Assembly (NCBI GenBank): GCA_964016885.1
Contig: OZ024742.1
Span: 234,856,001 to 234,920,000, forward strand
DNA: 64,000 nucleotides
Reading direction: 5' to 3'
Source of the DNA: Eledone cirrhosa
Lineage: Eukaryota
Shown: positions 1 to 64,000 of the stretch, one piece after another
How positions within the stretch are numbered: position 1 is the first letter of the stretch
How the letters are laid out: every line of letters starts with the position of its first letter
The notes under the pieces: generated by a model
What the model was told of the DNA's origin: nothing
Database searches by the model: none
The model's input: the letters and a program-made list of their open reading frames with translations, nothing else
Made by a program: the position numbers and the translations under genes

Positions 1-690
1 TGAAGGTGGAAGACTTACGTAGATTAGAGAGAAACGAAGCCTGCATGCTCCGATGGATGTGCAATAGTAATATACGCGAACGACAAAGCATAAATGAATT
101 GAGAGAGAGACTGAGCATAAGAGGAATCAAATGCTGTGTGCAGGAGAGGCGGATGCGTTGGTATGGACATGTGATGCGTATGAAGGATGACAGCTGCATA
201 AAAAGGTGCAGAGCACTAGAAGTCGATGGAAACCGCGGAGTGGGGAGACCCAAGATGACCTGGGATGAGGTGATAAAAGCCGACCTTACCCAATTACACC
301 TCTCAAAGGCGATGACACACGACCGTGACCTCTGGCGTCACACAGTAATACAGAGTACCCGACCTCCCATGGGTACAAGCTGAAGCATATAGACAATATG
401 CCCCCACACCCTCCCACTGCAAGGTGATCGTGGAGGTGCCACGGCAAAAAAGCACCCAGCCCACACTGTAAAGTGGACGTGTAGGCGCCACGAAAAAGCA
501 CCCAGCACTCACTGTAAATGAGGTTGGTGTTAGGAAGGGCATCCAGCTGTAGAAATCAAGCCAAATCAATTCCTGTATGAGCAAGGCATGGTCAGCCGAC
601 AAGACACTGCCCACAACAGGACAACCCGTCTAACCCATGCTAGCGTGGAAGAACGGACGTAAAACGGTGATGATGATGATGATGATGATG
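1..690 (+). mobile_element. RTE-clade LINE 3' end (ORF2 C-terminus, 3'UTR, (TGA)n tail)
   Basis: ORF 6-383 contains RRMRWYGHVMRM and RGVGRPKMTW, homologous to the C-terminus of the 42503-45523 ORF. The 3'UTR has GGTTGGTGTTAGGAAGGGCATCCAGC and ends in GATGATGAT. Confidence 0.92.
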
Positions 691-2146
691 AAGAACTCAT
701 GACCATGAGGTTGCAAAGCAAACTTTTTAAACACACCATCATGTCTCTACCTACAGTTTATATAGTAATATTAATTACTGTAAATCTTTCCACTAACCCC
801 AAAGTTTATAACAAACAATTCTTCTGTTCTATGTAGTGCTGAATTAAGTCCTTTTGAAGCCCTAAGCACTAAGATTATGGTGGCCCTCATATATAAAGTC
901 AGCAAAAACAAAAAAAAATCTGTTTCCATCTCAGAGCAAGTATTTATTAATGCCTTTGGTGTAAACAGATGTGATATATATATCTTTTTTTCTCTCTTAA
1001 TATTTATATCTAGAAATAGAATTATTGTATCACTAAGAGTTTTATTTAGAATATTCTGAATAAAAAATTTTAGGACAGAGTCTTTTTCTAAGTGATCTTT
1101 TAATCTATTCAAGCAGTACATTTAACCCTCTTGTTACTAACTCAGTCAAAACTCGCTCTGGTTCAATGCAAGGTTTATATATGGCTACCCCATATATAAA
1201 GTTTGCCAAAAACAGTTTTGTGGGGAGATTGGAATGACAAATAGATTTCATTTGAATAAAATGAAGCCCTTCTTTTCTTGATGCCCTAAGTATGTGTTTA
1301 TTTTGTTCCCCTGTTAATCCAGCCTTGCCTTTATGTAATGTTCATCTATCAGACCCTTGTTCTCCACTTTGATAAACTGTGGCATGTAGAATTAAGCACC
1401 TTGCTACAGATAAAATGAAACACTTTGATATAAACCAATGAGCTCATAAGCCATCTGCAAGCAGTTCAATACTTTTTATCCATTCAGTCACTTTACTCTT
1501 ATTTGCAATGAATTACTTTATAATAGAAAATGAATGCATGTTATTAAAAACTAGTGGACCAGTGCTGTCAATAACATTAAATGTATTCAAATTTTGGAGT
1601 CCAGAATTCATATGCCAATATATACCAGGATTACTGGTTATATGAACAACCATAAAGATAGTAAATTTGTATTTCAATAAATTTATCATTTGCATAAGAG
1701 AAATACTATAGTTTATGTTGATTACTGCCATGTGGAAGTGATTGAAAATAAAAATGATATCCTAATAATTTATTTCCAGGATATAATTACATAAATTTTC
1801 AGCATGCATGTACAAATGTATGAGTAACTTTAGAAACATAATATTTGCAGAGACAAATGTAGAATTAGAACCCAGGACCTTGTGATTGAATAGCTTACTT
1901 CTTATTGTAACAACATAACTAAGACAGGAAATGTACTGTGCGTATGTGTGTGTACGCTTATGTGTGTAAATTTTAAACAGCATGAATATACAAATACAAG
2001 TGGCATATTATTATGGTTGAATATATATTGCAATGAAGCTAATGACTTCATCTTTATTTACATCCATTTGGTTATCAAAGACATAACTGGATTTTTATTT
2101 TTATATGTGAAGCCTGATATGATGATGAATGGTTAAATTGCTGGAC

Positions 2147-2515
2147 TACCGTATATACTCAAATACAAGCCAATCCGAATATAAACCAAGCCCCTATTTT
2201 ATGTCTGAGACATGGGCAAAAGTCCAAACCCCATGTTTTAAGCTGAAGCAGCTAATCAACACATTATATTTAGAAGGAGCAGTCTTGAAATTCTCTTTAG
2301 TGGAGAATATATTTTTGAAGTTTTAATATTTTGATATTTAAAATGTAGTTCCCAAAGTGGGTTCTGCAGAACACAAATAGTGCCTGAGGTTCCATGAAAA
2401 AAGTAGAGGAGTATATTTATATTATGACCATATAACAGTATTAGACTTTGGGGTTCCTCCAAAAGTTTCTGAACCAAAAAGGGATCTGTGTGTGAAAAAG
2501 TTTGGGAAATCCTGA
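2147..2515. mobile_element. Decayed DNA-transposon remnants (TcMar/pogo-like end plus hAT-like MITE)
   Basis: TACCGTATATACTC at 2147 resembles pogo-type termini. TAGTTCCCAAAGTGGG (~2346) and AAAAAGTTTGGGAAATCCTG (~2514) resemble hAT-Charlie MITE ends. Confidence 0.35.
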
Positions 2516-3563
2516 TATAGAGTATAGTTTTTGTTTCACAACTTCATTATGTAATGATTTTTTTAAATCAATTTCTGACCATTTTAAAGGCAATATTCAT
2601 TCAAAACAATAGAAAAAACGAATTGCATGTCAAAAGTGAAACCGGTGTAATATTCACCTTCAAAGCGACAATATTTTAGCACTTAGAAGTTGGTGAAAAC
2701 TGGCAAAATATTAACCTCAAATATAAGCCAACCATCTCCCATTTTACCATTTTTATGTAAGAACATTTGTTTAGTTATGTATCAAATGCTAGATAAATAA
2801 TGAGAAAGTTAGTTATATTACTTAAATCCCTCCAAACCGTTGATAATTTGAAGATCATAGGTAATGCCTTTCATTAGCAATATAGTTAGGAAAGTGTTAA
2901 TCCTCAATTAATGCCTGATTGGGACTAAGATGGTCATCCAGATATAAACAACCATTACTTCAGATTCCAACATGTAAAAATCCCCACATTACATATGTGT
3001 AGTGATTTAGACATTTTGGAATATTTGAATCATTGAAACAACAATATATCCTTTAATGAGGCAACTCCTCCTGCATCATGAACCCAGTTCTTAACAGCTT
3101 GATAAATTGAAGATGTTACATACAATAAGCATCTTCCTTCTTATTCCAGATTTCATAACTCAACAGCTTATTTACATATTAACATGAGATATTAGCTGCC
3201 ATAGCCACATGCATATGCACAAATTACTGTACAAAACATATTCCTTGCCTGGGAAGAGACAACCAAAAACAATTTACATTTAGAGATGAGTAGCAGGACA
3301 TTAAGGAAACCATCTATGTATGGAAGAAAGGTGGTTGTGTGATGTTATGAACATCTGCCGGAAAACAAAGCACCAAATGCTGGCAGTGGAAGGCCAAGGA
3401 AGGCATGGAAAAAGAAGCAAGGTTGGATCTCATGATGTTAGTTGAGATAAAACAAAATTTACAGAAATTATTTTAAATGGGTGTTATGGTGATGAAGATG
3501 ATGTTAACCCTTAACAAAACTAACTTATCTTCACACAATTGATTAAAGCAGAAAACAACTTAC

Positions 3564-3735
3564 TATCATGGTAATTCTCGAATGAATTTTGTCTGTGAAG
3601 TTTAGAGAATTCAGAGCTATATCTGCTTGAAACAGGTATTTGGCTACCAGAATTTTCTTCTCCAGTTTCCTCCCTCCTTTGTCGAACAGGTTTCTCGCTC
3701 TGTCCAACTTGTCTCTTGCAACTGGAGGATGACTT
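3564..3735 (-). CDS. GPBP1: Vasculin-family gene, second coding exon (172 nt)
   Basis: Acceptor ttttttgcAG and donor GTAAGT. Open in phase 0 after the 7657-7728 exon: KSSSSCKRQVGQSEKPVRQRREE...SKLHRQNSFENYHD, loosely similar to the RRRHNSSDGFD segment of vasculin. No further exon found to the left within the window. Confidence 0.78.
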
Positions 3736-4492
3736 CTGCAAAAAATTACCAAATTTAATTAGAAATCATTTAGAGAACAATATTATCAAATTGGCAGAGA
3801 AGAAAGGAGCAAGAATGTAGTTAGAGAGATAGATGAGACAAAAAATAGAGAGCAACAAGACAACAACAGGACATATACAGATGAGCGGGAGAAAGAGAAT
3901 GACCAAACAGACCATAAGTCAAATACAAAGAGCATACAAAATTGTATCTTATAACCAAATAGAAAGAGCAGACATATGCAACCAACTATTTGACTGTAAT
4001 TTATGTTTTTATGATCTGTTAAAGTTGTAATTTCATTTCGATGTTAGTTATAAATTGAAGCAATCCTATTTGGCCTGAGACCCTCCATACTAAGTTATAC
4101 ACTTATGGGATCTGTATGTCTCTCATTTTTTATATAGTAGTTTCCTGTTAGATTGCCGCATTGACAGAGCTTTCTCTATCCCACATTCGATTTTCTTTTG
4201 TATGTCTTAGGGCTTGGTTATGTCTCTCATACCTTCTTTTTCTACATTGTCCCTTGTAACAACACACACTACTACACAGATGATACCACTCATCACTCCT
4301 CAATTTTCTGAGCAACCAGCCTCACTAACATGCAACCACAACACCTCACAACAAACATGGATGCTTACTGCCGACATCAAAAACATCTTCCAAGGAGACT
4401 AGACAATCTAGTCTCCTTCAACAGTGTGAAAAATGCAATCCCTATATATATATATATATGAATAAAATAGCGGGCTGTGTGGTTACAAATAA

Positions 4493-5021
4493 ATATAATG
4501 AAAATAAAGTTACAGGCGAAAGAGGGTAATATCCATCGTCAGTTGTCTGCTAGGAATCATAGGTATTTCTTCGCGTTAGAGACAAGATACCCTAGACTGC
4601 TTACAGTGGCGGATGGGGGAGGAAGTGGGCTAGCGGAGAGAGGGAGTGAGTGAAAGTAAGAGGAAGCGAAAGAGATAGTTATAGTGGCAGGCTAGCCGAG
4701 AGAAGGTGACTAGCAGAGGGGGTCAGCGAAAGTAAGAGGGAGAAGAGAGAAGGGGGAGAGAGAGAATAGCAACAAGGGGAGAGATCGAAAAGAGTTGTTG
4801 ACTTGACATTTTTCCTCTCTTTACGTTGCTTCACCCTTCGTGTCTGTTTACATTTTTTTCTCTCTCTCCCTTCTTTTTTTATCCCAATAACTTATTTTAG
4901 TTATTGCTCGCCTTAGGCTGAGGTATCTTGTCTCTAACGCGAAGAAATACTTATGATTCCTAGCAGACAACTGATGATGGATATTACCCTCTTTCGCCTG
5001 TAACTTTTATTTTCATTATAT
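4493..5021. mobile_element. Long inverted-repeat (fold-back) element, MITE-like or PLE pLTR hairpin
   Basis: Arms of ~99 bp at 4493-4591 and 4922-5021 are nearly perfect reverse complements, with a GA/CT-rich spacer and TA-rich flanks. Confidence 0.75.
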
Positions 5022-5025
5022 ATAA

Positions 5026-5356
5026 CATTTCATTTTACGTCCGCTTTTTCCCTGCTTGTAAGGGTGGGACGGGAACTGATTCTGGCTTGATTTCTACAGC
5101 TGGATGCCCTTCCTAACACCAACCTCATTTACAGTGAGTGCTGGGTGCTTTTTTGTCGTGGCACCTGCACGACCACTTTACAGTGGAATGATATGGACCC
5201 CAGTCCCTATCATCTCATTTCTACAGCTGAGTAAACTGGAGCAATGTGAAATAAAGTGTCTTGCTCAAGGAAACAACACATCACCCGGTCTGAGAATTGA
5301 ACTCACAACCTTTCGATTGCAAGGCCAATGCTCTAACCACTAAGCCATGTGCCTCC
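5026..5356 (-). mobile_element. tRNA-derived SINE (family B) with RTE-derived 3' tail
   Basis: Head has A-box TGGCTTAGTGG and B-box GAGTTCAATTC. Core TCCTTGAGCAAGACACTT. Tail matches the RTE 3'UTR at ~410-563. Second copy at 61979-62312. Confidence 0.88.
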
Positions 5357-5378
5357 ATATATATATATATATATATAT

Positions 5379-5911
5379 CATCATCATCATCATCAACGTT
5401 TAACGTCCATGTTCCAAACTTGCATGGGTTTGGACGGGGGTTTTCCCACTTGAGGCAAGAGTGATTGTCTTGCTCACATAGGACTATCTGGCGGGTTTTC
5501 TACAGCTGGATGCCCTTCCTAACACCAACCACATTTACAGTGTGGGGCTGGGATGTTTTTACCGTGTTGCCTACACGGCCACATTACAGCGTGAACTGTG
5601 TGTTTTTTTGACGTGACACCTACACGATCTCATTTGTTTCGGCCTGGATGTTGTGGCACCAACATAACTTTACATTGAAAGGGGCGGTGTGGATGGGGTG
5701 GGGGTGGTGGGACGGGGGTGTATTTTGTTAGAGATGCCTACTGACTGTAGTAGGTTTTACTTTGTATTTAGGTAAGGCGGGTCTTCTCTATTACTGAGTA
5801 CCGCCAAAGGTCTCGGTCCAGTGACATTGTCTTGGTGAGGTGTAAGTGTGTGAGGTCGGAATTTATCAGCTCGTCCCAGGTTTTTCTGGGTCTGCCTATT
5901 CCGTGGCTACC

Positions 5912-5916
<5 letters not shown>
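5379..5916 (-). mobile_element. 5'-truncated RTE LINE (same family as 41993-45545)
   Basis: Near-identical to the 3' ends of the 10151 and 41993 copies. (CAT)n tail, (TA)n on both sides. Confidence 0.92.
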
Positions 5917-5951
<35 letters not shown>

Positions 5952-6229
5952 GAAACATTCTTGAATCATTCTAACTTCTCTATGTAAGAACACACAGCTA
6001 AAACCTTCAAGTTCCACAAAAATGCTAAATTCACAATCTTTGATGATCGCACATGGTTTCAGGACGGTACAGCATGTGTACCTAATGAGTATTTCTGTAG
6101 CTTTCACTGACCACATTCAAACCTCCCCGTAAATTACTAGAGCTAAGCTGGATAATATTAGTAGTGTCGTTAGCTAAGGCATGTCCCCACCCCCAAAAAA
6201 GAAAAAGCACACTAAGAATTTTTTAGAGT

Positions 6230-6740
6230 TATCATCATCACTGTTTAACATTTATTTTTCCATGAGTTAGACGAGTTGTTTCATTGTGAGACAAGTCAGA
6301 TCAGATGCCCATGTCTTGTTCATACAGAACTGTTTTTGGTTTGGTTTCCAGGGCCGAATGCCCTTCCTCATACCAACCACATTTACAGCATTGACTGAGT
6401 GCTTTTTATCGTGGCCGCTCCAAAATGACCAACTGACAGGTTGGACCGGGTGCTTTTTGTTGTGTCACCAACAAGACCACCTTACTGGATGGGCCGAGTG
6501 CTTTATGTCGTGTCACCAACACAGCCCCTTACAGGGTGGGTTGGGTGATTTTCATGTCACCAGCATGACTACCTTACAGAGTAGACTGGGTGCTCTTTTG
6601 ACCAGCATGAGCATCTTCATGGTGGACTGGGGGGCTTTTGTTGTCACCAGCATGACTATCTTACAGGGTGAACTGGGAGCTTTTAGCCATTTCAGCAACA
6701 TTGTTGAGGAGCATGTCCAGCTTTCCCTGCTTGTAAGCAT
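6230..6740 (-). mobile_element. Older RTE-type 3'UTR with degenerate internal tandem repeats
   Basis: CATCATCA tail, GCCCTTCCT..ACCAACCAC motif and repeated GTCACCAGCATGAC..TTACAG..GGACTGG units. Confidence 0.6.
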
Positions 6741-7397
6741 GGGTTGGGCAAGAGAGGTGTATCAGATGTGGAAAGTGGGTGTGGGGTAGGGTATGGTGCA
6801 TGTATGAAAGATGGAGATTGGAGAGGTAGGTCTAAGGTGGAGTACTTAGGTGGAGTGTTAAGATGTGGAAGGTGTGTGTTAGAGGAGAGAAAACAGTGAT
6901 ATAGTGCAAGGTGTTGCTTGGAAAGGAGATGGACCAATGTTAGTTACAACATACAAAATAAACTTATTCACACATTTGGTTCACATGCTTAAACTGTATG
7001 TCAGGTGAGTAACAAGAAGTGTTTGACAGACAAAGAATATCTTGTTTCAGAAACCCTGTCTGGTGGTAGTGATGGAGCCATGATAAAATATTCTAAATAC
7101 ACCCTTTAAGGTGGCAGAGCTGGGAACAATAAAATGCACTCAGTACATGCTATAAAGTAGTTGGTATTAAGAAGGGTATCCAGCCATAGAAACAAAGCCA
7201 AAAATGGAATGTATGAGCAAGACATGGTCCTCTGACCTGTCATACTTCAGAATGTAACAATCTGTCTAGCTCATGTAAACATGGAAAATAGATGTTAAAT
7301 AGGGAGGATGATGAAGAAGAAATCAAACCACTACTTTATTAGGGAAAAATGGTCTTAAAACACTTGTTATGTATTCAAAGTAAAAGACACTTCTTTG

Positions 7398-7580
7398 GAT
7401 TGGCAGTATCAGTAGAGGGTCGGACACCATGCTTTCCAGCATAGTTACGTCCCTTTATGATCTGAGTTCAAATCCCGCCAAGGTTGACTTTGTCTTTCAT
7501 TCTTACGGGGTCGATAAAATAAAGTACCAGTAATGCACTGGGTAATTGCTGGTCTTGTGCCTAAAGTAGAAACAATTATT
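7398..7580 (+). mobile_element. tRNA-derived SINE (family A)
   Basis: TTGGCAGTATC head, B-box GAGTTCAAATCC, core CTTTCATYCTTACGGGGTCGATAAAATAAAGTACCAG, end GAAACAATTAT. At least 8 copies in the window. Confidence 0.9.
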
Positions 7581-7656
7581 GCCCATAAAGATCCAGCAGT
7601 CAACCACTTTTGACACTTCAATGCCTTCAATACAATCAAATAATCATTATACTCAC

Positions 7657-7728
7657 AAGATTCTCTTGAGAGGGAATCTTAAGCCAAGATGGAGCAAAGT
7701 CATGCCTTGGCACGTTACTAGTTGCCAT
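7657..7728 (-). CDS. GPBP1: Vasculin / GC-rich promoter binding protein 1 family gene, first coding exon (whole exon 7657-7763)
   Basis: Translates MATSNVPRHDFAPSWLKIPSQENL, matching the vasculin N-terminal motif (human GPBP1 MAQHDFAPAWLNFP). Strong acceptor (ttttttttattttttAG) and donor GTGAGT, phase 0. Probably co-orthologous to GPBP1 and GPBP1L1. Confidence 0.87.
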
Positions 7729-7748
7729 CAGAGAGCAGCAGTCAGCAT
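7728..7748 (-). promoter_or_regulatory. uORF MLTAAL* overlapping the main start codon (TGATG)
   Basis: ATG CTG ACT GCT GCT CTC TGA lies within exon 7657-7763. The A of TGA is the A of the main ATG. Confidence 0.6.
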
Positions 7749-7872
7749 GTTGCACAGTTAGTCCTAAAAAATAAAAAAAAGATGAAAGAAAACAAGTCAA
7801 TAAAAGATTGATTGATAAAATTTTTAATGCAATAGGTTATATGTCAGTTATTCATCAATAAATATTCATTAA

Positions 7873-8120
7873 CCTTTTCAATATCAAACTGCATGGAATT
7901 GCCCTTGGTTCTGATACTAAGCTATTTATTTTTAAATGTTTATACATATCTAAAAACCTATCATAATTTTATGTAAGAATCTAATGTTATGTTCCAAACA
8001 CCAGTTTAAGTAACAAGAAAGTTAGTTAAATTACTATATCCCTCCAAATTCTTGATTATTTTCAAAATGATTTGAAGCACATAGGCAGTATCTTTTGCTA
8101 GAAATATGGTAACTAAAAGG
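7873..8120. mobile_element. TTAA-flanked MITE (piggyBac-like)
   Basis: TTAA|CCTTTT...AAAAGG|TTAA. A related internal sequence occurs at ~2745-2900. Confidence 0.6.
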
Positions 8121-8514
8121 TTAATTTGATAAATTATTAAATTTCCTTTTTAAGTATCAGAAAAAAAAAACTTTTAACACATGCTATGTTTTAACTTTTT
8201 TTAAATACACACCTGCTAAAATATATTTAAATTGCTTTGAACATAAAGATTGTACAAAGTGAATGTAAGGGAACATAACCAAACATTACATGGTATTTTA
8301 TCTGCCACATACAAACATATTTACTGTTTAAAGAAAAATATAAAATTCTTACGATACAGAAAAATAAAGTGAAAAATATATTGAATGAGAGACACAATGA
8401 CAGTAAGATTAAGGTGCTGGAATACTTGACTATATAGTCATATCTTACAACATTCATTATAAAATGCCTGAGAGTAAAATATATATATTTCCTTACTGCA
8501 ATTTGCTTGATTTT

Positions 8515-8574
<60 letters not shown>

Positions 8575-9777
8575 AACACAGAAGCAAGTGGGGTGAAGCT
8601 TCCATTTCCACTTCATTGTTAAATGGTTAAAAGTAGAAAGACACCCAGGTGTCAAAAGCCCACTCCCATTTCAGCAATAATGAAAAACAGTAAGACTGAT
8701 TGATAAAATGTTTGATGCAATAGGTTATATGTCAGAAAATTTTTAATAGAATGTGCTTATTATTAAACAAAATTTTCTAGATAAATGGAAAAACTTTAAT
8801 GCTGCGTTTTATGTGTTATCTGGTGTTTTTAAACAGCAGCTGTATAAGCAGATCACTTATATGTAATATTATTCAATAATAAATTTATTTAGAGATGCCA
8901 TTAATTCATTCATTTCATTTCTTTGAAGTAAGCATTTAGGCTTTCTATTGAAATTATATGAAAATAAACCCTGTATGAAAAGTCAATTTTCAAATCAGAT
9001 TTAAAAAAAGAAATCAATGTTTTATTTAGAAACTGATTTCAAGTGAATTTCAAACGAATTGTAGAAACAAATCCAGAAATTTCTAAAACTCAATACAGGA
9101 AAGACAGTGCAGCACTTTCTTGTATGTGTGCAGCAAGAGAAATTTATCTAAATTGCATGTTGAAACTAATATTATGAGAGATGTTCAACAAAAGACTCCA
9201 GTGTAATTAACTATAAAAAAAAGAATTAAAAAAGTAAGGAAATTTTCATTGAACTTTGGTTTATATCTGATTAAGTTTCTTCACAAGTGTAAAATTGAGA
9301 TTGAGTAGAATAAAAAAAATGTTGGTGTTGCACTTGTCTGGTAAAGGATTTGATCTGAGATCATGTGTTGAAATTGAAACTGTATTGTAAACCATTTAAA
9401 CCAATATATTAACTTTTCTTTTCTTTTAAAAAAGTATTATATAGAATTAAGTATCAAAAAACCTTTATGACTTTTTCACTGATATAGCACTGTATTTCAA
9501 AATAATAATTAAAAAATTAAACAAAAATGTTCAATGATTTTGAATTTATAAATTCTACAAATAATTCAAAATCAACAAAAATAATTTACCAACTGTGAAC
9601 AATTTTTAATTGAAAAAGTTGATTAAAGCAGAAATTGTAATAGCTCTCTCTCTCATATATATAAGCAGAAGGGATATTCAATTTGTTGGTAATTCAACAA
9701 ATATAAATGTTTATAACTGATTCAGAGCACTCGACAGGTTTTCTAATAAATGGAAACTATATTTATAAAACCATATT

Positions 9778-9838
9778 TATTCTATTATATATATTTCAAG
9801 GGTACCAAAACTTTGGTACGCTTTCATCAGATAAAATA
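9778..9838 (-). ncRNA. Type I minimal hammerhead ribozyme motif (HH1)
   Basis: UAUUUUAU-CUGAUGA-AAGCGUACCAAA GU UUUGGUACCCUU-GAAA-UAUAUA-UA^AUAGAAUA. Intact core, stems I and II, self-complementary stem III. Confidence 0.78.
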
Positions 9839-9971
9839 CAAAGTGTGTTTTATAAATTCTGACATAGCCAAGGAACATACCTTAAAGGTTGAAGTTTTCC
9901 TTGGATAGGAATATATATATATATATATATACGATATTAACAAATGGAAACTTTATTTATAAAACCATATT

Positions 9972-10036
9972 TATTTTATTATACATATTTCAAGGACACC
10001 ACGTTAAATTATGGTGTGCTTTCATCAGACAAAATA
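9972..10036 (-). ncRNA. Type I minimal hammerhead ribozyme motif (HH2)
   Basis: UAUUUUGU-CUGAUGA-AAGCACACCAU AAUUUAAC GUGGUGUCCUU-GAAA-UAUGUA-UA^AUAAAAUA. Compensatory stem II changes relative to HH1. Confidence 0.78.
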
Positions 10037-10150
10037 TAATATTGTATATTTACTCCAAATACTTGTTGAGTGCTTTATATCAGTTATAAAATTATTTGCT
10101 TGTTGTATCACAACATTTTAAATAGAACTTTTGCATATATATATATATAT

Positions 10151-11245
10151 CATCATCATCATCGTTTAACATCCATGTTCCACGCTTGCATGGGTTTGAA
10201 CGGGAGTTTTCCCACTTGAGGCAAGAGTGGTTGTCTTGCTCGCATAGGACTGTCTGGCGGGTTTTCTACAGCTGGATGCCCTTCCTAACACCAACCACAT
10301 TTACAGTGTGGGGCTGGGAGGTTTTTACTGTGTTACCTACACGGCCACATTACAGTGTGGACTGTGTGTTTTTTTGTTGTGACACCTACACAATCTCATT
10401 TGTTTCGGCCTGGATGTTGTGGCACCAACATAACTTTACATTGAAAGGGGCGGTGTGGATGGGGTGGGGGTGGTGGGACGGGGGTGTATTTTGTTAGAGA
10501 TGCCTACTGACTGTAGTAGGTTTTACTTTGTATTTAGGTAAGGCGGGTCTTCTCTATTACTGAGTACCGCCAAAGGTCTCGGTCCAGTGACATTGTCTTG
10601 GTGAGGTGTAAGTGTGTGAGGTCGGAATTTATCAGCTCGTCCCAGGTTTTTCTGGGTCTGCCTACTCCGTGGCTACCGTCTATCTTTATTGCCCTGCACT
10701 TTTTTATACAGCTGTCGTCTTTCATGCGCATCACGTGACCATACCAACGTAGCCTTCTCTCGAGTAAACAACATCTGATCCCTCTTATTTCTAATTTTTC
10801 CCTTAGTTTGTTTATGCTTTGCCGTTCACGTATATTACTATTACACATCCAACGGAGCATGCAGGCTTCGTTCCTCTCTAGTCTGCGTATATCCTCTGCA
10901 CACAATGCCCAGGTCTCACTGCCATGCAACATTGCTGTTCGTATGCAGGCATCATACAACCTGCCTTTCATTTTTAGGGAGAACCCTTTAGCGGCTAATA
11001 GTGGTATAAGCTCTCTGAACTTTTTCCATCCAGTTCTAACTCTAGCTACTGTACTTTCAGAGCACCCTCCCCCACTGCTGATTTTGTCACCCAGGTAACG
11101 GAAGCTGTCCACTATTTCTATAGAACCCTCTGCGCAATTGAAAGAGCTAGTATTTTGTGGGCCCTTGCTGCTACTTATTGCACCAGAGCACCGGCCACAT
11201 GTAAAATCTATGTTCTTAGTTAGCTTACCTGTGATCCCACTACAT
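10151..11245 (-). mobile_element. 5'-truncated RTE LINE
   Basis: Encodes CSGITGKL...VDSFRYLG...EKTRLT*, nearly identical to the 42503 ORF end. Has the 3'UTR and (CAT)n tail. Confidence 0.93.
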
Positions 11246-11430
11246 ATAATTGTTTCTACGTTTGGCACAAGGCCAGCAATTACCCAGTGCATTACTGGTA
11301 CTTTATTTTATCGACCCCGTAAGGATGAAAGGCAAAGTTAACCTCGGCGTGATTTGAACTCAGATTGGCAAGGACCGTAACTCTATGCGTCAAAGCATGG
11401 CGTCCGACTCTCTACCGATACTGCCAATCT
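11246..11430 (-). mobile_element. SINE family A
   Basis: Reverse-complement match to 7398-7580. Confidence 0.9.
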
Positions 11431-12384
11431 AATGTTTGCAAATGTGTGAATGAGTGTGTGTGTATGTATGTGCGTATATATATATATATATAATCATCAT
11501 CATCATCATCATCATTTAACGTCCATTTTCCACGCTAGCATGATATATAATAATAGCATTGTACTTAGAAATTAGAAAATGAACACCCACAAAACCATAT
11601 ATATGTTCTCCACCTCACCAGACAGGTAATGGAGTTGCTACTTCATACATTTAGATTTGATTCTTTATATTTCCATATTTATATTGAAAAATCTGGCCAT
11701 TATGTCTTCCAATAAAAAAAAGAAGCCAGTGCACAGATACATATAGAAAAACACAGAAACACAAGACAGATACATACATATTAAACACACAGATACATAC
11801 ATATTAAACACACACACACACATATATGTAAATGTGATTAACATGATAATAAATGAAGAGGACACAAATGCAAAATTCATTTCATCTAAGCTAAATTTTT
11901 TTCATAATCAGTTGTACATTTAGTGTTATTTTCATAACTTGGTCCATCAGTTTGAATTCTCTGTACTTGCTTCTTTTTGGAGCATCTTTGCCTTTGTAGC
12001 AGTTGATGATACTGCAACAAGTCATAGGGAATGTCCTGTTTGAATACTACTAGTACATCAACAGGCATTTTCAGCATTTTACTGACAATCCTTGATAGTT
12101 TGGCTATCTTTAACTGCACTTCCGACTATATAGTTGAGTGAGTCACAGACAGCTTTATCATTAGCTTGTTTAGCGGTTTACCATATCTATCACTGATAGC
12201 GTACTGTATTCCTTACCAAAGATACTTAACCCAATAATCTTTAAAAGAATCCAATAGTGAAATACTTATCTTCAGGTGTAATTTAGCAAAGTCAATGTAC
12301 TTTATTGTTATTGCATTAAAGAGTATGATAAAAGAGTTGGACAAGAACAGAGCATCCTCAAAAGCTTCGGTTTCTCACCACCTA

Positions 12385-12800
12385 TTGAACTCTTTCAACC
12401 TTCACCTACTGTCACGCCACCACAGTGCTGGTCAGCTCAAATGCCATGCCATTCTCTTGGGATCACTAAGAATGGCTTGGATGCCACAAGTTTCCTCTTG
12501 CAGCTTGAGGAGTTGATCTGAGCGGACAGCAAATGTTCAGATGACATCATGATTATCTAAGACATGACATGTAATGACACTTCTTCCAGCAGCAACCTGG
12601 TGCAATTGGCAACAGACCCAGGACCGATCCAGGTTTCGTTGCCCAACAAGCTCAAGATCGCAAGCTGTTGAAGTATCAGCTGCTTTTCAACAAGTTTGTT
12701 ATTGAACCTGTAGCAGTGGAGACGTTTGGCATTCTGGATCCCCATACTACCACCCTACTTGCTGTTACTTTTGGGATAATGCTATCGCCATTCTGTCTGC
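12385..12800 (+). mobile_element. Decayed CRE-like non-LTR retrotransposon, restriction-like endonuclease region
   Basis: FVIEPVAVETFGILDP motif and HLLS/CHA-type remnants, similar to the better-preserved copies at 36000-36545 and 56480-57195. Confidence 0.5.
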
Positions 12801-13299
12801 TGAGACCATAACATGGCTTGTGTCTGGGGTTTTGCATACCAGAGAGTGTTCTCCCAGACTGTCTGGGTTTGTATCATTAGGATAGTGATGATATAAGTTG
12901 ATATCTATGACAACTGTCAACACACTCACACATGCATGCACACACGCACCTATAGTTCTGATAGTAATTGATCTACTGTCAGAGTAAGAAATCTTGTCAA
13001 AGGTATCCTAAAGGTTAATTTCTTTCCAAGTTTTCTCAGGTAAAATGAACTGAACATAATTCGATGGTCATGCTCTACAAGCGGAATTGTGTGGATCAAT
13101 AGGGATGATAGGTACATATACAGAGTAATGAAAAAATTTGGATAGTGACAAGAACAAATTTTAGTAATTCATTGACTTCCAAGTTGTCTGTATAAACACT
13201 GAAGTCAAACTCGTTAAATCTGTCATACTTTTAATAATTGCATTTTATTAAAAGTTTCTATCTTCAAACATCAAAGATATATGACATGATGTTTCTGGT

Positions 13300-13460
13300 G
13301 GACTGGGTTGACAGAATCATTAGAGTGTCAAACAAAACCTGGTTCTTTATAGTCTGTGTTCAAATTCTGTCAAGTTTGACTTTGACTTTCATTTTCCGGG
13401 GTTGGGGACACAAAAAGTATCAGCCAGGTACTTGAGTTGATATCAACTATTCTTTTACCA
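13300..13460 (+). mobile_element. Old diverged SINE related to family A
   Basis: GTTCAAATTC B-box and GACTTTGACTTTCATTTTCCGGGG core variant. Confidence 0.5.
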
Positions 13461-14529
13461 GCTGTGTACCTATGTAAGGAATTAGTATTATCATAGTCTT
13501 ATTTTCATTGCATTCTGTTACAGCTCTGTGTGCCTTGGGTATGTGCAGTATTGTTTTTTGCTATTGTATTGAAAGTACTCTTCATACAATGTGCAGTACC
13601 TAGTAGTGTTATTTCTGTATGTTGTACATATTTGTAAGTCCTGGGGTTTTGGTCATGTATCTGTCTTATTTTTTTTAATCATTTCCAGAGCACCTATTAT
13701 AAGGAGTGTGTCTGTTTTCTTTATCCACATTCGGGTTATGTCTACCTCCAGATCTTCATATTTGGATAATTTCCCAATTTATTTGATAGATATATTGTCA
13801 TAATGATTAGCACTTAACCCAGTTTTATTGTGTCAAATAGACAAGAGATACCTTGACAGAACATTAGCTATCTTAGGTGATATTTCTGGAAAATGATATA
13901 TCTATTGCCAAAATCCTAACTAACTGTATCCAGCCAGAACTCTCTGACCTCTTTCTGTTCAAACCGGCTGTAACTGGCCACTCATACTGATGTTATGGTA
14001 TTGTTCTCAAAATAAATAACATTAAAATCTCATAGATTCGATATTATGAGGTAAAGCTTTTACCATGAAAAAACAATAGTAAATATAGAGTAATGTAAGT
14101 GCTAAAGGGTTAAAGACACTTTCTCTGCTAAATCAGGGGTTTTAGCCTGATGGGACCCATGAGAGACTTAATCATGAGGTATTTTTTTTAGATAGTGTTG
14201 TACAGCTAGATGCTTCTCCTGGCATCAACCTTTTTAGTCACTTCTTATGACATGCAGGGATAAACAAGATAAGCAGATTCTATAATCTATATGCTTCTAA
14301 AAATGTACACTTATTACCTATAAACTATTAATCTGATGCCTTACTCACTGACTGTTGATACAGAGTAGCTGTGAATTAATTTTACTTTTAGATACTGCAC
14401 CAACAAAAGCTACCATCTGCAAAGGCTACCATCTGCTAGATGCGACTCATTAATTTCTGGTAATCATTACTGCTTTTCAGTTGTGTGGGCTCTTCAAAGG
14501 CAAACAAACCAATTAAGAAATTTGTGCAT

Positions 14530-14662
14530 CACAGAATCAATAGAGAGTTGGATAAAATGTTCTGGCACTTTACTTTCTGAGTTTAAATCCCACTGAAGTC
14601 AACTTAGCATTTCATCCTTCTGGGGCTCAATAAAATAAAGTACCAGTCCAGTACTGAGGTTG
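14530..14662 (+). mobile_element. Old diverged SINE related to family A
   Basis: CTGAGTTTAAATCC...TTTCATCCTTCTGGGG...TAAAATAAAGTACCAG. Confidence 0.6.
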
Positions 14663-15790
14663 GTTCTTCCTTTGTATCACCTTTTCTCTCTTTCTGTGTT
14701 GGTGTATTGACACAACTCATAAGTTTTGTCAATACACCAACAAGAACATCAGCCTGATTTAATGCTATTTAAATTTTATTGGTAATTTCATTTAATGTCT
14801 AAAGTTTTATACTACATATCATGCACCAATTATTAGTCTTTTTTTTAGCCATACTACAGGAGATTGTTATAGATGATTACACTTCTGATGCCTAATCGAC
14901 AGAGTTACACAGTACTAAAATATAGGTGTACCATTCTTGTAGCTGTTTTAGTAAAACATTAATATGAAAGTGGGAGAAAGTAATATGTAGTATTTCTTTT
15001 CAGTGAAACAGAGACAAGATAAATACACAGTATATAAGAAAAAGTGACTTTACCTAGTAAATGATGACCTAGAAAAGGTGTTTAACAGAATCTGCTCATG
15101 GTAAGAATTCAGAAAGCTGAAAATGGGTGAGGACTCATAAGTACTGTTCATATCTTGTATAAGAGGGCTGAATGTTAGTTCTGATTTAGCATTATATTTA
15201 GGGAGAAGATTAAGGGCTGAGGTAAGAATGCACCAGAGCTTCCTTCACTCTTAATATTTTCATTTTCTGATGGAATTTTCAATTAAGTATTTGTGTGACT
15301 GAATGTCTGTCTATTGGGATGTTTATAAGGACTATACATGAAAACCTAATTTAAGTAGCGAGATAAATTTGATAAAATAGAGAAGCTAAATTAGATTTAT
15401 TAAGTGACATATTGGTTATCATTAAAAGTGTTAAGCACCTAAAAGCATCCCAATATGTAAGTAAATGAAAATTGTGTAAATTTGTTTAGATGTTTTGCAA
15501 CCAGATGACTGTGAATTGGATCAAAGATTGAATTGAAATGACAATTTGCATTGAGAGAGATAACCAAACTGAATGTAAAGAAGTTGTACGGGTCATATAT
15601 ACAGAATTACTACAATTAGCAGCAATAACATTGTAAATGAAAATATTGAGGAAAGAGATCTGATATATGAAAAGAGTTTATGGAATTATCATAAAAAAAG
15701 TAGCAGAACAATCATCTAGAGGGCAGCATAAGCAGACAGATATGAAGATTATCAGCTTGAGTAACTACACTTCCATATTACTTTAATAAT

Positions 15791-15975
15791 TGTTTCTACT
15801 TTTGGCACAAGGCCAGCAATTACCCAGTGCATTACTGGTACTTTATTCTATCGACCCAGTAAGGATGAAAGGTAAAGTTAACCTCAACGGGATTTGAACT
15901 CAGACCATAAAGGGGCGTAACTATGCTAGAAAGCATGGCGTGCAACCGTCTACCGATACTGCCAATTCACCGCCC
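15791..15975 (-). mobile_element. Full-length SINE family A with 16-bp TSD
   Basis: ATATTACTTTAATAAT at 15775-15790 and 15977-15992. Confidence 0.92.
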
Positions 15976-16290
15976 TATATTACTTTAATAATGGAAAGTA
16001 TTATATTGCTGTCACTAACCAAGATAACAGAAACAGACCAATATGAATATTATTGACTTGAGTAACTTCACTTCACTATTTCTTTAATAATTGAAGGTAT
16101 TATATATAGCTGTCACTAACCCGGCTTGGATTAGCCAAGAGACTCTGCAGTTATTTATTCAACCATAAATATAATAAATGTAGTGACAAAATGATGTAGC
16201 CTAATAACACATACGTACACTAAAACACTCATAGGTCAGTTTTCAATGTTGACATGGGTTGAATACATATGTATGAAAGAAAAATTTATA

Positions 16291-16586
16291 CCTATATATA
16301 TATAAAAATGAGGATGTCTGTCTGTGTGTGTGTGAGTTTGAATCCGTAAAACGAGAGAAGCACCCAACCGACTGTTTTCAAACTTTACATATGTAATACT
16401 TATGTTCCAGGGAGTGTTCTGAGCAAAAAGAATTTCAAATTTTCAATGCCCTAGGGACCGCATTAGGCGATTTAGCGATCTCTCTATAATTCTTAGTCTT
16501 TCTCTTTTTAGATAGATACATACATATAACGTCGCGCCCTTATAATATCTGTCTGTATGTCTGCATTACGTCACTTCCTTGAGGAT

Positions 16587-16618
<32 letters not shown>

Positions 16619-17199
16619 TTGAATCCCTAAAACTCGAGAAGTACCCAACCGATTTTTTTCAAACTTTACATGTGTATTACTTATGTTTCAGGGAGTGTTA
16701 TGCAAATAAAAAAATTTGACTTTTTTTATCTCCTAGGGCCCACATTAGGTGAAAAACTGCGTTGTTTAACATTTTTAGGGGTTTTTTGAGGCGTTACGTC
16801 AGACCGATTTCCTTGAAATTGTAACTATGTATTAGTCAGTCTCTTCATACCATGAGCAAAGAAAATCCAACTTTTTTATGGCCTAGGGCCCACATTAGGT
16901 GAAAAACTTCATTTTTTCAGCTTTTTAGCGCTTTTTGGAAGCGTTACATCTAGCCAATTTTGCCGAAATTTCAAGGCATATTATGCACATAAAAAAAATT
17001 TATTTTCATGATCCCCTAAGTGAAAACCTGCATTTTTCCTGCTTCATCGAGGAAAATCTTAAAGATTATCCAGCCATCAGAGTATTCGGTTTATTTTCTT
17101 AAAATATTATCCTGGCATGCAGTTTTTCCACGATTAGGTCTGTTGGTGGCCCACGTTCCAAAATACCTTATCTTGTGTAACGCCAGGTACTACTGCTAG
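16291..17199 (+). mobile_element. Non-autonomous Helitron
   Basis: 5' end CCTATATATATATAAAAATGAG (TC variant), 3' end ...TACTGCTAG|T. The 5' module is duplicated internally. Same family as 62521-63484. Confidence 0.75.
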
Positions 17200-17439
17200 T
17201 ACATATATAAATCTGTGTATCCTGGTTTTTAGAACATGTACACCATATCCTTGTGTGTCATAAGAAGCAACTCAAAGGATTGGCATCAGAAAGGATGCCC
17301 AGCTGTAAAACAGCCTCAACCATTCCATTCAAACCCATGCCAGCATGGAACGGTGCACATTATTATAAGTTTCACATTCTACCATGATGTGTGTGTGCAT
17401 GCATATATGAGGTGTCTTTGCAGCATCCTGTAGATCCAC

Positions 17440-17890
17440 TCAAGATAAATTCCCTGACACTGAAGTATTTCAATAAGCCAACAACCCAAGCTCTTTCAGA
17501 AAGCCAATGATATGGAGTGGGCATGTCAGTTGCACGTCAGACCAGCACATTCCAAAACAACTCTTCTATGGCAAATTATGTCAGGAAAAGTGTGCTGTTA
17601 GAGGACAAAAGAAGAGATTAGAAGACTGCATAAAAGTATTTTTAAAAGACATCAAGATTGCAGTAGACTCCTTGGAGCTGTTTGCCCAAAACAAACACAA
17701 CTGGTGCAGTCTGATTCACACTGCTGCTGAGAAGAAGCATTCACTGCAAAGCTGGAGCCACCATTACTTATGTGCTAGATACACCTTTCTATACATGTGG
17801 GAAAGGATTCCTAGCCCAAATAAGTTGTCTTCAGACTAAACATACATGCCAATCCTAAGTATTGTTATCTTTGACAACAAAGGACAAAGA
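17440..17890 (+). mobile_element. RTE/BovB-like LINE 3' fragment
   Basis: WSGHV...HIPKQLFYGKL...RGQKKRLEDCIK, typical of the RTE-BovB C-terminus. Confidence 0.75.
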
Positions 17891-18349
17891 AGGAAGGATA
17901 CACACAGAAAAAGAAGAGTGCATTATTTTCATATATTAGATTGCATTCAGTGGCAACTGTATACCCATATATTTTATAGTGAATGTAATGTGCAGTGTAC
18001 TTCTATAGTAAGTGCACTGTACAATTTATACAATAATTCCAATTTTTTTACTACTTATAAGACTAATCAATCATTACGGAGTGATAAAGCAGCTTTGTAT
18101 TGAAACAGATAATTGTATGTATTGAGCAATACATAAACCACAATTATAAAGTCCAGCAGATACATCATCTATGTCTTTAGATGATAACAACAGCAAAATA
18201 AGATTAAAAAAATTAAAGTTCAAATAATCATTATTTCCTCTACAGAATAGCTGCAAAAAAATTATCCAGACATACACTGGACATTTTTCTCTTTGTAAAC
18301 CTAAAGAACAGAGGAGAGAGGGACTATCACAATCTTCTTTTATATATCT

Positions 18350-20030
18350 GTTACTGGTGCCATGAAGAAGTTCTTCCTCCAACATTGCAGTCTGAAATTC
18401 CCCTGCCTCCAATCCAGAGTCATCTTCAAGAACATCCTTCAGCGTAGTGGTTGGTCTTCCAACTCATCTTCATACATCAGGTTTCTAGAAAAGAACTCTG
18501 CCAACAGGTTCAATGTGACATTTCACATGTTTGGCTAATGCAAGCCTCCCACACCTTATGATGTCAGAAAGGCGAAAGTGTGAGCCGTAGTGATTTATTT
18601 GCTATGTGTGTTCTCCAGGATATGTTTTGGACCTTTTTCAGCATTTGTATGAATGTGCCATTAATCCTCTTTGTGAGTGTTTTGTTAGTGTCCATGACTC
18701 ACATCCATAGAGGAGAATGGACTCGACCACTGATTTGAATAGCCTCATTTTCATGGTTTTCCAGAGCAGAGACACCCACACCTTTGATAGGGAGTTGAGT
18801 CCTCCATGCCTTGCCTATCCTGGTGTCAACATTGTGCTCTGAGTTCATAAAACTGCCAAGGTATGAGAAGTCATCCACTTTCTCAATCTCCAAACCGTCC
18901 AGCGCATGCATTTGTTTATTTGATGTTGCATTGAGATGCATGCATTTTGTTAGCATTCAAGAAGAGTCCAATCGATAGCACTGCAGCCTCCACTCTGTGT
19001 AACAATTTTCAGCTTCTGTGCAGGTGTTTTCCAGGAGAGCTATGTCATCTGTGTAAGCCATTTCACTTAGAACTTCCTCCAGATGTAATGACTTTTCAGC
19101 ATTATTCTGTCTGATGGTGCAATGGCATTTGCACAGTGCATAATCAAGACATATCACAAAAAGGAAAGGGACTAGAGGATCTCCCTGGAGAACTCAGGTC
19201 TGAGTTTTCCTCGGGTGTCATTACAAGTGCTGAAGTATTCTCATACATAACTAAGTGCATTCATGATCTGATGAGGTATCACATATGCAAGAAGAATTTT
19301 TAGCATCTTCTTTCGGTTGATTGAATCAAAAGCCTTCTTGAAATCTATGAATACAATTGCAGCTTCTTTCTTGTGATTCTGTACCTGCTCAAAACAATCG
19401 TTCTTAGAGCCAAGATGTGTGAAGTAATAGAGTGAAATAACCAAAACCATTTTCACTGTGACGTAGAATGTTGTCAATATATGGTTTGGTGTTATTGTAA
19501 GTCTTTACTGCAATTTGCATAAGATTGATGCCTCATAGTTGATGTAAATGGTTAAGGTCCTTTCTTGGGTATTGGCACTATTCCTGATATTCCCCATTCC
19601 TCAGGCCTGTGTTCTTTAAAGGTTTTGATGCAGAAGTCTCTTAGAAACTTGTGAGCTTTGGGTAGTTTCCATAGGTCTGCAGTTGCCTAGTTTCATTGCC
19701 TATAGTGCTTTGTTCACCTTTTCTATGGAGAACTCAGTGACGCTTATCTCTGGATGGACTTCAAATACTGTGTCAATCACTACATCTGGCTCACAATTAT
19801 TGTCAGCTGATAGGAATTTGTGAAAGTGGCCCCTCCAAATCACTAGATGGTCTTCCCTTGGATTTATATCACATTCTTCTTTTTCTTCTTCTTACGAGAA
19901 AGTTCTTTTATCAGCTTCCAAGATTCTCTGGGTGTCTTGTAGTTACTATTCTTAAAATTAGCCTGAGTTTGGTTAATTCTTTCATCCTCCAGATGGTTGA
20001 AAGTATAGTACTAAATTATCTGGTGATGCT
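18350..20030 (-). mobile_element. Decayed RTE-type LINE RT region
   Basis: Fragments IVFIDFKKAFDSI, MAYTDDIALL and EKVDDFSYLGS in order, separated by frameshifts. Confidence 0.8.
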
Positions 20031-20967
20031 GTACATCTGAAACTGTAGATTTAACAATCAATGAACTTTAAATTTCTATGATGTTACTACATATTATCTT
20101 AGTCTTGTTAGATAGTGGTCAAATAGTGAATTTAGTAAAAAGAAGTTCCATAGCAAATTTAATGGATGGGGTTAAATTATAAAATAATATATCCATTTAA
20201 CCTGGATCATTCTGCACATGGTTTCTAACTTCTCAGCCAATGCAAAGGCACAGTGACTGCAAAGGCACTGATTGGGAGTTAAAACCTTACTATTATAGCC
20301 AGATTGAAAAAAAACACAATTGTTTCAAAGATACCCAAAGTTAAAGAAGTATTTTAAGAAGCAGAAATAACAGCACACCTGACAAAATGTATTTCAATAT
20401 TTAATTCTATCTCTGTCAATATTTAATTCTATCTCTCCAGAATCCAAGTTCAAAATTTCACCAAAAACTCTAGGGTGGCTACATGCTTAACACTACACCA
20501 GTTGGAATTAATGATAGCTCTATCAACTTAAGAGGCTCATAGAAGGATTAAATTAAATAAGAATGGTTGTAAGGATAAGGCATTGAAATAATAAATTCGA
20601 AACTGTACTACTACAGTTATTGTATTGCACCCACTGAGCATGACAATACCTTTTGTGACACAATCTGCCTGTTTACACACACACAAAAAAAAAGCCCCAT
20701 CTATCTAATTGGCTTTCTGAAACAAGCTTAGGTTGTTGGCTTATTGAAATACTTCAGTGTCAGGGATTTTATCCAAGTGGATCTAAAGGATGCTGCAAAG
20801 ACACTATGTACTCATAAGGTTGTGTTTTATATTTCCAAAATAGGTGATTCCCATAAATTCATGTAAGATGTTTTGATACTTGTTCAAGAAGTGGTGCCAA
20901 TCAAAATTACACTTTGTTCTATTACTCATTAGATAAAGTCATCAGAAATATGGTTTGATCATATTAT

Positions 20968-21532
20968 GCCATGCTTTGATGCATAGAGTTACGGCCCTTG
21001 CCATTCTGAGTTCAAATCCCGCCGAGGTTAACTTTACCTTTCATCCTTACAGGGTCGATAAAATAAAGTACCAGTAATACACTGGGTAATTGCTGGCCTT
21101 GTGCCAAAAGTAGAAACAATTATTTAATTAGATAAATGGTGGTGAATTGGCAGTATTGGTAGAGGGTCAAACACGCTTTCCAGCATAGTTACGTCCCTTT
21201 ACAATCTGAGTTCAAATCCCGCTGAGGTTAACTTTGCCTTTCAACCTTACGGGGTCGATAAAATAAAGTACTAGTAATGTACTGGGTAATTGCTGGCCGT
21301 GTGCCAAAAGTAGAAACAATTATTTAATTAGATAAAAGGCGGTAGATTGGCAGTATCGGTAGAGGGTCGGACGCCATGCTTTGCAACATAGAGTTGCGGC
21401 CCTTTATGATCTGAGTTCAATTCCTGCCGAGGTTAACTTTGCCTTTCATCCTTACGGGGGTTGATAAAATAAAGCACCATAACTGCACTGGGATAATTGC
21501 TGGCCTTGTGCCAAAAGTAGAAAAAATTATTT
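20968..21532 (+). mobile_element. Head-to-tail array of three SINE family A copies
   Basis: Units at ~20968-21123, ~21138-21323 and ~21338-21530, each followed by TTAATTAGA(T/A)AAA. Confidence 0.9.
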
Positions 21533-24500
21533 AATTAGAAAAAAAAAAAGATAATTTTCTTCAGGTTTACTCTAATTCGCTTCTTGAATATTTCAATTTG
21601 CATTGAGTTTAATTTAATTAACTTCAAGATTATTTCAATTTGTACTTTAAAAGGTGTAGAAGGCAAATTATAAACTGGGATTTTTGTTTGTTTATTATCA
21701 TAACTTGCCTTTTAAATCGATGAGAGGCGAGTGTCTAATTTTCAAAAAGATATTGACAAATATTGTATATTTGATATATATAAAATTATTTCTAAAGTTC
21801 TAACTCTTTCTTTGCCTGTTATAGGTGAGAATTCATACTAGACAGTTTATTTTAAAAAAAAAACCAACACTAGTGGGATATTATACAATAATATCCCATC
21901 TAAAAATTATAAAATCCCATCTAAAAATTATATATTTTATATCCTGCTGATATAGTATATGTATTTGCATATCCATCCATGCAAGAATGTAAAGATAAAC
22001 TACAACAAAACAAAACGAATTTTAAGATGGAAAAAATTCCAAATTCTTTTGGAAGGTTTCTTTGAAAATGTTTGAAATGGTTAGAATTGGTAATTTTATG
22101 AATTATGATTACAAAGATGGTGGTATGTAGCTGAATATATAAATATTCTAACAAAAGTTTTGAACATTTTCATCATTGGTGGTATTGATGGAGCTAAATG
22201 ATGAAATAGATCAAGAATAAAATATACAATTTAATACTTAACAGATGTATAATTCTGAGAAATTTTGGGAGAAGTTTCATAATCCATTGGTTCATTGAAT
22301 TATCTCAAAAGATTTCTACTATTACTGTTTCTTTTATTACTCGTCTCTCTCTCCCTCACACATACACACACATTTTTTCCTCCTCTCTGCCAACCTCTTA
22401 CCACAAGCACTCTGGTTCTTCCATCATACTCTCAACTCTCATTGTCTCTACTCACCCACCCTGTTTCTTCTTCTATACATCCTCTCGGGTCACATTGATT
22501 CAAGTGGAGAGAGACAATGGAGATCAGTGAGTACTCTTTAGACTTGTGTGACACAAAGCAACCCCACTAGTGCTGGGGCCACAATAAAATGCACCCAGTA
22601 GAGTCAAGAGGAACCTGCAGAGAACATAATCTCTCTTGTGCTGGTGCCACATTATAAAGTGGTTGGTGTTAAGAAGAATATCCAGCTAGAACGTACAAGC
22701 AAAATGTGGTCTGCCGACCTGTCTAGGAGGGCAGTAACTCCAAATAGGAATTGACTTAGATAGTGATGACCTGTCTAACTGATGTCAGCATGGAAAGTGG
22801 ACATAAAATGAGGAAGATAGTGATGATTTCATCTTTTGGAGTCTATATTGAGCAAGACCATCCTTCTCCAAGCTATATACAAGGAAATATTTGAATGCAG
22901 CACAGAAAACTAAAATAAAAACTGCTATCACTTACACTGTATCTCATTGCTTTGTGGTGAACTGCTTCTTCTCACAATAGCTATTTTACAACTAAGAAAG
23001 TTGAAGCAGCAAGGGAGGTAAATGGCTTTCCATAACTCAGTCTCTTAACTGGTGACCCAACATCCTATAAACTCAACCATCCTTATATGTAACAGAGAAC
23101 TCACATTGACAATTTATTTCTTGTGATTATTATTATAGTTTCAACCCTGGTCATACCTAATTCCACAGAATTGTGATCATACTACCTTTTTTTTTTTATA
23201 TTCAGGACTATATTATCCAAAGTGTTTAGCTCCTTTAAATGGAAAGCTGGGATTGGAAAGAGATTTGATTTATTTCTAGCAGGTAAAGTGTCCATACAGA
23301 GATTGCATTTTTGGCTCTGAAACCAAATTGGCCTTTAAAAGAAATGGTCTCCTATATTTCTCAGGGATCCTTAGGTCAACTCTTAGTTCCTGCTTCATGC
23401 AGTTAAGTGGATAAAGAGTAAATCTCTGAGGGATAACAAACCAGTCTTTCACAGGTAACATTATAACTCAATGAGCTGAGAAGTATAACATTAACCCTAA
23501 ATATGGTAAGGAAAGAGTTAAATGTCGTGCTTAAATACAGAACAAAACACAAGACCTATAAACTGATAGCAATTCCGTCATTGCGCTAACAGATGAGCTT
23601 TTGATTCCAGAGTCGAGTATGATCAATACAGATCGAACATTGAGCTGATCAATTGCAAAACACGTCACATTTCAATATACGTAATGAAAATTTGACACCT
23701 TGTCCATCATCATCATCATCATCATTTTACGTCCACTTTTCCCTGCTTGCAAGGGTGGGACGGGAACTATTATTATTAATATAATTAACTTAGCATTAAT
23801 TACAGCAAGTTTGAAGCATCATTATTGTTCTTATGTTTGTGAGATCCATAACATAATATTGCTCACATATCTGGTACAGTGCTGCTGTGACACAAATATC
23901 ATAGCCTGCATTCAAAAAGCCAGCCAGCCTACTAGCCAATTCACAAAGCCTTGCTCACCAAAACACTACAACTTCTAGACCAGAGATGCAATGTCACCTC
24001 ATGCTGCCTATAGCTAATACGAAGACTCCTGATCCTCAGAACTAGGTAGCTGCCTACCCACATCACCCTACTATAGTCATCTTTCCTCCATGCATGGTCC
24101 TTACTGTGCACTGAACTCTAGAAACAGCATTAGCTACTTAATCATTCTTTCTCAAAATGTCAGCTGTGTGGAATATCCAGTCAGCTGACATTTTTCCTGG
24201 AGATGTTTAAACTAAGTATCAACTGTTTCCATCTCACCAGTTTCAATTGGTTTACAGAGATAATAGGCACTGCCACTTTTTCCTAACTAAATCTTCTTAA
24301 AAAAAACAAAGAATGAAGATCACAACACCCCATTGCAGTTCTGAAGCCACATAAACCTATTTTTAAGAGCCAGTCCTAATATTCATAGAATCATTCAAGA
24401 TGAGGAAAAATCAATAATCTATAAGGACCTAGCCACACAGTCCAAGTAGTTTCATTTACAGTAGGCAGAAACGTCTATTTTGGAAATGAATAGAAAAAAA

Positions 24501-26010
24501 TCATAATTACAAAATGTAAAGGACACATCATAAGTCAGAAATGTTGCCGACATAACAGTTTCAAATAAGTAAAATAGGTAACAAGAAAAAAAAAAGGTAA
24601 ACACCATGAAAGATAAACTTTAGATACAACATATTGATGTTATCTTATTTCTAGAGGCTTTTGTGGTGGATAGAAGAGGAAGAAAGACCAGGTTTCTAAA
24701 TAGATATAAAAGACTTAAGAATTAGCAGGTGGGGGACATGCTACCCCACTTGATGTAATGGTGTGTATATTTGGCTAGCAATCAAGATGTGTGTGTTTAG
24801 ATTCCCACAAGTTGAGTTTATTTCTCCACCATTATTCATTTTTGCTGATTAGTGTTTTGTTTCTATATATGCCTTACTACTACTAGCCTAAAATTAGTAA
24901 GAAACACACATAAGGGAGAGAACTGATAAAGTAGGGTTTTTACACCAATCCTTTCTTCCTTGAACTCATCAGTCTGGGGAGGAAGTCTGCAAAGATTATA
25001 TGTGCTGCCTTTTTCCTCCGACTTAGGGCATTTATTCAACTATGTATGAGTACAAGATCAAATCCACTACAGATGTTTTGTTGTATGAGAAATGAATCAA
25101 TTGATCTAACTCCTGAGAATTGTAGAAACCAAACCTTTTAATGAATGTTATACCTCAGGGATCCTACCATTTCTTTGGCACTCTTTTACATTAATAAACT
25201 ACTCCAATCATAGCCATACTGACACTGATGAAAGTAACCTACATTCGTCCTTCATCATCAATTTAAAACTTTAATAGCTTCCACAAAGGTTGCTTATAGA
25301 TCTTCCATGAACAGGGGACCAAGGAAACAGACACTGCCAAAAAAAACCCACACACATCTATGATACTGCCTTTCTCTATTTCTGACCAATACACAGCTCA
25401 AATTATATTCTTCCTTGTTTATGCCTCACCTCAATGAGGCAATTACTAGGTCTAATCTTTGACAAACATCTCATGAAGACCAGCAAATACTTTATATTTT
25501 AAACACACACATATTATAAATCTGCTTGTTTGTTCATTTGAGCATTACGCTTTAGTTAGTTAGAAAGAGGAGGAGGTGGAATAAGTGAGAGAGAGAGAGA
25601 GGTGGAGTGAGACAGACGGGGAGGTGGATTGTTAGAGAAAGAGAGAGAAGTGGAATGAGAGAGATGCGTTGGATAAAATTAAAAGAAAGAGATGTTGAAG
25701 GAATCTCATACAGCTAAAAAGTGGGAATTGGAGGCTAAACTGAAGAGGGGCAAATGTCTTCTGTAGAAGGATTTTTTTTTTTTAGTTTTTACTCACTCTT
25801 TAACTCCTCCTTTCTTTATATATAAATATATATATATATTACATAAGCCAAAACCGCATGCCACCGCAATCAGGATTTTACATATCCCCCTCTCTCTATT
25901 TGTGTGTGTGTATACGTGTGTGTATACATGTGTGTGTACGTATGTGCATGTCTGTTTGCATTCTTTAACTCTTTCCCTCAAGTTAAATAAAGCAGACAAT
26001 TTATAGTTTA

Positions 26011-26540
26011 CTAGCTGAGGTACCCAGCTTCACCTGGGTAAACATGATAGAAGACAGATAGAAGAGAAAAACGATTGTATTGGATCCATTATCTGGTTTA
26101 CAGTATGAGGTGAGACCGTGGTGAGTGTGACCAAAAAAAAAAAAGTCAAAAGTTTTCCAGATACACCAGATTCTTTGTTCTACCGTTCGTGCATAGTATA
26201 TTCTAGGTGTCCCCACTCGTAAACAACTTACATATAACTGTCCATGGGTAAAAACCGATTCTCTCACATTCAATCCTACAATTTTGAAACCCTGAGCTTT
26301 ATTTATGGTCATAGCAAAAGTGACTAACAGGGAACTGAAGTTTTTAGAATTTCAACGGCAGCTTGGTAGAGGAAAGGATAAGGGGAAACTTGGGAATAAA
26401 TGCACTTTCTCCTTGATGATTGTCTCCAAGAATAGTGGCCTCTAGGAAATGGTTCATCATCAACCCAACTGTTAAATGTGTGCCATTGCATAGACATGGC
26501 TGGTCCAGGTTTCTCAAAAGGATGATGGGAGTTCCAATTT
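26011..26540 (-). mobile_element. Helitron 3' fragment (PIF1 helicase C-terminus and terminus)
   Basis: MTINKAQG...VFTHGQLYV..RV. Terminal hairpin ACCCAG GTGAAG CTGGGT followed by CTAG|T at 26011. Confidence 0.85.
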
Positions 26541-27109
26541 TTTTATTTTATACTAGCAGAGGTACACAGCAATGCCCAGGTATTTTATGAAAGTAACAAT
26601 ATATTTTGGCACATATAAAATATTTGACCAATGAAATATGATTGCTGTATTTTAACTAAAGTAAGAATTAGCAGAATATTTATTGTCGTTTGTTCTTTGA
26701 AAGTCATAAATAAAATAAAATAAGAAATAATGTTAGCATTGTCTTACACATTTCTGTAATTCAGGTAAGTTTATTTAGTTTTTACACTGTAGCTTTCACC
26801 CACCTTTGCCTCAAAGGCTCTTGTTTGAGGGTGATTTGTTTTCTATTTCCATTAGGTATACCAACAGTTATAGTGGTTCCCATGACATACATACACACAA
26901 GTATGTGTGTGTAAAACAGTTTAGCTCTGATTTGAAAGGGATTTTCCTAATATTTCTAGCAGATCAAGTTATCACATAGAACCTTTTCTTTTTACTTCAT
27001 ACATAAATACATACATAAGATAGTAGAATGGGATTTGAAGGAAATTTGGCTGCTATTTATAACAGGTCTAGCTAGATACCACACAAAGATCTCACTTATA
27101 CTACTTTAT

Positions 27110-30100
27110 ATAGCAGAGGTACCCAGCAATGCCTGCATATTCTCCCAAAGTAAAACTATGCAGTAAAGTTGTGACTACAGAATTAGGATCTGTGTGTATT
27201 GTCAATGAATGAGGAATTATGATATTGTTCATTCCAAAGCCTCTGAATAAACAACGTTCTTGGTTTTGCTGTGGTGCTACAATGAAGAGACAATCAAGGT
27301 TTCCAACCCTTATATTACCAACATAGAGCTGATCATGTGAAAAGACAGGATCTGCTTGGTTCAACTCAACAAATTTCAATGATTGCTGTTGAGATTTATT
27401 TGATGATCATAGCAAAACTGAGTCTGATAGGAAATTGAAACCTTTGAAATTCAACTGGCAAATCAGTTGCCTTCAGAGGTATTCTGGGAATGAAACAATT
27501 GCCACCAGAAAATTTGATTGTATTGATTGCAATTTCTAGGACATTAGGCATCTATTTTTGATGATCAGTCTTGTAACATTGCAAAGTTTTGGATGATCCA
27601 GATTACAAAGTAGCATAACCGATACTCCAAGCTTCAGTATCAGATTGTGTGGAGGAATTCCTGCTAGTTCAAGACTGTTAAAAAATTCAGTTGGATAGTT
27701 TACAACCTGGTCTCGGGAAGTAATTGTGTCAACTGATTTGTAGCATCTTTTCTCTCCTGGTAAAATGTCCAGCAGCCTTCTGATGATTTCTTACACAGCA
27801 ACATTTTTCAGTGCTAAATTTACTCGTTCACAGAGTCATTTGGGATAACATTGTCTGATCTGAATGTTTGGAAACACTCTGGCAATCAGTTCTTGTTCTG
27901 TTTCAATTAACAACTGAATCTGGTCATTGGAGCCCTTTTCAACTAGCCCATTTCCCAATTTAAGTAGTTGGATGGCAAACTCACTGACACCTTCGTCATT
28001 AGTCAAGTGCACTCGCATATTGGTTGTAAGGCTCAGTCGCTGAAAGTGGGGCCGGAAATAGAATGTTTTCAGAAAGGCATTGACCTGATCAGCTTGAGTC
28101 CCTCGGGGAATTACAGGCAGAGGTTGTCTGAAATCACCAGCAAGAACCATTGTCACTTCTCCCATTAAGCAAGTATTTTCTCTCAGATCTCATTGTCCAG
28201 GCCAAAGCTTCAATTGCTCATTTATGGTTCATGATGGCTTCATCGCAAATTATCATCTTGCATGTTTTCAGGAGCTTGCCTGTGGGTGAGTTCTTCTTGA
28301 TGTTACAAAAAGATTGTTCATGCTGTGTGAGATCTATCGGTAGCTTAAACATGGAGTGTGCAGTTCTTCTTCCATCAAGAAGTGTTGCTGCAATGCCATT
28401 TGAAGCCAAAGCGAGGGCAATATGTTGCTTTTGGCAAACTTTTGCAAGTAGGAGGTTTATGAGGAATGTCTTACCTGTGCCAGCAGGAGCATTGATGATG
28501 AAAAGTCTTCCCCTATCATTTTAAATGCTTTTGATGTTGTGGTTGGCATATTTCTGGTCATCCACCAATTGAGGTTCATTTTCATCCACAAACTTACGCA
28601 AGGCTTGAATATCGTAGTTTGTATCCTGAAAAATTTCTTGTGCTAGCTCCATTTCCTCATCTGGCTCTGGCATACTGTAGTTAGCTAATGTGCTATTCAT
28701 TGCCTGAACTCAATGGGACAGATCACAGAGAGCTTGATTGTAAATTCCATATATATATATTGTCATGATGTCTTTAGGCTAGGTGTAGATAGTTGTTCAA
28801 CATTGTTTTTGTATTCCTGCCAGAGTAGGTATGCTTCATCAATTTCCCATGCTGAGTATAGTAGTAAACCACTGTCTTATTTGACTGGTGTTTCTTCTAG
28901 GGTCTTCTTTCAGTGTCCATTGTCATGCAGGAGTCCATACTGTTTACATGCTTCTTGGTATGTTGTGGACACCCTTCTTCTAAAGCACCTGAGATCCTCA
29001 AACAATATGCAGAAGTAGCCATAAATATAAACACTCTCTGTTAGTGGGGTAGACATTGTAAACATGCTCAATAGCACCACTTGCCTCGACTTCATGACTT
29101 TCCACTAAATGACCCTGCTTCCTTCGATTCCAAGTCTTGCAATTCACCCAGGTGTAGTATTTTGGGATATCAGCATACAAGAAGGATTGATCAAATTCAT
29201 CATTCTAGCAGTTTAAAAAAAGCAGTTAGAGTAGTGTCAGGTGGTGTTTGGACCAACTGATGAGCAGTGGTCTCAGTGAAGTATATTCACTGTCCGTTTT
29301 CCAAATGGACTGCTAGGTTGACCACTGTTGGGTAGCATTGATGGATATCAAATCCAAAGACCTGTCAGATAGCTTCATTGCCTGTCTGGTAGCATTTGAC
29401 CTCATCCAGCCCACCATCATTGAATTCCTTGTCAGTAACAAAGGTAGCCATGTCACTGCCCTTCTTGTGACATATAGCATTGCTTTGATAGAGCTGCAAT
29501 ACTCAACATCGATGTGAGCTTTTAGAAGTTTACACAACAATTTGATGTGTGGGACTACCCATCGATTGTCTATGGTCAGTTCTTCTCAAACTGTTAGGTT
29601 CGTAGTATTGCCTCTATGTTCAGGTAACGCCTACGATAAAGGGGGTATCCATCACAGTCAGTACAAGTTTGCTGAATAAAAACTCTAGGATAATGTTTAT
29701 TGCATTTTTTTATCTTTCATGCAGGGAGAGGCTGGGTTGTTGACTCCACATAGACAATGGATGAGTTTGGACTTGATAATTTCAAAGACCTCTGGATCAC
29801 CATCTTTATCATGCAATTCCGCTGAAATTAGATCATCTGGTCTTATCTTCTCCTTGCAACATATTAGTGTGTGAGAGTGAGAAAGTCCATTCAATAGTGG
29901 CCATCCAGGCACTAAGCTCACTTTATTCTAGGAGCCAGAGGAATATTTTTTTTTTTGCTCTTCATGGAACACCCAAGCAATGAAGTCATGTCGATCCTTC
30001 AGTTTTTGATTTTGAAATTTTTATCCAGTTTGAGTTGCATGTAAATGTAATGAAGAGATCTGGCCGACCAAATTTTCTAACATAGGCCATTGCATCTTGC

Positions 30101-30825
30101 ATATATTCATGCATGTAACGCAGTCCTCACGTGAAGCTTGATGGCAGCATGACCGACTTGCCAATTCTTGGTTCACCATCAAAATTAATGGCATCTGTAA
30201 GGTGGATGTAGTTCTCTGCCTTCGCAGGAAACCCAATGTTTCTGTTTCAATGTTGGCATACATATCCACCATGAACTGGCTGATTACTTCTTTGAATCAC
30301 AGAACTTGAAGTGATAAGCATAGAATTCTTTGCAACTGATTGATCGGCCAGTTTCTTTCCTTGTTTCTGGGTTGTTCTGCCGTAGCTGAAAAAGATACCC
30401 ATCTTGACCATTCCAAAAGATGAGCAGATATTGGAGTGAGTCATAGATCCTATGCGCTTCATATATTTGGTCCAAATGTCCACTTCATTTTGGCAAAACA
30501 ATGTCATCATTTGTGCTGTTCATTAACCATTATGATGCAACTTCTTCAGTGACAGGGGCATTGAAACTGTGTTCATGTTCTAAAGCTAGGTGTTTGTTTA
30601 CTCTGGTGGTGATTTTAGGATCACTGGTGTTGTTCATGTGCTCCAATGCATATTTAACTATACTGATGTACATGTAATGTGAGTAAAGCATTTCTTTTAA
30701 CCTCATGACTATGTAGAACTACAATCCACCATGGATAATGGTACATCTTTGTTGTGCCTGTTTCATTTCCACACATGAAGTAAACCTACACAAATTTATG
30801 AGACTCCTGTAAAAGTGGCAGGCCA
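27110..30825 (-). mobile_element. Decayed autonomous Helitron (RepHel pseudogene)
   Basis: Ordered fragments YDSLQYLLIF, IDVEYCSSIKA, YADIPKYYTW, ASNGIAATLLDGRRTAHSMFKLP, LAGDFRQPLPVI and FSHDQLYV. 3' terminus variant at 27110. Confidence 0.9.
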
Positions 30826-30829
30826 CCCA

Positions 30830-32520
30830 TTTCGTATTGTGGAGCTTTGAAATTTAGAAATAAAAGTTATAACTGTTGTAATAATGGAAAAGTTGTGCTG
30901 CCTCCATTGCAGAGACCGAGAAATCTCTTTGAAGGAGACAGCCAGGAAGCAGTTGTATTTCACAGGAACATCCGTAATTACAAGTGTGCATTTTCTTTTG
31001 TTTCATTTGGGTCAAACTTGCCTTACCACCAGACAGAGGCCCATATTGCTTTCGTATTCAGAGTCAAACATACCACATTTCTGTACTCTGCAGAAAATAC
31101 ACCACAATATAACCAGTTATATATTTTTGATGCAAATGATTGGAAGCACAGATTGGAAGCACTGCCAAATAATGACTGCTCACCGCAAGCAATGACTATG
31201 ATAAGTGAGGTGTTGCATGAATGTAATCCATATATGACATCAAACAAGATGAGCAGCAAAGAGCAAGAAGAGAAACTCATCCTATATAGAATTGTGAATT
31301 AAGATTTAGAAGAGGATCAGATATGAGATGTTACAATTTACCAATTAGCAATGAAATAGCTGTTATTTTTGTGGAGGATAGATGGCACACCACCTGTACA
31401 CAGAGATATTGTCATCTACCCTAAAGGCCATCCTCCTGAAAAAGTAACATATATTTTATACCACTTAACCTACCCTTTATTGTTTCCACATGGTGAATTT
31501 GAGTGGCATAGTGGCATGCAGAGGAATGCAGGACCCACATCCACAAAAAACTGACAATGCAAGAGTATTGCAGATACTGAATAGCATATAGAGGAGTATT
31601 TAGTGAGATACATAGGGCAGATAAATTATTTCAGCAGTAATCAGTGGATGCCTATGTGAAAGTAGAGGGATGCAGGCTTCAATATTTGAAGAACAACCAA
31701 GCCGAATTGTGAGTGGATGAAATGGTTTAATGGATTATCTAAACAGAGGAGCAGATGATAACACTAAGCCAGGAGTGCCAGTTATTTTGCCATCATCCTT
31801 CACTGGCAGCCCAAGAAACATGCATCATTACTTTCAGAATGCTACAAATGTTGCAAAATAAGGCAAGCCAGATCTTTTTATAACTTATACATGCAACCAT
31901 CTTGATATTGATTCTCTTGCTGAAGAGCAATAAGTGATTGTTGATACTGTAATTGATGCCATTCAACAGAGAAGAAAACCTGAAAGGCCTGCACATGCAT
32001 GCTTCTATGCAGGTGCGCCTGAAGGATGTGACAAAACATACCTGTTCAATATACTGATTTCTCACCTCCAGTATCATAAGTGTTGCAGTACTTGGACTAA
32101 CATAACGTCTGCAATGATGCTTGGAGGTAGAACTATGCATAATTTATTTAAACTACCTGTTCCACTAACAGGGACCAATGTGTGTAATGTATTTGGCTCA
32201 TATGACCATACCAATTACTTATAGAACCTGCATCTCATAATGCTGGACAAAGTTTCTATGATTCCTCCCTATGCAAAACATGCCATTAATAAGTGCCTTC
32301 TATACATCACAGGTGTCAAGTGTTTGGAAGGTGACCTCAGGCAAGTGCTCCCAATATTACCAGGGAGTACATGTGAAGCCACATTAGAAATATGCCTTAA
32401 AAACTCCCACCAGTGACACTTCTTTCATTTATATTAAATAATATCAGAGTAAAAGAAGATCAGGGAGAGTTTGCAAAGTGGCTAATACATCTTGGCAATG
32501 GAACAACACCTCAATTTTGA
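30830..32520 (+). mobile_element. Second decayed Helitron RepHel, internally deleted, opposite orientation
   Basis: CCNNGKVVLPPL, RNIRNYKCAFSF, QLYIFDA, YPLLFPHGE, GAPEGCDKTYL and GGRTMHNLFKLPV. Confidence 0.87.
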
Positions 32521-33239
32521 AGAACTGAATATGTCTCACAACAGGGCAACTCATTTAACCCATGCTAGCATGGAAACTGAACATTAAACGGTGATGATGA
32601 TATATATGTGTGTATTGTTTTTTATATATATACACACACACACACATATATACATATGGTCAATATAATGGTGATGTTGATGGGGAGAGAATAATGGTCA
32701 GTTCTATTGTTGATATCCTGTATGAATAGGCGTTGCACGAGAAAGCCTCTTATTACTACTATCAGATGCTGCCAGGTATATGGTCAAAGTAGGTGACTTT
32801 GCCGAATAGAAAACTCATTAATATCTCCCATGGACTACAGTTGTCTTGTTTAATTGTCAACTTACATCAGTTAGTGTTAAGCGTAGTTTTTCAATGATTA
32901 GTGAAATACTAACAAGTGTTGTTTCTCCTGAGAATGTGAAATTTTATATTGCAGTAATGTATAATATCTAAAGAATTCTGATTTTGTCATTTGATGTTGA
33001 TTTTTAAAAAAATGAATAATAAAGATCTTGAGTTAAATTTTATATCTTTAGGTTTATATAAGATATACAAAAAATTTTTAAGGCCCAAAAACTAGAAAGA
33101 AAAAATATATTTCTTCAAGAGGAGTGTAAATGTGAATAATAAACAGGATGTATACCAGTCTAATGTTGCTTGCCTTTGGCCCTTATTTTTCAGTCTGAGG
33201 GCCCAGCCTGAGTGAAGTGTAAGTAGTAAAGAAGATGAG

Positions 33240-33930
33240 ATCTAGCTAAGCACAAAGCTGAAGTGGTGTGTTCTGCAGGAGATAAGAGAAGATCTCTCAG
33301 TCATGGAGACATGCTGAGGGTGTATATATACCCAAAGAAGAAAATCAGCCAATTCCAGGTAATCTCTTTGCTCAGCCTGGAAAGTAAGATCTTCAGCATC
33401 CTGTTGAAAAGACACTCCGATATTTTGTTGAGCAACAACTATATTGACACTTCAATAGAGAAAGAAGACATACTGGCTGCCTTGAACACACAAGTAAGGA
33501 GACCCAGCTCATCAAAGAAGCAAGGAAGACAGTACTGTGGCTGGATTTGTCCAACACAAACTTCCATCTGTTAGGAAAGAGTTCATAATGTTGTGGGTAC
33601 ATGAACATCTGCAGTACACTGGATTAAGGGGCTCTCAAAGTGGCTAGTACAGGAATTACTGTGAGAATTGAAAGGAAATGGAAGGCAGCTAAGGCAGTTC
33701 AGCGGGCAGAGGTACGACTGCAGCACAAATCCTTTCTTGGGAGTGTGGTACAAGGCAGGGCTGATGTCAGTAGCTCAAGATCAACCTGATGCAGGACAAG
33801 GTGTAGGCTTTTCTGGAGGAACATAATCTGGCTGGACATCAAGAAGTAGAACCCACATGGTTCTAGGTGCATGCCAGTGGATGGAAACTGTAGAAAAACT
33901 TGGATGATATGGTCAAGGCTGACCTCACAA
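33240..33930 (+). mobile_element. Decayed HERO/R2-group non-LTR retrotransposon fragments
   Basis: QFQVISLLSLESKIF, NNYIDTSI, WLDLSN and RKWKAAKAVQRAEVRLQHKSFLGSVVQGRA, resembling HERO-type RT and C-terminal motifs. Confidence 0.6.
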
Positions 33931-34067
33931 AGTAGATGACACATGAGTGAGTCAACTGGCAATGTCATACTTGAGTATGCGCCTTCAACGGGGCACAGGG
34001 CACTGTCAATATCCACCGGCAATTCAGCATTGAATATAGATGTTAAATAGAGATGATATATATATAT

Positions 34068-34393
34068 GGGTAAAGGATAAAGACCCTCTTCGGTCACAAA
34101 TGACTGTGGGATTTGCACCTAGAAAGTTCCACTCTGGGCTAGGGTGTTTGTGGAAGACCACCAGTTGCCCATGCAAACTAGCCTCCTCTCTCCACGCCAC
34201 TGATGTTGTCCAAAGGAAAGGCAATGGCCGATACAGCTTGGCACCACAACTCATTTCTACAGCTAAGTAAACTGGAGCAACTTGAAATAAAGTGTCTTGT
34301 TCAAGGACACAACGCATCACCTGGTCCGAGAATTGAAGTCCCAACCTCCCAATTGCAAGCCCAATGCTCCAACCACTAAGCTATGCACCTTCA
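34068..34393 (-). mobile_element. tRNA-derived SINE (family C): family-B head and core with a different tail
   Basis: Head and core match 5026-5356 up to GCTGTAGAAATGAG. An unrelated tail follows, ending GTGACCGAAGAGGGTCTTTATCCTTTACC. Confidence 0.8.
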
Positions 34394-34410
34394 CATTGAT
34401 ATATATATAT

Positions 34411-35858
34411 CATCATTTAACATTCATTTTCTCTGCTAGCAAGGGTTGGACAGGTCTATAGAGACCAAGTCAGTATTGAAGCAAGGCTACTGACCTCCCA
34501 GACAGGCCAAGGGGTTTGAATCCTACTTACGTATGGTCATATCGAGTGCAGAGAAGTTGTCATGTCTTTTGACACAAATTGAAGGGTCCACCTAACCCGT
34601 GTTTGGCAAGTTTTCTAAGGCTGAATGCCCTCCCTAAAACCAACCATGTTACAATGTGTACAGGGTACTTTTATTGTGTAGATCACCAGCACTAGGGAGG
34701 CTGTCATGTCCTTGACACAACTAAAGGGTCTGCTCAAATCTTTGTTTGGCAAGCTTTCTACGGCTGGATGCCCTTCTTATCACCAACCATTTTACAGCAT
34801 GTACTAAGTGTGTTTATCACGTAGATCACCAACACTAGAGATGTTGTCTTTGACACAAGTAAAGGGTTCTCTTAATCCTTTTAAACATGGTTTCTATGGT
34901 GGGGTGCCCATCCTGTCGCTAACCACTCAGAGAGTGTACTGGGTGCATTTTTGTGGCACCATCATGAGAGAAGTTGTTGGTCATAAACCCAACTGTAGAG
35001 CCCTCTCAGCTCTTGGGTGGAGAAGGGAGGCAATAGGGGAGAAAGATAGGTATGAATTTATAAGTGTTTGTGGGGATTTGGCAGGGCAATGAGCAAAATG
35101 GTAGGGATGGCTGATTAGTGTAGTGGTGTGATGGATGTGGTCAATATGGTGAAATTGAGGGACATGATAGAGAGATAGTTAGGATGTAAGGGATATGTAA
35201 AGGTTAGGAGTAGCTGGTTAGTGTATGTGGATAGGGGGTGTGCATGATAGAGAAGGGTATGTTGTGGTGGAGAGATAGGTAAGGGGCTATGAAGGGGGAA
35301 GGGGTGGTAGTGTTCGTGAACAAGGGGTAGAGAGAGTAGCTACTAGGGTGCAACAGAGAGGATATCTAATGTGTTCAGAGGGAGTAGTTATGGAGGGGGT
35401 ATGGGTAATGGGTGCAGTAGCGGTAAGGAGTGCTAGTGGGAGGGCTATGGATGGGTCAGGTCATATTGTATGCTTCTCGATCTTTTGTCACCTCAGTTGA
35501 GAGACTTAGTTTCTTGAAGTCACTCTTCACTACCTCATCCCATGTCTTCCTGTGTCTGTCGTTTCCTCAGGTTCCAGCCACTGGGATTGTTCTGCATTTA
35601 TTTATGTAGCAGCTATCCTCCATACTCATCATATGTCCTTACCAGTACAGTCTTCTGCCCTACACATTACACCCAATTCCTCTTATGCCAAGTTTTCCTT
35701 TCAGTTCACTGCTACATCATTCATGCACATAATCATTACACATCCATCAGAGCATACTCATTTCATTTCTCTCCAGCCTTTACAATTCTTCTGCAGTGAA
35801 GTAAGGCCCATTTTTCACTGCCGTGTAGCATTGCAGTTCACACGCAGGCATCATAGTC
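34411..35858 (-). mobile_element. Older RTE LINE 3' portion
   Basis: Decayed YDACV/MLHGSE-like ORF end at 35460-35858, a long 3'UTR with repeated GGATGCCCTTC motifs and a CATCAT tail. Confidence 0.7.
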
Positions 35859-35864
35859 TCTCTC

Positions 35865-35964
<100 letters not shown>

Positions 35965-35999
35965 CACACACACACACAAGAGAAAAAAATTAGATAACG

Positions 36000-36545
36000 A
36001 AAAAAGGAGGCAGACTCTACACCACTAGTTGTGCAACTGCTCTCCACAAAAATGATGGCAAAAATATTAGTGAAGAACAGCCAGCGACACCCACTACATC
36101 ATCTATTCTATCTCAAGGGATTCCTTCCTCAGGTGGGATGCACTCCCGGTTTTGCGGAGGAGAATGTCAGTCGGAAGACCGAGGATATAAGAGATCTCGG
36201 CGACAACCGGTACGAAAAGGAAACGGTCAGTCAAGCCTTGGATATCTTCCGCATTACAGGCAGCAGAAGCCAGGTTTGTTGACGAATCGACAAGATTGGA
36301 GGCAGAGAATGTGTCGCAGCACTTGGCGTCCCAGGTTAGAGATTTTCCGCCTCTCCCACCTCGAACGGGGAAAAGGTTATCCCGTCTGGGCGCTTGCCGT
36401 CACCACGGTAAAGTCCAGTAAGATCCAGTTGTGAGCGTCATTCATGGCGCCGTGCCAAGTGAACCTAAGAGAGCGAGTGTAGTCCGAACCTGCCGTCATT
36501 GGCTCCACAACGGCATTTGTGTGGCTCACGTTTGGGAAACAATAA
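36000..36545 (-). mobile_element. CRE-clade non-LTR retrotransposon 3' fragment
   Basis: HKCRCG...GLHSLS zinc-knuckle region, then GDGKRPDGITFSPF and DTFSASN (restriction-like endonuclease). Confidence 0.8.
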
Positions 36546-36705
36546 AGATGTACTTGAGAACTGATAAAAAACAACAAAAACAAATATAGTGTCACGATCT
36601 CCCCCTCCTCAGAAAAAATACACAATGATCTCTAAAAATACACAAAGATCTCTAAAAAAGCAGTATGCCCATGATTGGAATGCTTTTGATCAGAGTTGAC
36701 ACACA

Positions 36706-36990
36706 CGGGCAGTGCCCGGATTACGAACGAGTTTCCTGCGTCGGATTTTATGTAAGCCGAAAACAGTTACGTTATCTAGAGTCAGTTAGTCAAACGTATG
36801 TATTTGTATAGTATATATTTTAACTAAAACACCCCTAAACAATAATATTGAAAAAATGTGATGTTTTGACATGCTTTGCAAAGTATATAGTTTGTTATTT
36901 ACAACCACATTGTGAGCTCGAATTTTTAATATAATTGCTTTACAGAGGTCGGTTCGTAACTATGTATGTTCGTAACATGGGAACTGTCTG
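36706..36990. mobile_element. TcMar-Tigger-like MITE
   Basis: Imperfect TIRs CGGGCAGTGCCCGGATTACGAAC / GTTCGTAACATGGGAACTGTCTG|TA. Confidence 0.6.
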
Positions 36991-37191
36991 TACGTAAATA
37001 TTTATAGCAAAGTAGTTCTATATACATATTCATATTTAAAACGATATATAATTTGAAATAATAGTATATCAAACTTTTTGGTGTAGAGAGGATGCAATTT
37101 TCCAGATCTGACTTATTAATAAACGAAATTATAAATTACATAAAGAATTTCAAAATAGACATTTTCAAAAAACAAAAACAACGCAACTTAC

Positions 37192-37400
37192 CAAAAAATG
37201 AATTTCGGGTTATTTTCTTTTGGGGGTATCCTTTTCCTCCTTTTGATTTATTTATTGTCCTGTAACTATCGAAGGAAGACGTATGTCAACGTATCCTATA
37301 TTCATCGGATCTTTTGAAATGTTTATAGTGTTCTTTATTATTTTTTGTATTGATTTTAATTGTTTTTTTAACTTCCAATAAGGTAAATACGTCAGTGAAT
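37192..37400 (-). other. Putative non-coding 5'UTR exon of the vasculin-family gene
   Basis: Consensus donor TG|GTAAGT at 37191, and a pyrimidine tract plus AG at 37401-37430. No long ORF; contains uORF MNIGYVDIRLPSIVTGQ* (37252-37305). Confidence 0.5.
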
Positions 37401-37896
37401 CTTCGACGTAAACAACAAAAACAAGAAGAAACTACCAATAACGACAATGATTGTGGTGATAGTATGACGATGATGATTATGATAATTATTATTAACTAAT
37501 GCACACTGCCTTTTAAAGAGAGAAAAAGAATTATAAACTCCAGAGTAACAAAAAAAAAAAGAAAATGTAAGAGAGAGAAAGGCAACAGAAAGACTTTATG
37601 AAGTGAGATCAATAAGGCACGCTTCGGTCATTTAAAAAACTTTTCAAGTGACCTTGTTAAGTCAATTAATTTGTTGTTATGTTTCCATTGTCTCGTGTCA
37701 GGAGTGTTTATTGAAAAATGGACATCAAATTGTGTTGTAAAGGGGTGTGGGGAAATAGATTTGAATGGATATCACAGACTTGAAGGAGATTTGTTTAACT
37801 AAACAAATATGTATGTTGTATACAAAGAATAGAATTTTATAGGCGGGGGGTTGAAAATATAAACAAAGAAATGTATATTAAATGCAGAGAGAAAGA

Positions 37897-37975
<79 letters not shown>

Positions 37976-40899
37976 TATAGTACAAATTAAAGATGGTTAA
38001 TACAAGAACAAAATCTAGACTTGTCGAAATTGAAGATTCAGAAAGAAAGATTACTGATCTTTCGCATCATTTGTGTTATGGCGTGTTCAGGGAAAGGAAA
38101 GTGCTTCGAGTATTGTTTTTAAGTACTAGCAATGAAATTGTCAAAAGAATAGATGTCTGTCGGCCATATACTTAATCAGGACACACATACGCGCGCACAT
38201 ATATAATAATACACACACACACTCACGCACGCACACACACACAAATCACGCACGCACACAAATAGGAAAAGATAAATTATATTTTTATTCGTTAGCAATG
38301 AAATATTGGTCTTATCCTCCAATCACACTTGTTTTCTCTGTATGAAGAAGAGTAGCAGAGGAAAAGATCTGCTCTATATGTATACTGGCTTGGGCAACAA
38401 TACAGAGTTACAGCGCCAGAGTACAGAAAACAACGAACACTCATATTAACGACACTTCGTGTGAATTTATCGCTTTCTGATTCTCTCTTGAAATTCACCA
38501 ACTTATATGGTACGAAGGGAAGAGCAGATGTTGGTAGTCACTATTTCATATTTAATAAAACAATTTTGGGTGCAGCTGGGTAAATAACTAAACAAAATTT
38601 GACAACAATGGGTCTAGATTAAATGTGTGTATGTATGTGTTCTATTAAGAAGGGGGGCATGTTATGTAATTGTTTCTTTTTAGTAGAGAAAACGAAAATA
38701 AGAGCCTGTAGAATTTGTTTTTAACTTAAGAAAAATCTGAATGAGTGTAGCGACAGACTATGTCATATGGCTTAGACGGATTGATGGAGAGGAATGCTAT
38801 CAAACAAAGAATTCATATCAATTTCTTTTCTTAACGAACTTTGAGACATGGAAGCAACGAGACTAGCTCTTTGTGAGTACCACTATCGAAATGTGTAGAA
38901 TATTTGTCTGTGTACAGACAAGGACAGTTGCAGCAGTTAATTTAACTTTTTTTTTTCTCCAGAATATTGAACAATACTACTCTGGCTGTTTGTTAGTCAA
39001 GCTTGTTAGTGATAATGTTGAGAAAGACTGTGATGGAGGGAGGTGGGGGGAATAGGAAATTATATATATATATATATATATATATAATTATATATAAACA
39101 CGGCGAAAGCGTAATATCTTGTTTACATATATACAAACACGCAAATAAAAGTAAATAAATCCTTCATGTTGAATTCCAGAGTTTACCTTGCTGTCAGTAA
39201 CATATGTTCATTACTGCTTAAAAATAAAATAAAAACGCGTCGTAAAAGCAGATTTACACTATTAATGGTAATAAACCAGTTGCAGGCGACAGTACATTTG
39301 AAGCCGATCACTTGGATCACAGCCACATAACATGTTTACATGTCAGTGTATCCACTACTACAGAAACACATTTCTGTGACATAAGTTTAAATTCACTTAT
39401 ATCAATAACAAATTATGCAAAGTTAATATCACATTCTGAATATTTTCATCATCTTCTCTGAGTCGCTTTCTCCGGGTTTCATATTAATTTCATTGCCATA
39501 ACCGTAGATGTGTTTTTACGTCGAACGGATTAATATTCTTTTTCATCATGGCGAAATTACAACCCATAATACTGTCTAAGTACGGGATTGTAATTTAGCA
39601 GTATGAAAAATACAACCAATCACATGCTTTAAAATTATTGATACTTTTGATAAAATTGTATAACAATATTTTTGGTTTTATTAGAAAAAAAAAGGAATAT
39701 AAATTTTATTTATGAAGAATATTTTCACATTTCCGGATGTTGCTGCGCTATACCTCAAAGAAGGCATGGTTGGTAGTGAATGTTGTTTCATGACAATCTA
39801 GTGAAATAGATTGTATAAAACTCTTTAATTTGGTGTGAGCACTAATATACCTATTGATAAATCAGTTTTACCTATGGCAAAAATTGCATTTATCAAAGTC
39901 TGAATGTCTTTATTCGCGGAAAATGTCTTTTTTTTAAATAATTATTTAACACTATGAAGATTATTATTACACAACAAATCCATCAATCCGCATTTTTTTT
40001 TATATGCTCTCTATCACCAATCATGTCACCTTTTTGAGGTATAGTGAACAACATATCAACCCTAAACAATAAATAGTTTAAGTAAATTTCTTTTTAAAGA
40101 AATATCATCCCCAAAAGTCCCTAAAAATATTTTTTTAATATATGTTATTTTTAGACGTTAAGATAGTGTGCATCATGATTCACTGAGAACACTTGGAATA
40201 AGTGAAAAATATGACAAGCGATTACTTCTCTCGGTCTTCTCGACAACAAACAGTAGTTCGAACGACATTCCTGTTGTAGGTATTCCGTCGACTTTTCATG
40301 CATACTGTGTTTAGAATTAAATTCCCTTTTTAACTTAAGGGATGTTTGGTTTCTATTTCTGGCAGGTTGAGTCACTGCGTGGAAGCTTTCTCGTTGAATT
40401 GTGATACTGTAGTTTCCCAAAATGGTGTAATAGAAGGTTCAGGGCGAGAGTCAAGACGGGGGCCCAGTAAATAGCTGTTCCTGTCGTTAACCACTTAACA
40501 GGGTGTACCGGGTGCATTTTCGTTGCATCCAATGCTATAGGGGTTATTAGTCCTGTCCCAAAGAATGAGCCCTCTCTGCTCTGTTGGGTGTGGAGTGATA
40601 GAAGGAAGATAACTATAAAGTTGTGGCAAGTGTAGTATAATTTGACAGAGTGATGAGTATAGAGGGGGGAAAGGGTAACTTTGATAGCATGGGTGGGAGG
40701 ATGCGATTAAGTATTGACTTACTGTGACAACTTGTTCAATCCTTGCTAGCGAGGAAAGTGGATGTTATTGACTCCGTTGATTTTTTTTAAAAATCAGAAT
40801 TAGGTTTTAGTTTACATATTAAAACCCCAACCCATCCTATTTATTTTGACAGGACCACGATCTGTCATCTGGTGGTCCTTAAGGAAACAAGATGTAGAA

Positions 40900-41880
40900 G
40901 AATGACTTGTGAGAACAATGCAATTCATGTACAGAAGAGCTATCAGTAAAGTAAGAGTAGGTAATGAGTTTAGGGGGGAATTCAATGTGTAGGTAGAGGT
41001 TCATCAGAGCTCAGTTTTCAGCCTACTCCTGTTTATTATAGTTCTACAAACTATAACTGTTATGGGATCTTTTGTATGCTGAAGACCGGATTCTTATAGC
41101 TGAATCTATGGATAGCTTGAGATGAAATTCCAGCTGTAGAAACAGAACCTAGAATCAAAAAGGCTCAGAGTAAATTTCACACTAAAGTTTTAGAAAGTAG
41201 GAAAGAAGACAAAATGCTGGTCACATTAGGGAAGTAGCATTGTTCAATATGTAGAAAAAGAGTTGGTGGGAACTATATGACATACACAATATAAATCTTG
41301 AGTACACAAGGGGTATAGTGGGATAGCAGGCATAAAAGGGAGACAATGTGGCAGATGTAAAGAGATAGTTGATAGTAAGAAGATCAGTGAAATAAATTTT
41401 TTCCAATCTCAGAAATGATCCATAAAAGTAGTTAGTAGCTTTGGCTATATTTGTGACCTGATTAGCAGTGGTAGAGGATGCTCTTGGTGTAGAGTGGCCA
41501 GAATAATGACAACAAAAGGTTTTCTCTATGAACGAAAGACCAGGTGTATGATACCTGCTTGTAATGTGCAATGTTGCATAGTAGTGAAACATGGACTGCA
41601 AATGCAAAGGCTGCAGAGAAATGAAGTAAGCATGCTCAAATTAATGTGCAATATATGAACAATGAAGCATGGATGAGCTGAGAGAAAAACTGGGTATAAG
41701 AGAAATCAGAATCAGCAGTAATATGTGAAAGAGATGACTGCGCTGGTATGAGCATGTGATGCATATGGATGCTGATCGTTGAGCAAAGAAGTACTAGGAA
41801 ATACCAGTGGAAGGTAGTAGCTGTAGAGGAAAACTAAAAAATGACTTGGGCAGAGGTTGTGAGGGTAGATCTCAAATATG
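40900..41880 (+). mobile_element. Highly decayed RTE LINE 3' half
   Basis: Remnants of VHQSSV, LLYAED, RWYEHV and KMTWAEVVRVDL. Confidence 0.7.
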
Positions 41881-41992
41881 ATATGTCATTTCAGTTCAAA
41901 TGTCTCCAATTTCCAAATAAACCTAAGCTTAGAAATGTCCATCAACAAATTGAAATTTTAGTTATTGGCATTGAAAAACATTTAAGATTGTA

Positions 41993-44900
41993 TCATCATC
42001 ATCATCATCATCATCATCAGGTTTAGCATCCGTGTTCCACGCTTGCATGGGTTTGGACGGGGGTTTTCCCACTTGAGGCAAGAGTGGTTGTCTTGCTCGC
42101 ATAGGACTGTCTGGCGGGTTTTCTACAGCTGGATGCCCTTCCTAACACCAACCACATTTACAGTGTGGGGCTGGGAGGTTTTTACCGTGTTGCCTACACG
42201 GCCACATTACAGCGTGGACTGTCTGGCGGGTTTTCTACAGCTGGATGCCCTTCCTAACACAAACCACATTTACAGTGTAGGGCTGGGAGGTTTTTACCGT
42301 GTTGCCTACACGGCCACATTTACAGCGTGGACTGTGTGTTTTTTTGTCGTGACACCTACACGATCTCATTTGTTTCGGCCTGGATGTTGTGGGACCAACA
42401 TAACTTTACATTGAAAGGGGCGGTGTGGATGGGGTGGAGGTGGTGGACGGGGGTGTGTTTTGATAGAGATGCCTACTGACTGTAGTAGGTTTTACTTTGT
42501 ATTTAGGTAAGGCGGGTCTTCTCTATTACTGAGTACCGCCAAAGGTCTCGGTCCAGTGACATTGTCTTGGAGAGGTGTAAGCGTGTGAGGTCGGAATTTA
42601 TCATGTCGTCCCAGGTTTTTCTGGGTCTGCCTACTCCGTGGCTACCGTCTATCTTTATTGCCCTGCACTTTGTTATACAGCTGTCGTCTTTCATGCACAT
42701 CACGTGACCATACCAACGTAGCCTTCTCTCGAGTAAACAACATCTGATCCCTCTTATTTCTAATTTCTTCCTTAGTTCGTTTATGCTTAGCCGTTCACGT
42801 ATATTACTATTACACATCCAGCGGAGCATGCAAGCTTCGTTCCTCTCTAGTCTGTGTATATCCTCTGCACACAATGCCCAGGTCTCACTGCCATGCAGCA
42901 TTGCTGTTCGTATGCAGGCATCGTATAACCTGCCTTTCATTTTTAGGGAGAACCCTCTAGCGGCTAATAGTGGTATAAGCTCTCTGAACTTTTTCCATCC
43001 AGTTCTGACTCTAGCTACTGTACTTTCAGAGCATCCTCCCCCACTGCTGATTTTGTCACCCAGGTAACGGAAGCTGTCCACTATTTCTATAGAACCCTCT
43101 GCGCAATTGATAGAGCTAGTATTTGGTGGGCACATGCTGCTACTTATTGCACCAGAGCACCGGCCACATGTGAAATCTGTGTTCTTAGTTAGCTTACCTG
43201 TGATCCCACTACATCTTTTATGCACACATACTTTGCATTTGGGACATAAAATGGACTTTCTACCTACGCCTTTCCTACACACTGAGCATGGCCATTTCCC
43301 GGAAGGGACCGCCGCCTTATTTTCTTTCTTACAAACTAGAACGTTAGTCTTAGCCAGGTTAATTTTAAGGCCTTTTGATTCTAGGCCGTGCTTCCATGTT
43401 TGGAATTTCTTCTCTAGCTCGGCCATTGATTCAGCTATGAGCGTTAGATCATCTGCGCATAGGAGTTCCCATGGGCAGCCAGTCTTGAACTCCTCTGTTA
43501 TAGCCTGAAGGGCAATAATAAATAGTAGGGGGCTAAGAACAGAGCCCTGATGGACACCAACTTTTACGCTAAACTCTTCACTATATTCGTTGTTAATTCT
43601 AACCTTACTGACTGTTTCTTTATACATGGCTTGTATAGCTCTCACAAGCCATTCGTCAACACCTAGTTTTCTAAGAGCCCACCAGATAATGGAACGGGGG
43701 ACTCTGTCGAAGGCTTTCTCCAAGTCGACAAAAGCTAAGTATAGGGGTTTACTTTTAGCTAGGTACTTCTCCTGTAGTTGTCGTACAATGAAAAGAGCAT
43801 CTGTGGTACTTTTGCCTGACACAAACCCGAACTGCATTTCATCTAGATCAATTCTCTCTCTGATTAGTTGCGCTATTACTTTTTCCGTGACCTTCATGAC
43901 CTGGTCGATTAATTTAATGCCTCTATAGTTACTCCTATCTAGGGCATCTCTTTTTCCCTTATAGCAGTTAACGATGATGCTGCTACGCCAGTCCTTCGGA
44001 ACAACCCCATTCTGTACGACTTGGTTATCTATCCGGGTGACCATGGTGTGTCCCACCGAACCAGATGCCTTCAGCATCTCAGCAACTATTTCCGAAGGCC
44101 CAGCCACCTTACCCGTCTTCATATCTTTGATTGCCTTACTTATTGTACTACCCTCGACTAACACTGCTGGTCCCTCTATTGGGTCGATGTGGGGGAGACT
44201 GTCTTTCTTCCATTTATTCTCCTCATTTAGAAGCCTTTCGTAGTGACCCTTCCAAGCTACCTTCTTATCAGCGTCGGTGATGGCAAGTATGCCATCATCG
44301 TTAAGTACACACTTCTCCCCGACAATATCACGGTTTTCCTTGACACATTGCCTAGCAATCCTGAACACCTCACGTTTTTGGTCCTTGCGTTGTAGAACAT
44401 GCTTGAACTTTCTTTCCTCTGCTTCCCTTCTTGTGAAGTACACTTGTCTCCTAGCTTCCCTCCTGGCCACTTGATAGTCTTCTCTACTTCCCCCATCCCG
44501 CCATACTTTCCAAGCCTGCTTTTTGGCCTTAATTGACTCCTCCACCTTACTGTTCCACCACCATGTTACTCTCCTCCTACCTACAGGCCTGCTCCAGCCA
44601 CAGACTTCGTTTGCCGCCATCAGCAGGTTTGCTCTCAGGAATTCCCAATGTTCCTCTATATTATACAACTCTAATTGCTCTTCCTTACTGTCGAAAGCAT
44701 CAAGTAATATGCTTTGAAATTTATTTCTGGCTATGGGGTCCTTTAGCTTCCATATTTTTCTCCTGAGGATAGTCCTCTTCCACTGTCTAGTACGTCTCGT
44801 CCTGACTATGAGGTCGCTAATTATCAGTCTATGTTGGGAGGTGAATTCTTCATGGGGGAGGGATTTAGTGTTAACAACAGACACTCTGTCACGTCTTCTG

Positions 44901-45545
44901 GTAAGGATATAATCTACCTGGCTTGTGTGTTCCCCCGATCTATAGGTGATCAAGTGATTGTCTCGTTTTTTGAAGTTAGTGTTACAGATAGTCAAGTTAT
45001 TTGCGTCACAGAATTCCAGGATTCTGGAGCCTTCCTCATTTCTAGTACCGAACCCATAGCCTCCATGGATTCCGTCATAGCCGTCACAATGTTGTCCAAC
45101 GTGACCATTTAGGTCGCCTGCAATAATTATATAGTCCCTGTTGGTTATTTGGGAGGTAGCGAGCATCAGTGTCTCATAGAATCTGTCTTTTATAGCGCCG
45201 GGCAGTCCGGATTGGGGTGCGTACGCAGATATTACTGTCACCGTAGTTTTATTGAGGACAAGTCTTATTTTAATTATTCTGTCGTTCACTCTATTTACGT
45301 CTATTATCTTATCTGCCCACTTTTCTGCTACAATGATTCCTACCCCACCCAGCCCATTGTCATTTCCCACCCAGAAAAGCTTATAGCATCGTTCTTTACC
45401 CACGATGAATCTAGCAGACCCTCCCCTCCGCCTGGTCTCTTGAATACAACAAACATCGACCTCCTTACGTTCAAGCATTTTTACAACCTCGTTAGAGCGA
45501 CCCTTTAAGGTGCCTACATTCATGGTACCAACTCTGAAGTTTTGG
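41993..45545 (-). mobile_element. Near full-length RTE-clade LINE lacking its 5'UTR
   Basis: Single long ORF, a 3'UTR with a ~112-bp tandem duplication (42104-42330) and a (CAT)n tail. Confidence 0.96.
42503..45523 (-). CDS. RTE ORF2: AP endonuclease + reverse transcriptase with PHD-type zinc finger
   Basis: APE motifs NVGTL, CIQET, SAYAP, GDLNGH, VDYIL and SQHRL. RT motifs FVDLEKAFD, GVHQGSVLSP, CADD (for YADD) and FRYLG. Confidence 0.95.
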   Translation of the reverse strand: MNVGTLKGRSNEVVKMLERKEVDVCCIQETRRRGGSARFIVGKERCYKLFWVGNDNGLGGVGIIVAEKWADKIIDVNRVNDRIIKIRLVLNKTTVTVISAYAPQSGLPGAIKDRFYETLMLATSQITNRDYIIIAGDLNGHVGQHCDGYDGIHGGYGFGTRNEEGSRILEFCDANNLTICNTNFKKRDNHLITYRSGEHTSQVDYILTRRRDRVSVVNTKSLPHEEFTSQHRLIISDLIVRTRRTRQWKRTILRRKIWKLKDPIARNKFQSILLDAFDSKEEQLELYNIEEHWEFLRANLLMAANEVCGWSRPVGRRRVTWWWNSKVEESIKAKKQAWKVWRDGGSREDYQVARREARRQVYFTRREAEERKFKHVLQRKDQKREVFRIARQCVKENRDIVGEKCVLNDDGILAITDADKKVAWKGHYERLLNEENKWKKDSLPHIDPIEGPAVLVEGSTISKAIKDMKTGKVAGPSEIVAEMLKASGSVGHTMVTRIDNQVVQNGVVPKDWRSSIIVNCYKGKRDALDRSNYRGIKLIDQVMKVTEKVIAQLIRERIDLDEMQFGFVSGKSTTDALFIVRQLQEKYLAKSKPLYLAFVDLEKAFDRVPRSIIWWALRKLGVDEWLVRAIQAMYKETVSKVRINNEYSEEFSVKVGVHQGSVLSPLLFIIALQAITEEFKTGCPWELLCADDLTLIAESMAELEKKFQTWKHGLESKGLKINLAKTNVLVCKKENKAAVPSGKWPCSVCRKGVGRKSILCPKCKVCVHKRCSGITGKLTKNTDFTCGRCSGAISSSMCPPNTSSINCAEGSIEIVDSFRYLGDKISSGGGCSESTVARVRTGWKKFRELIPLLAARGFSLKMKGRLYDACIRTAMLHGSETWALCAEDIHRLERNEACMLRWMCNSNIRERLSINELRKKLEIRGIRCCLLERRLRWYGHVMCMKDDSCITKCRAIKIDGSHGVGRPRKTWDDMINSDLTRLHLSKTMSLDRDLWRYSVIEKTRLT

Positions 45546-45560
45546 ATATATTGTATATAT

Positions 45561-45748
45561 CAGGCATGTCAAACATAAGGCCCACGGGCCACATATGGCC
45601 CTTTACAAGTAAACCCGTGACCCGCACAAGGGTTTTTACAGCGCGAGCATGTTTTATCTTCGTAATGTAAAATATAAAAAATTAGTTATAATGTGCGCAA
45701 TTAGTTGTCGTGTGTGGCCCTCAGGGGACACTCAGTTTGACATGCCTG
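45561..45748. mobile_element. hAT-type MITE, 188 bp
   Basis: Perfect 14-bp TIR CAGGCATGTCAAAC/GTTTGACATGCCTG and 8-bp TSD GTATATAT (45553-45560, 45749-45756). Confidence 0.92.
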
Positions 45749-46320
45749 GTATATATGATCCTTTTATTGTAAATAAAAAGAGATTATCTTGGACTGACTT
45801 GAAAATAAGAAATAAAATTGCTATGGTAAAAAGGGAATGTCACATGTGTATGTCTGAACTTTTTAGTTTTTACTCGCATCTCTGTATATATGAATAGAAA
45901 GAGTACCGCAGTATTTTTAGAAAAGGTGTTTTTAAAGGCGTATTAGTAATTTGATATTTAAAATTTAAATATAAAAATTTCAAGGACTGTGCCAGGATAC
46001 ACTAAAAAGAGAAACACGTTAGAAAAAAATAGCTATGAATAAGGTTTCTGAAAATAATATAAAAACAAAAAATAAAGAAAAATACAATTTGATACACTAA
46101 TACAATAATATGTATATATATACTTAAAGAGAGAGAAACGTTTGAACATGATTTATATTATATCATCATCATCATCATTTTACGTGCGCTTTTCCCTGCT
46201 TGCAAGGTTGGACGGGTCCTATTCAGCACAGCATCTCTCCACTTGTCACGGTCCTTCGTCATCTCCTCGGTGAGTTTCAGCGATCTGAGGTCTGTTCTCA
46301 CCACCTCCGCCTATGTTTTA

Positions 46321-46360
<40 letters not shown>

Positions 46361-46409
46361 TAAATATAAATATATATATATATGTGTGTGTGTGTATCTA
46401 TATATATAT

Positions 46410-46580
46410 GTCAGGTCGCTCTCGAGTGCTATTGGTAACATGTAACCCAGTACAATCTGTCTCATGGTCGGGTCATCGACAACTAAACTGGCAACCCTAA
46501 CAAGCTTGCTTGGTGAGGAGGGTGATATTTGGACACCCTGTAGGATGAAATACAAGACCCGGCAAAGGGCAGAGGAAACT
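46410..46580 (+). repeat. Dispersed repeat, probably LINE 5'UTR-derived; further copies at 54320-54500 (-) and 55658-55855 (-)
   Basis: Shared TGGTAACATGTA.C.CAGTACAA...ACTAAAC...CTTGGTGAGGAG in three copies, each next to a microsatellite. Confidence 0.7.
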
Positions 46581-47298
46581 CTGAAAAAAAAAAAAAACTT
46601 GCGGCTTCGGAAGCATCTGATGATGTTAACAGGTTCTTCTTTTCGGGTAGTGTTTTTGATGCTCTGAGAGTGGGATTGGTCGAGTGCAAAGCCTTTCCCT
46701 ACTTAAAAAATCTTCAAAGCACGGACATTGCTTGTTCAGGATATGTTACAGGTTTGTGTGGCTGGCTGTAGCCTAAAAGTGCACCAAACTCTATAATCTG
46801 ACAAGTGATTGCAATACTCTTAGAGTTTTCAGCCATCATATATATGTGTGTATATATATATATTACTCTTTTACCCTTTTACCTGTTCCAGCCATGCTGG
46901 GGCGCCATATGTATATACATATATTGTTCAGAAGAAGTTGTTTTGGTAAAAATTGGAGTAAGCTGGAGAAAGCTCTCTACATTCATAGCTTGTAGTTATG
47001 ATGGAGATTCAGTATAAGAATAACATTAAGAAAAATGTTGATGTTACATAAATCATTTATTCATGTCAGCCGGGCACATGAGAAGGACGTTTTTTTTTGC
47101 CTGCGGCATATCACAAAATCAGATTTTCATCTGAATATACCATTCCCATAACAACAAATGCATAAGTTACATCATGGATTGCATAAGGGAACCGTTGAAA
47201 TAATTATGAATAAACAATTTATGTAACATCAGCCTTTTTCTTAATGTTATTCTTATATATATATATATATATACACACATATATATATATATACACAC

Positions 47299-47331
<33 letters not shown>

Positions 47332-47436
47332 CACATATATATATATGTGTGTGTGTGTTTGCATAATTGCAAACGAATCAAATATTATTATTAATATTCG
47401 AAAAACTCAGATTACATTTATATATATATATATATA

Positions 47437-49926
47437 TAAGGACCACAGCAATGGAGGAGTGGCAATGTGTGCAGACTCAACCAGTTAGAAGCACATAGTC
47501 ACAAATCTACACAGCTCAAGTCTTATCCTAACATCATTGCACTGTTAACCTGAATAGCAGCATGCTTTGGTGGTGTCTTGAGTGTCTGAGCAGCTCTTTT
47601 TGTGGATGTACTGATCACCCATACCACATGGGAAGGGTCTAGAAAAAGTGACCTAGACAAAGCCTGCTCAGTTATCAAATTGACCAGCAACCAGTGGCTG
47701 ATGGTGGTTCATAATAGCAGGGCAAAAACCAAAAGATATTACAACAAAAAGTTCAGAGAGAATGTTGGTACTTGAAACATAAGGATACTTCTTGCCTGCA
47801 AGGGGTCCAGTAATCCTGAATATTGAACTGGTTTGATAGCAAAGGAATTGGCTTGGTATAGTATTGACATAACTGCACTCTGAAACACAGCTGAGTGGTG
47901 AGGATCAGATGACAGAATCTGGGGAGGGTTACACCTTTTTCTGGAAGAGCAAGCCTGAAGGAGAAAAGTGAGCAAAATGTAGGCTTTGCCATTTGAACTG
48001 AGCTAACCAGCCATCTGAAGCAACCCCATAGTATTAGTGACAGTCCTCAGAGTTTCCTTACCACACAGCCATTCTTTGACTATATTTTCCATTTATGCTC
48101 TGACTCTCTCCAGTAGCGAGGAATCTATAATGGCAGTCCATCAAGATCTTTGATCTTCTATTGCCAAAGTTCCAAAAGCGGACAAAATTCTTTGTTCGCT
48201 TCCAAAAGTGGACAAAATTTAATGCCAGGGTTGGTAGGGATTACGATACTTGGGGAGCATTGGAGAAACATGAATGACTGTTGACTACACCTTCTTCAGT
48301 TCTGCACTGATTTTGAACTGGCCCTTTGCAACTCCTTTTTCCACCAGAGGTATGCACATAAGGTTACTTGGATTCACTCAAGATCCAAACATGGGGATAT
48401 TCTTGATTATGTCATCTGTCGTAAATGAGACCTTCAGAATGTCTGCACTGTCTGGGTCATGCATGTTGCTGAGTGTGGGACAGACTGCTCAAAGATGTGG
48501 CAAAATGAAATTTCACATCAAACATGCAAAAAAATCTAATGGAACAAGGCTTCCTAGACGTGTAGACATGTCGAGATTGCAGGACCCAGTGGTTCATGAG
48601 GATTTGAAAAGGGCCTTAGAAGACCGCAGTCTACAACACTAGTGTAACACAAGGCCTAGATCTCAAGAAGAAGAAACATCAATACTGGTTTGACGAAAAT
48701 GATTCTCAGATCAACCAACTGTTGAAGGCAAAAGAAAAAATGCTCACCAAAAGTTTTGGAGTTCTTCAGACTGTTCTGTTTTGCTTCAGTCCTTCAAGAA
48801 TGTAAAGTCTTTGCTCCAACACAGAATCCATCGGATCAAAAGTGAATGGTGGTCAGACATTTCAATGCAGATTCAGAGTGCCTATGATCAAAAGTTCTCC
48901 AAAACATGATACCACCTGATCAATCAGGCCTTTGGCCATCAATCCTCATCTGTGGTACCACTCAAGTCCAAGGACAGGTTTGTCCTTTTCAAAAACTTGG
49001 ATGATATAATAGAATGATGGAGTGAGCATTTTACTGATATTTTTTTTATAATCCCTCAAAGTTTAATGCAGATATAATCAATAACTTTCCTGAATTAGAT
49101 GTAATTTATAAGATGTTGGCTCATCCTACTCTGGCAGAGGTCCAAAAGGCTGTAGAAGAGATTAATAATGAGAAGGCACTGGGTTTTGATGGTATTCCTG
49201 TCAAGGTTCTACTGCATGGGGGTGTCAAAATTGCTATGGAGATTTACCATTTGATTTCTCATATTTGGTCGGGTGCTCTTGTTCCTCAAGACTGAATTGA
49301 TGCGATCCTTGTTTCTTTGTTCAAGGGAAAGGGGTTAAATTGTGGCAGCAATCAGGTAATAAGCCTTCTTGAAGCAGTAGGTAAATGTTTTGCAAAATTT
49401 CTCCTTAATAGGCTTACCAAGTGGATTTGACCTTGAGTGATTCCAGAAACACTGTGGTTTTAGGTCAAGCAGGAGCACAATGAACATGATCTCAGTTCAC
49501 CAGCTGCAGGAGAAATGTTTAGATCATCTTGTCACTTTATGCCAGGTTTTTGTTGACCTCAAGAAAGCTTTTGACTCTATAAGTAGGGATTCTCTGTGGA
49601 CCGTTCTTGGTATGGTAGGATTTTGTGAGAATATTTAAACAACTTCATCAAGGTATGAAAGGAAGGCATAACTTCAATGGCTCTTTGTCTGAACCCATAG
49701 CCATCAACAATGGAGTTAAGTATGGGGACATCCCAGCACTAACTCTGTTCTCTATCTTCTTTGCTATGACTCTCATATATGCTTTTAGAATAACGATGTC
49801 AGTGTGTATCTGTTTCATGACCACAGGTTTTCAACTTGACATGCTTTAGGGCTAAATCAAATATTTTCCTCTGTTATCCAAGAGTTACTCTATGCTGCCT
49901 ATACAGACATTATTGCTCATACTGAG
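47437..49926 (+). mobile_element. Decayed RTE/BovB-like LINE (5'UTR, APE, RT), interrupted by an LTR element
   Basis: GYTFFW, FNARVG, KALGFDGIP, DLKKAFDSI, NGVKYGD and ELLYA remnants in order. Confidence 0.85.
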
Positions 49927-50965
49927 TGTGGGGCTAGGGTGCAGGAAGTGCAGGGGAAGTCTTAGAAGAAGCAAGGGGCCAGTGACATCACATCAGAAGT
50001 TTGCATGGTCTTTAGGGTTCTCTTTTGTTAGGATGCTGGACCGCATGGACGTGTGTGTTCATGACTGCTATGAATGAATGTGTGAGGCTTATTATATTCT
50101 TTGGTCAGATGTAAAACAGGTGAACGTCCACACAGAGAGATTCAATCCAGACTTGTGTGGAGATACAAAGGTAGGTCCCTTTGTTTCTTATAACAAGCTA
50201 TTTTCAGTACCGTTTTTTTTTTATTATTTACTTTCACAGACCTCGCAGACAACATCTTGATGAAAATAAGAATAGGTAGCAATGCAGTCTGTGGTGAGGA
50301 TGATGTTATCACCTGGATTAGAAAGATGAAATTGGTTGGCACACTGAAAAGCATCGAAAATGTGGCTGGCCTCATGGCACTGTATTTTGATGGTGATGCA
50401 TTAGCATTATACCTCAAAATGAACCAGGCAGACCAATTAAACATGAAGAAGCGCTCACTGAGGGGTCTTATCTTTCGTCAAACTAAGCAAAGTGAGATGG
50501 ATTGCAGAACAAAGTGAGATGGATTGGACGTGTTCATGGCGGAAATCTAGAGATTGGCTACACTAGCCGAATTCACAGGAGAAAACCTAGAAAGGGTTGT
50601 GCAGATGGCATTCATGAATGGTTTCTCTGACAAAATTTCAATGAGGCTCCAACAGTTGCCGGGTAACAATAAAATGGCCATGAGAGGGCTGCTTGTAGTG
50701 AAGGTTCTGGTGGAAGAGAAGCTGTCATGAACCCTTGTGGATATGGGCTGCACAATGACATTAGTAACCTTGAAGGTGGTTAAAAAGTAGAGTGGAATGA
50801 GTAGTGTAAGGGCAGTCAACGGCAGGGTGATTAGCTGCAGAGGTAGCAATGAGGTGGAGATGGTAGTATAGGGAATTAAACAAAGACTGCATGTGATTGT
50901 AATCGACCATGTGGTGGATGGAATAGATGTGGTAATGGTCATGGATGCAATTGACCACTTAGGAG
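49927..50965 (+). mobile_element. Gypsy-like LTR retrotransposon remnant (putative LTR 49927-50254, gag-protease)
   Basis: TG...ACA-bounded segment, gag-like LYFDGDALALYL, protease-like LVDMGC and GIDVVMVMDAI. Confidence 0.65.
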
Positions 50966-51230
50966 GTGTCCAGCAGGAAGACACACTTGGTCCACTCCTC
51001 TTTGCTCTGCCAGTCGATGACATTGTCCACTTGATCTGGTCTCCCCTTAACATTTGGTACCTGGACGACGAGACCCTGGGTGGCCCGGCTGAGATGGTAG
51101 TTGAGGGCCTTCAGCAAATCATTCCAGCTCTAAAGCTCCTTGAACTTGAGCTCAACCCATTCAAGTCTGAGGTGACAAACATCAGCTACAGCCAGCATAA
51201 ATTTCGATCCCACATATTCGTGTTCTGACA
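50965..51230 (+). mobile_element. CRE-like RT fragment
   Basis: GVQQEDTLGPLLFAL...WYLDDETLGG...LELNPFKSE. Confidence 0.75.
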
Positions 51231-51799
51231 TTTCGCTACCTCTTTTGTTGTCGATCACTGCTCCTGCATCAATCTGAATGGAGAACTAATGTAGCGAAAT
51301 CTCTTCACACACACTGACCCCTGAATGACATTTAGCTGCTATTTCTCTTTATCTGTGTTGGCATCAGTAGTCTGGAGTGGCTGGTTAGCCCGAAGTGAGG
51401 TGAGGTAAGTTTTTCTTTGTCTCCTTAGACTCCGGCTTTTTCAAAGAGAAGCATCACTTCGACCTACTCAAGCAAATAGCGAGATGTAGCACTTATCAAA
51501 ATAAATTTTGGCCCTATCCACAAGGGCCCAACAGCAATTCTTCCATCGACACTTCAACTACACACAAAGCATCATCTGCTATTGATGTAGACAACACAGC
51601 TCCCTTGCACTGCATGTTTACTGCTATCTATGCTGAGAATACTGACTGACTATAATTTGGCACCTACTTTAGCATATAAACAAAGCTTCTCCAGCAAAAC
51701 AAAAAGGACTTTTTGAACACTGTATTCATTTGTGAGTGTTACCATATAACTTTATATTTTTTATGAATTGAAGTAATCATATTCTTTTCCTTTTTATAT

Positions 51800-52375
51800 T
51801 ATAATGATAATAAAATTATTGTATACAGTGCACTACAACTCATCAAAGGTGCATGTATAGTACATAGAATAATGTACAAATGTCAGGAAAGTGAACAGTG
51901 TATGAGTCATGATATACATGCATGTGTGTATAGAGGAGGGATATCAGGTGTAGTGTTGGTGAATTTCAGGAAGCATGGAGGTTTTAAAGGATGCAGTGTC
52001 TCACCAGCTAACAACTGATGCAAGTAGTTTGTTCCATGCTTCAGAAAATGTTTCTGAAAGTCATGGGAGCTGTGCTGTTTTCTGACTTTGTAGGCATGCC
52101 CACGTGTGATGGACACATGGAATTCAAAAAGGTGCTTGTTGTTGGCAAGATGGTTAATAGTTTTGAGGGTGTTTACGAAATCAGTTGCCAGGTGTCGGAG
52201 CTTCAATGTATCCATGCCCAGGGAAGCAAGGCATTCAGAGTGTGGTAGATGCCTGATGGAGGGTATTTGCTTGGTTGCACATCTTTGAACAGTTTCCAGG
52301 AGGTCAATGTTCCAGACTGGTGATTCAAATTCTAAGTGTGGCCACACCATAGCTGTATAGTGAAGTAAAGTTATA
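51800..52375 (-). mobile_element. CR1-group LINE 3' fragment
   Basis: VWPHLEFESPVW, LETVQRCATK and TRGHAYKV, with a TTA-rich tail. Confidence 0.85.
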
Positions 52376-52484
52376 TATCTAACCAACATTATTGTATTTG
52401 TCGTGTTCACCATCATTTTTCAACAATAACCACTAACTTCACTTCATATATATAGTTGAAAAGAACAAACAAAATGCAGGAGGC

Positions 52485-52540
<56 letters not shown>

Positions 52541-52548
<8 letters not shown>

Positions 52549-53095
52549 ATACTTTGGGAGGGTCATTCTGTCAATAAAAACACTCACCTGTTGGTTTCCA
52601 CTTCAATTTATTGTAAATTTCTGGTTGGTTGGTTAGTCCGTTCGATAACTGGATGGTTGTTTATATATTGTGAAAGTTCTTTCGTCACATATTCTGTGAC
52701 CTCCTCAGTGACTAGGTTTTTATTTTGTGTCTCTCCTTTGTTCTGTCCTACACCATCTTTCTTTTTGTGTGTTGTGTGCTTAGTTTGCGCATGTGTTACA
52801 TCCGTGTGTGTGAGTGTTTTTATATATTTATTTGTGTTATTTACTTGTCACTAGTTGGTTATTTGTTTTATCTGTGTGTCTGATTTGTTTTGTTAGTTTG
52901 TTTTTTGTGTGTCTTTAGGTCTTCATTTTGTCCTTAATTAGTAATTGTAATGTTGCTATTCCACTCATGTTTTCTCTTAATTTTGGTTGGAGTTCGTTTA
53001 TGTTTGTCACTTCTGTGATTTGTCTGAGCATTGCATCTTTTCTGTGTGTGGATATAATTTCAATCTCTATATTATCTAATGTGCCCCTAAGTTCT
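52541..53095 (-). mobile_element. Penelope-like element 3' end (GIY-YIG tail + pLTR)
   Basis: Minus strand reads IEIISTHRKDAMLRQITEVTNINELQPKL..HEWN, like PLE endonuclease C-termini, followed by a hammerhead-bearing terminal repeat also seen at 55872. Confidence 0.7.
52670..52712 (-). ncRNA. Minimal hammerhead motif in PLE pLTR
   Basis: GUCA-CUGAGGA-G-GUCACA GAAUA UGUGAC-GAAA-GAAC-UU^UCAC, with one stem I mismatch. Confidence 0.6.
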
Positions 53096-53411
53096 AGACA
53101 AGTAGTAAAGCAGAAGTTCTGGGGATCTAATGAATCAGTTATTTTTTAAAATTTTAGTTTGCACCTGTCACATAACAAGCTTTCACAATTCAAGGCTCTT
53201 ATTTTTTTATCATTGAGGGTTACTCCTCCAGATGATTGATCTGGGACTGTTTATTTAATCCACAGCTAACCTTCATATCTGAAGGCCTTTCCACTAATCT
53301 CCACAGAGAAAAATATACAACATACACATACACATACACATACATATGATGATGACTACAACTCGATTTCAAGTAATGCCATTGCTTTATACTTAAGCAT
53401 GTGTTGCTTTT

Positions 53412-53945
53412 GAGCTGACTTACAGCTCTGAGTTTTTCATCCTCAGTGTATACTGATTAATGTTCAGAGCCATCCTCAGCATTCTCGTGTAGCACCCATC
53501 CACCATCTGAGTGAGTCTCTTGGTCAGTGTCCAAGTCTCAGACCCATACAGCAGCACAGACTCCACTACAGCAATGAAGAGGCGGATTTTCAGGTCTCTA
53601 CGAAGGTCCGACTTCCACACCGATCTCAAGCTGTGACACGCCACCCAGGCCTTGCTCTTCCTCTCAACCACATCATCTTCCGTATTCCCAATCTTTGCAG
53701 AGGAGACTGAGGTTGGCTGGACATGCTCACCGACATCCAGAGTTGACATTGCACTCAGTGCTCCTTTGGGAGCCCCTACATGGACACACTAGAAGAGGAA
53801 GACCAAGGTTAACATATGTTGATGCCCTAAGGACAGACACTGGTCTGTTGGAGATGCAGGACATGGCAGCGATAATGAGGGGCAGAGACCACTGGAGAGA
53901 ACTCGTCCATGGATCTCGGGAATTTTACTCGCCTTAGATGTAGAG
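53412..53945 (+). mobile_element. 5'-inverted, truncated RTE-type LINE with 13-bp TSD
   Basis: 53412-53694 is on the minus strand (LLYGSETW...NSEL) and 53695-53937 on the plus strand (RRLRLAGH...RGRPRLTY). TSD ATGTGTTGCTTTT at 53399-53411 and 53946-53958. Confidence 0.88.
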
Positions 53946-55871
53946 ATGTGTTGCTTTTTAGTCCTGCTAGGGACTTGTCTAGAGGAAGCAATGCCATACA
54001 TTGCAAAAAATGTTACATATCAAGTAATGCCTGAACTTGAAGCTTTTTTAAGTCAGGAAAGGCTTTGCATGAGGCTAATTCCACTCTTTGAACGAATGAT
54101 TTTGCCCAAAAAGTAGAACTGGTCTACATCATTGGATGTGAATGAAGTCACAGGTTTTATATCAGAGTGACTTTCTCCTAGATAGATATCTTAATAAAGA
54201 CTAGGATTCTCTCGCTCTACGAAATAACACACACACACACACATATATATATACACATATACACACATACACGTACACACATGCATACACACACACACAT
54301 ATATATATATACAAATATACAAACTGTTGGATAGCCTTTGACTCTCCTGAGCTCCTCTGCCCTTTGACGGGTTTTGCTTTTCATCCCATAGAGTGTTCAA
54401 AAATCACCCCTCCTCACCAAGGAAGCCTTGGTGGCATTGCTGGTTTAGTCACCGACAACCTGGTTATGCAACAGGTTGTACTGGGTTACATGTTACCAGT
54501 ATATGTGTGTGTGTGTGAGTGTACTGAAAAGGAAATGTAGTGAAGTGCAATGTAACAAAGTTAGATGTTAAGTTGATGCAGCGATGGATGAATTGGTTTA
54601 TGTTTATTGATGTTCATTTGGGTGTGGCAGAGGTTGTAGTAGTTTGTATTGTTATTGGCTTACTGGGTGATTATGAAGCAGGTGAAAATGGACCCATATA
54701 TAAGCACTGTGGAAAAAATGCTGAGGAATGAACAAGTAAAACATGGTTGCTACATAAAGAATTTTTATTAAGAAAATAGCTTATTTTGAAGCTATTGTCA
54801 ATAAGACAGGAAAACAACAAAGAACAGAGTGAATTGGGTGTTATGTTGGTTTGCGTGAATGTAGTAGTAATCTGACCAGATGCATGAACAAACCTTTATA
54901 GAAATAGTCCAACCTGTCGACTGGGTTGGAGTGTTTGGTTAAATGCTACAGCTCTCTACTGCTTGAAATTCTTTCTGCAACTCAAAATGATCCTTCTCTC
55001 CTGAGAAACAAAAGTGGAATGACCTAGAGAAAAACTTATCTCATTTAATCTCAAATTGTCCATTATCTCCAGACCACTGATGCCAATCCAAGTTAAAGAG
55101 AAACAACTTTGCCATGCTGGTTAGAGGTCAAATTTTTGGTGGCCGCTTAATAGGCAGAATGAAACCCTATTGCAGAGAGTATCAAATTACTGCAGTACAC
55201 AGACACACATACACACGTCTGTACACATCGCTGCTTCCCCATCACCATAGGACTTTGAAGAGATATCCACACAAAGAGATCAAAGCAACATGTGCTTGTG
55301 CAACACGCATGCTGCTCTCTAAGTATCAACAGCTAGAATCCAACGATAGGCAGATGCAAGATGATTGGTAGCTGTATCAGCTGTATCTGCAGGTATTTCA
55401 GAGTGTCCTTAGGTATTTCAGAGCAGCCATAGGTCTTAAATAAATAATAACTAGGTAAAAAAGATAGATAAGATAAAATGGAATTTTAAAAAAAATTATT
55501 TAAAAGTTTAAAAGTTTAAAATTTGAAAGTTTAAAAGTAAAAAAAAAAAAAAATAAATAAAAATAAAATAAAAATACACACACACACACATACAAACAAT
55601 CCCACACATACCCAGATTTATACATTTACACACCCACACAATACATACATATAAACACACTGTTGGATAGCCATTGACTCTCATGAGTTCCTCCACCTTT
55701 TGTCAGGTCTCGTTTTTCATCCTGCAGAGTATCCAATCACGCTCCTCACCAAGCAAGCTTGGTGGGGCTGCCAGTTTAGTCGTGCGACAACCCAACCATG
55801 TGACAGGTTGTACTGAGATACATGTTACCAGTAGCACTCAGGAGCGACCTGACACTATATAATTATATTAT

Positions 55872-56250
55872 ATATTGTTATACTTTGGGAGGGTCATGTT
55901 GCCAATAAGAAACACACGCACCAGTTGCTTTCACTCCAATTTATTATAAATTAAATTATAAATTTAAAAATTTATAAATTTCCAGTTGGTTGGTTCCACA
56001 ACTGGACGGTTGTTCATATATTGTCAAAGTTCTTTCGTCACACATTCTGTGACCTCTTCAGTGACTGGGGATTCTTTTCTTTGTTTTGTGCCTCTCCTTT
56101 GTTCTGTCCTTAATTTATAATAAATTGGAGTGAAAGCAACTGATGCGTGTGTTTCTTATTGGCAACATGACCCTTCCAAACTATAACAATATCGGTTTCA
56201 ACACACGTTTTCAGATAAAGAATCTTGCTAAACAAATTCAGAAACGAAAT
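55872..56250. mobile_element. PLE pLTR in inverted (tail-to-tail) arrangement
   Basis: 83-bp inverted arms at 55872-55954 and 56110-56192. Homologous to 52541-52750. Confidence 0.78.
56023..56065 (-). ncRNA. Minimal hammerhead motif in PLE pLTR
   Basis: GUCA-CUGAAGA-G-GUCACA GAAUG UGUGAC-GAAA-GAAC-UU^UGAC. Confidence 0.68.
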
Positions 56251-56479
56251 ATATTATATATATTTTATATATATATATAATTCTCAGGCTCTTTTTATTT
56301 ATGGAATATATAATGAAAATACAGTTTAATAGAAAAAGAAAAAAAGAAAATTTAGATTGAGAAGAATGGAATATAAAATAGGAAAATATAGAGAAAAAAG
56401 AGAAAAAGAAAAAAGAAAAGAACGGGAAGGGGAGGGGATGGCAAGAACTCTAGTGTCACAGAAGAATGGGGAGGATGAA

Positions 56480-57195
56480 TGGGCTCTGAGCCTAGGGCAC
56501 AGGAGTAGAAGGGCTGCATCCTGTGGACAAGGGTGCAAAAGCATTCCCGCGGACAATGGCCAGTGACACCCACTGCAATAGCCACTCCACCTTGCAGGGC
56601 TCCTCCCTCAGACGGGCCACCAACGTTCCGATGTTGCGGAGGAGCTCGACTGTATGGGGTCTCAATGCCGACCAGTGTGGCAACAGTCTCCGGTATTTGT
56701 TTATTTTCCATTCCTCTTCAAGGCAGCCCATGGTACCAGGGTTTGTGGCTGAAATGACTAAGTTGGAGGCGAAGAATGTGTCGCAACCGGTGCCATCCCA
56801 GATGAGGGATCTACCTCCTTCGAATGGGAAGAGGGTGATTCCATTGGGATGTTTAACCTCTCCCCAATGAAGGGCTGCTGGCTCCAGCTGTGATCAAAAG
56901 CCAGCTGCTCCTTCTCAGTATGGCACTGAGAGCGGCGTGTTGGGGGAACGGGCCTGCGCTCTGGTGGCAAGACGGTAGGTGCAGGCCTAATTTGTCAACA
57001 ACCAGCCCGCAATGGCATTTATTTGGCCCACACACGCGTAGGTCGAGGTGTTGAGCCATTCCGATGCGAATGCACTGATCATGAAGAAGGGTACCGGTTG
57101 ATGAGGTGGGCATCAAATTGAGCCACGCACCACTATTGGGCTGAGAAGCGGAGTAGAGGCAGGCAAGGTGGTGTTGGTCCAAGCCAGACTCGATC
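56480..57195 (-). mobile_element. CRE-clade non-LTR retrotransposon 3' fragment
   Basis: SGAWL, CHCG..D..GLH..SC, KHPNGITLFPF..GRSLIWD and SLAIVRGNA. Confidence 0.85.
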
Positions 57196-57217
57196 CGCCT
57201 GACAGAAGATCTACAAT

Positions 57218-57341
57218 TTATATATATTATATATATATATATATTATATATATATATATTATATATATATATATTATATATATATATATTATATATATAT
57301 ATTATATATATATATTATATATATATATTATATATATATAT
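57218..57341. repeat. Imperfect (TA)n microsatellite
   Basis: Seen directly. Other long tracts: (TG)/(TA) at 35867-35977 and 37899-37975, (TA) at 52487-52543, (TG) at 58420-58482. Confidence 0.95.
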
Positions 57342-57484
57342 GCTTTCCAGCATAGTTACGTCCCTTTACGATCTGAGTTCAAATCCCGCCGAGGTTGACT
57401 TTGCCTTTCATCCTTACGGAGTCGATAAAATAAAGTACCAGTAATGCACTGGTTAATTGCTGGCCTTGTGCCTAAAGTAGAAAC

Positions 57485-57490
<6 letters not shown>
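57341..57490 (+). mobile_element. 5'-truncated SINE family A between (TA)n tracts
   Basis: Matches 7430-7580. Confidence 0.9.
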
Positions 57491-57524
<34 letters not shown>

Positions 57525-58414
57525 CAAAGAATTGTGGTAAGGAACCAGATGGACCATAACGCACCAGAGTACTCAATACTTAGGGTAGTAGAGTGGGAAA
57601 TAGGAAAAAAGTATGACCCCGACGGCAGAGCTCAAGCGGTTTCGACGGCTATTTCTGGACTCCAGAAATAGCCATCGAAACGGCTTTTTTCTATATATAT
57701 ATATTTTTTTTCCTATATATATATATATATTGGTAAACAGAAAAGAAAATGCTGACAAATTGTTCACAGTGAAAAATAGTTTAATTAGGAATAAGTGAGA
57801 ATTAGTAATAGTATTGGTTAGTATTCAGTTTTGGTTTTAAGTTTTACCGGTTGCGCATTTCTAATGCTTTTCAAAAATAATTTTGAGATAAAGCGTCCGT
57901 GATGTTTGCTCTAATCTGATTAGTTTTGGAAATTCTACCTGTTTTTATGTGAAAAAAGTGGCTCCAGCGGTATTAAAATAAGTTTCGCGCCAATTCGTGT
58001 TGCAAAAATTCTTGTGGTCAAAACAATTTTGATTGGTCGGTAGAGGTCATGGGAATGTTCAAAATTGATTTTGCGCCAAATGTAGGTTTGTGTCGGCTGA
58101 TTGAGAAGTCACTGAAAAATAAATCTTTCAAAACAAATATGTGTATGTGTGTGTAGTAGTAGTAAAGAGGTTCGTTGTTGTGATAATGGTCAGCAGGGAT
58201 GTGTGTGCGAACCGCAGCCTGTTGACAGTTCAAATGCCTATTAAGACAAGTGTGTGTGTGTGTAGCAGAGTAATTCGTGGTAGAGGGATGATCAGTAGGA
58301 ATGTGTCTGTAAGTGTGTGGGGGATATTTTAACATGTTAAAAGATATTTTTCAGCTCTTGTCTTATACGGAGAAGTGTGTGTGTGTATGTCTCTTTGTAT
58401 GTTAATGTACGCGT

Positions 58415-58485
<71 letters not shown>

Positions 58486-58942
58486 AATGTGTGTGTGTGT
58501 GGGTGGACTAGTATTTATTTTTGTGATACTAGTAAAATGGTGTACATTATTCAATATTTTCAGTAAAAACGACTCTCAATAGAACATCAAAAACCTTAAT
58601 AATAAAAGGTGTGAAATGATATATAGTATTGGCATAATACCAAGGTGTGTGTGAGTGTCCAGATTGTACGCACTGCAAGGGGAATCCATTAGGCCTTGCC
58701 GTATTGGAATACTTGTGTACAAATATGTATGTGCCCATCAGTGTGCAATGAATGTGTGCGTTTATGTATGTGTGTGTGTCGGCACGTTTATATCTATAGA
58801 CATCAAAAGGTATGCACATTTGTGTATATTTGTGTTGCACCATAGAACATGTGTGTTTACGTATGTCATTGTGTTTATATGTGGATAGAGATGTATGCTG
58901 ATGTAGGTATGTATGTTGACGTGTGTATGTTGTGGGTTCATC

Positions 58943-61242
58943 TTAGGGAGAAGTGTTTAGACGGGGTCCGTATTTGTTAATAAAGTAAGATTCCTTGCTG
59001 ATGCACTGGGTGTGGGTGGCATTATCTTTAAATTTGTAGAGGGGAAAGATTCTGAAGTTGGGATGATTTTGGGCGGCACAGGTATCAATGTGTTCACTCA
59101 GTGGTATTTTCCTGTATTCCCGTATTTTAATTTGGGATCTATGGACAGTCATGCATTGGCGGAGGCTGTTTTTGGTCTGGCCTATGTATTGTTCTTGACA
59201 ACCTGAGCAAGTTAATACATATATTAGATTTTCTGATGCGCATGTGAAATTGTGTTTTACTATAAAACGTTGTCCTTCTTTGAAATAGAATTCCGAACCC
59301 TCTATTAGGTTGATGCATATGCCACAGTTGGGTCTATCGCATTTTTTTACTGTAGGTTTCGTTGTTGTGGTTGGCAGTACTTTAACATGTGTTAGGATGT
59401 TTTTCATTGACTTAGATTGTCTTTTGCTCTTTATGATATCGTGTGTTCGTAGGATTTGGTTCATTCTATGGTCCTTTTTCAACACAGGGATGTTCTGGAG
59501 GATGGTGTCAAAGGCCTCATTGTTGAGGGGGTTGTGTGTGGAGATGTATGGAAGAGCTTTTAGTTTCGGTTGATTTACTTTAGGGTGTCTAAGGTCCTGG
59601 GTACTGAGTTTTAGGGCACGTTGGATTCCATTATCAATTAGTGATGCAGTGTGTCCTTTAGTTCTTGTAGCCGTAAGTAGCAGGTATTTTTATTGGAGAC
59701 TATAGTACAGATTCTCTTGGCTAAGTTGTAGGGAATATTAATTTTAACGTGTCTAGGGTGGCAAGAGTTGAAAGGAAGATATTGCTTGGAGTCTGTGGGC
59801 TTGTAGTATATATCTGTTTCTATTTTTTTGTTATGGATCTTAATGAGGATGTCGAGGAAGGGGAGTTGTTGATGGCTGTATTCCATCGTGAAGTTAATAT
59901 TCGTGTTGAGCCCATTTATAAGGGTGTGAAATTCTTTAAGTTTCTCGATGTTTTTGTACCAAAGGATGAAGCAGTCATCTAGATATCGCTTCCAGTTCCT
60001 TTCTATGTGTAAGTGGAGAGTGTTTCCAAATTTGTTTAGGACTTTAGTGTAGAGGGTGATTTCCAGGTATCCCATGACTAGGTTGGCATAAGTGGGGGCT
60101 GTTTTCGTTCCCATAGCGGTCCCAAATTTCTGCCTGTAGGGTTTGTTATTGAAAATGAAGTAATTGTTCTCCAAGATAAATTTGAGTCCCTCTATCATGA
60201 ATTCTTTTTTGATGCGTTGTGGGAGTTCATTGTGGTAATTATCCAGCCAGAATTGGATAGCTTCTATTCCTAGGTTGTGGGGGATGTTGGAGTATAGGTT
60301 GACTACATCGAACGTCACTAGTAGGGTTTGTTCAGAAAGGGGCATATTAGGGAGATGATTGAGCATATCTAGGTCGTCCCTTATATAGCTTTTGATGTGT
60401 TTGAGAAAAGGCTTGAGATGGGTATCAATGAAGTTGCTAAGGCGGTGGGTTTTGCAAGCGGGGCCTATTATAGGTCTTAATTTGAGATCATTGGGTGAGG
60501 GGACATTGATGACTATGTCTGTGGCTTCCTTGCATGCCTTACTTATTAATTCGCTTTTATGTACTTTAGGGATACCGTAGAAAAGGCTGGATTTACTTGT
60601 GAAGTCTGTGATGAAGCTGAATTCCTTGTTAGTGAGTCCTTCTTTGTATTGGTTGATCAGAGTTTTTAGGTTTCTCATAATTTTCTGATTGTAGTGTTCA
60701 GCCTTTTCGTAGTATGTTTCGTTTTCCAAAGTGGAGAGCGCTAAGTTGATATAGAATTCTGTCTCCATTAGGACTACTGTACTCCCTTTATCAGCCTCTT
60801 TAATTGTAATGGTTCTGTCGGTTTTTAATCTATTTAATTCTTCCCATTCTTTCTTGTTGAGGTTTGGCTTGTGTTTTTGTCTGTGCAAGTGTTGGTAAGG
60901 GAAGTTTGTGATGTGTTCACAGAATTCGTCCAGGATTTTATTTCTACCTTTTGATGGGGTGTAATTGCTTCTATTTCTGGCTAATGATTCATCCTCATTG
61001 TACTGGTCGAATAGTTCTTCACTGAATCGTAACTTTCTACAGAAGTCTGTGATGTCTTCCTTCATTTCATAGTAGTTAGGACGTAGTTGGGTCGGTGTGA
61101 ATTTAAGATCTTTGAAGAGTAAGTTGATAAGGTTGGGTGTTGGTTCTGCACTAGTTAGATTGATAATTTTTATTACTCTCGGTTTCTCCTCCCTGTCTTG
61201 TGTTATTTTGTTTGCCTGTATCTGTGTGCTGTGTCTAAAAAA
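58943..61242 (-). pseudogene. PLE RT-GIY-YIG coding region with a frameshift lesion near 59640
   Basis: IINLT..LKFTPT, IKEADKG, YGIPKVHK, FDVVNLY, GTAMGT, RYLDD, LPFLD, YYKPTD and NLIYVLTCSGCQEQYIGQT. Confidence 0.9.
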
Positions 61243-61719
61243 TGGTTGGGGTAGAGGGGTTGTCTGCTGATGTTAAGTGGTCTCCTGTGTTTGTTATATT
61301 CCTTGTTGTTGTACAATGTGGTTCGGGTTGGTGGTTGTAGATTGAATGGGGTGTTCCTGTATTGCGAGTATGGGTGTGTGTTTCTATGTGCCATGTTGGA
61401 TTGTGGTGTTATAGGTGGCCTACGTTGTTGGTTGTATCGTGTGGTGTGGGTTTGTTGTGTATTGTGGAAGTGAGAGTTGAGAAAATGGAAATTACCTTGC
61501 TGTCCCCTTGAAGCGGGGAAGTTGTTACATCTATCATGGTGGTGGTATCTTTTCCCTATGTTTGACGATGAGGCATCCGTGTAGTAGTTGAGTGATTTGG
61601 TATGGTGTCTCCTTGAAGGTGGAAAGTTGTAAATGTCATTCTGGGGGAGATGATTTCTAGGGTTTTTGTTCCTTTTTATGGTAGCGAGGTTAGGAAGTTC
61701 ATCTTTGGTGTGGTGCTTC
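61203..61719 (-). CDS. PLE upstream ORF (N/H/R/P-rich, 5'-truncated)
   Basis: 172 open codons overlapping the start of the RT frame. The ATG is created at the (TA)n junction. Confidence 0.45.
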
Positions 61720-61734
61720 ATATATATATATATA

Positions 61735-61972
61735 TGTAGAGCTTATATTTAATTTGTTGGGATACAATAAGCTAAAATATTTTTATAACTGATATAAAGC
61801 ACTCAACAAATTATTGGAGTAAATATACAATATATTAACAAATGGAAACTATATTTATAAAACCATATTTATTTCATTATACATATTTCAAGGGTTACCA
61901 AGGCAGATTATGGTGCGCTTTCATCACATAAAATATAATACAGATTAGTTTTATAAATAAATATTGACATAC
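61735..61972 (-). mobile_element. Third copy of the 9660-10130 hammerhead repeat (motif 61870-61935, core mutated)
   Basis: Same flanks and stems, but the core reads GUGAUGA instead of CUGAUGA. Confidence 0.75.
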
Positions 61973-61978
61973 CCATAT

Positions 61979-62312
61979 GGAGGCACATGGCTTAGTGGTT
62001 AAAGCAATCGAAAGGTTGTGAGTTCAATTCTCAGACCGGGTGATGTGTTGTTTCCTTGAGCAAGACACTTTATTTCACATTGCTCCAGTTTACTCAGCTG
62101 TAGAAATGAGATGACAGGGACTGCGGTCCCTATCATTCCACTGCAAAGTGGTCGTGGAGGTGCCACGGCAAAAAAGCACCCAGCACTCACTGTAAATGAG
62201 GTTGGTGTTAGGAAGGGCATCCAGCTGTAGAAATCAAGCCAGAATCAGTTCCCGTCCCACCCTTGCAAGCAGGGAAAAAGCGGACGTAAAATGAAATGAT
62301 GATGATGATGAT
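61979..62312 (+). mobile_element. SINE family B
   Basis: Matches 5026-5356 with a small deletion in the anticodon arm. (GAT)n tail. Confidence 0.9.
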
Positions 62313-62342
62313 ACCCTGAAAAAAAAAAAAAAAATTATATAT

Positions 62343-62510
62343 AGTATCGCGAAAGGGTCAGACGACATGCTTTGAGTTACGGCCCTTGCCATTCTGAGTT
62401 CAAATCCCGCCGAGGTTAACTTTGTCTTTCATCCTTACGGGGTCGATAAAATAAAGTACCAGTAATGCACTGGGTATTTGTGGCCTTGTGCCAAAAGTAG
62501 AAACAATTAT
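62343..62510 (+). mobile_element. SINE family A
   Basis: B-box, core and GAAACAATTAT end. Confidence 0.88.
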
Positions 62511-62520
62511 ATTTATATTA

Positions 62521-63484
62521 CTATCAGCAGGACCCAACGTTGCACGGGGTAGGAAACGTGAAATAGCAACGCGCATACGCAAAGATTGAGGAATATAGCT
62601 GTGTACCTTTTGAATTCCCTTATTCTCAGGGAATGATTGAGGAACGACGTAGTCAATTGTGTGAAAACCAAGTAAGAATGGACATTTAAGTAGGGATATT
62701 GAATTGACGAAATCAGCATGGCAACGCAGCTGCAGCAGAAGGGGGTCATAGTGCACAAACGCTGGGCGGCACTGGTTGCACTGCGTTTACACAGCAACAA
62801 AGACGCGACAAAAGGGGTCACCGCGGAATTAGCACAACCGCTTTTCGGCATACTTGCGCAGGGCGTTCAAACTGCGGTGTAGGTGCAACAAAAGGGGTCT
62901 TACTAGAAGTAGCACAGATGTGAGTTTTTGGTGTCAATAGCACGGCAACGTACACATGGCCCGGATTTGCGCGTGATAAAAACACAAAGCGTCAACAAGG
63001 CGTCGACAAAAATTTTAAGGCCCTCCTCATTTCCTCAATCCCCCGAAAATGGTCCTGCTTAAAAGTAAGTAAGCGTTGTGTCCTCTGTTAAATAAACCAA
63101 ATTTTTAACGAAATATACGCTACTTACGATGTTTAATGAAAATGACATGTAATGCCCAATGGTAATTCGTAAATTTCCTAGAAAAGCATTAATGGAATCG
63201 TAATTTTTTTTGTCCACAACAATGCGAGGGGACTAACTAATATGTGCTGCAAATTTCGAGGAAATCGGCTGGATTATCTTTAAGTTACGCCTCATAAAAG
63301 CCTAACAATGCCTTTAAAATGCGGTTTTTCGCCTAATGCGGACGCTAGGGCAGAAAAAAATTAAATTTGTTTAGCCCATTGCACTTCAAGAAACGCATGT
63401 GTAAAGTTTGAAAAAATCGGTCAGGTACTTCTCGAGTTTTGGGGATTTACACAGACAGACAGACATCCTCTGTTTTATATATAT
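62521..63484 (-). mobile_element. Non-autonomous Helitron
   Basis: 5' module (GAGGATGTCTG..AAAACTCGAGAAGTACC) shared with 16291. 3' hairpin ACCCCGTGCAACGTTGGGT followed by ATAG|T. Confidence 0.72.
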
Positions 63485-63489
63485 TTATA

Positions 63490-63808
63490 CTAGCAGAATG
63501 GCCCGGCGTTGCTCGGGATTCTAAATATAGATTGGCATGTTTATCCCTCCTTTCTGAAACTACAGAGAAGTACGAGATACCTCGGCCTGGGGATGGTGTC
63601 TACATTTTGTGCTTATGAAAAAAATTTGTCGTAGATTACCAGGGGTTTAACTTAATTGGGTGCCTGAGAGTAAAATGTTCAACCCACGAAAGCCAAGACA
63701 ATAGGGTTATATAAAAAGGCATTCGACAAACCGAACATGTATTTGTTGTGCTATGGTACAATGAGAGCAATAGTTACAGAGCAGTAAGCATTAGATATAT
63801 AGATATAG
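63490..63808 (-). mobile_element. Short Helitron-like element; another probable Helitron 5' end starts at ~63822 (+)
   Basis: CCCGAGCAACGCCGGG hairpin plus CTAG|T at 63490, and TCTATAT starts. Confidence 0.62.
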
Positions 63809-64000
63809 AGATATATATCTATCTATATAATAAATACTAAAAGTCTTGATTGCTTGCTTGTCTGTAATGTAATACAGCCAAAAGGGTGCATAATGGGAAA
63901 ATACTTTGAAAGGAAGCTGCCCCTGAAATGGGAATACAAATGGAATAAAACAAGTTTCGCGTAAATCGGACCACGGATTCCCAAGATATGGGGTTTTTCC

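Follow-up and report, generated by a model that had tools for sequence, protein, structure and literature searches.

Hammerhead ribozymes have been described in the pseudo-LTRs of metazoan Penelope-like elements (PLEs) as type I motifs, with a long helix II and a palindromic helix III that suits dimers (Cervera and de la Pena 2014, PMC4209133). According to the accessible text of that paper, schistosome PLEs left thousands of dispersed single motifs derived from truncated elements, close pairs were mostly on opposite strands, the G10.1-C11.1 pair was highly conserved, and a single schistosome motif showed no cleavage, while dimers showed low cleavage. Among PLEs, the Hydra clade, with a C-terminal endonuclease (EN+), was described as targeting (TA)n, carrying hammerheads, and having a member in Octopus bimaculoides, Hydra-1_Obim (Craig et al. 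2021, PMC8557442). The hammerhead of the Poseidon PLE of the green anole, PAc, was reported to cut only with the protein of the element, unprocessed RNA being the main template (Frangieh et al. 2024, PMC11167929). Metazoan non-LTR retrozymes, on the other hand, are described as head-to-tail repeats of one monomer with linear and circular RNA, and axolotl retrozyme motifs cleave better as dimers (PMC7229834); a 2026 preprint (10.64898/2026.07.22.740005), the main text of which does not mention octopus, derives animal retrozymes from PLE pseudo-LTRs. In giant squid, 235 hammerhead matches were counted, as given in the accessible text of PMC6962438.

The window, i.e. the whole 64,000-nt stretch of Eledone cirrhosa DNA analyzed here, contained two hammerheads, A and B, on the minus strand, with 194 nt between their predicted cuts (Table 1). 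Both had an intact CUGAUGA/GAAA/UA core and an 8-bp stem I, a stem II of 3 bp, a C-C mismatch and 6 bp, and a self-complementary octamer in stem III; the C3-A9, G12-A15.1 and U16.1-H17 core in a three-way junction, open at stem I, assigned them to type I. They were the sole two matches of a strict scan of both strands of the window, and 200 dinucleotide shuffles of the window gave 0 matches in the same scan. Rfam detected neither of them at the gathering score over the window, and at E<=10 around the locus gave chance-level, non-hammerhead matches alone. In the monomers, stem III was limited to 2-3 bp and was missing from the minimum-energy folds, and reached 8 bp in the dimer alone. Most of what an earlier sequence-only reading had said about these motifs was thereby borne out: two type I hammerheads with intact cores and 8-bp stems I, cut positions that agreed with the predicted folds, a stem III that is weak in the monomer, and a link to PLE hammerheads with palindromic stem III. 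Its term "tandem" held for two same-strand motifs, but not for a repeat array (see below).

Table 1. Coordinates of features at the hammerhead locus and of the neighboring vasculin exon (positions in the window)
Feature	Position	Strand	Remarks
First coding exon of vasculin (GPBP1-like) gene	7763-7657	minus	ATG 7728; AG acceptor 7765-7764; GT donor 7656
(TA)4 remnant at 3' end of insertion A	9656-9663	.	sequence
Insertion A, 5'-truncated 3' end (pseudo-LTR + tail) of PLE family A, with short internal deletion	9664-9908	minus	
Hammerhead A (type I)	9838-9778	minus	predicted cut 9786/9785
(TA)10.5 microsatellite between insertions A and B	9911-9931	.	Tandem Repeats Finder; inferred insertion target
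5' piece of insertion B, inverted (tailless pseudo-LTR of family B)	9932-10042	minus	carries hammerhead B
Hammerhead B (type I)	10036-9972	minus	predicted cut 9980/9979
5-nt microhomology at inversion junction of insertion B	10038-10042	.	versus family B copies L049-L067
Tail of insertion B, element-sense	10043-10135	plus	91-95% identity to tails of L084-L089
(TA)8 at 3' end of insertion B	10135-10150	.	Tandem Repeats Finder
3' LINE fragment beside insertion B, separate from the hammerhead elements	10149-11245	minus	ends in same TA tract

We interpret the locus, with a probability of about 0.88, as two truncated insertions of different high-copy PLE families, which likely belong to the Hydra clade. 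The insertions would face each other head to head within a single TA microsatellite, in what is likely a 5'-UTR intron of the vasculin gene, where cleavage would be rare if it occurred at all. Insertion A showed 85-91% identity to the 3' ends of three ORF-bearing copies (L031, L032 and L082), in which a UTR of ~1.1-1.3 kb leads back into an RT-endonuclease ORF. Dispersed copies of family A ended at the same 3' position, in front of (TA)n, and their 5' truncation points varied. Insertion B as a whole was a plus-strand insertion (9932-10135) of a sister family to A, the inverted piece of which showed 94-99% identity to family B copies. The same layout of an inverted piece plus a tail was found at loci L039-L046, with different junctions, and a full family B element (L084) consisted of an inverted copy, a pseudo-LTR with hammerhead, a tail, the ORF, a second pseudo-LTR, a tail and (TA)n. 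By eye, the short end was present in 9 and the tail in 10 of 19 family B loci (L049-L067), some of these loci being two ends of one insertion. Exact matches to the 17-nt cores numbered 3,154 for family A and 5,450 for family B in the 3.0-Gb genome (0 for the reversed control in each case), and these 8,604 cores were split evenly over both strands.

The pair was not regarded as one unit because its halves matched dispersed copies separately, its junction was unique and its tails were opposite. When the genome was searched with 9640-10140 and the best 40 of 4,092 candidates were scored, the self-hit alone spanned both halves among the 80 matches listed. The B-(TA)n-A junction pattern gave one genomic match, the locus itself. 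The tail of A reads on the minus strand and that of B on the plus strand, and only the inverted piece of B puts hammerhead B on the minus strand. Same-strand hammerhead pairs at a spacing of 130-160 nt numbered four genome-wide, with a different architecture in each. In the first 115.6 Mb of C1, from which 178 cores were listed, there were 19 neighbors closer than 1 kb; 18 of these were opposite-strand pairs of the same family, and the remaining one was a same-strand B-(TA)n-A pile-up 287 nt apart. The repeated portion of the 194-nt stretch between the cuts was ~98 nt, and Tandem Repeats Finder called no array of a 194-nt unit at the locus, so the array implied by "tandem" was not supported. 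The side-by-side arrival of two families in one TA repeat was thus likely accidental, and the pair is likely ordinary transposon debris. The proposal of the sequence-only reading that the pair acts as a unit releasing a 194-nt RNA was not supported: the locus comprises two insertions of two families, the junction is unique, and the predicted folds pair the octamers with the (UA)10 spacer. As a separate observation, other rare same-strand hammerhead pairs (L090, L092, L093 and L094) arose from nested or stacked insertions and differed in spacing and family make-up.

Under this reading of two independent insertions, the endonuclease of the element would nick the (TA)n target, and reverse transcription would begin inside the element RNA, ~50 or ~145 nt downstream of the hammerhead cut, and stop early. 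Insertion A would have remained a simple truncated copy, while insertion B would have gained an inverted 5' piece, its hammerhead pointing by accident in the same direction as that of A. The motif itself would have been maintained because selection acts on the mobile element, and not because it acts on the vasculin locus. In the host pre-mRNA, the monomer lacks a stable stem III, and the dimer in cis has to compete with the (UA)10 spacer and with the duplex of the two tails, so that cleavage would need a partner RNA or the element protein. In copies L083 and L084, both alternative 3' ends were located on element-internal TA-rich tracts (L084:5150-6100 and 1000-1500, minus strand; L083:1050-1560), one following the end of the pseudo-LTR and the other following the tail, immediately ahead of the start of the ORF. 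This gives a hint of priming by base-pairing with the nicked (TA)n target. The Poseidon element PAc is similar in that its 3' end can be at either of two positions downstream of the hammerhead, which gives tailed and tailless copies, and in that its target is AT-rich, but it belongs to another clade, and its start sites are described as not homologous to the target (PMC11167929), in contrast to both ends on TA-rich tracts here.

The parent ORFs were open frames of 689-743 aa that had RT motifs and, towards the C-terminus, a VY...YVG...R...H region, i.e. a single ORF in which the RT precedes an endonuclease of the GIY-YIG type. DKG was replaced by DKT in all four aligned ORFs spanning the site, and also in L032. 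The CxCx5C linker was found in five of six aligned ORFs (one of the five with an adjacent deletion, the sixth being mutated), and CxxC and CxH around conserved E and N replaced CCHH in both ORFs that reached the C-terminus (L083 and L087). At the N-terminal RWK position, three ORFs had RWR, RWC and RWR, RW being retained and K absent. The parent families also had a (TA)n target and a hammerhead in the pseudo-LTR. An RT piece gave at least 140 scored relatives with 72-91% identity, from 43,429 candidates, and BLASTP of a parent RT against the Pfam-positive PLE RT of the window gave E=2e-9. Pfam found neither RVT_1 nor GIY-YIG in eight parent ORF pieces, and a PDB search with one RT piece gave nothing useful. 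Since DKT, CxCx5C, CxxC/CxH, the (TA)n target and the hammerhead match the marks in PMC8557442, families A and B likely belong to the Hydra clade, an assignment made from motifs and from homology judged by eye.

Compared with the Hydra clade as described in the accessible text of PMC8557442, the likeness covered the single RT-endonuclease ORF with DKT, CxCx5C, CxxC and CxH, the (TA)n target, the location of the hammerhead close to the 3' end, the presence of tails, and copies that are 5'-truncated and inverted; the ORF was, by eye, visibly homologous to the printed protein of Hydra-1_Obim. On the other hand, the hammerhead sequence listed there for Hydra-1_oBim was unlike those of families A and B, in which stem II is bipartite with a conserved mismatch of the C-C type and mostly A-U closing. 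RWR/RWC differed from RWK, the repeat unit of ~3.9-4.2 kb (hammerhead to hammerhead in L083 and L084) from "generally <3 kb", and the tail of ~93 nt from 30-40 bp. The metazoan PLE hammerheads in the accessible text of PMC4209133 resembled those of families A and B in being type I with a long helix II and a palindromic helix III, in their thousands of dispersed single copies left by truncated PLEs, and in close pairs that mostly lie on opposite strands, but differed from them in helix I (4-5 bp versus 8 bp), in an extra nucleotide before 10.1, which is absent here in the register used, and in G-C instead of A10.1-U11.1. Earlier publications cover hammerheads in PLEs, the Hydra clade as such and one Hydra element of octopus. 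Families A and B are apparently undescribed: a literature search, with most subscription journals outside its scope, found no paper on them.

Several other elements were found in the window. A PLE at 58946-61272 (minus strand) was rejected as the parent, with 23% RT identity and no hammerhead seen behind the ORF. The Pfam matches of this element, RVT_1 and GIY-YIG, were in two frames that overlap; its linker was Cx4CxxC, and it was Neptune-like after the description in PMC8557442. A third copy of the superfamily with a tail, at 61735-61977 (minus strand), had C3 of the core changed to G and likely represents a decayed hammerhead. Two copies of another hammerhead-like motif (C3 at 56061 and 52708, minus strand) had a fully paired stem II of 6 bp, one additional nucleotide following position 9, a short stem I and a palindromic stem III, and likely represent another PLE family.

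Within the examined loci, 89 motif contexts were reduced to 56 distinct sequences, the invariance of core and stem III being built in by the regular expression used, which fixed them. Hammerhead B was the commonest sequence (20 of 89) and hammerhead A the third commonest (5 of 89). In an alignment of 15 of the 56 distinct motifs, 93% of the cells were paired, and 13 of 19 pairs showed two-sided change; slid controls gave 34-51%, and 0 of 500 shuffles reached the observed level, a value that is not a probability since the 15 motifs were related and were picked to cover subfamilies. Family-wide covariation of stems I and II, which had been set beforehand as a check, was thus found. The compensatory changes in stem II pointed out by the sequence-only reading were real, but were inherited from the parent families and had not arisen at the locus. 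In the same way, the A-U pair closing stem II was present, but as a family-wide state and not as a lesion of this locus (A-U in 9, G-C in 3 and G-U in 3 of the 15 motifs). At the fourth-position mismatch of stem II (alignment columns 19 and 44), the 5'-side C was kept in 15 of 15 motifs even though the flanking pairs differed; this mismatch, kept also in families with a different stem I, is a candidate tertiary contact.

The window motifs differed from the column majority of their families at 0 of 61 (A) and 0 of 65 (B) positions, and the window copies outside the hammerheads at 2 of 193, 2 of 46 and 5 of 93 positions. Among 27 family A copies, variation amounted to 21/1630 (1.3%) inside the hammerhead and 300/5075 (5.9%) outside; the p value of 1e-17 for this contrast is an overstatement, because the copies share ancestry and had been selected for their similarity. 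The low variation points to a hammerhead that works as a ribozyme in the lineage of the element, and suggests that selection acted on it there, and not at the vasculin locus.

The coding exons of the neighboring gene confirmed the sense orientation of the hammerheads, which had been claimed before. Vasculin proteins of octopus mapped exon by exon on the minus strand, the strand of the hammerheads: aa 1-26 were placed at 7728-7651 by tblastn (96% identity), and the exon with the vasculin Pfam domain, 14.5 kb before the window start, showed 98% identity over 66 aa to the vasculin of Octopus sinensis and O. vulgaris. The hammerheads are located ~2 kb upstream of the first coding exon, which is preceded by a polypyrimidine/AG acceptor. 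A contig of 2,287 nt from run X4 (the kind of which is not on record) fits 7657-7770 only, and carries 725 other letters further 5'. A non-coding exon upstream is likely because of the AG acceptor and these 725 additional letters, and the hammerheads likely sit in the sense direction in a 5'-UTR intron of vasculin. The earlier term "intron" was accordingly retained as likely: the position upstream of a coding exon with an AG acceptor stood, but the upstream exon was not placed. In a comparison of the X4 contigs with 6500-16500, no piece longer than 88 nt was present among the matches listed apart from the exon, a weak hint that the upstream exon may be further out. CpG was depleted over most of 1-36 kb, and the observed/expected ratio returned to ~1 at 36.5-40.5 kb, a profile that, given mollusc biology, hints at a gene body methylated up to its promoter, although repeats also raise CpG. 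The region 36500-40500 is a candidate for the vasculin promoter and first exon.

The cross-pairing of the stem III octamers that had been proposed for the two motifs was possible, and a double hammerhead with 8+8+8 pairs, all valid, could be drawn. In the 259-nt core, the predicted structure was 6.2 kcal/mol above the ensemble, compared with 8.4 and 9.4 kcal/mol for the monomers; the gap fell to 4.2 kcal/mol when the UA spacer was held unpaired, and rose to 9.6 kcal/mol when the tails, which pair around both motifs, were added. These nearest-neighbor energies omit tertiary contacts, so that only the ranking counts and real activity could be higher. The octamer of B was predicted to pair with the (UA)10 spacer with a probability of 0.93, versus ~0.02 with the octamer of A. 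The examined copies extended across the cut site, so that their templates were uncut or re-ligated RNA. From the modeled folds, the published assays and these templates, routine cleavage of vasculin pre-mRNA is judged unlikely. The literature search yielded no report on the effect of A-U at 10.1-11.1 on the rate.

Other explanations were considered on the basis of these data. The pair may have the same accidental origin and nevertheless fold co-transcriptionally as a double hammerhead in cis, which would cut a measurable share of vasculin pre-mRNA and release a 194-nt RNA, maybe in circularized form. Both cores are intact, all pairs of the double fold are valid and it is better than the monomers in the 259-nt core; moreover, stem I has 8 bp instead of the 4-5 bp of the minimal PLE hammerheads in PMC4209133, and the help given by dimerization to axolotl retrozymes (PMC7229834) has a low but detectable counterpart for the PLE motif (PMC4209133), in the text of these papers accessible here. 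Such cleavage seems quite unlikely, in view of the competing pairing by spacer and tails, the A-U that replaces the usual G10.1-C11.1 and the uncut or re-ligated RNA from which the copies with both sides of the cut came. A more general version of this idea, in which the hammerheads of the Hydra clade are active as dimers within the transcripts of host genes and chance same-strand pile-ups in TA microsatellites cut pre-mRNA to release chimeric small circles, was judged decidedly improbable. If it were true, this locus would represent a retrozyme that is just arising, and the introns of octopus genes would be subject to a layer of cleavage made by the thousands of transposon copies, the expected sign of which is a sense-strand deficit of hammerheads in introns.

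An authentic retrozyme of two units with a mobile circular RNA of 194 nt as the monomer would fit in length with the 170-400 nt given for metazoan retrozyme monomers in the accessible text of PMC7229834, as well as in having same-strand type I hammerheads ~200 nt apart and, according to the preprint cited above, in PLE pseudo-LTR ancestry. However, the sequence between the cuts combines family B, (TA)10 and family A in a chimera that occurs once, instead of being a head-to-tail repeat of one monomer, only ~98 nt of it are repeated, and the flanks are PLE tails in opposite orientation. With its unique junction, the lack of an array and only four same-strand pairs genome-wide, this possibility is largely refuted and very improbable. 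The possibility that the pair was recruited by the host and conserved in the intron to regulate the output of vasculin mRNA is more remote still. The sense orientation in a likely 5'-UTR intron and the 0/126 differences inside the hammerheads versus 9/332 outside are in its favor, but this contrast is small and seen across the family, the copies are young (95-99% identity to relatives), many of the 8,604 exact cores in 3.0 Gb are expected in the sense direction in introns by chance, and the core of the third copy in the window (61735-61977) is mutated.

Two truncated insertions therefore remain the preferred reading, and the locus itself is ordinary, being one among thousands of truncated PLE ends. 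It points, on the other hand, to two large and young families of the Hydra clade, the hammerhead of which is distinctive in its 8-bp stem I and in a split stem II with a conserved mismatch. The numbers of motifs on the two strands are nearly equal because of inverted insertions, and a comparison of intact motifs in the sense and antisense directions in introns thus bears on the cleavage of PLE hammerheads in vivo. If the tandem were cut, it would show how two unrelated insertions can give rise to a circle like that of a retrozyme.

The tails of insertions A and B form an imperfect inverted repeat (74-76%), and in pre-mRNA an imperfect duplex of ~90 bp (9655-9742 with 10058-10144; 74-76% complementary) would enclose both hammerheads. 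From what we assume of cephalopod biology, this duplex is a possible substrate for A-to-I editing. The LINE fragment beside insertion B showed no RVT_1 or GIY-YIG match in Pfam, and shared 96% identity with the 3' part of an element at 42-45.6 kb with a 1018-aa endonuclease-RT ORF (42503-45559); both are presumably RTE-like. Broken helicase-like frames were present at 26000-32300, and we take these to be Helitron-like.
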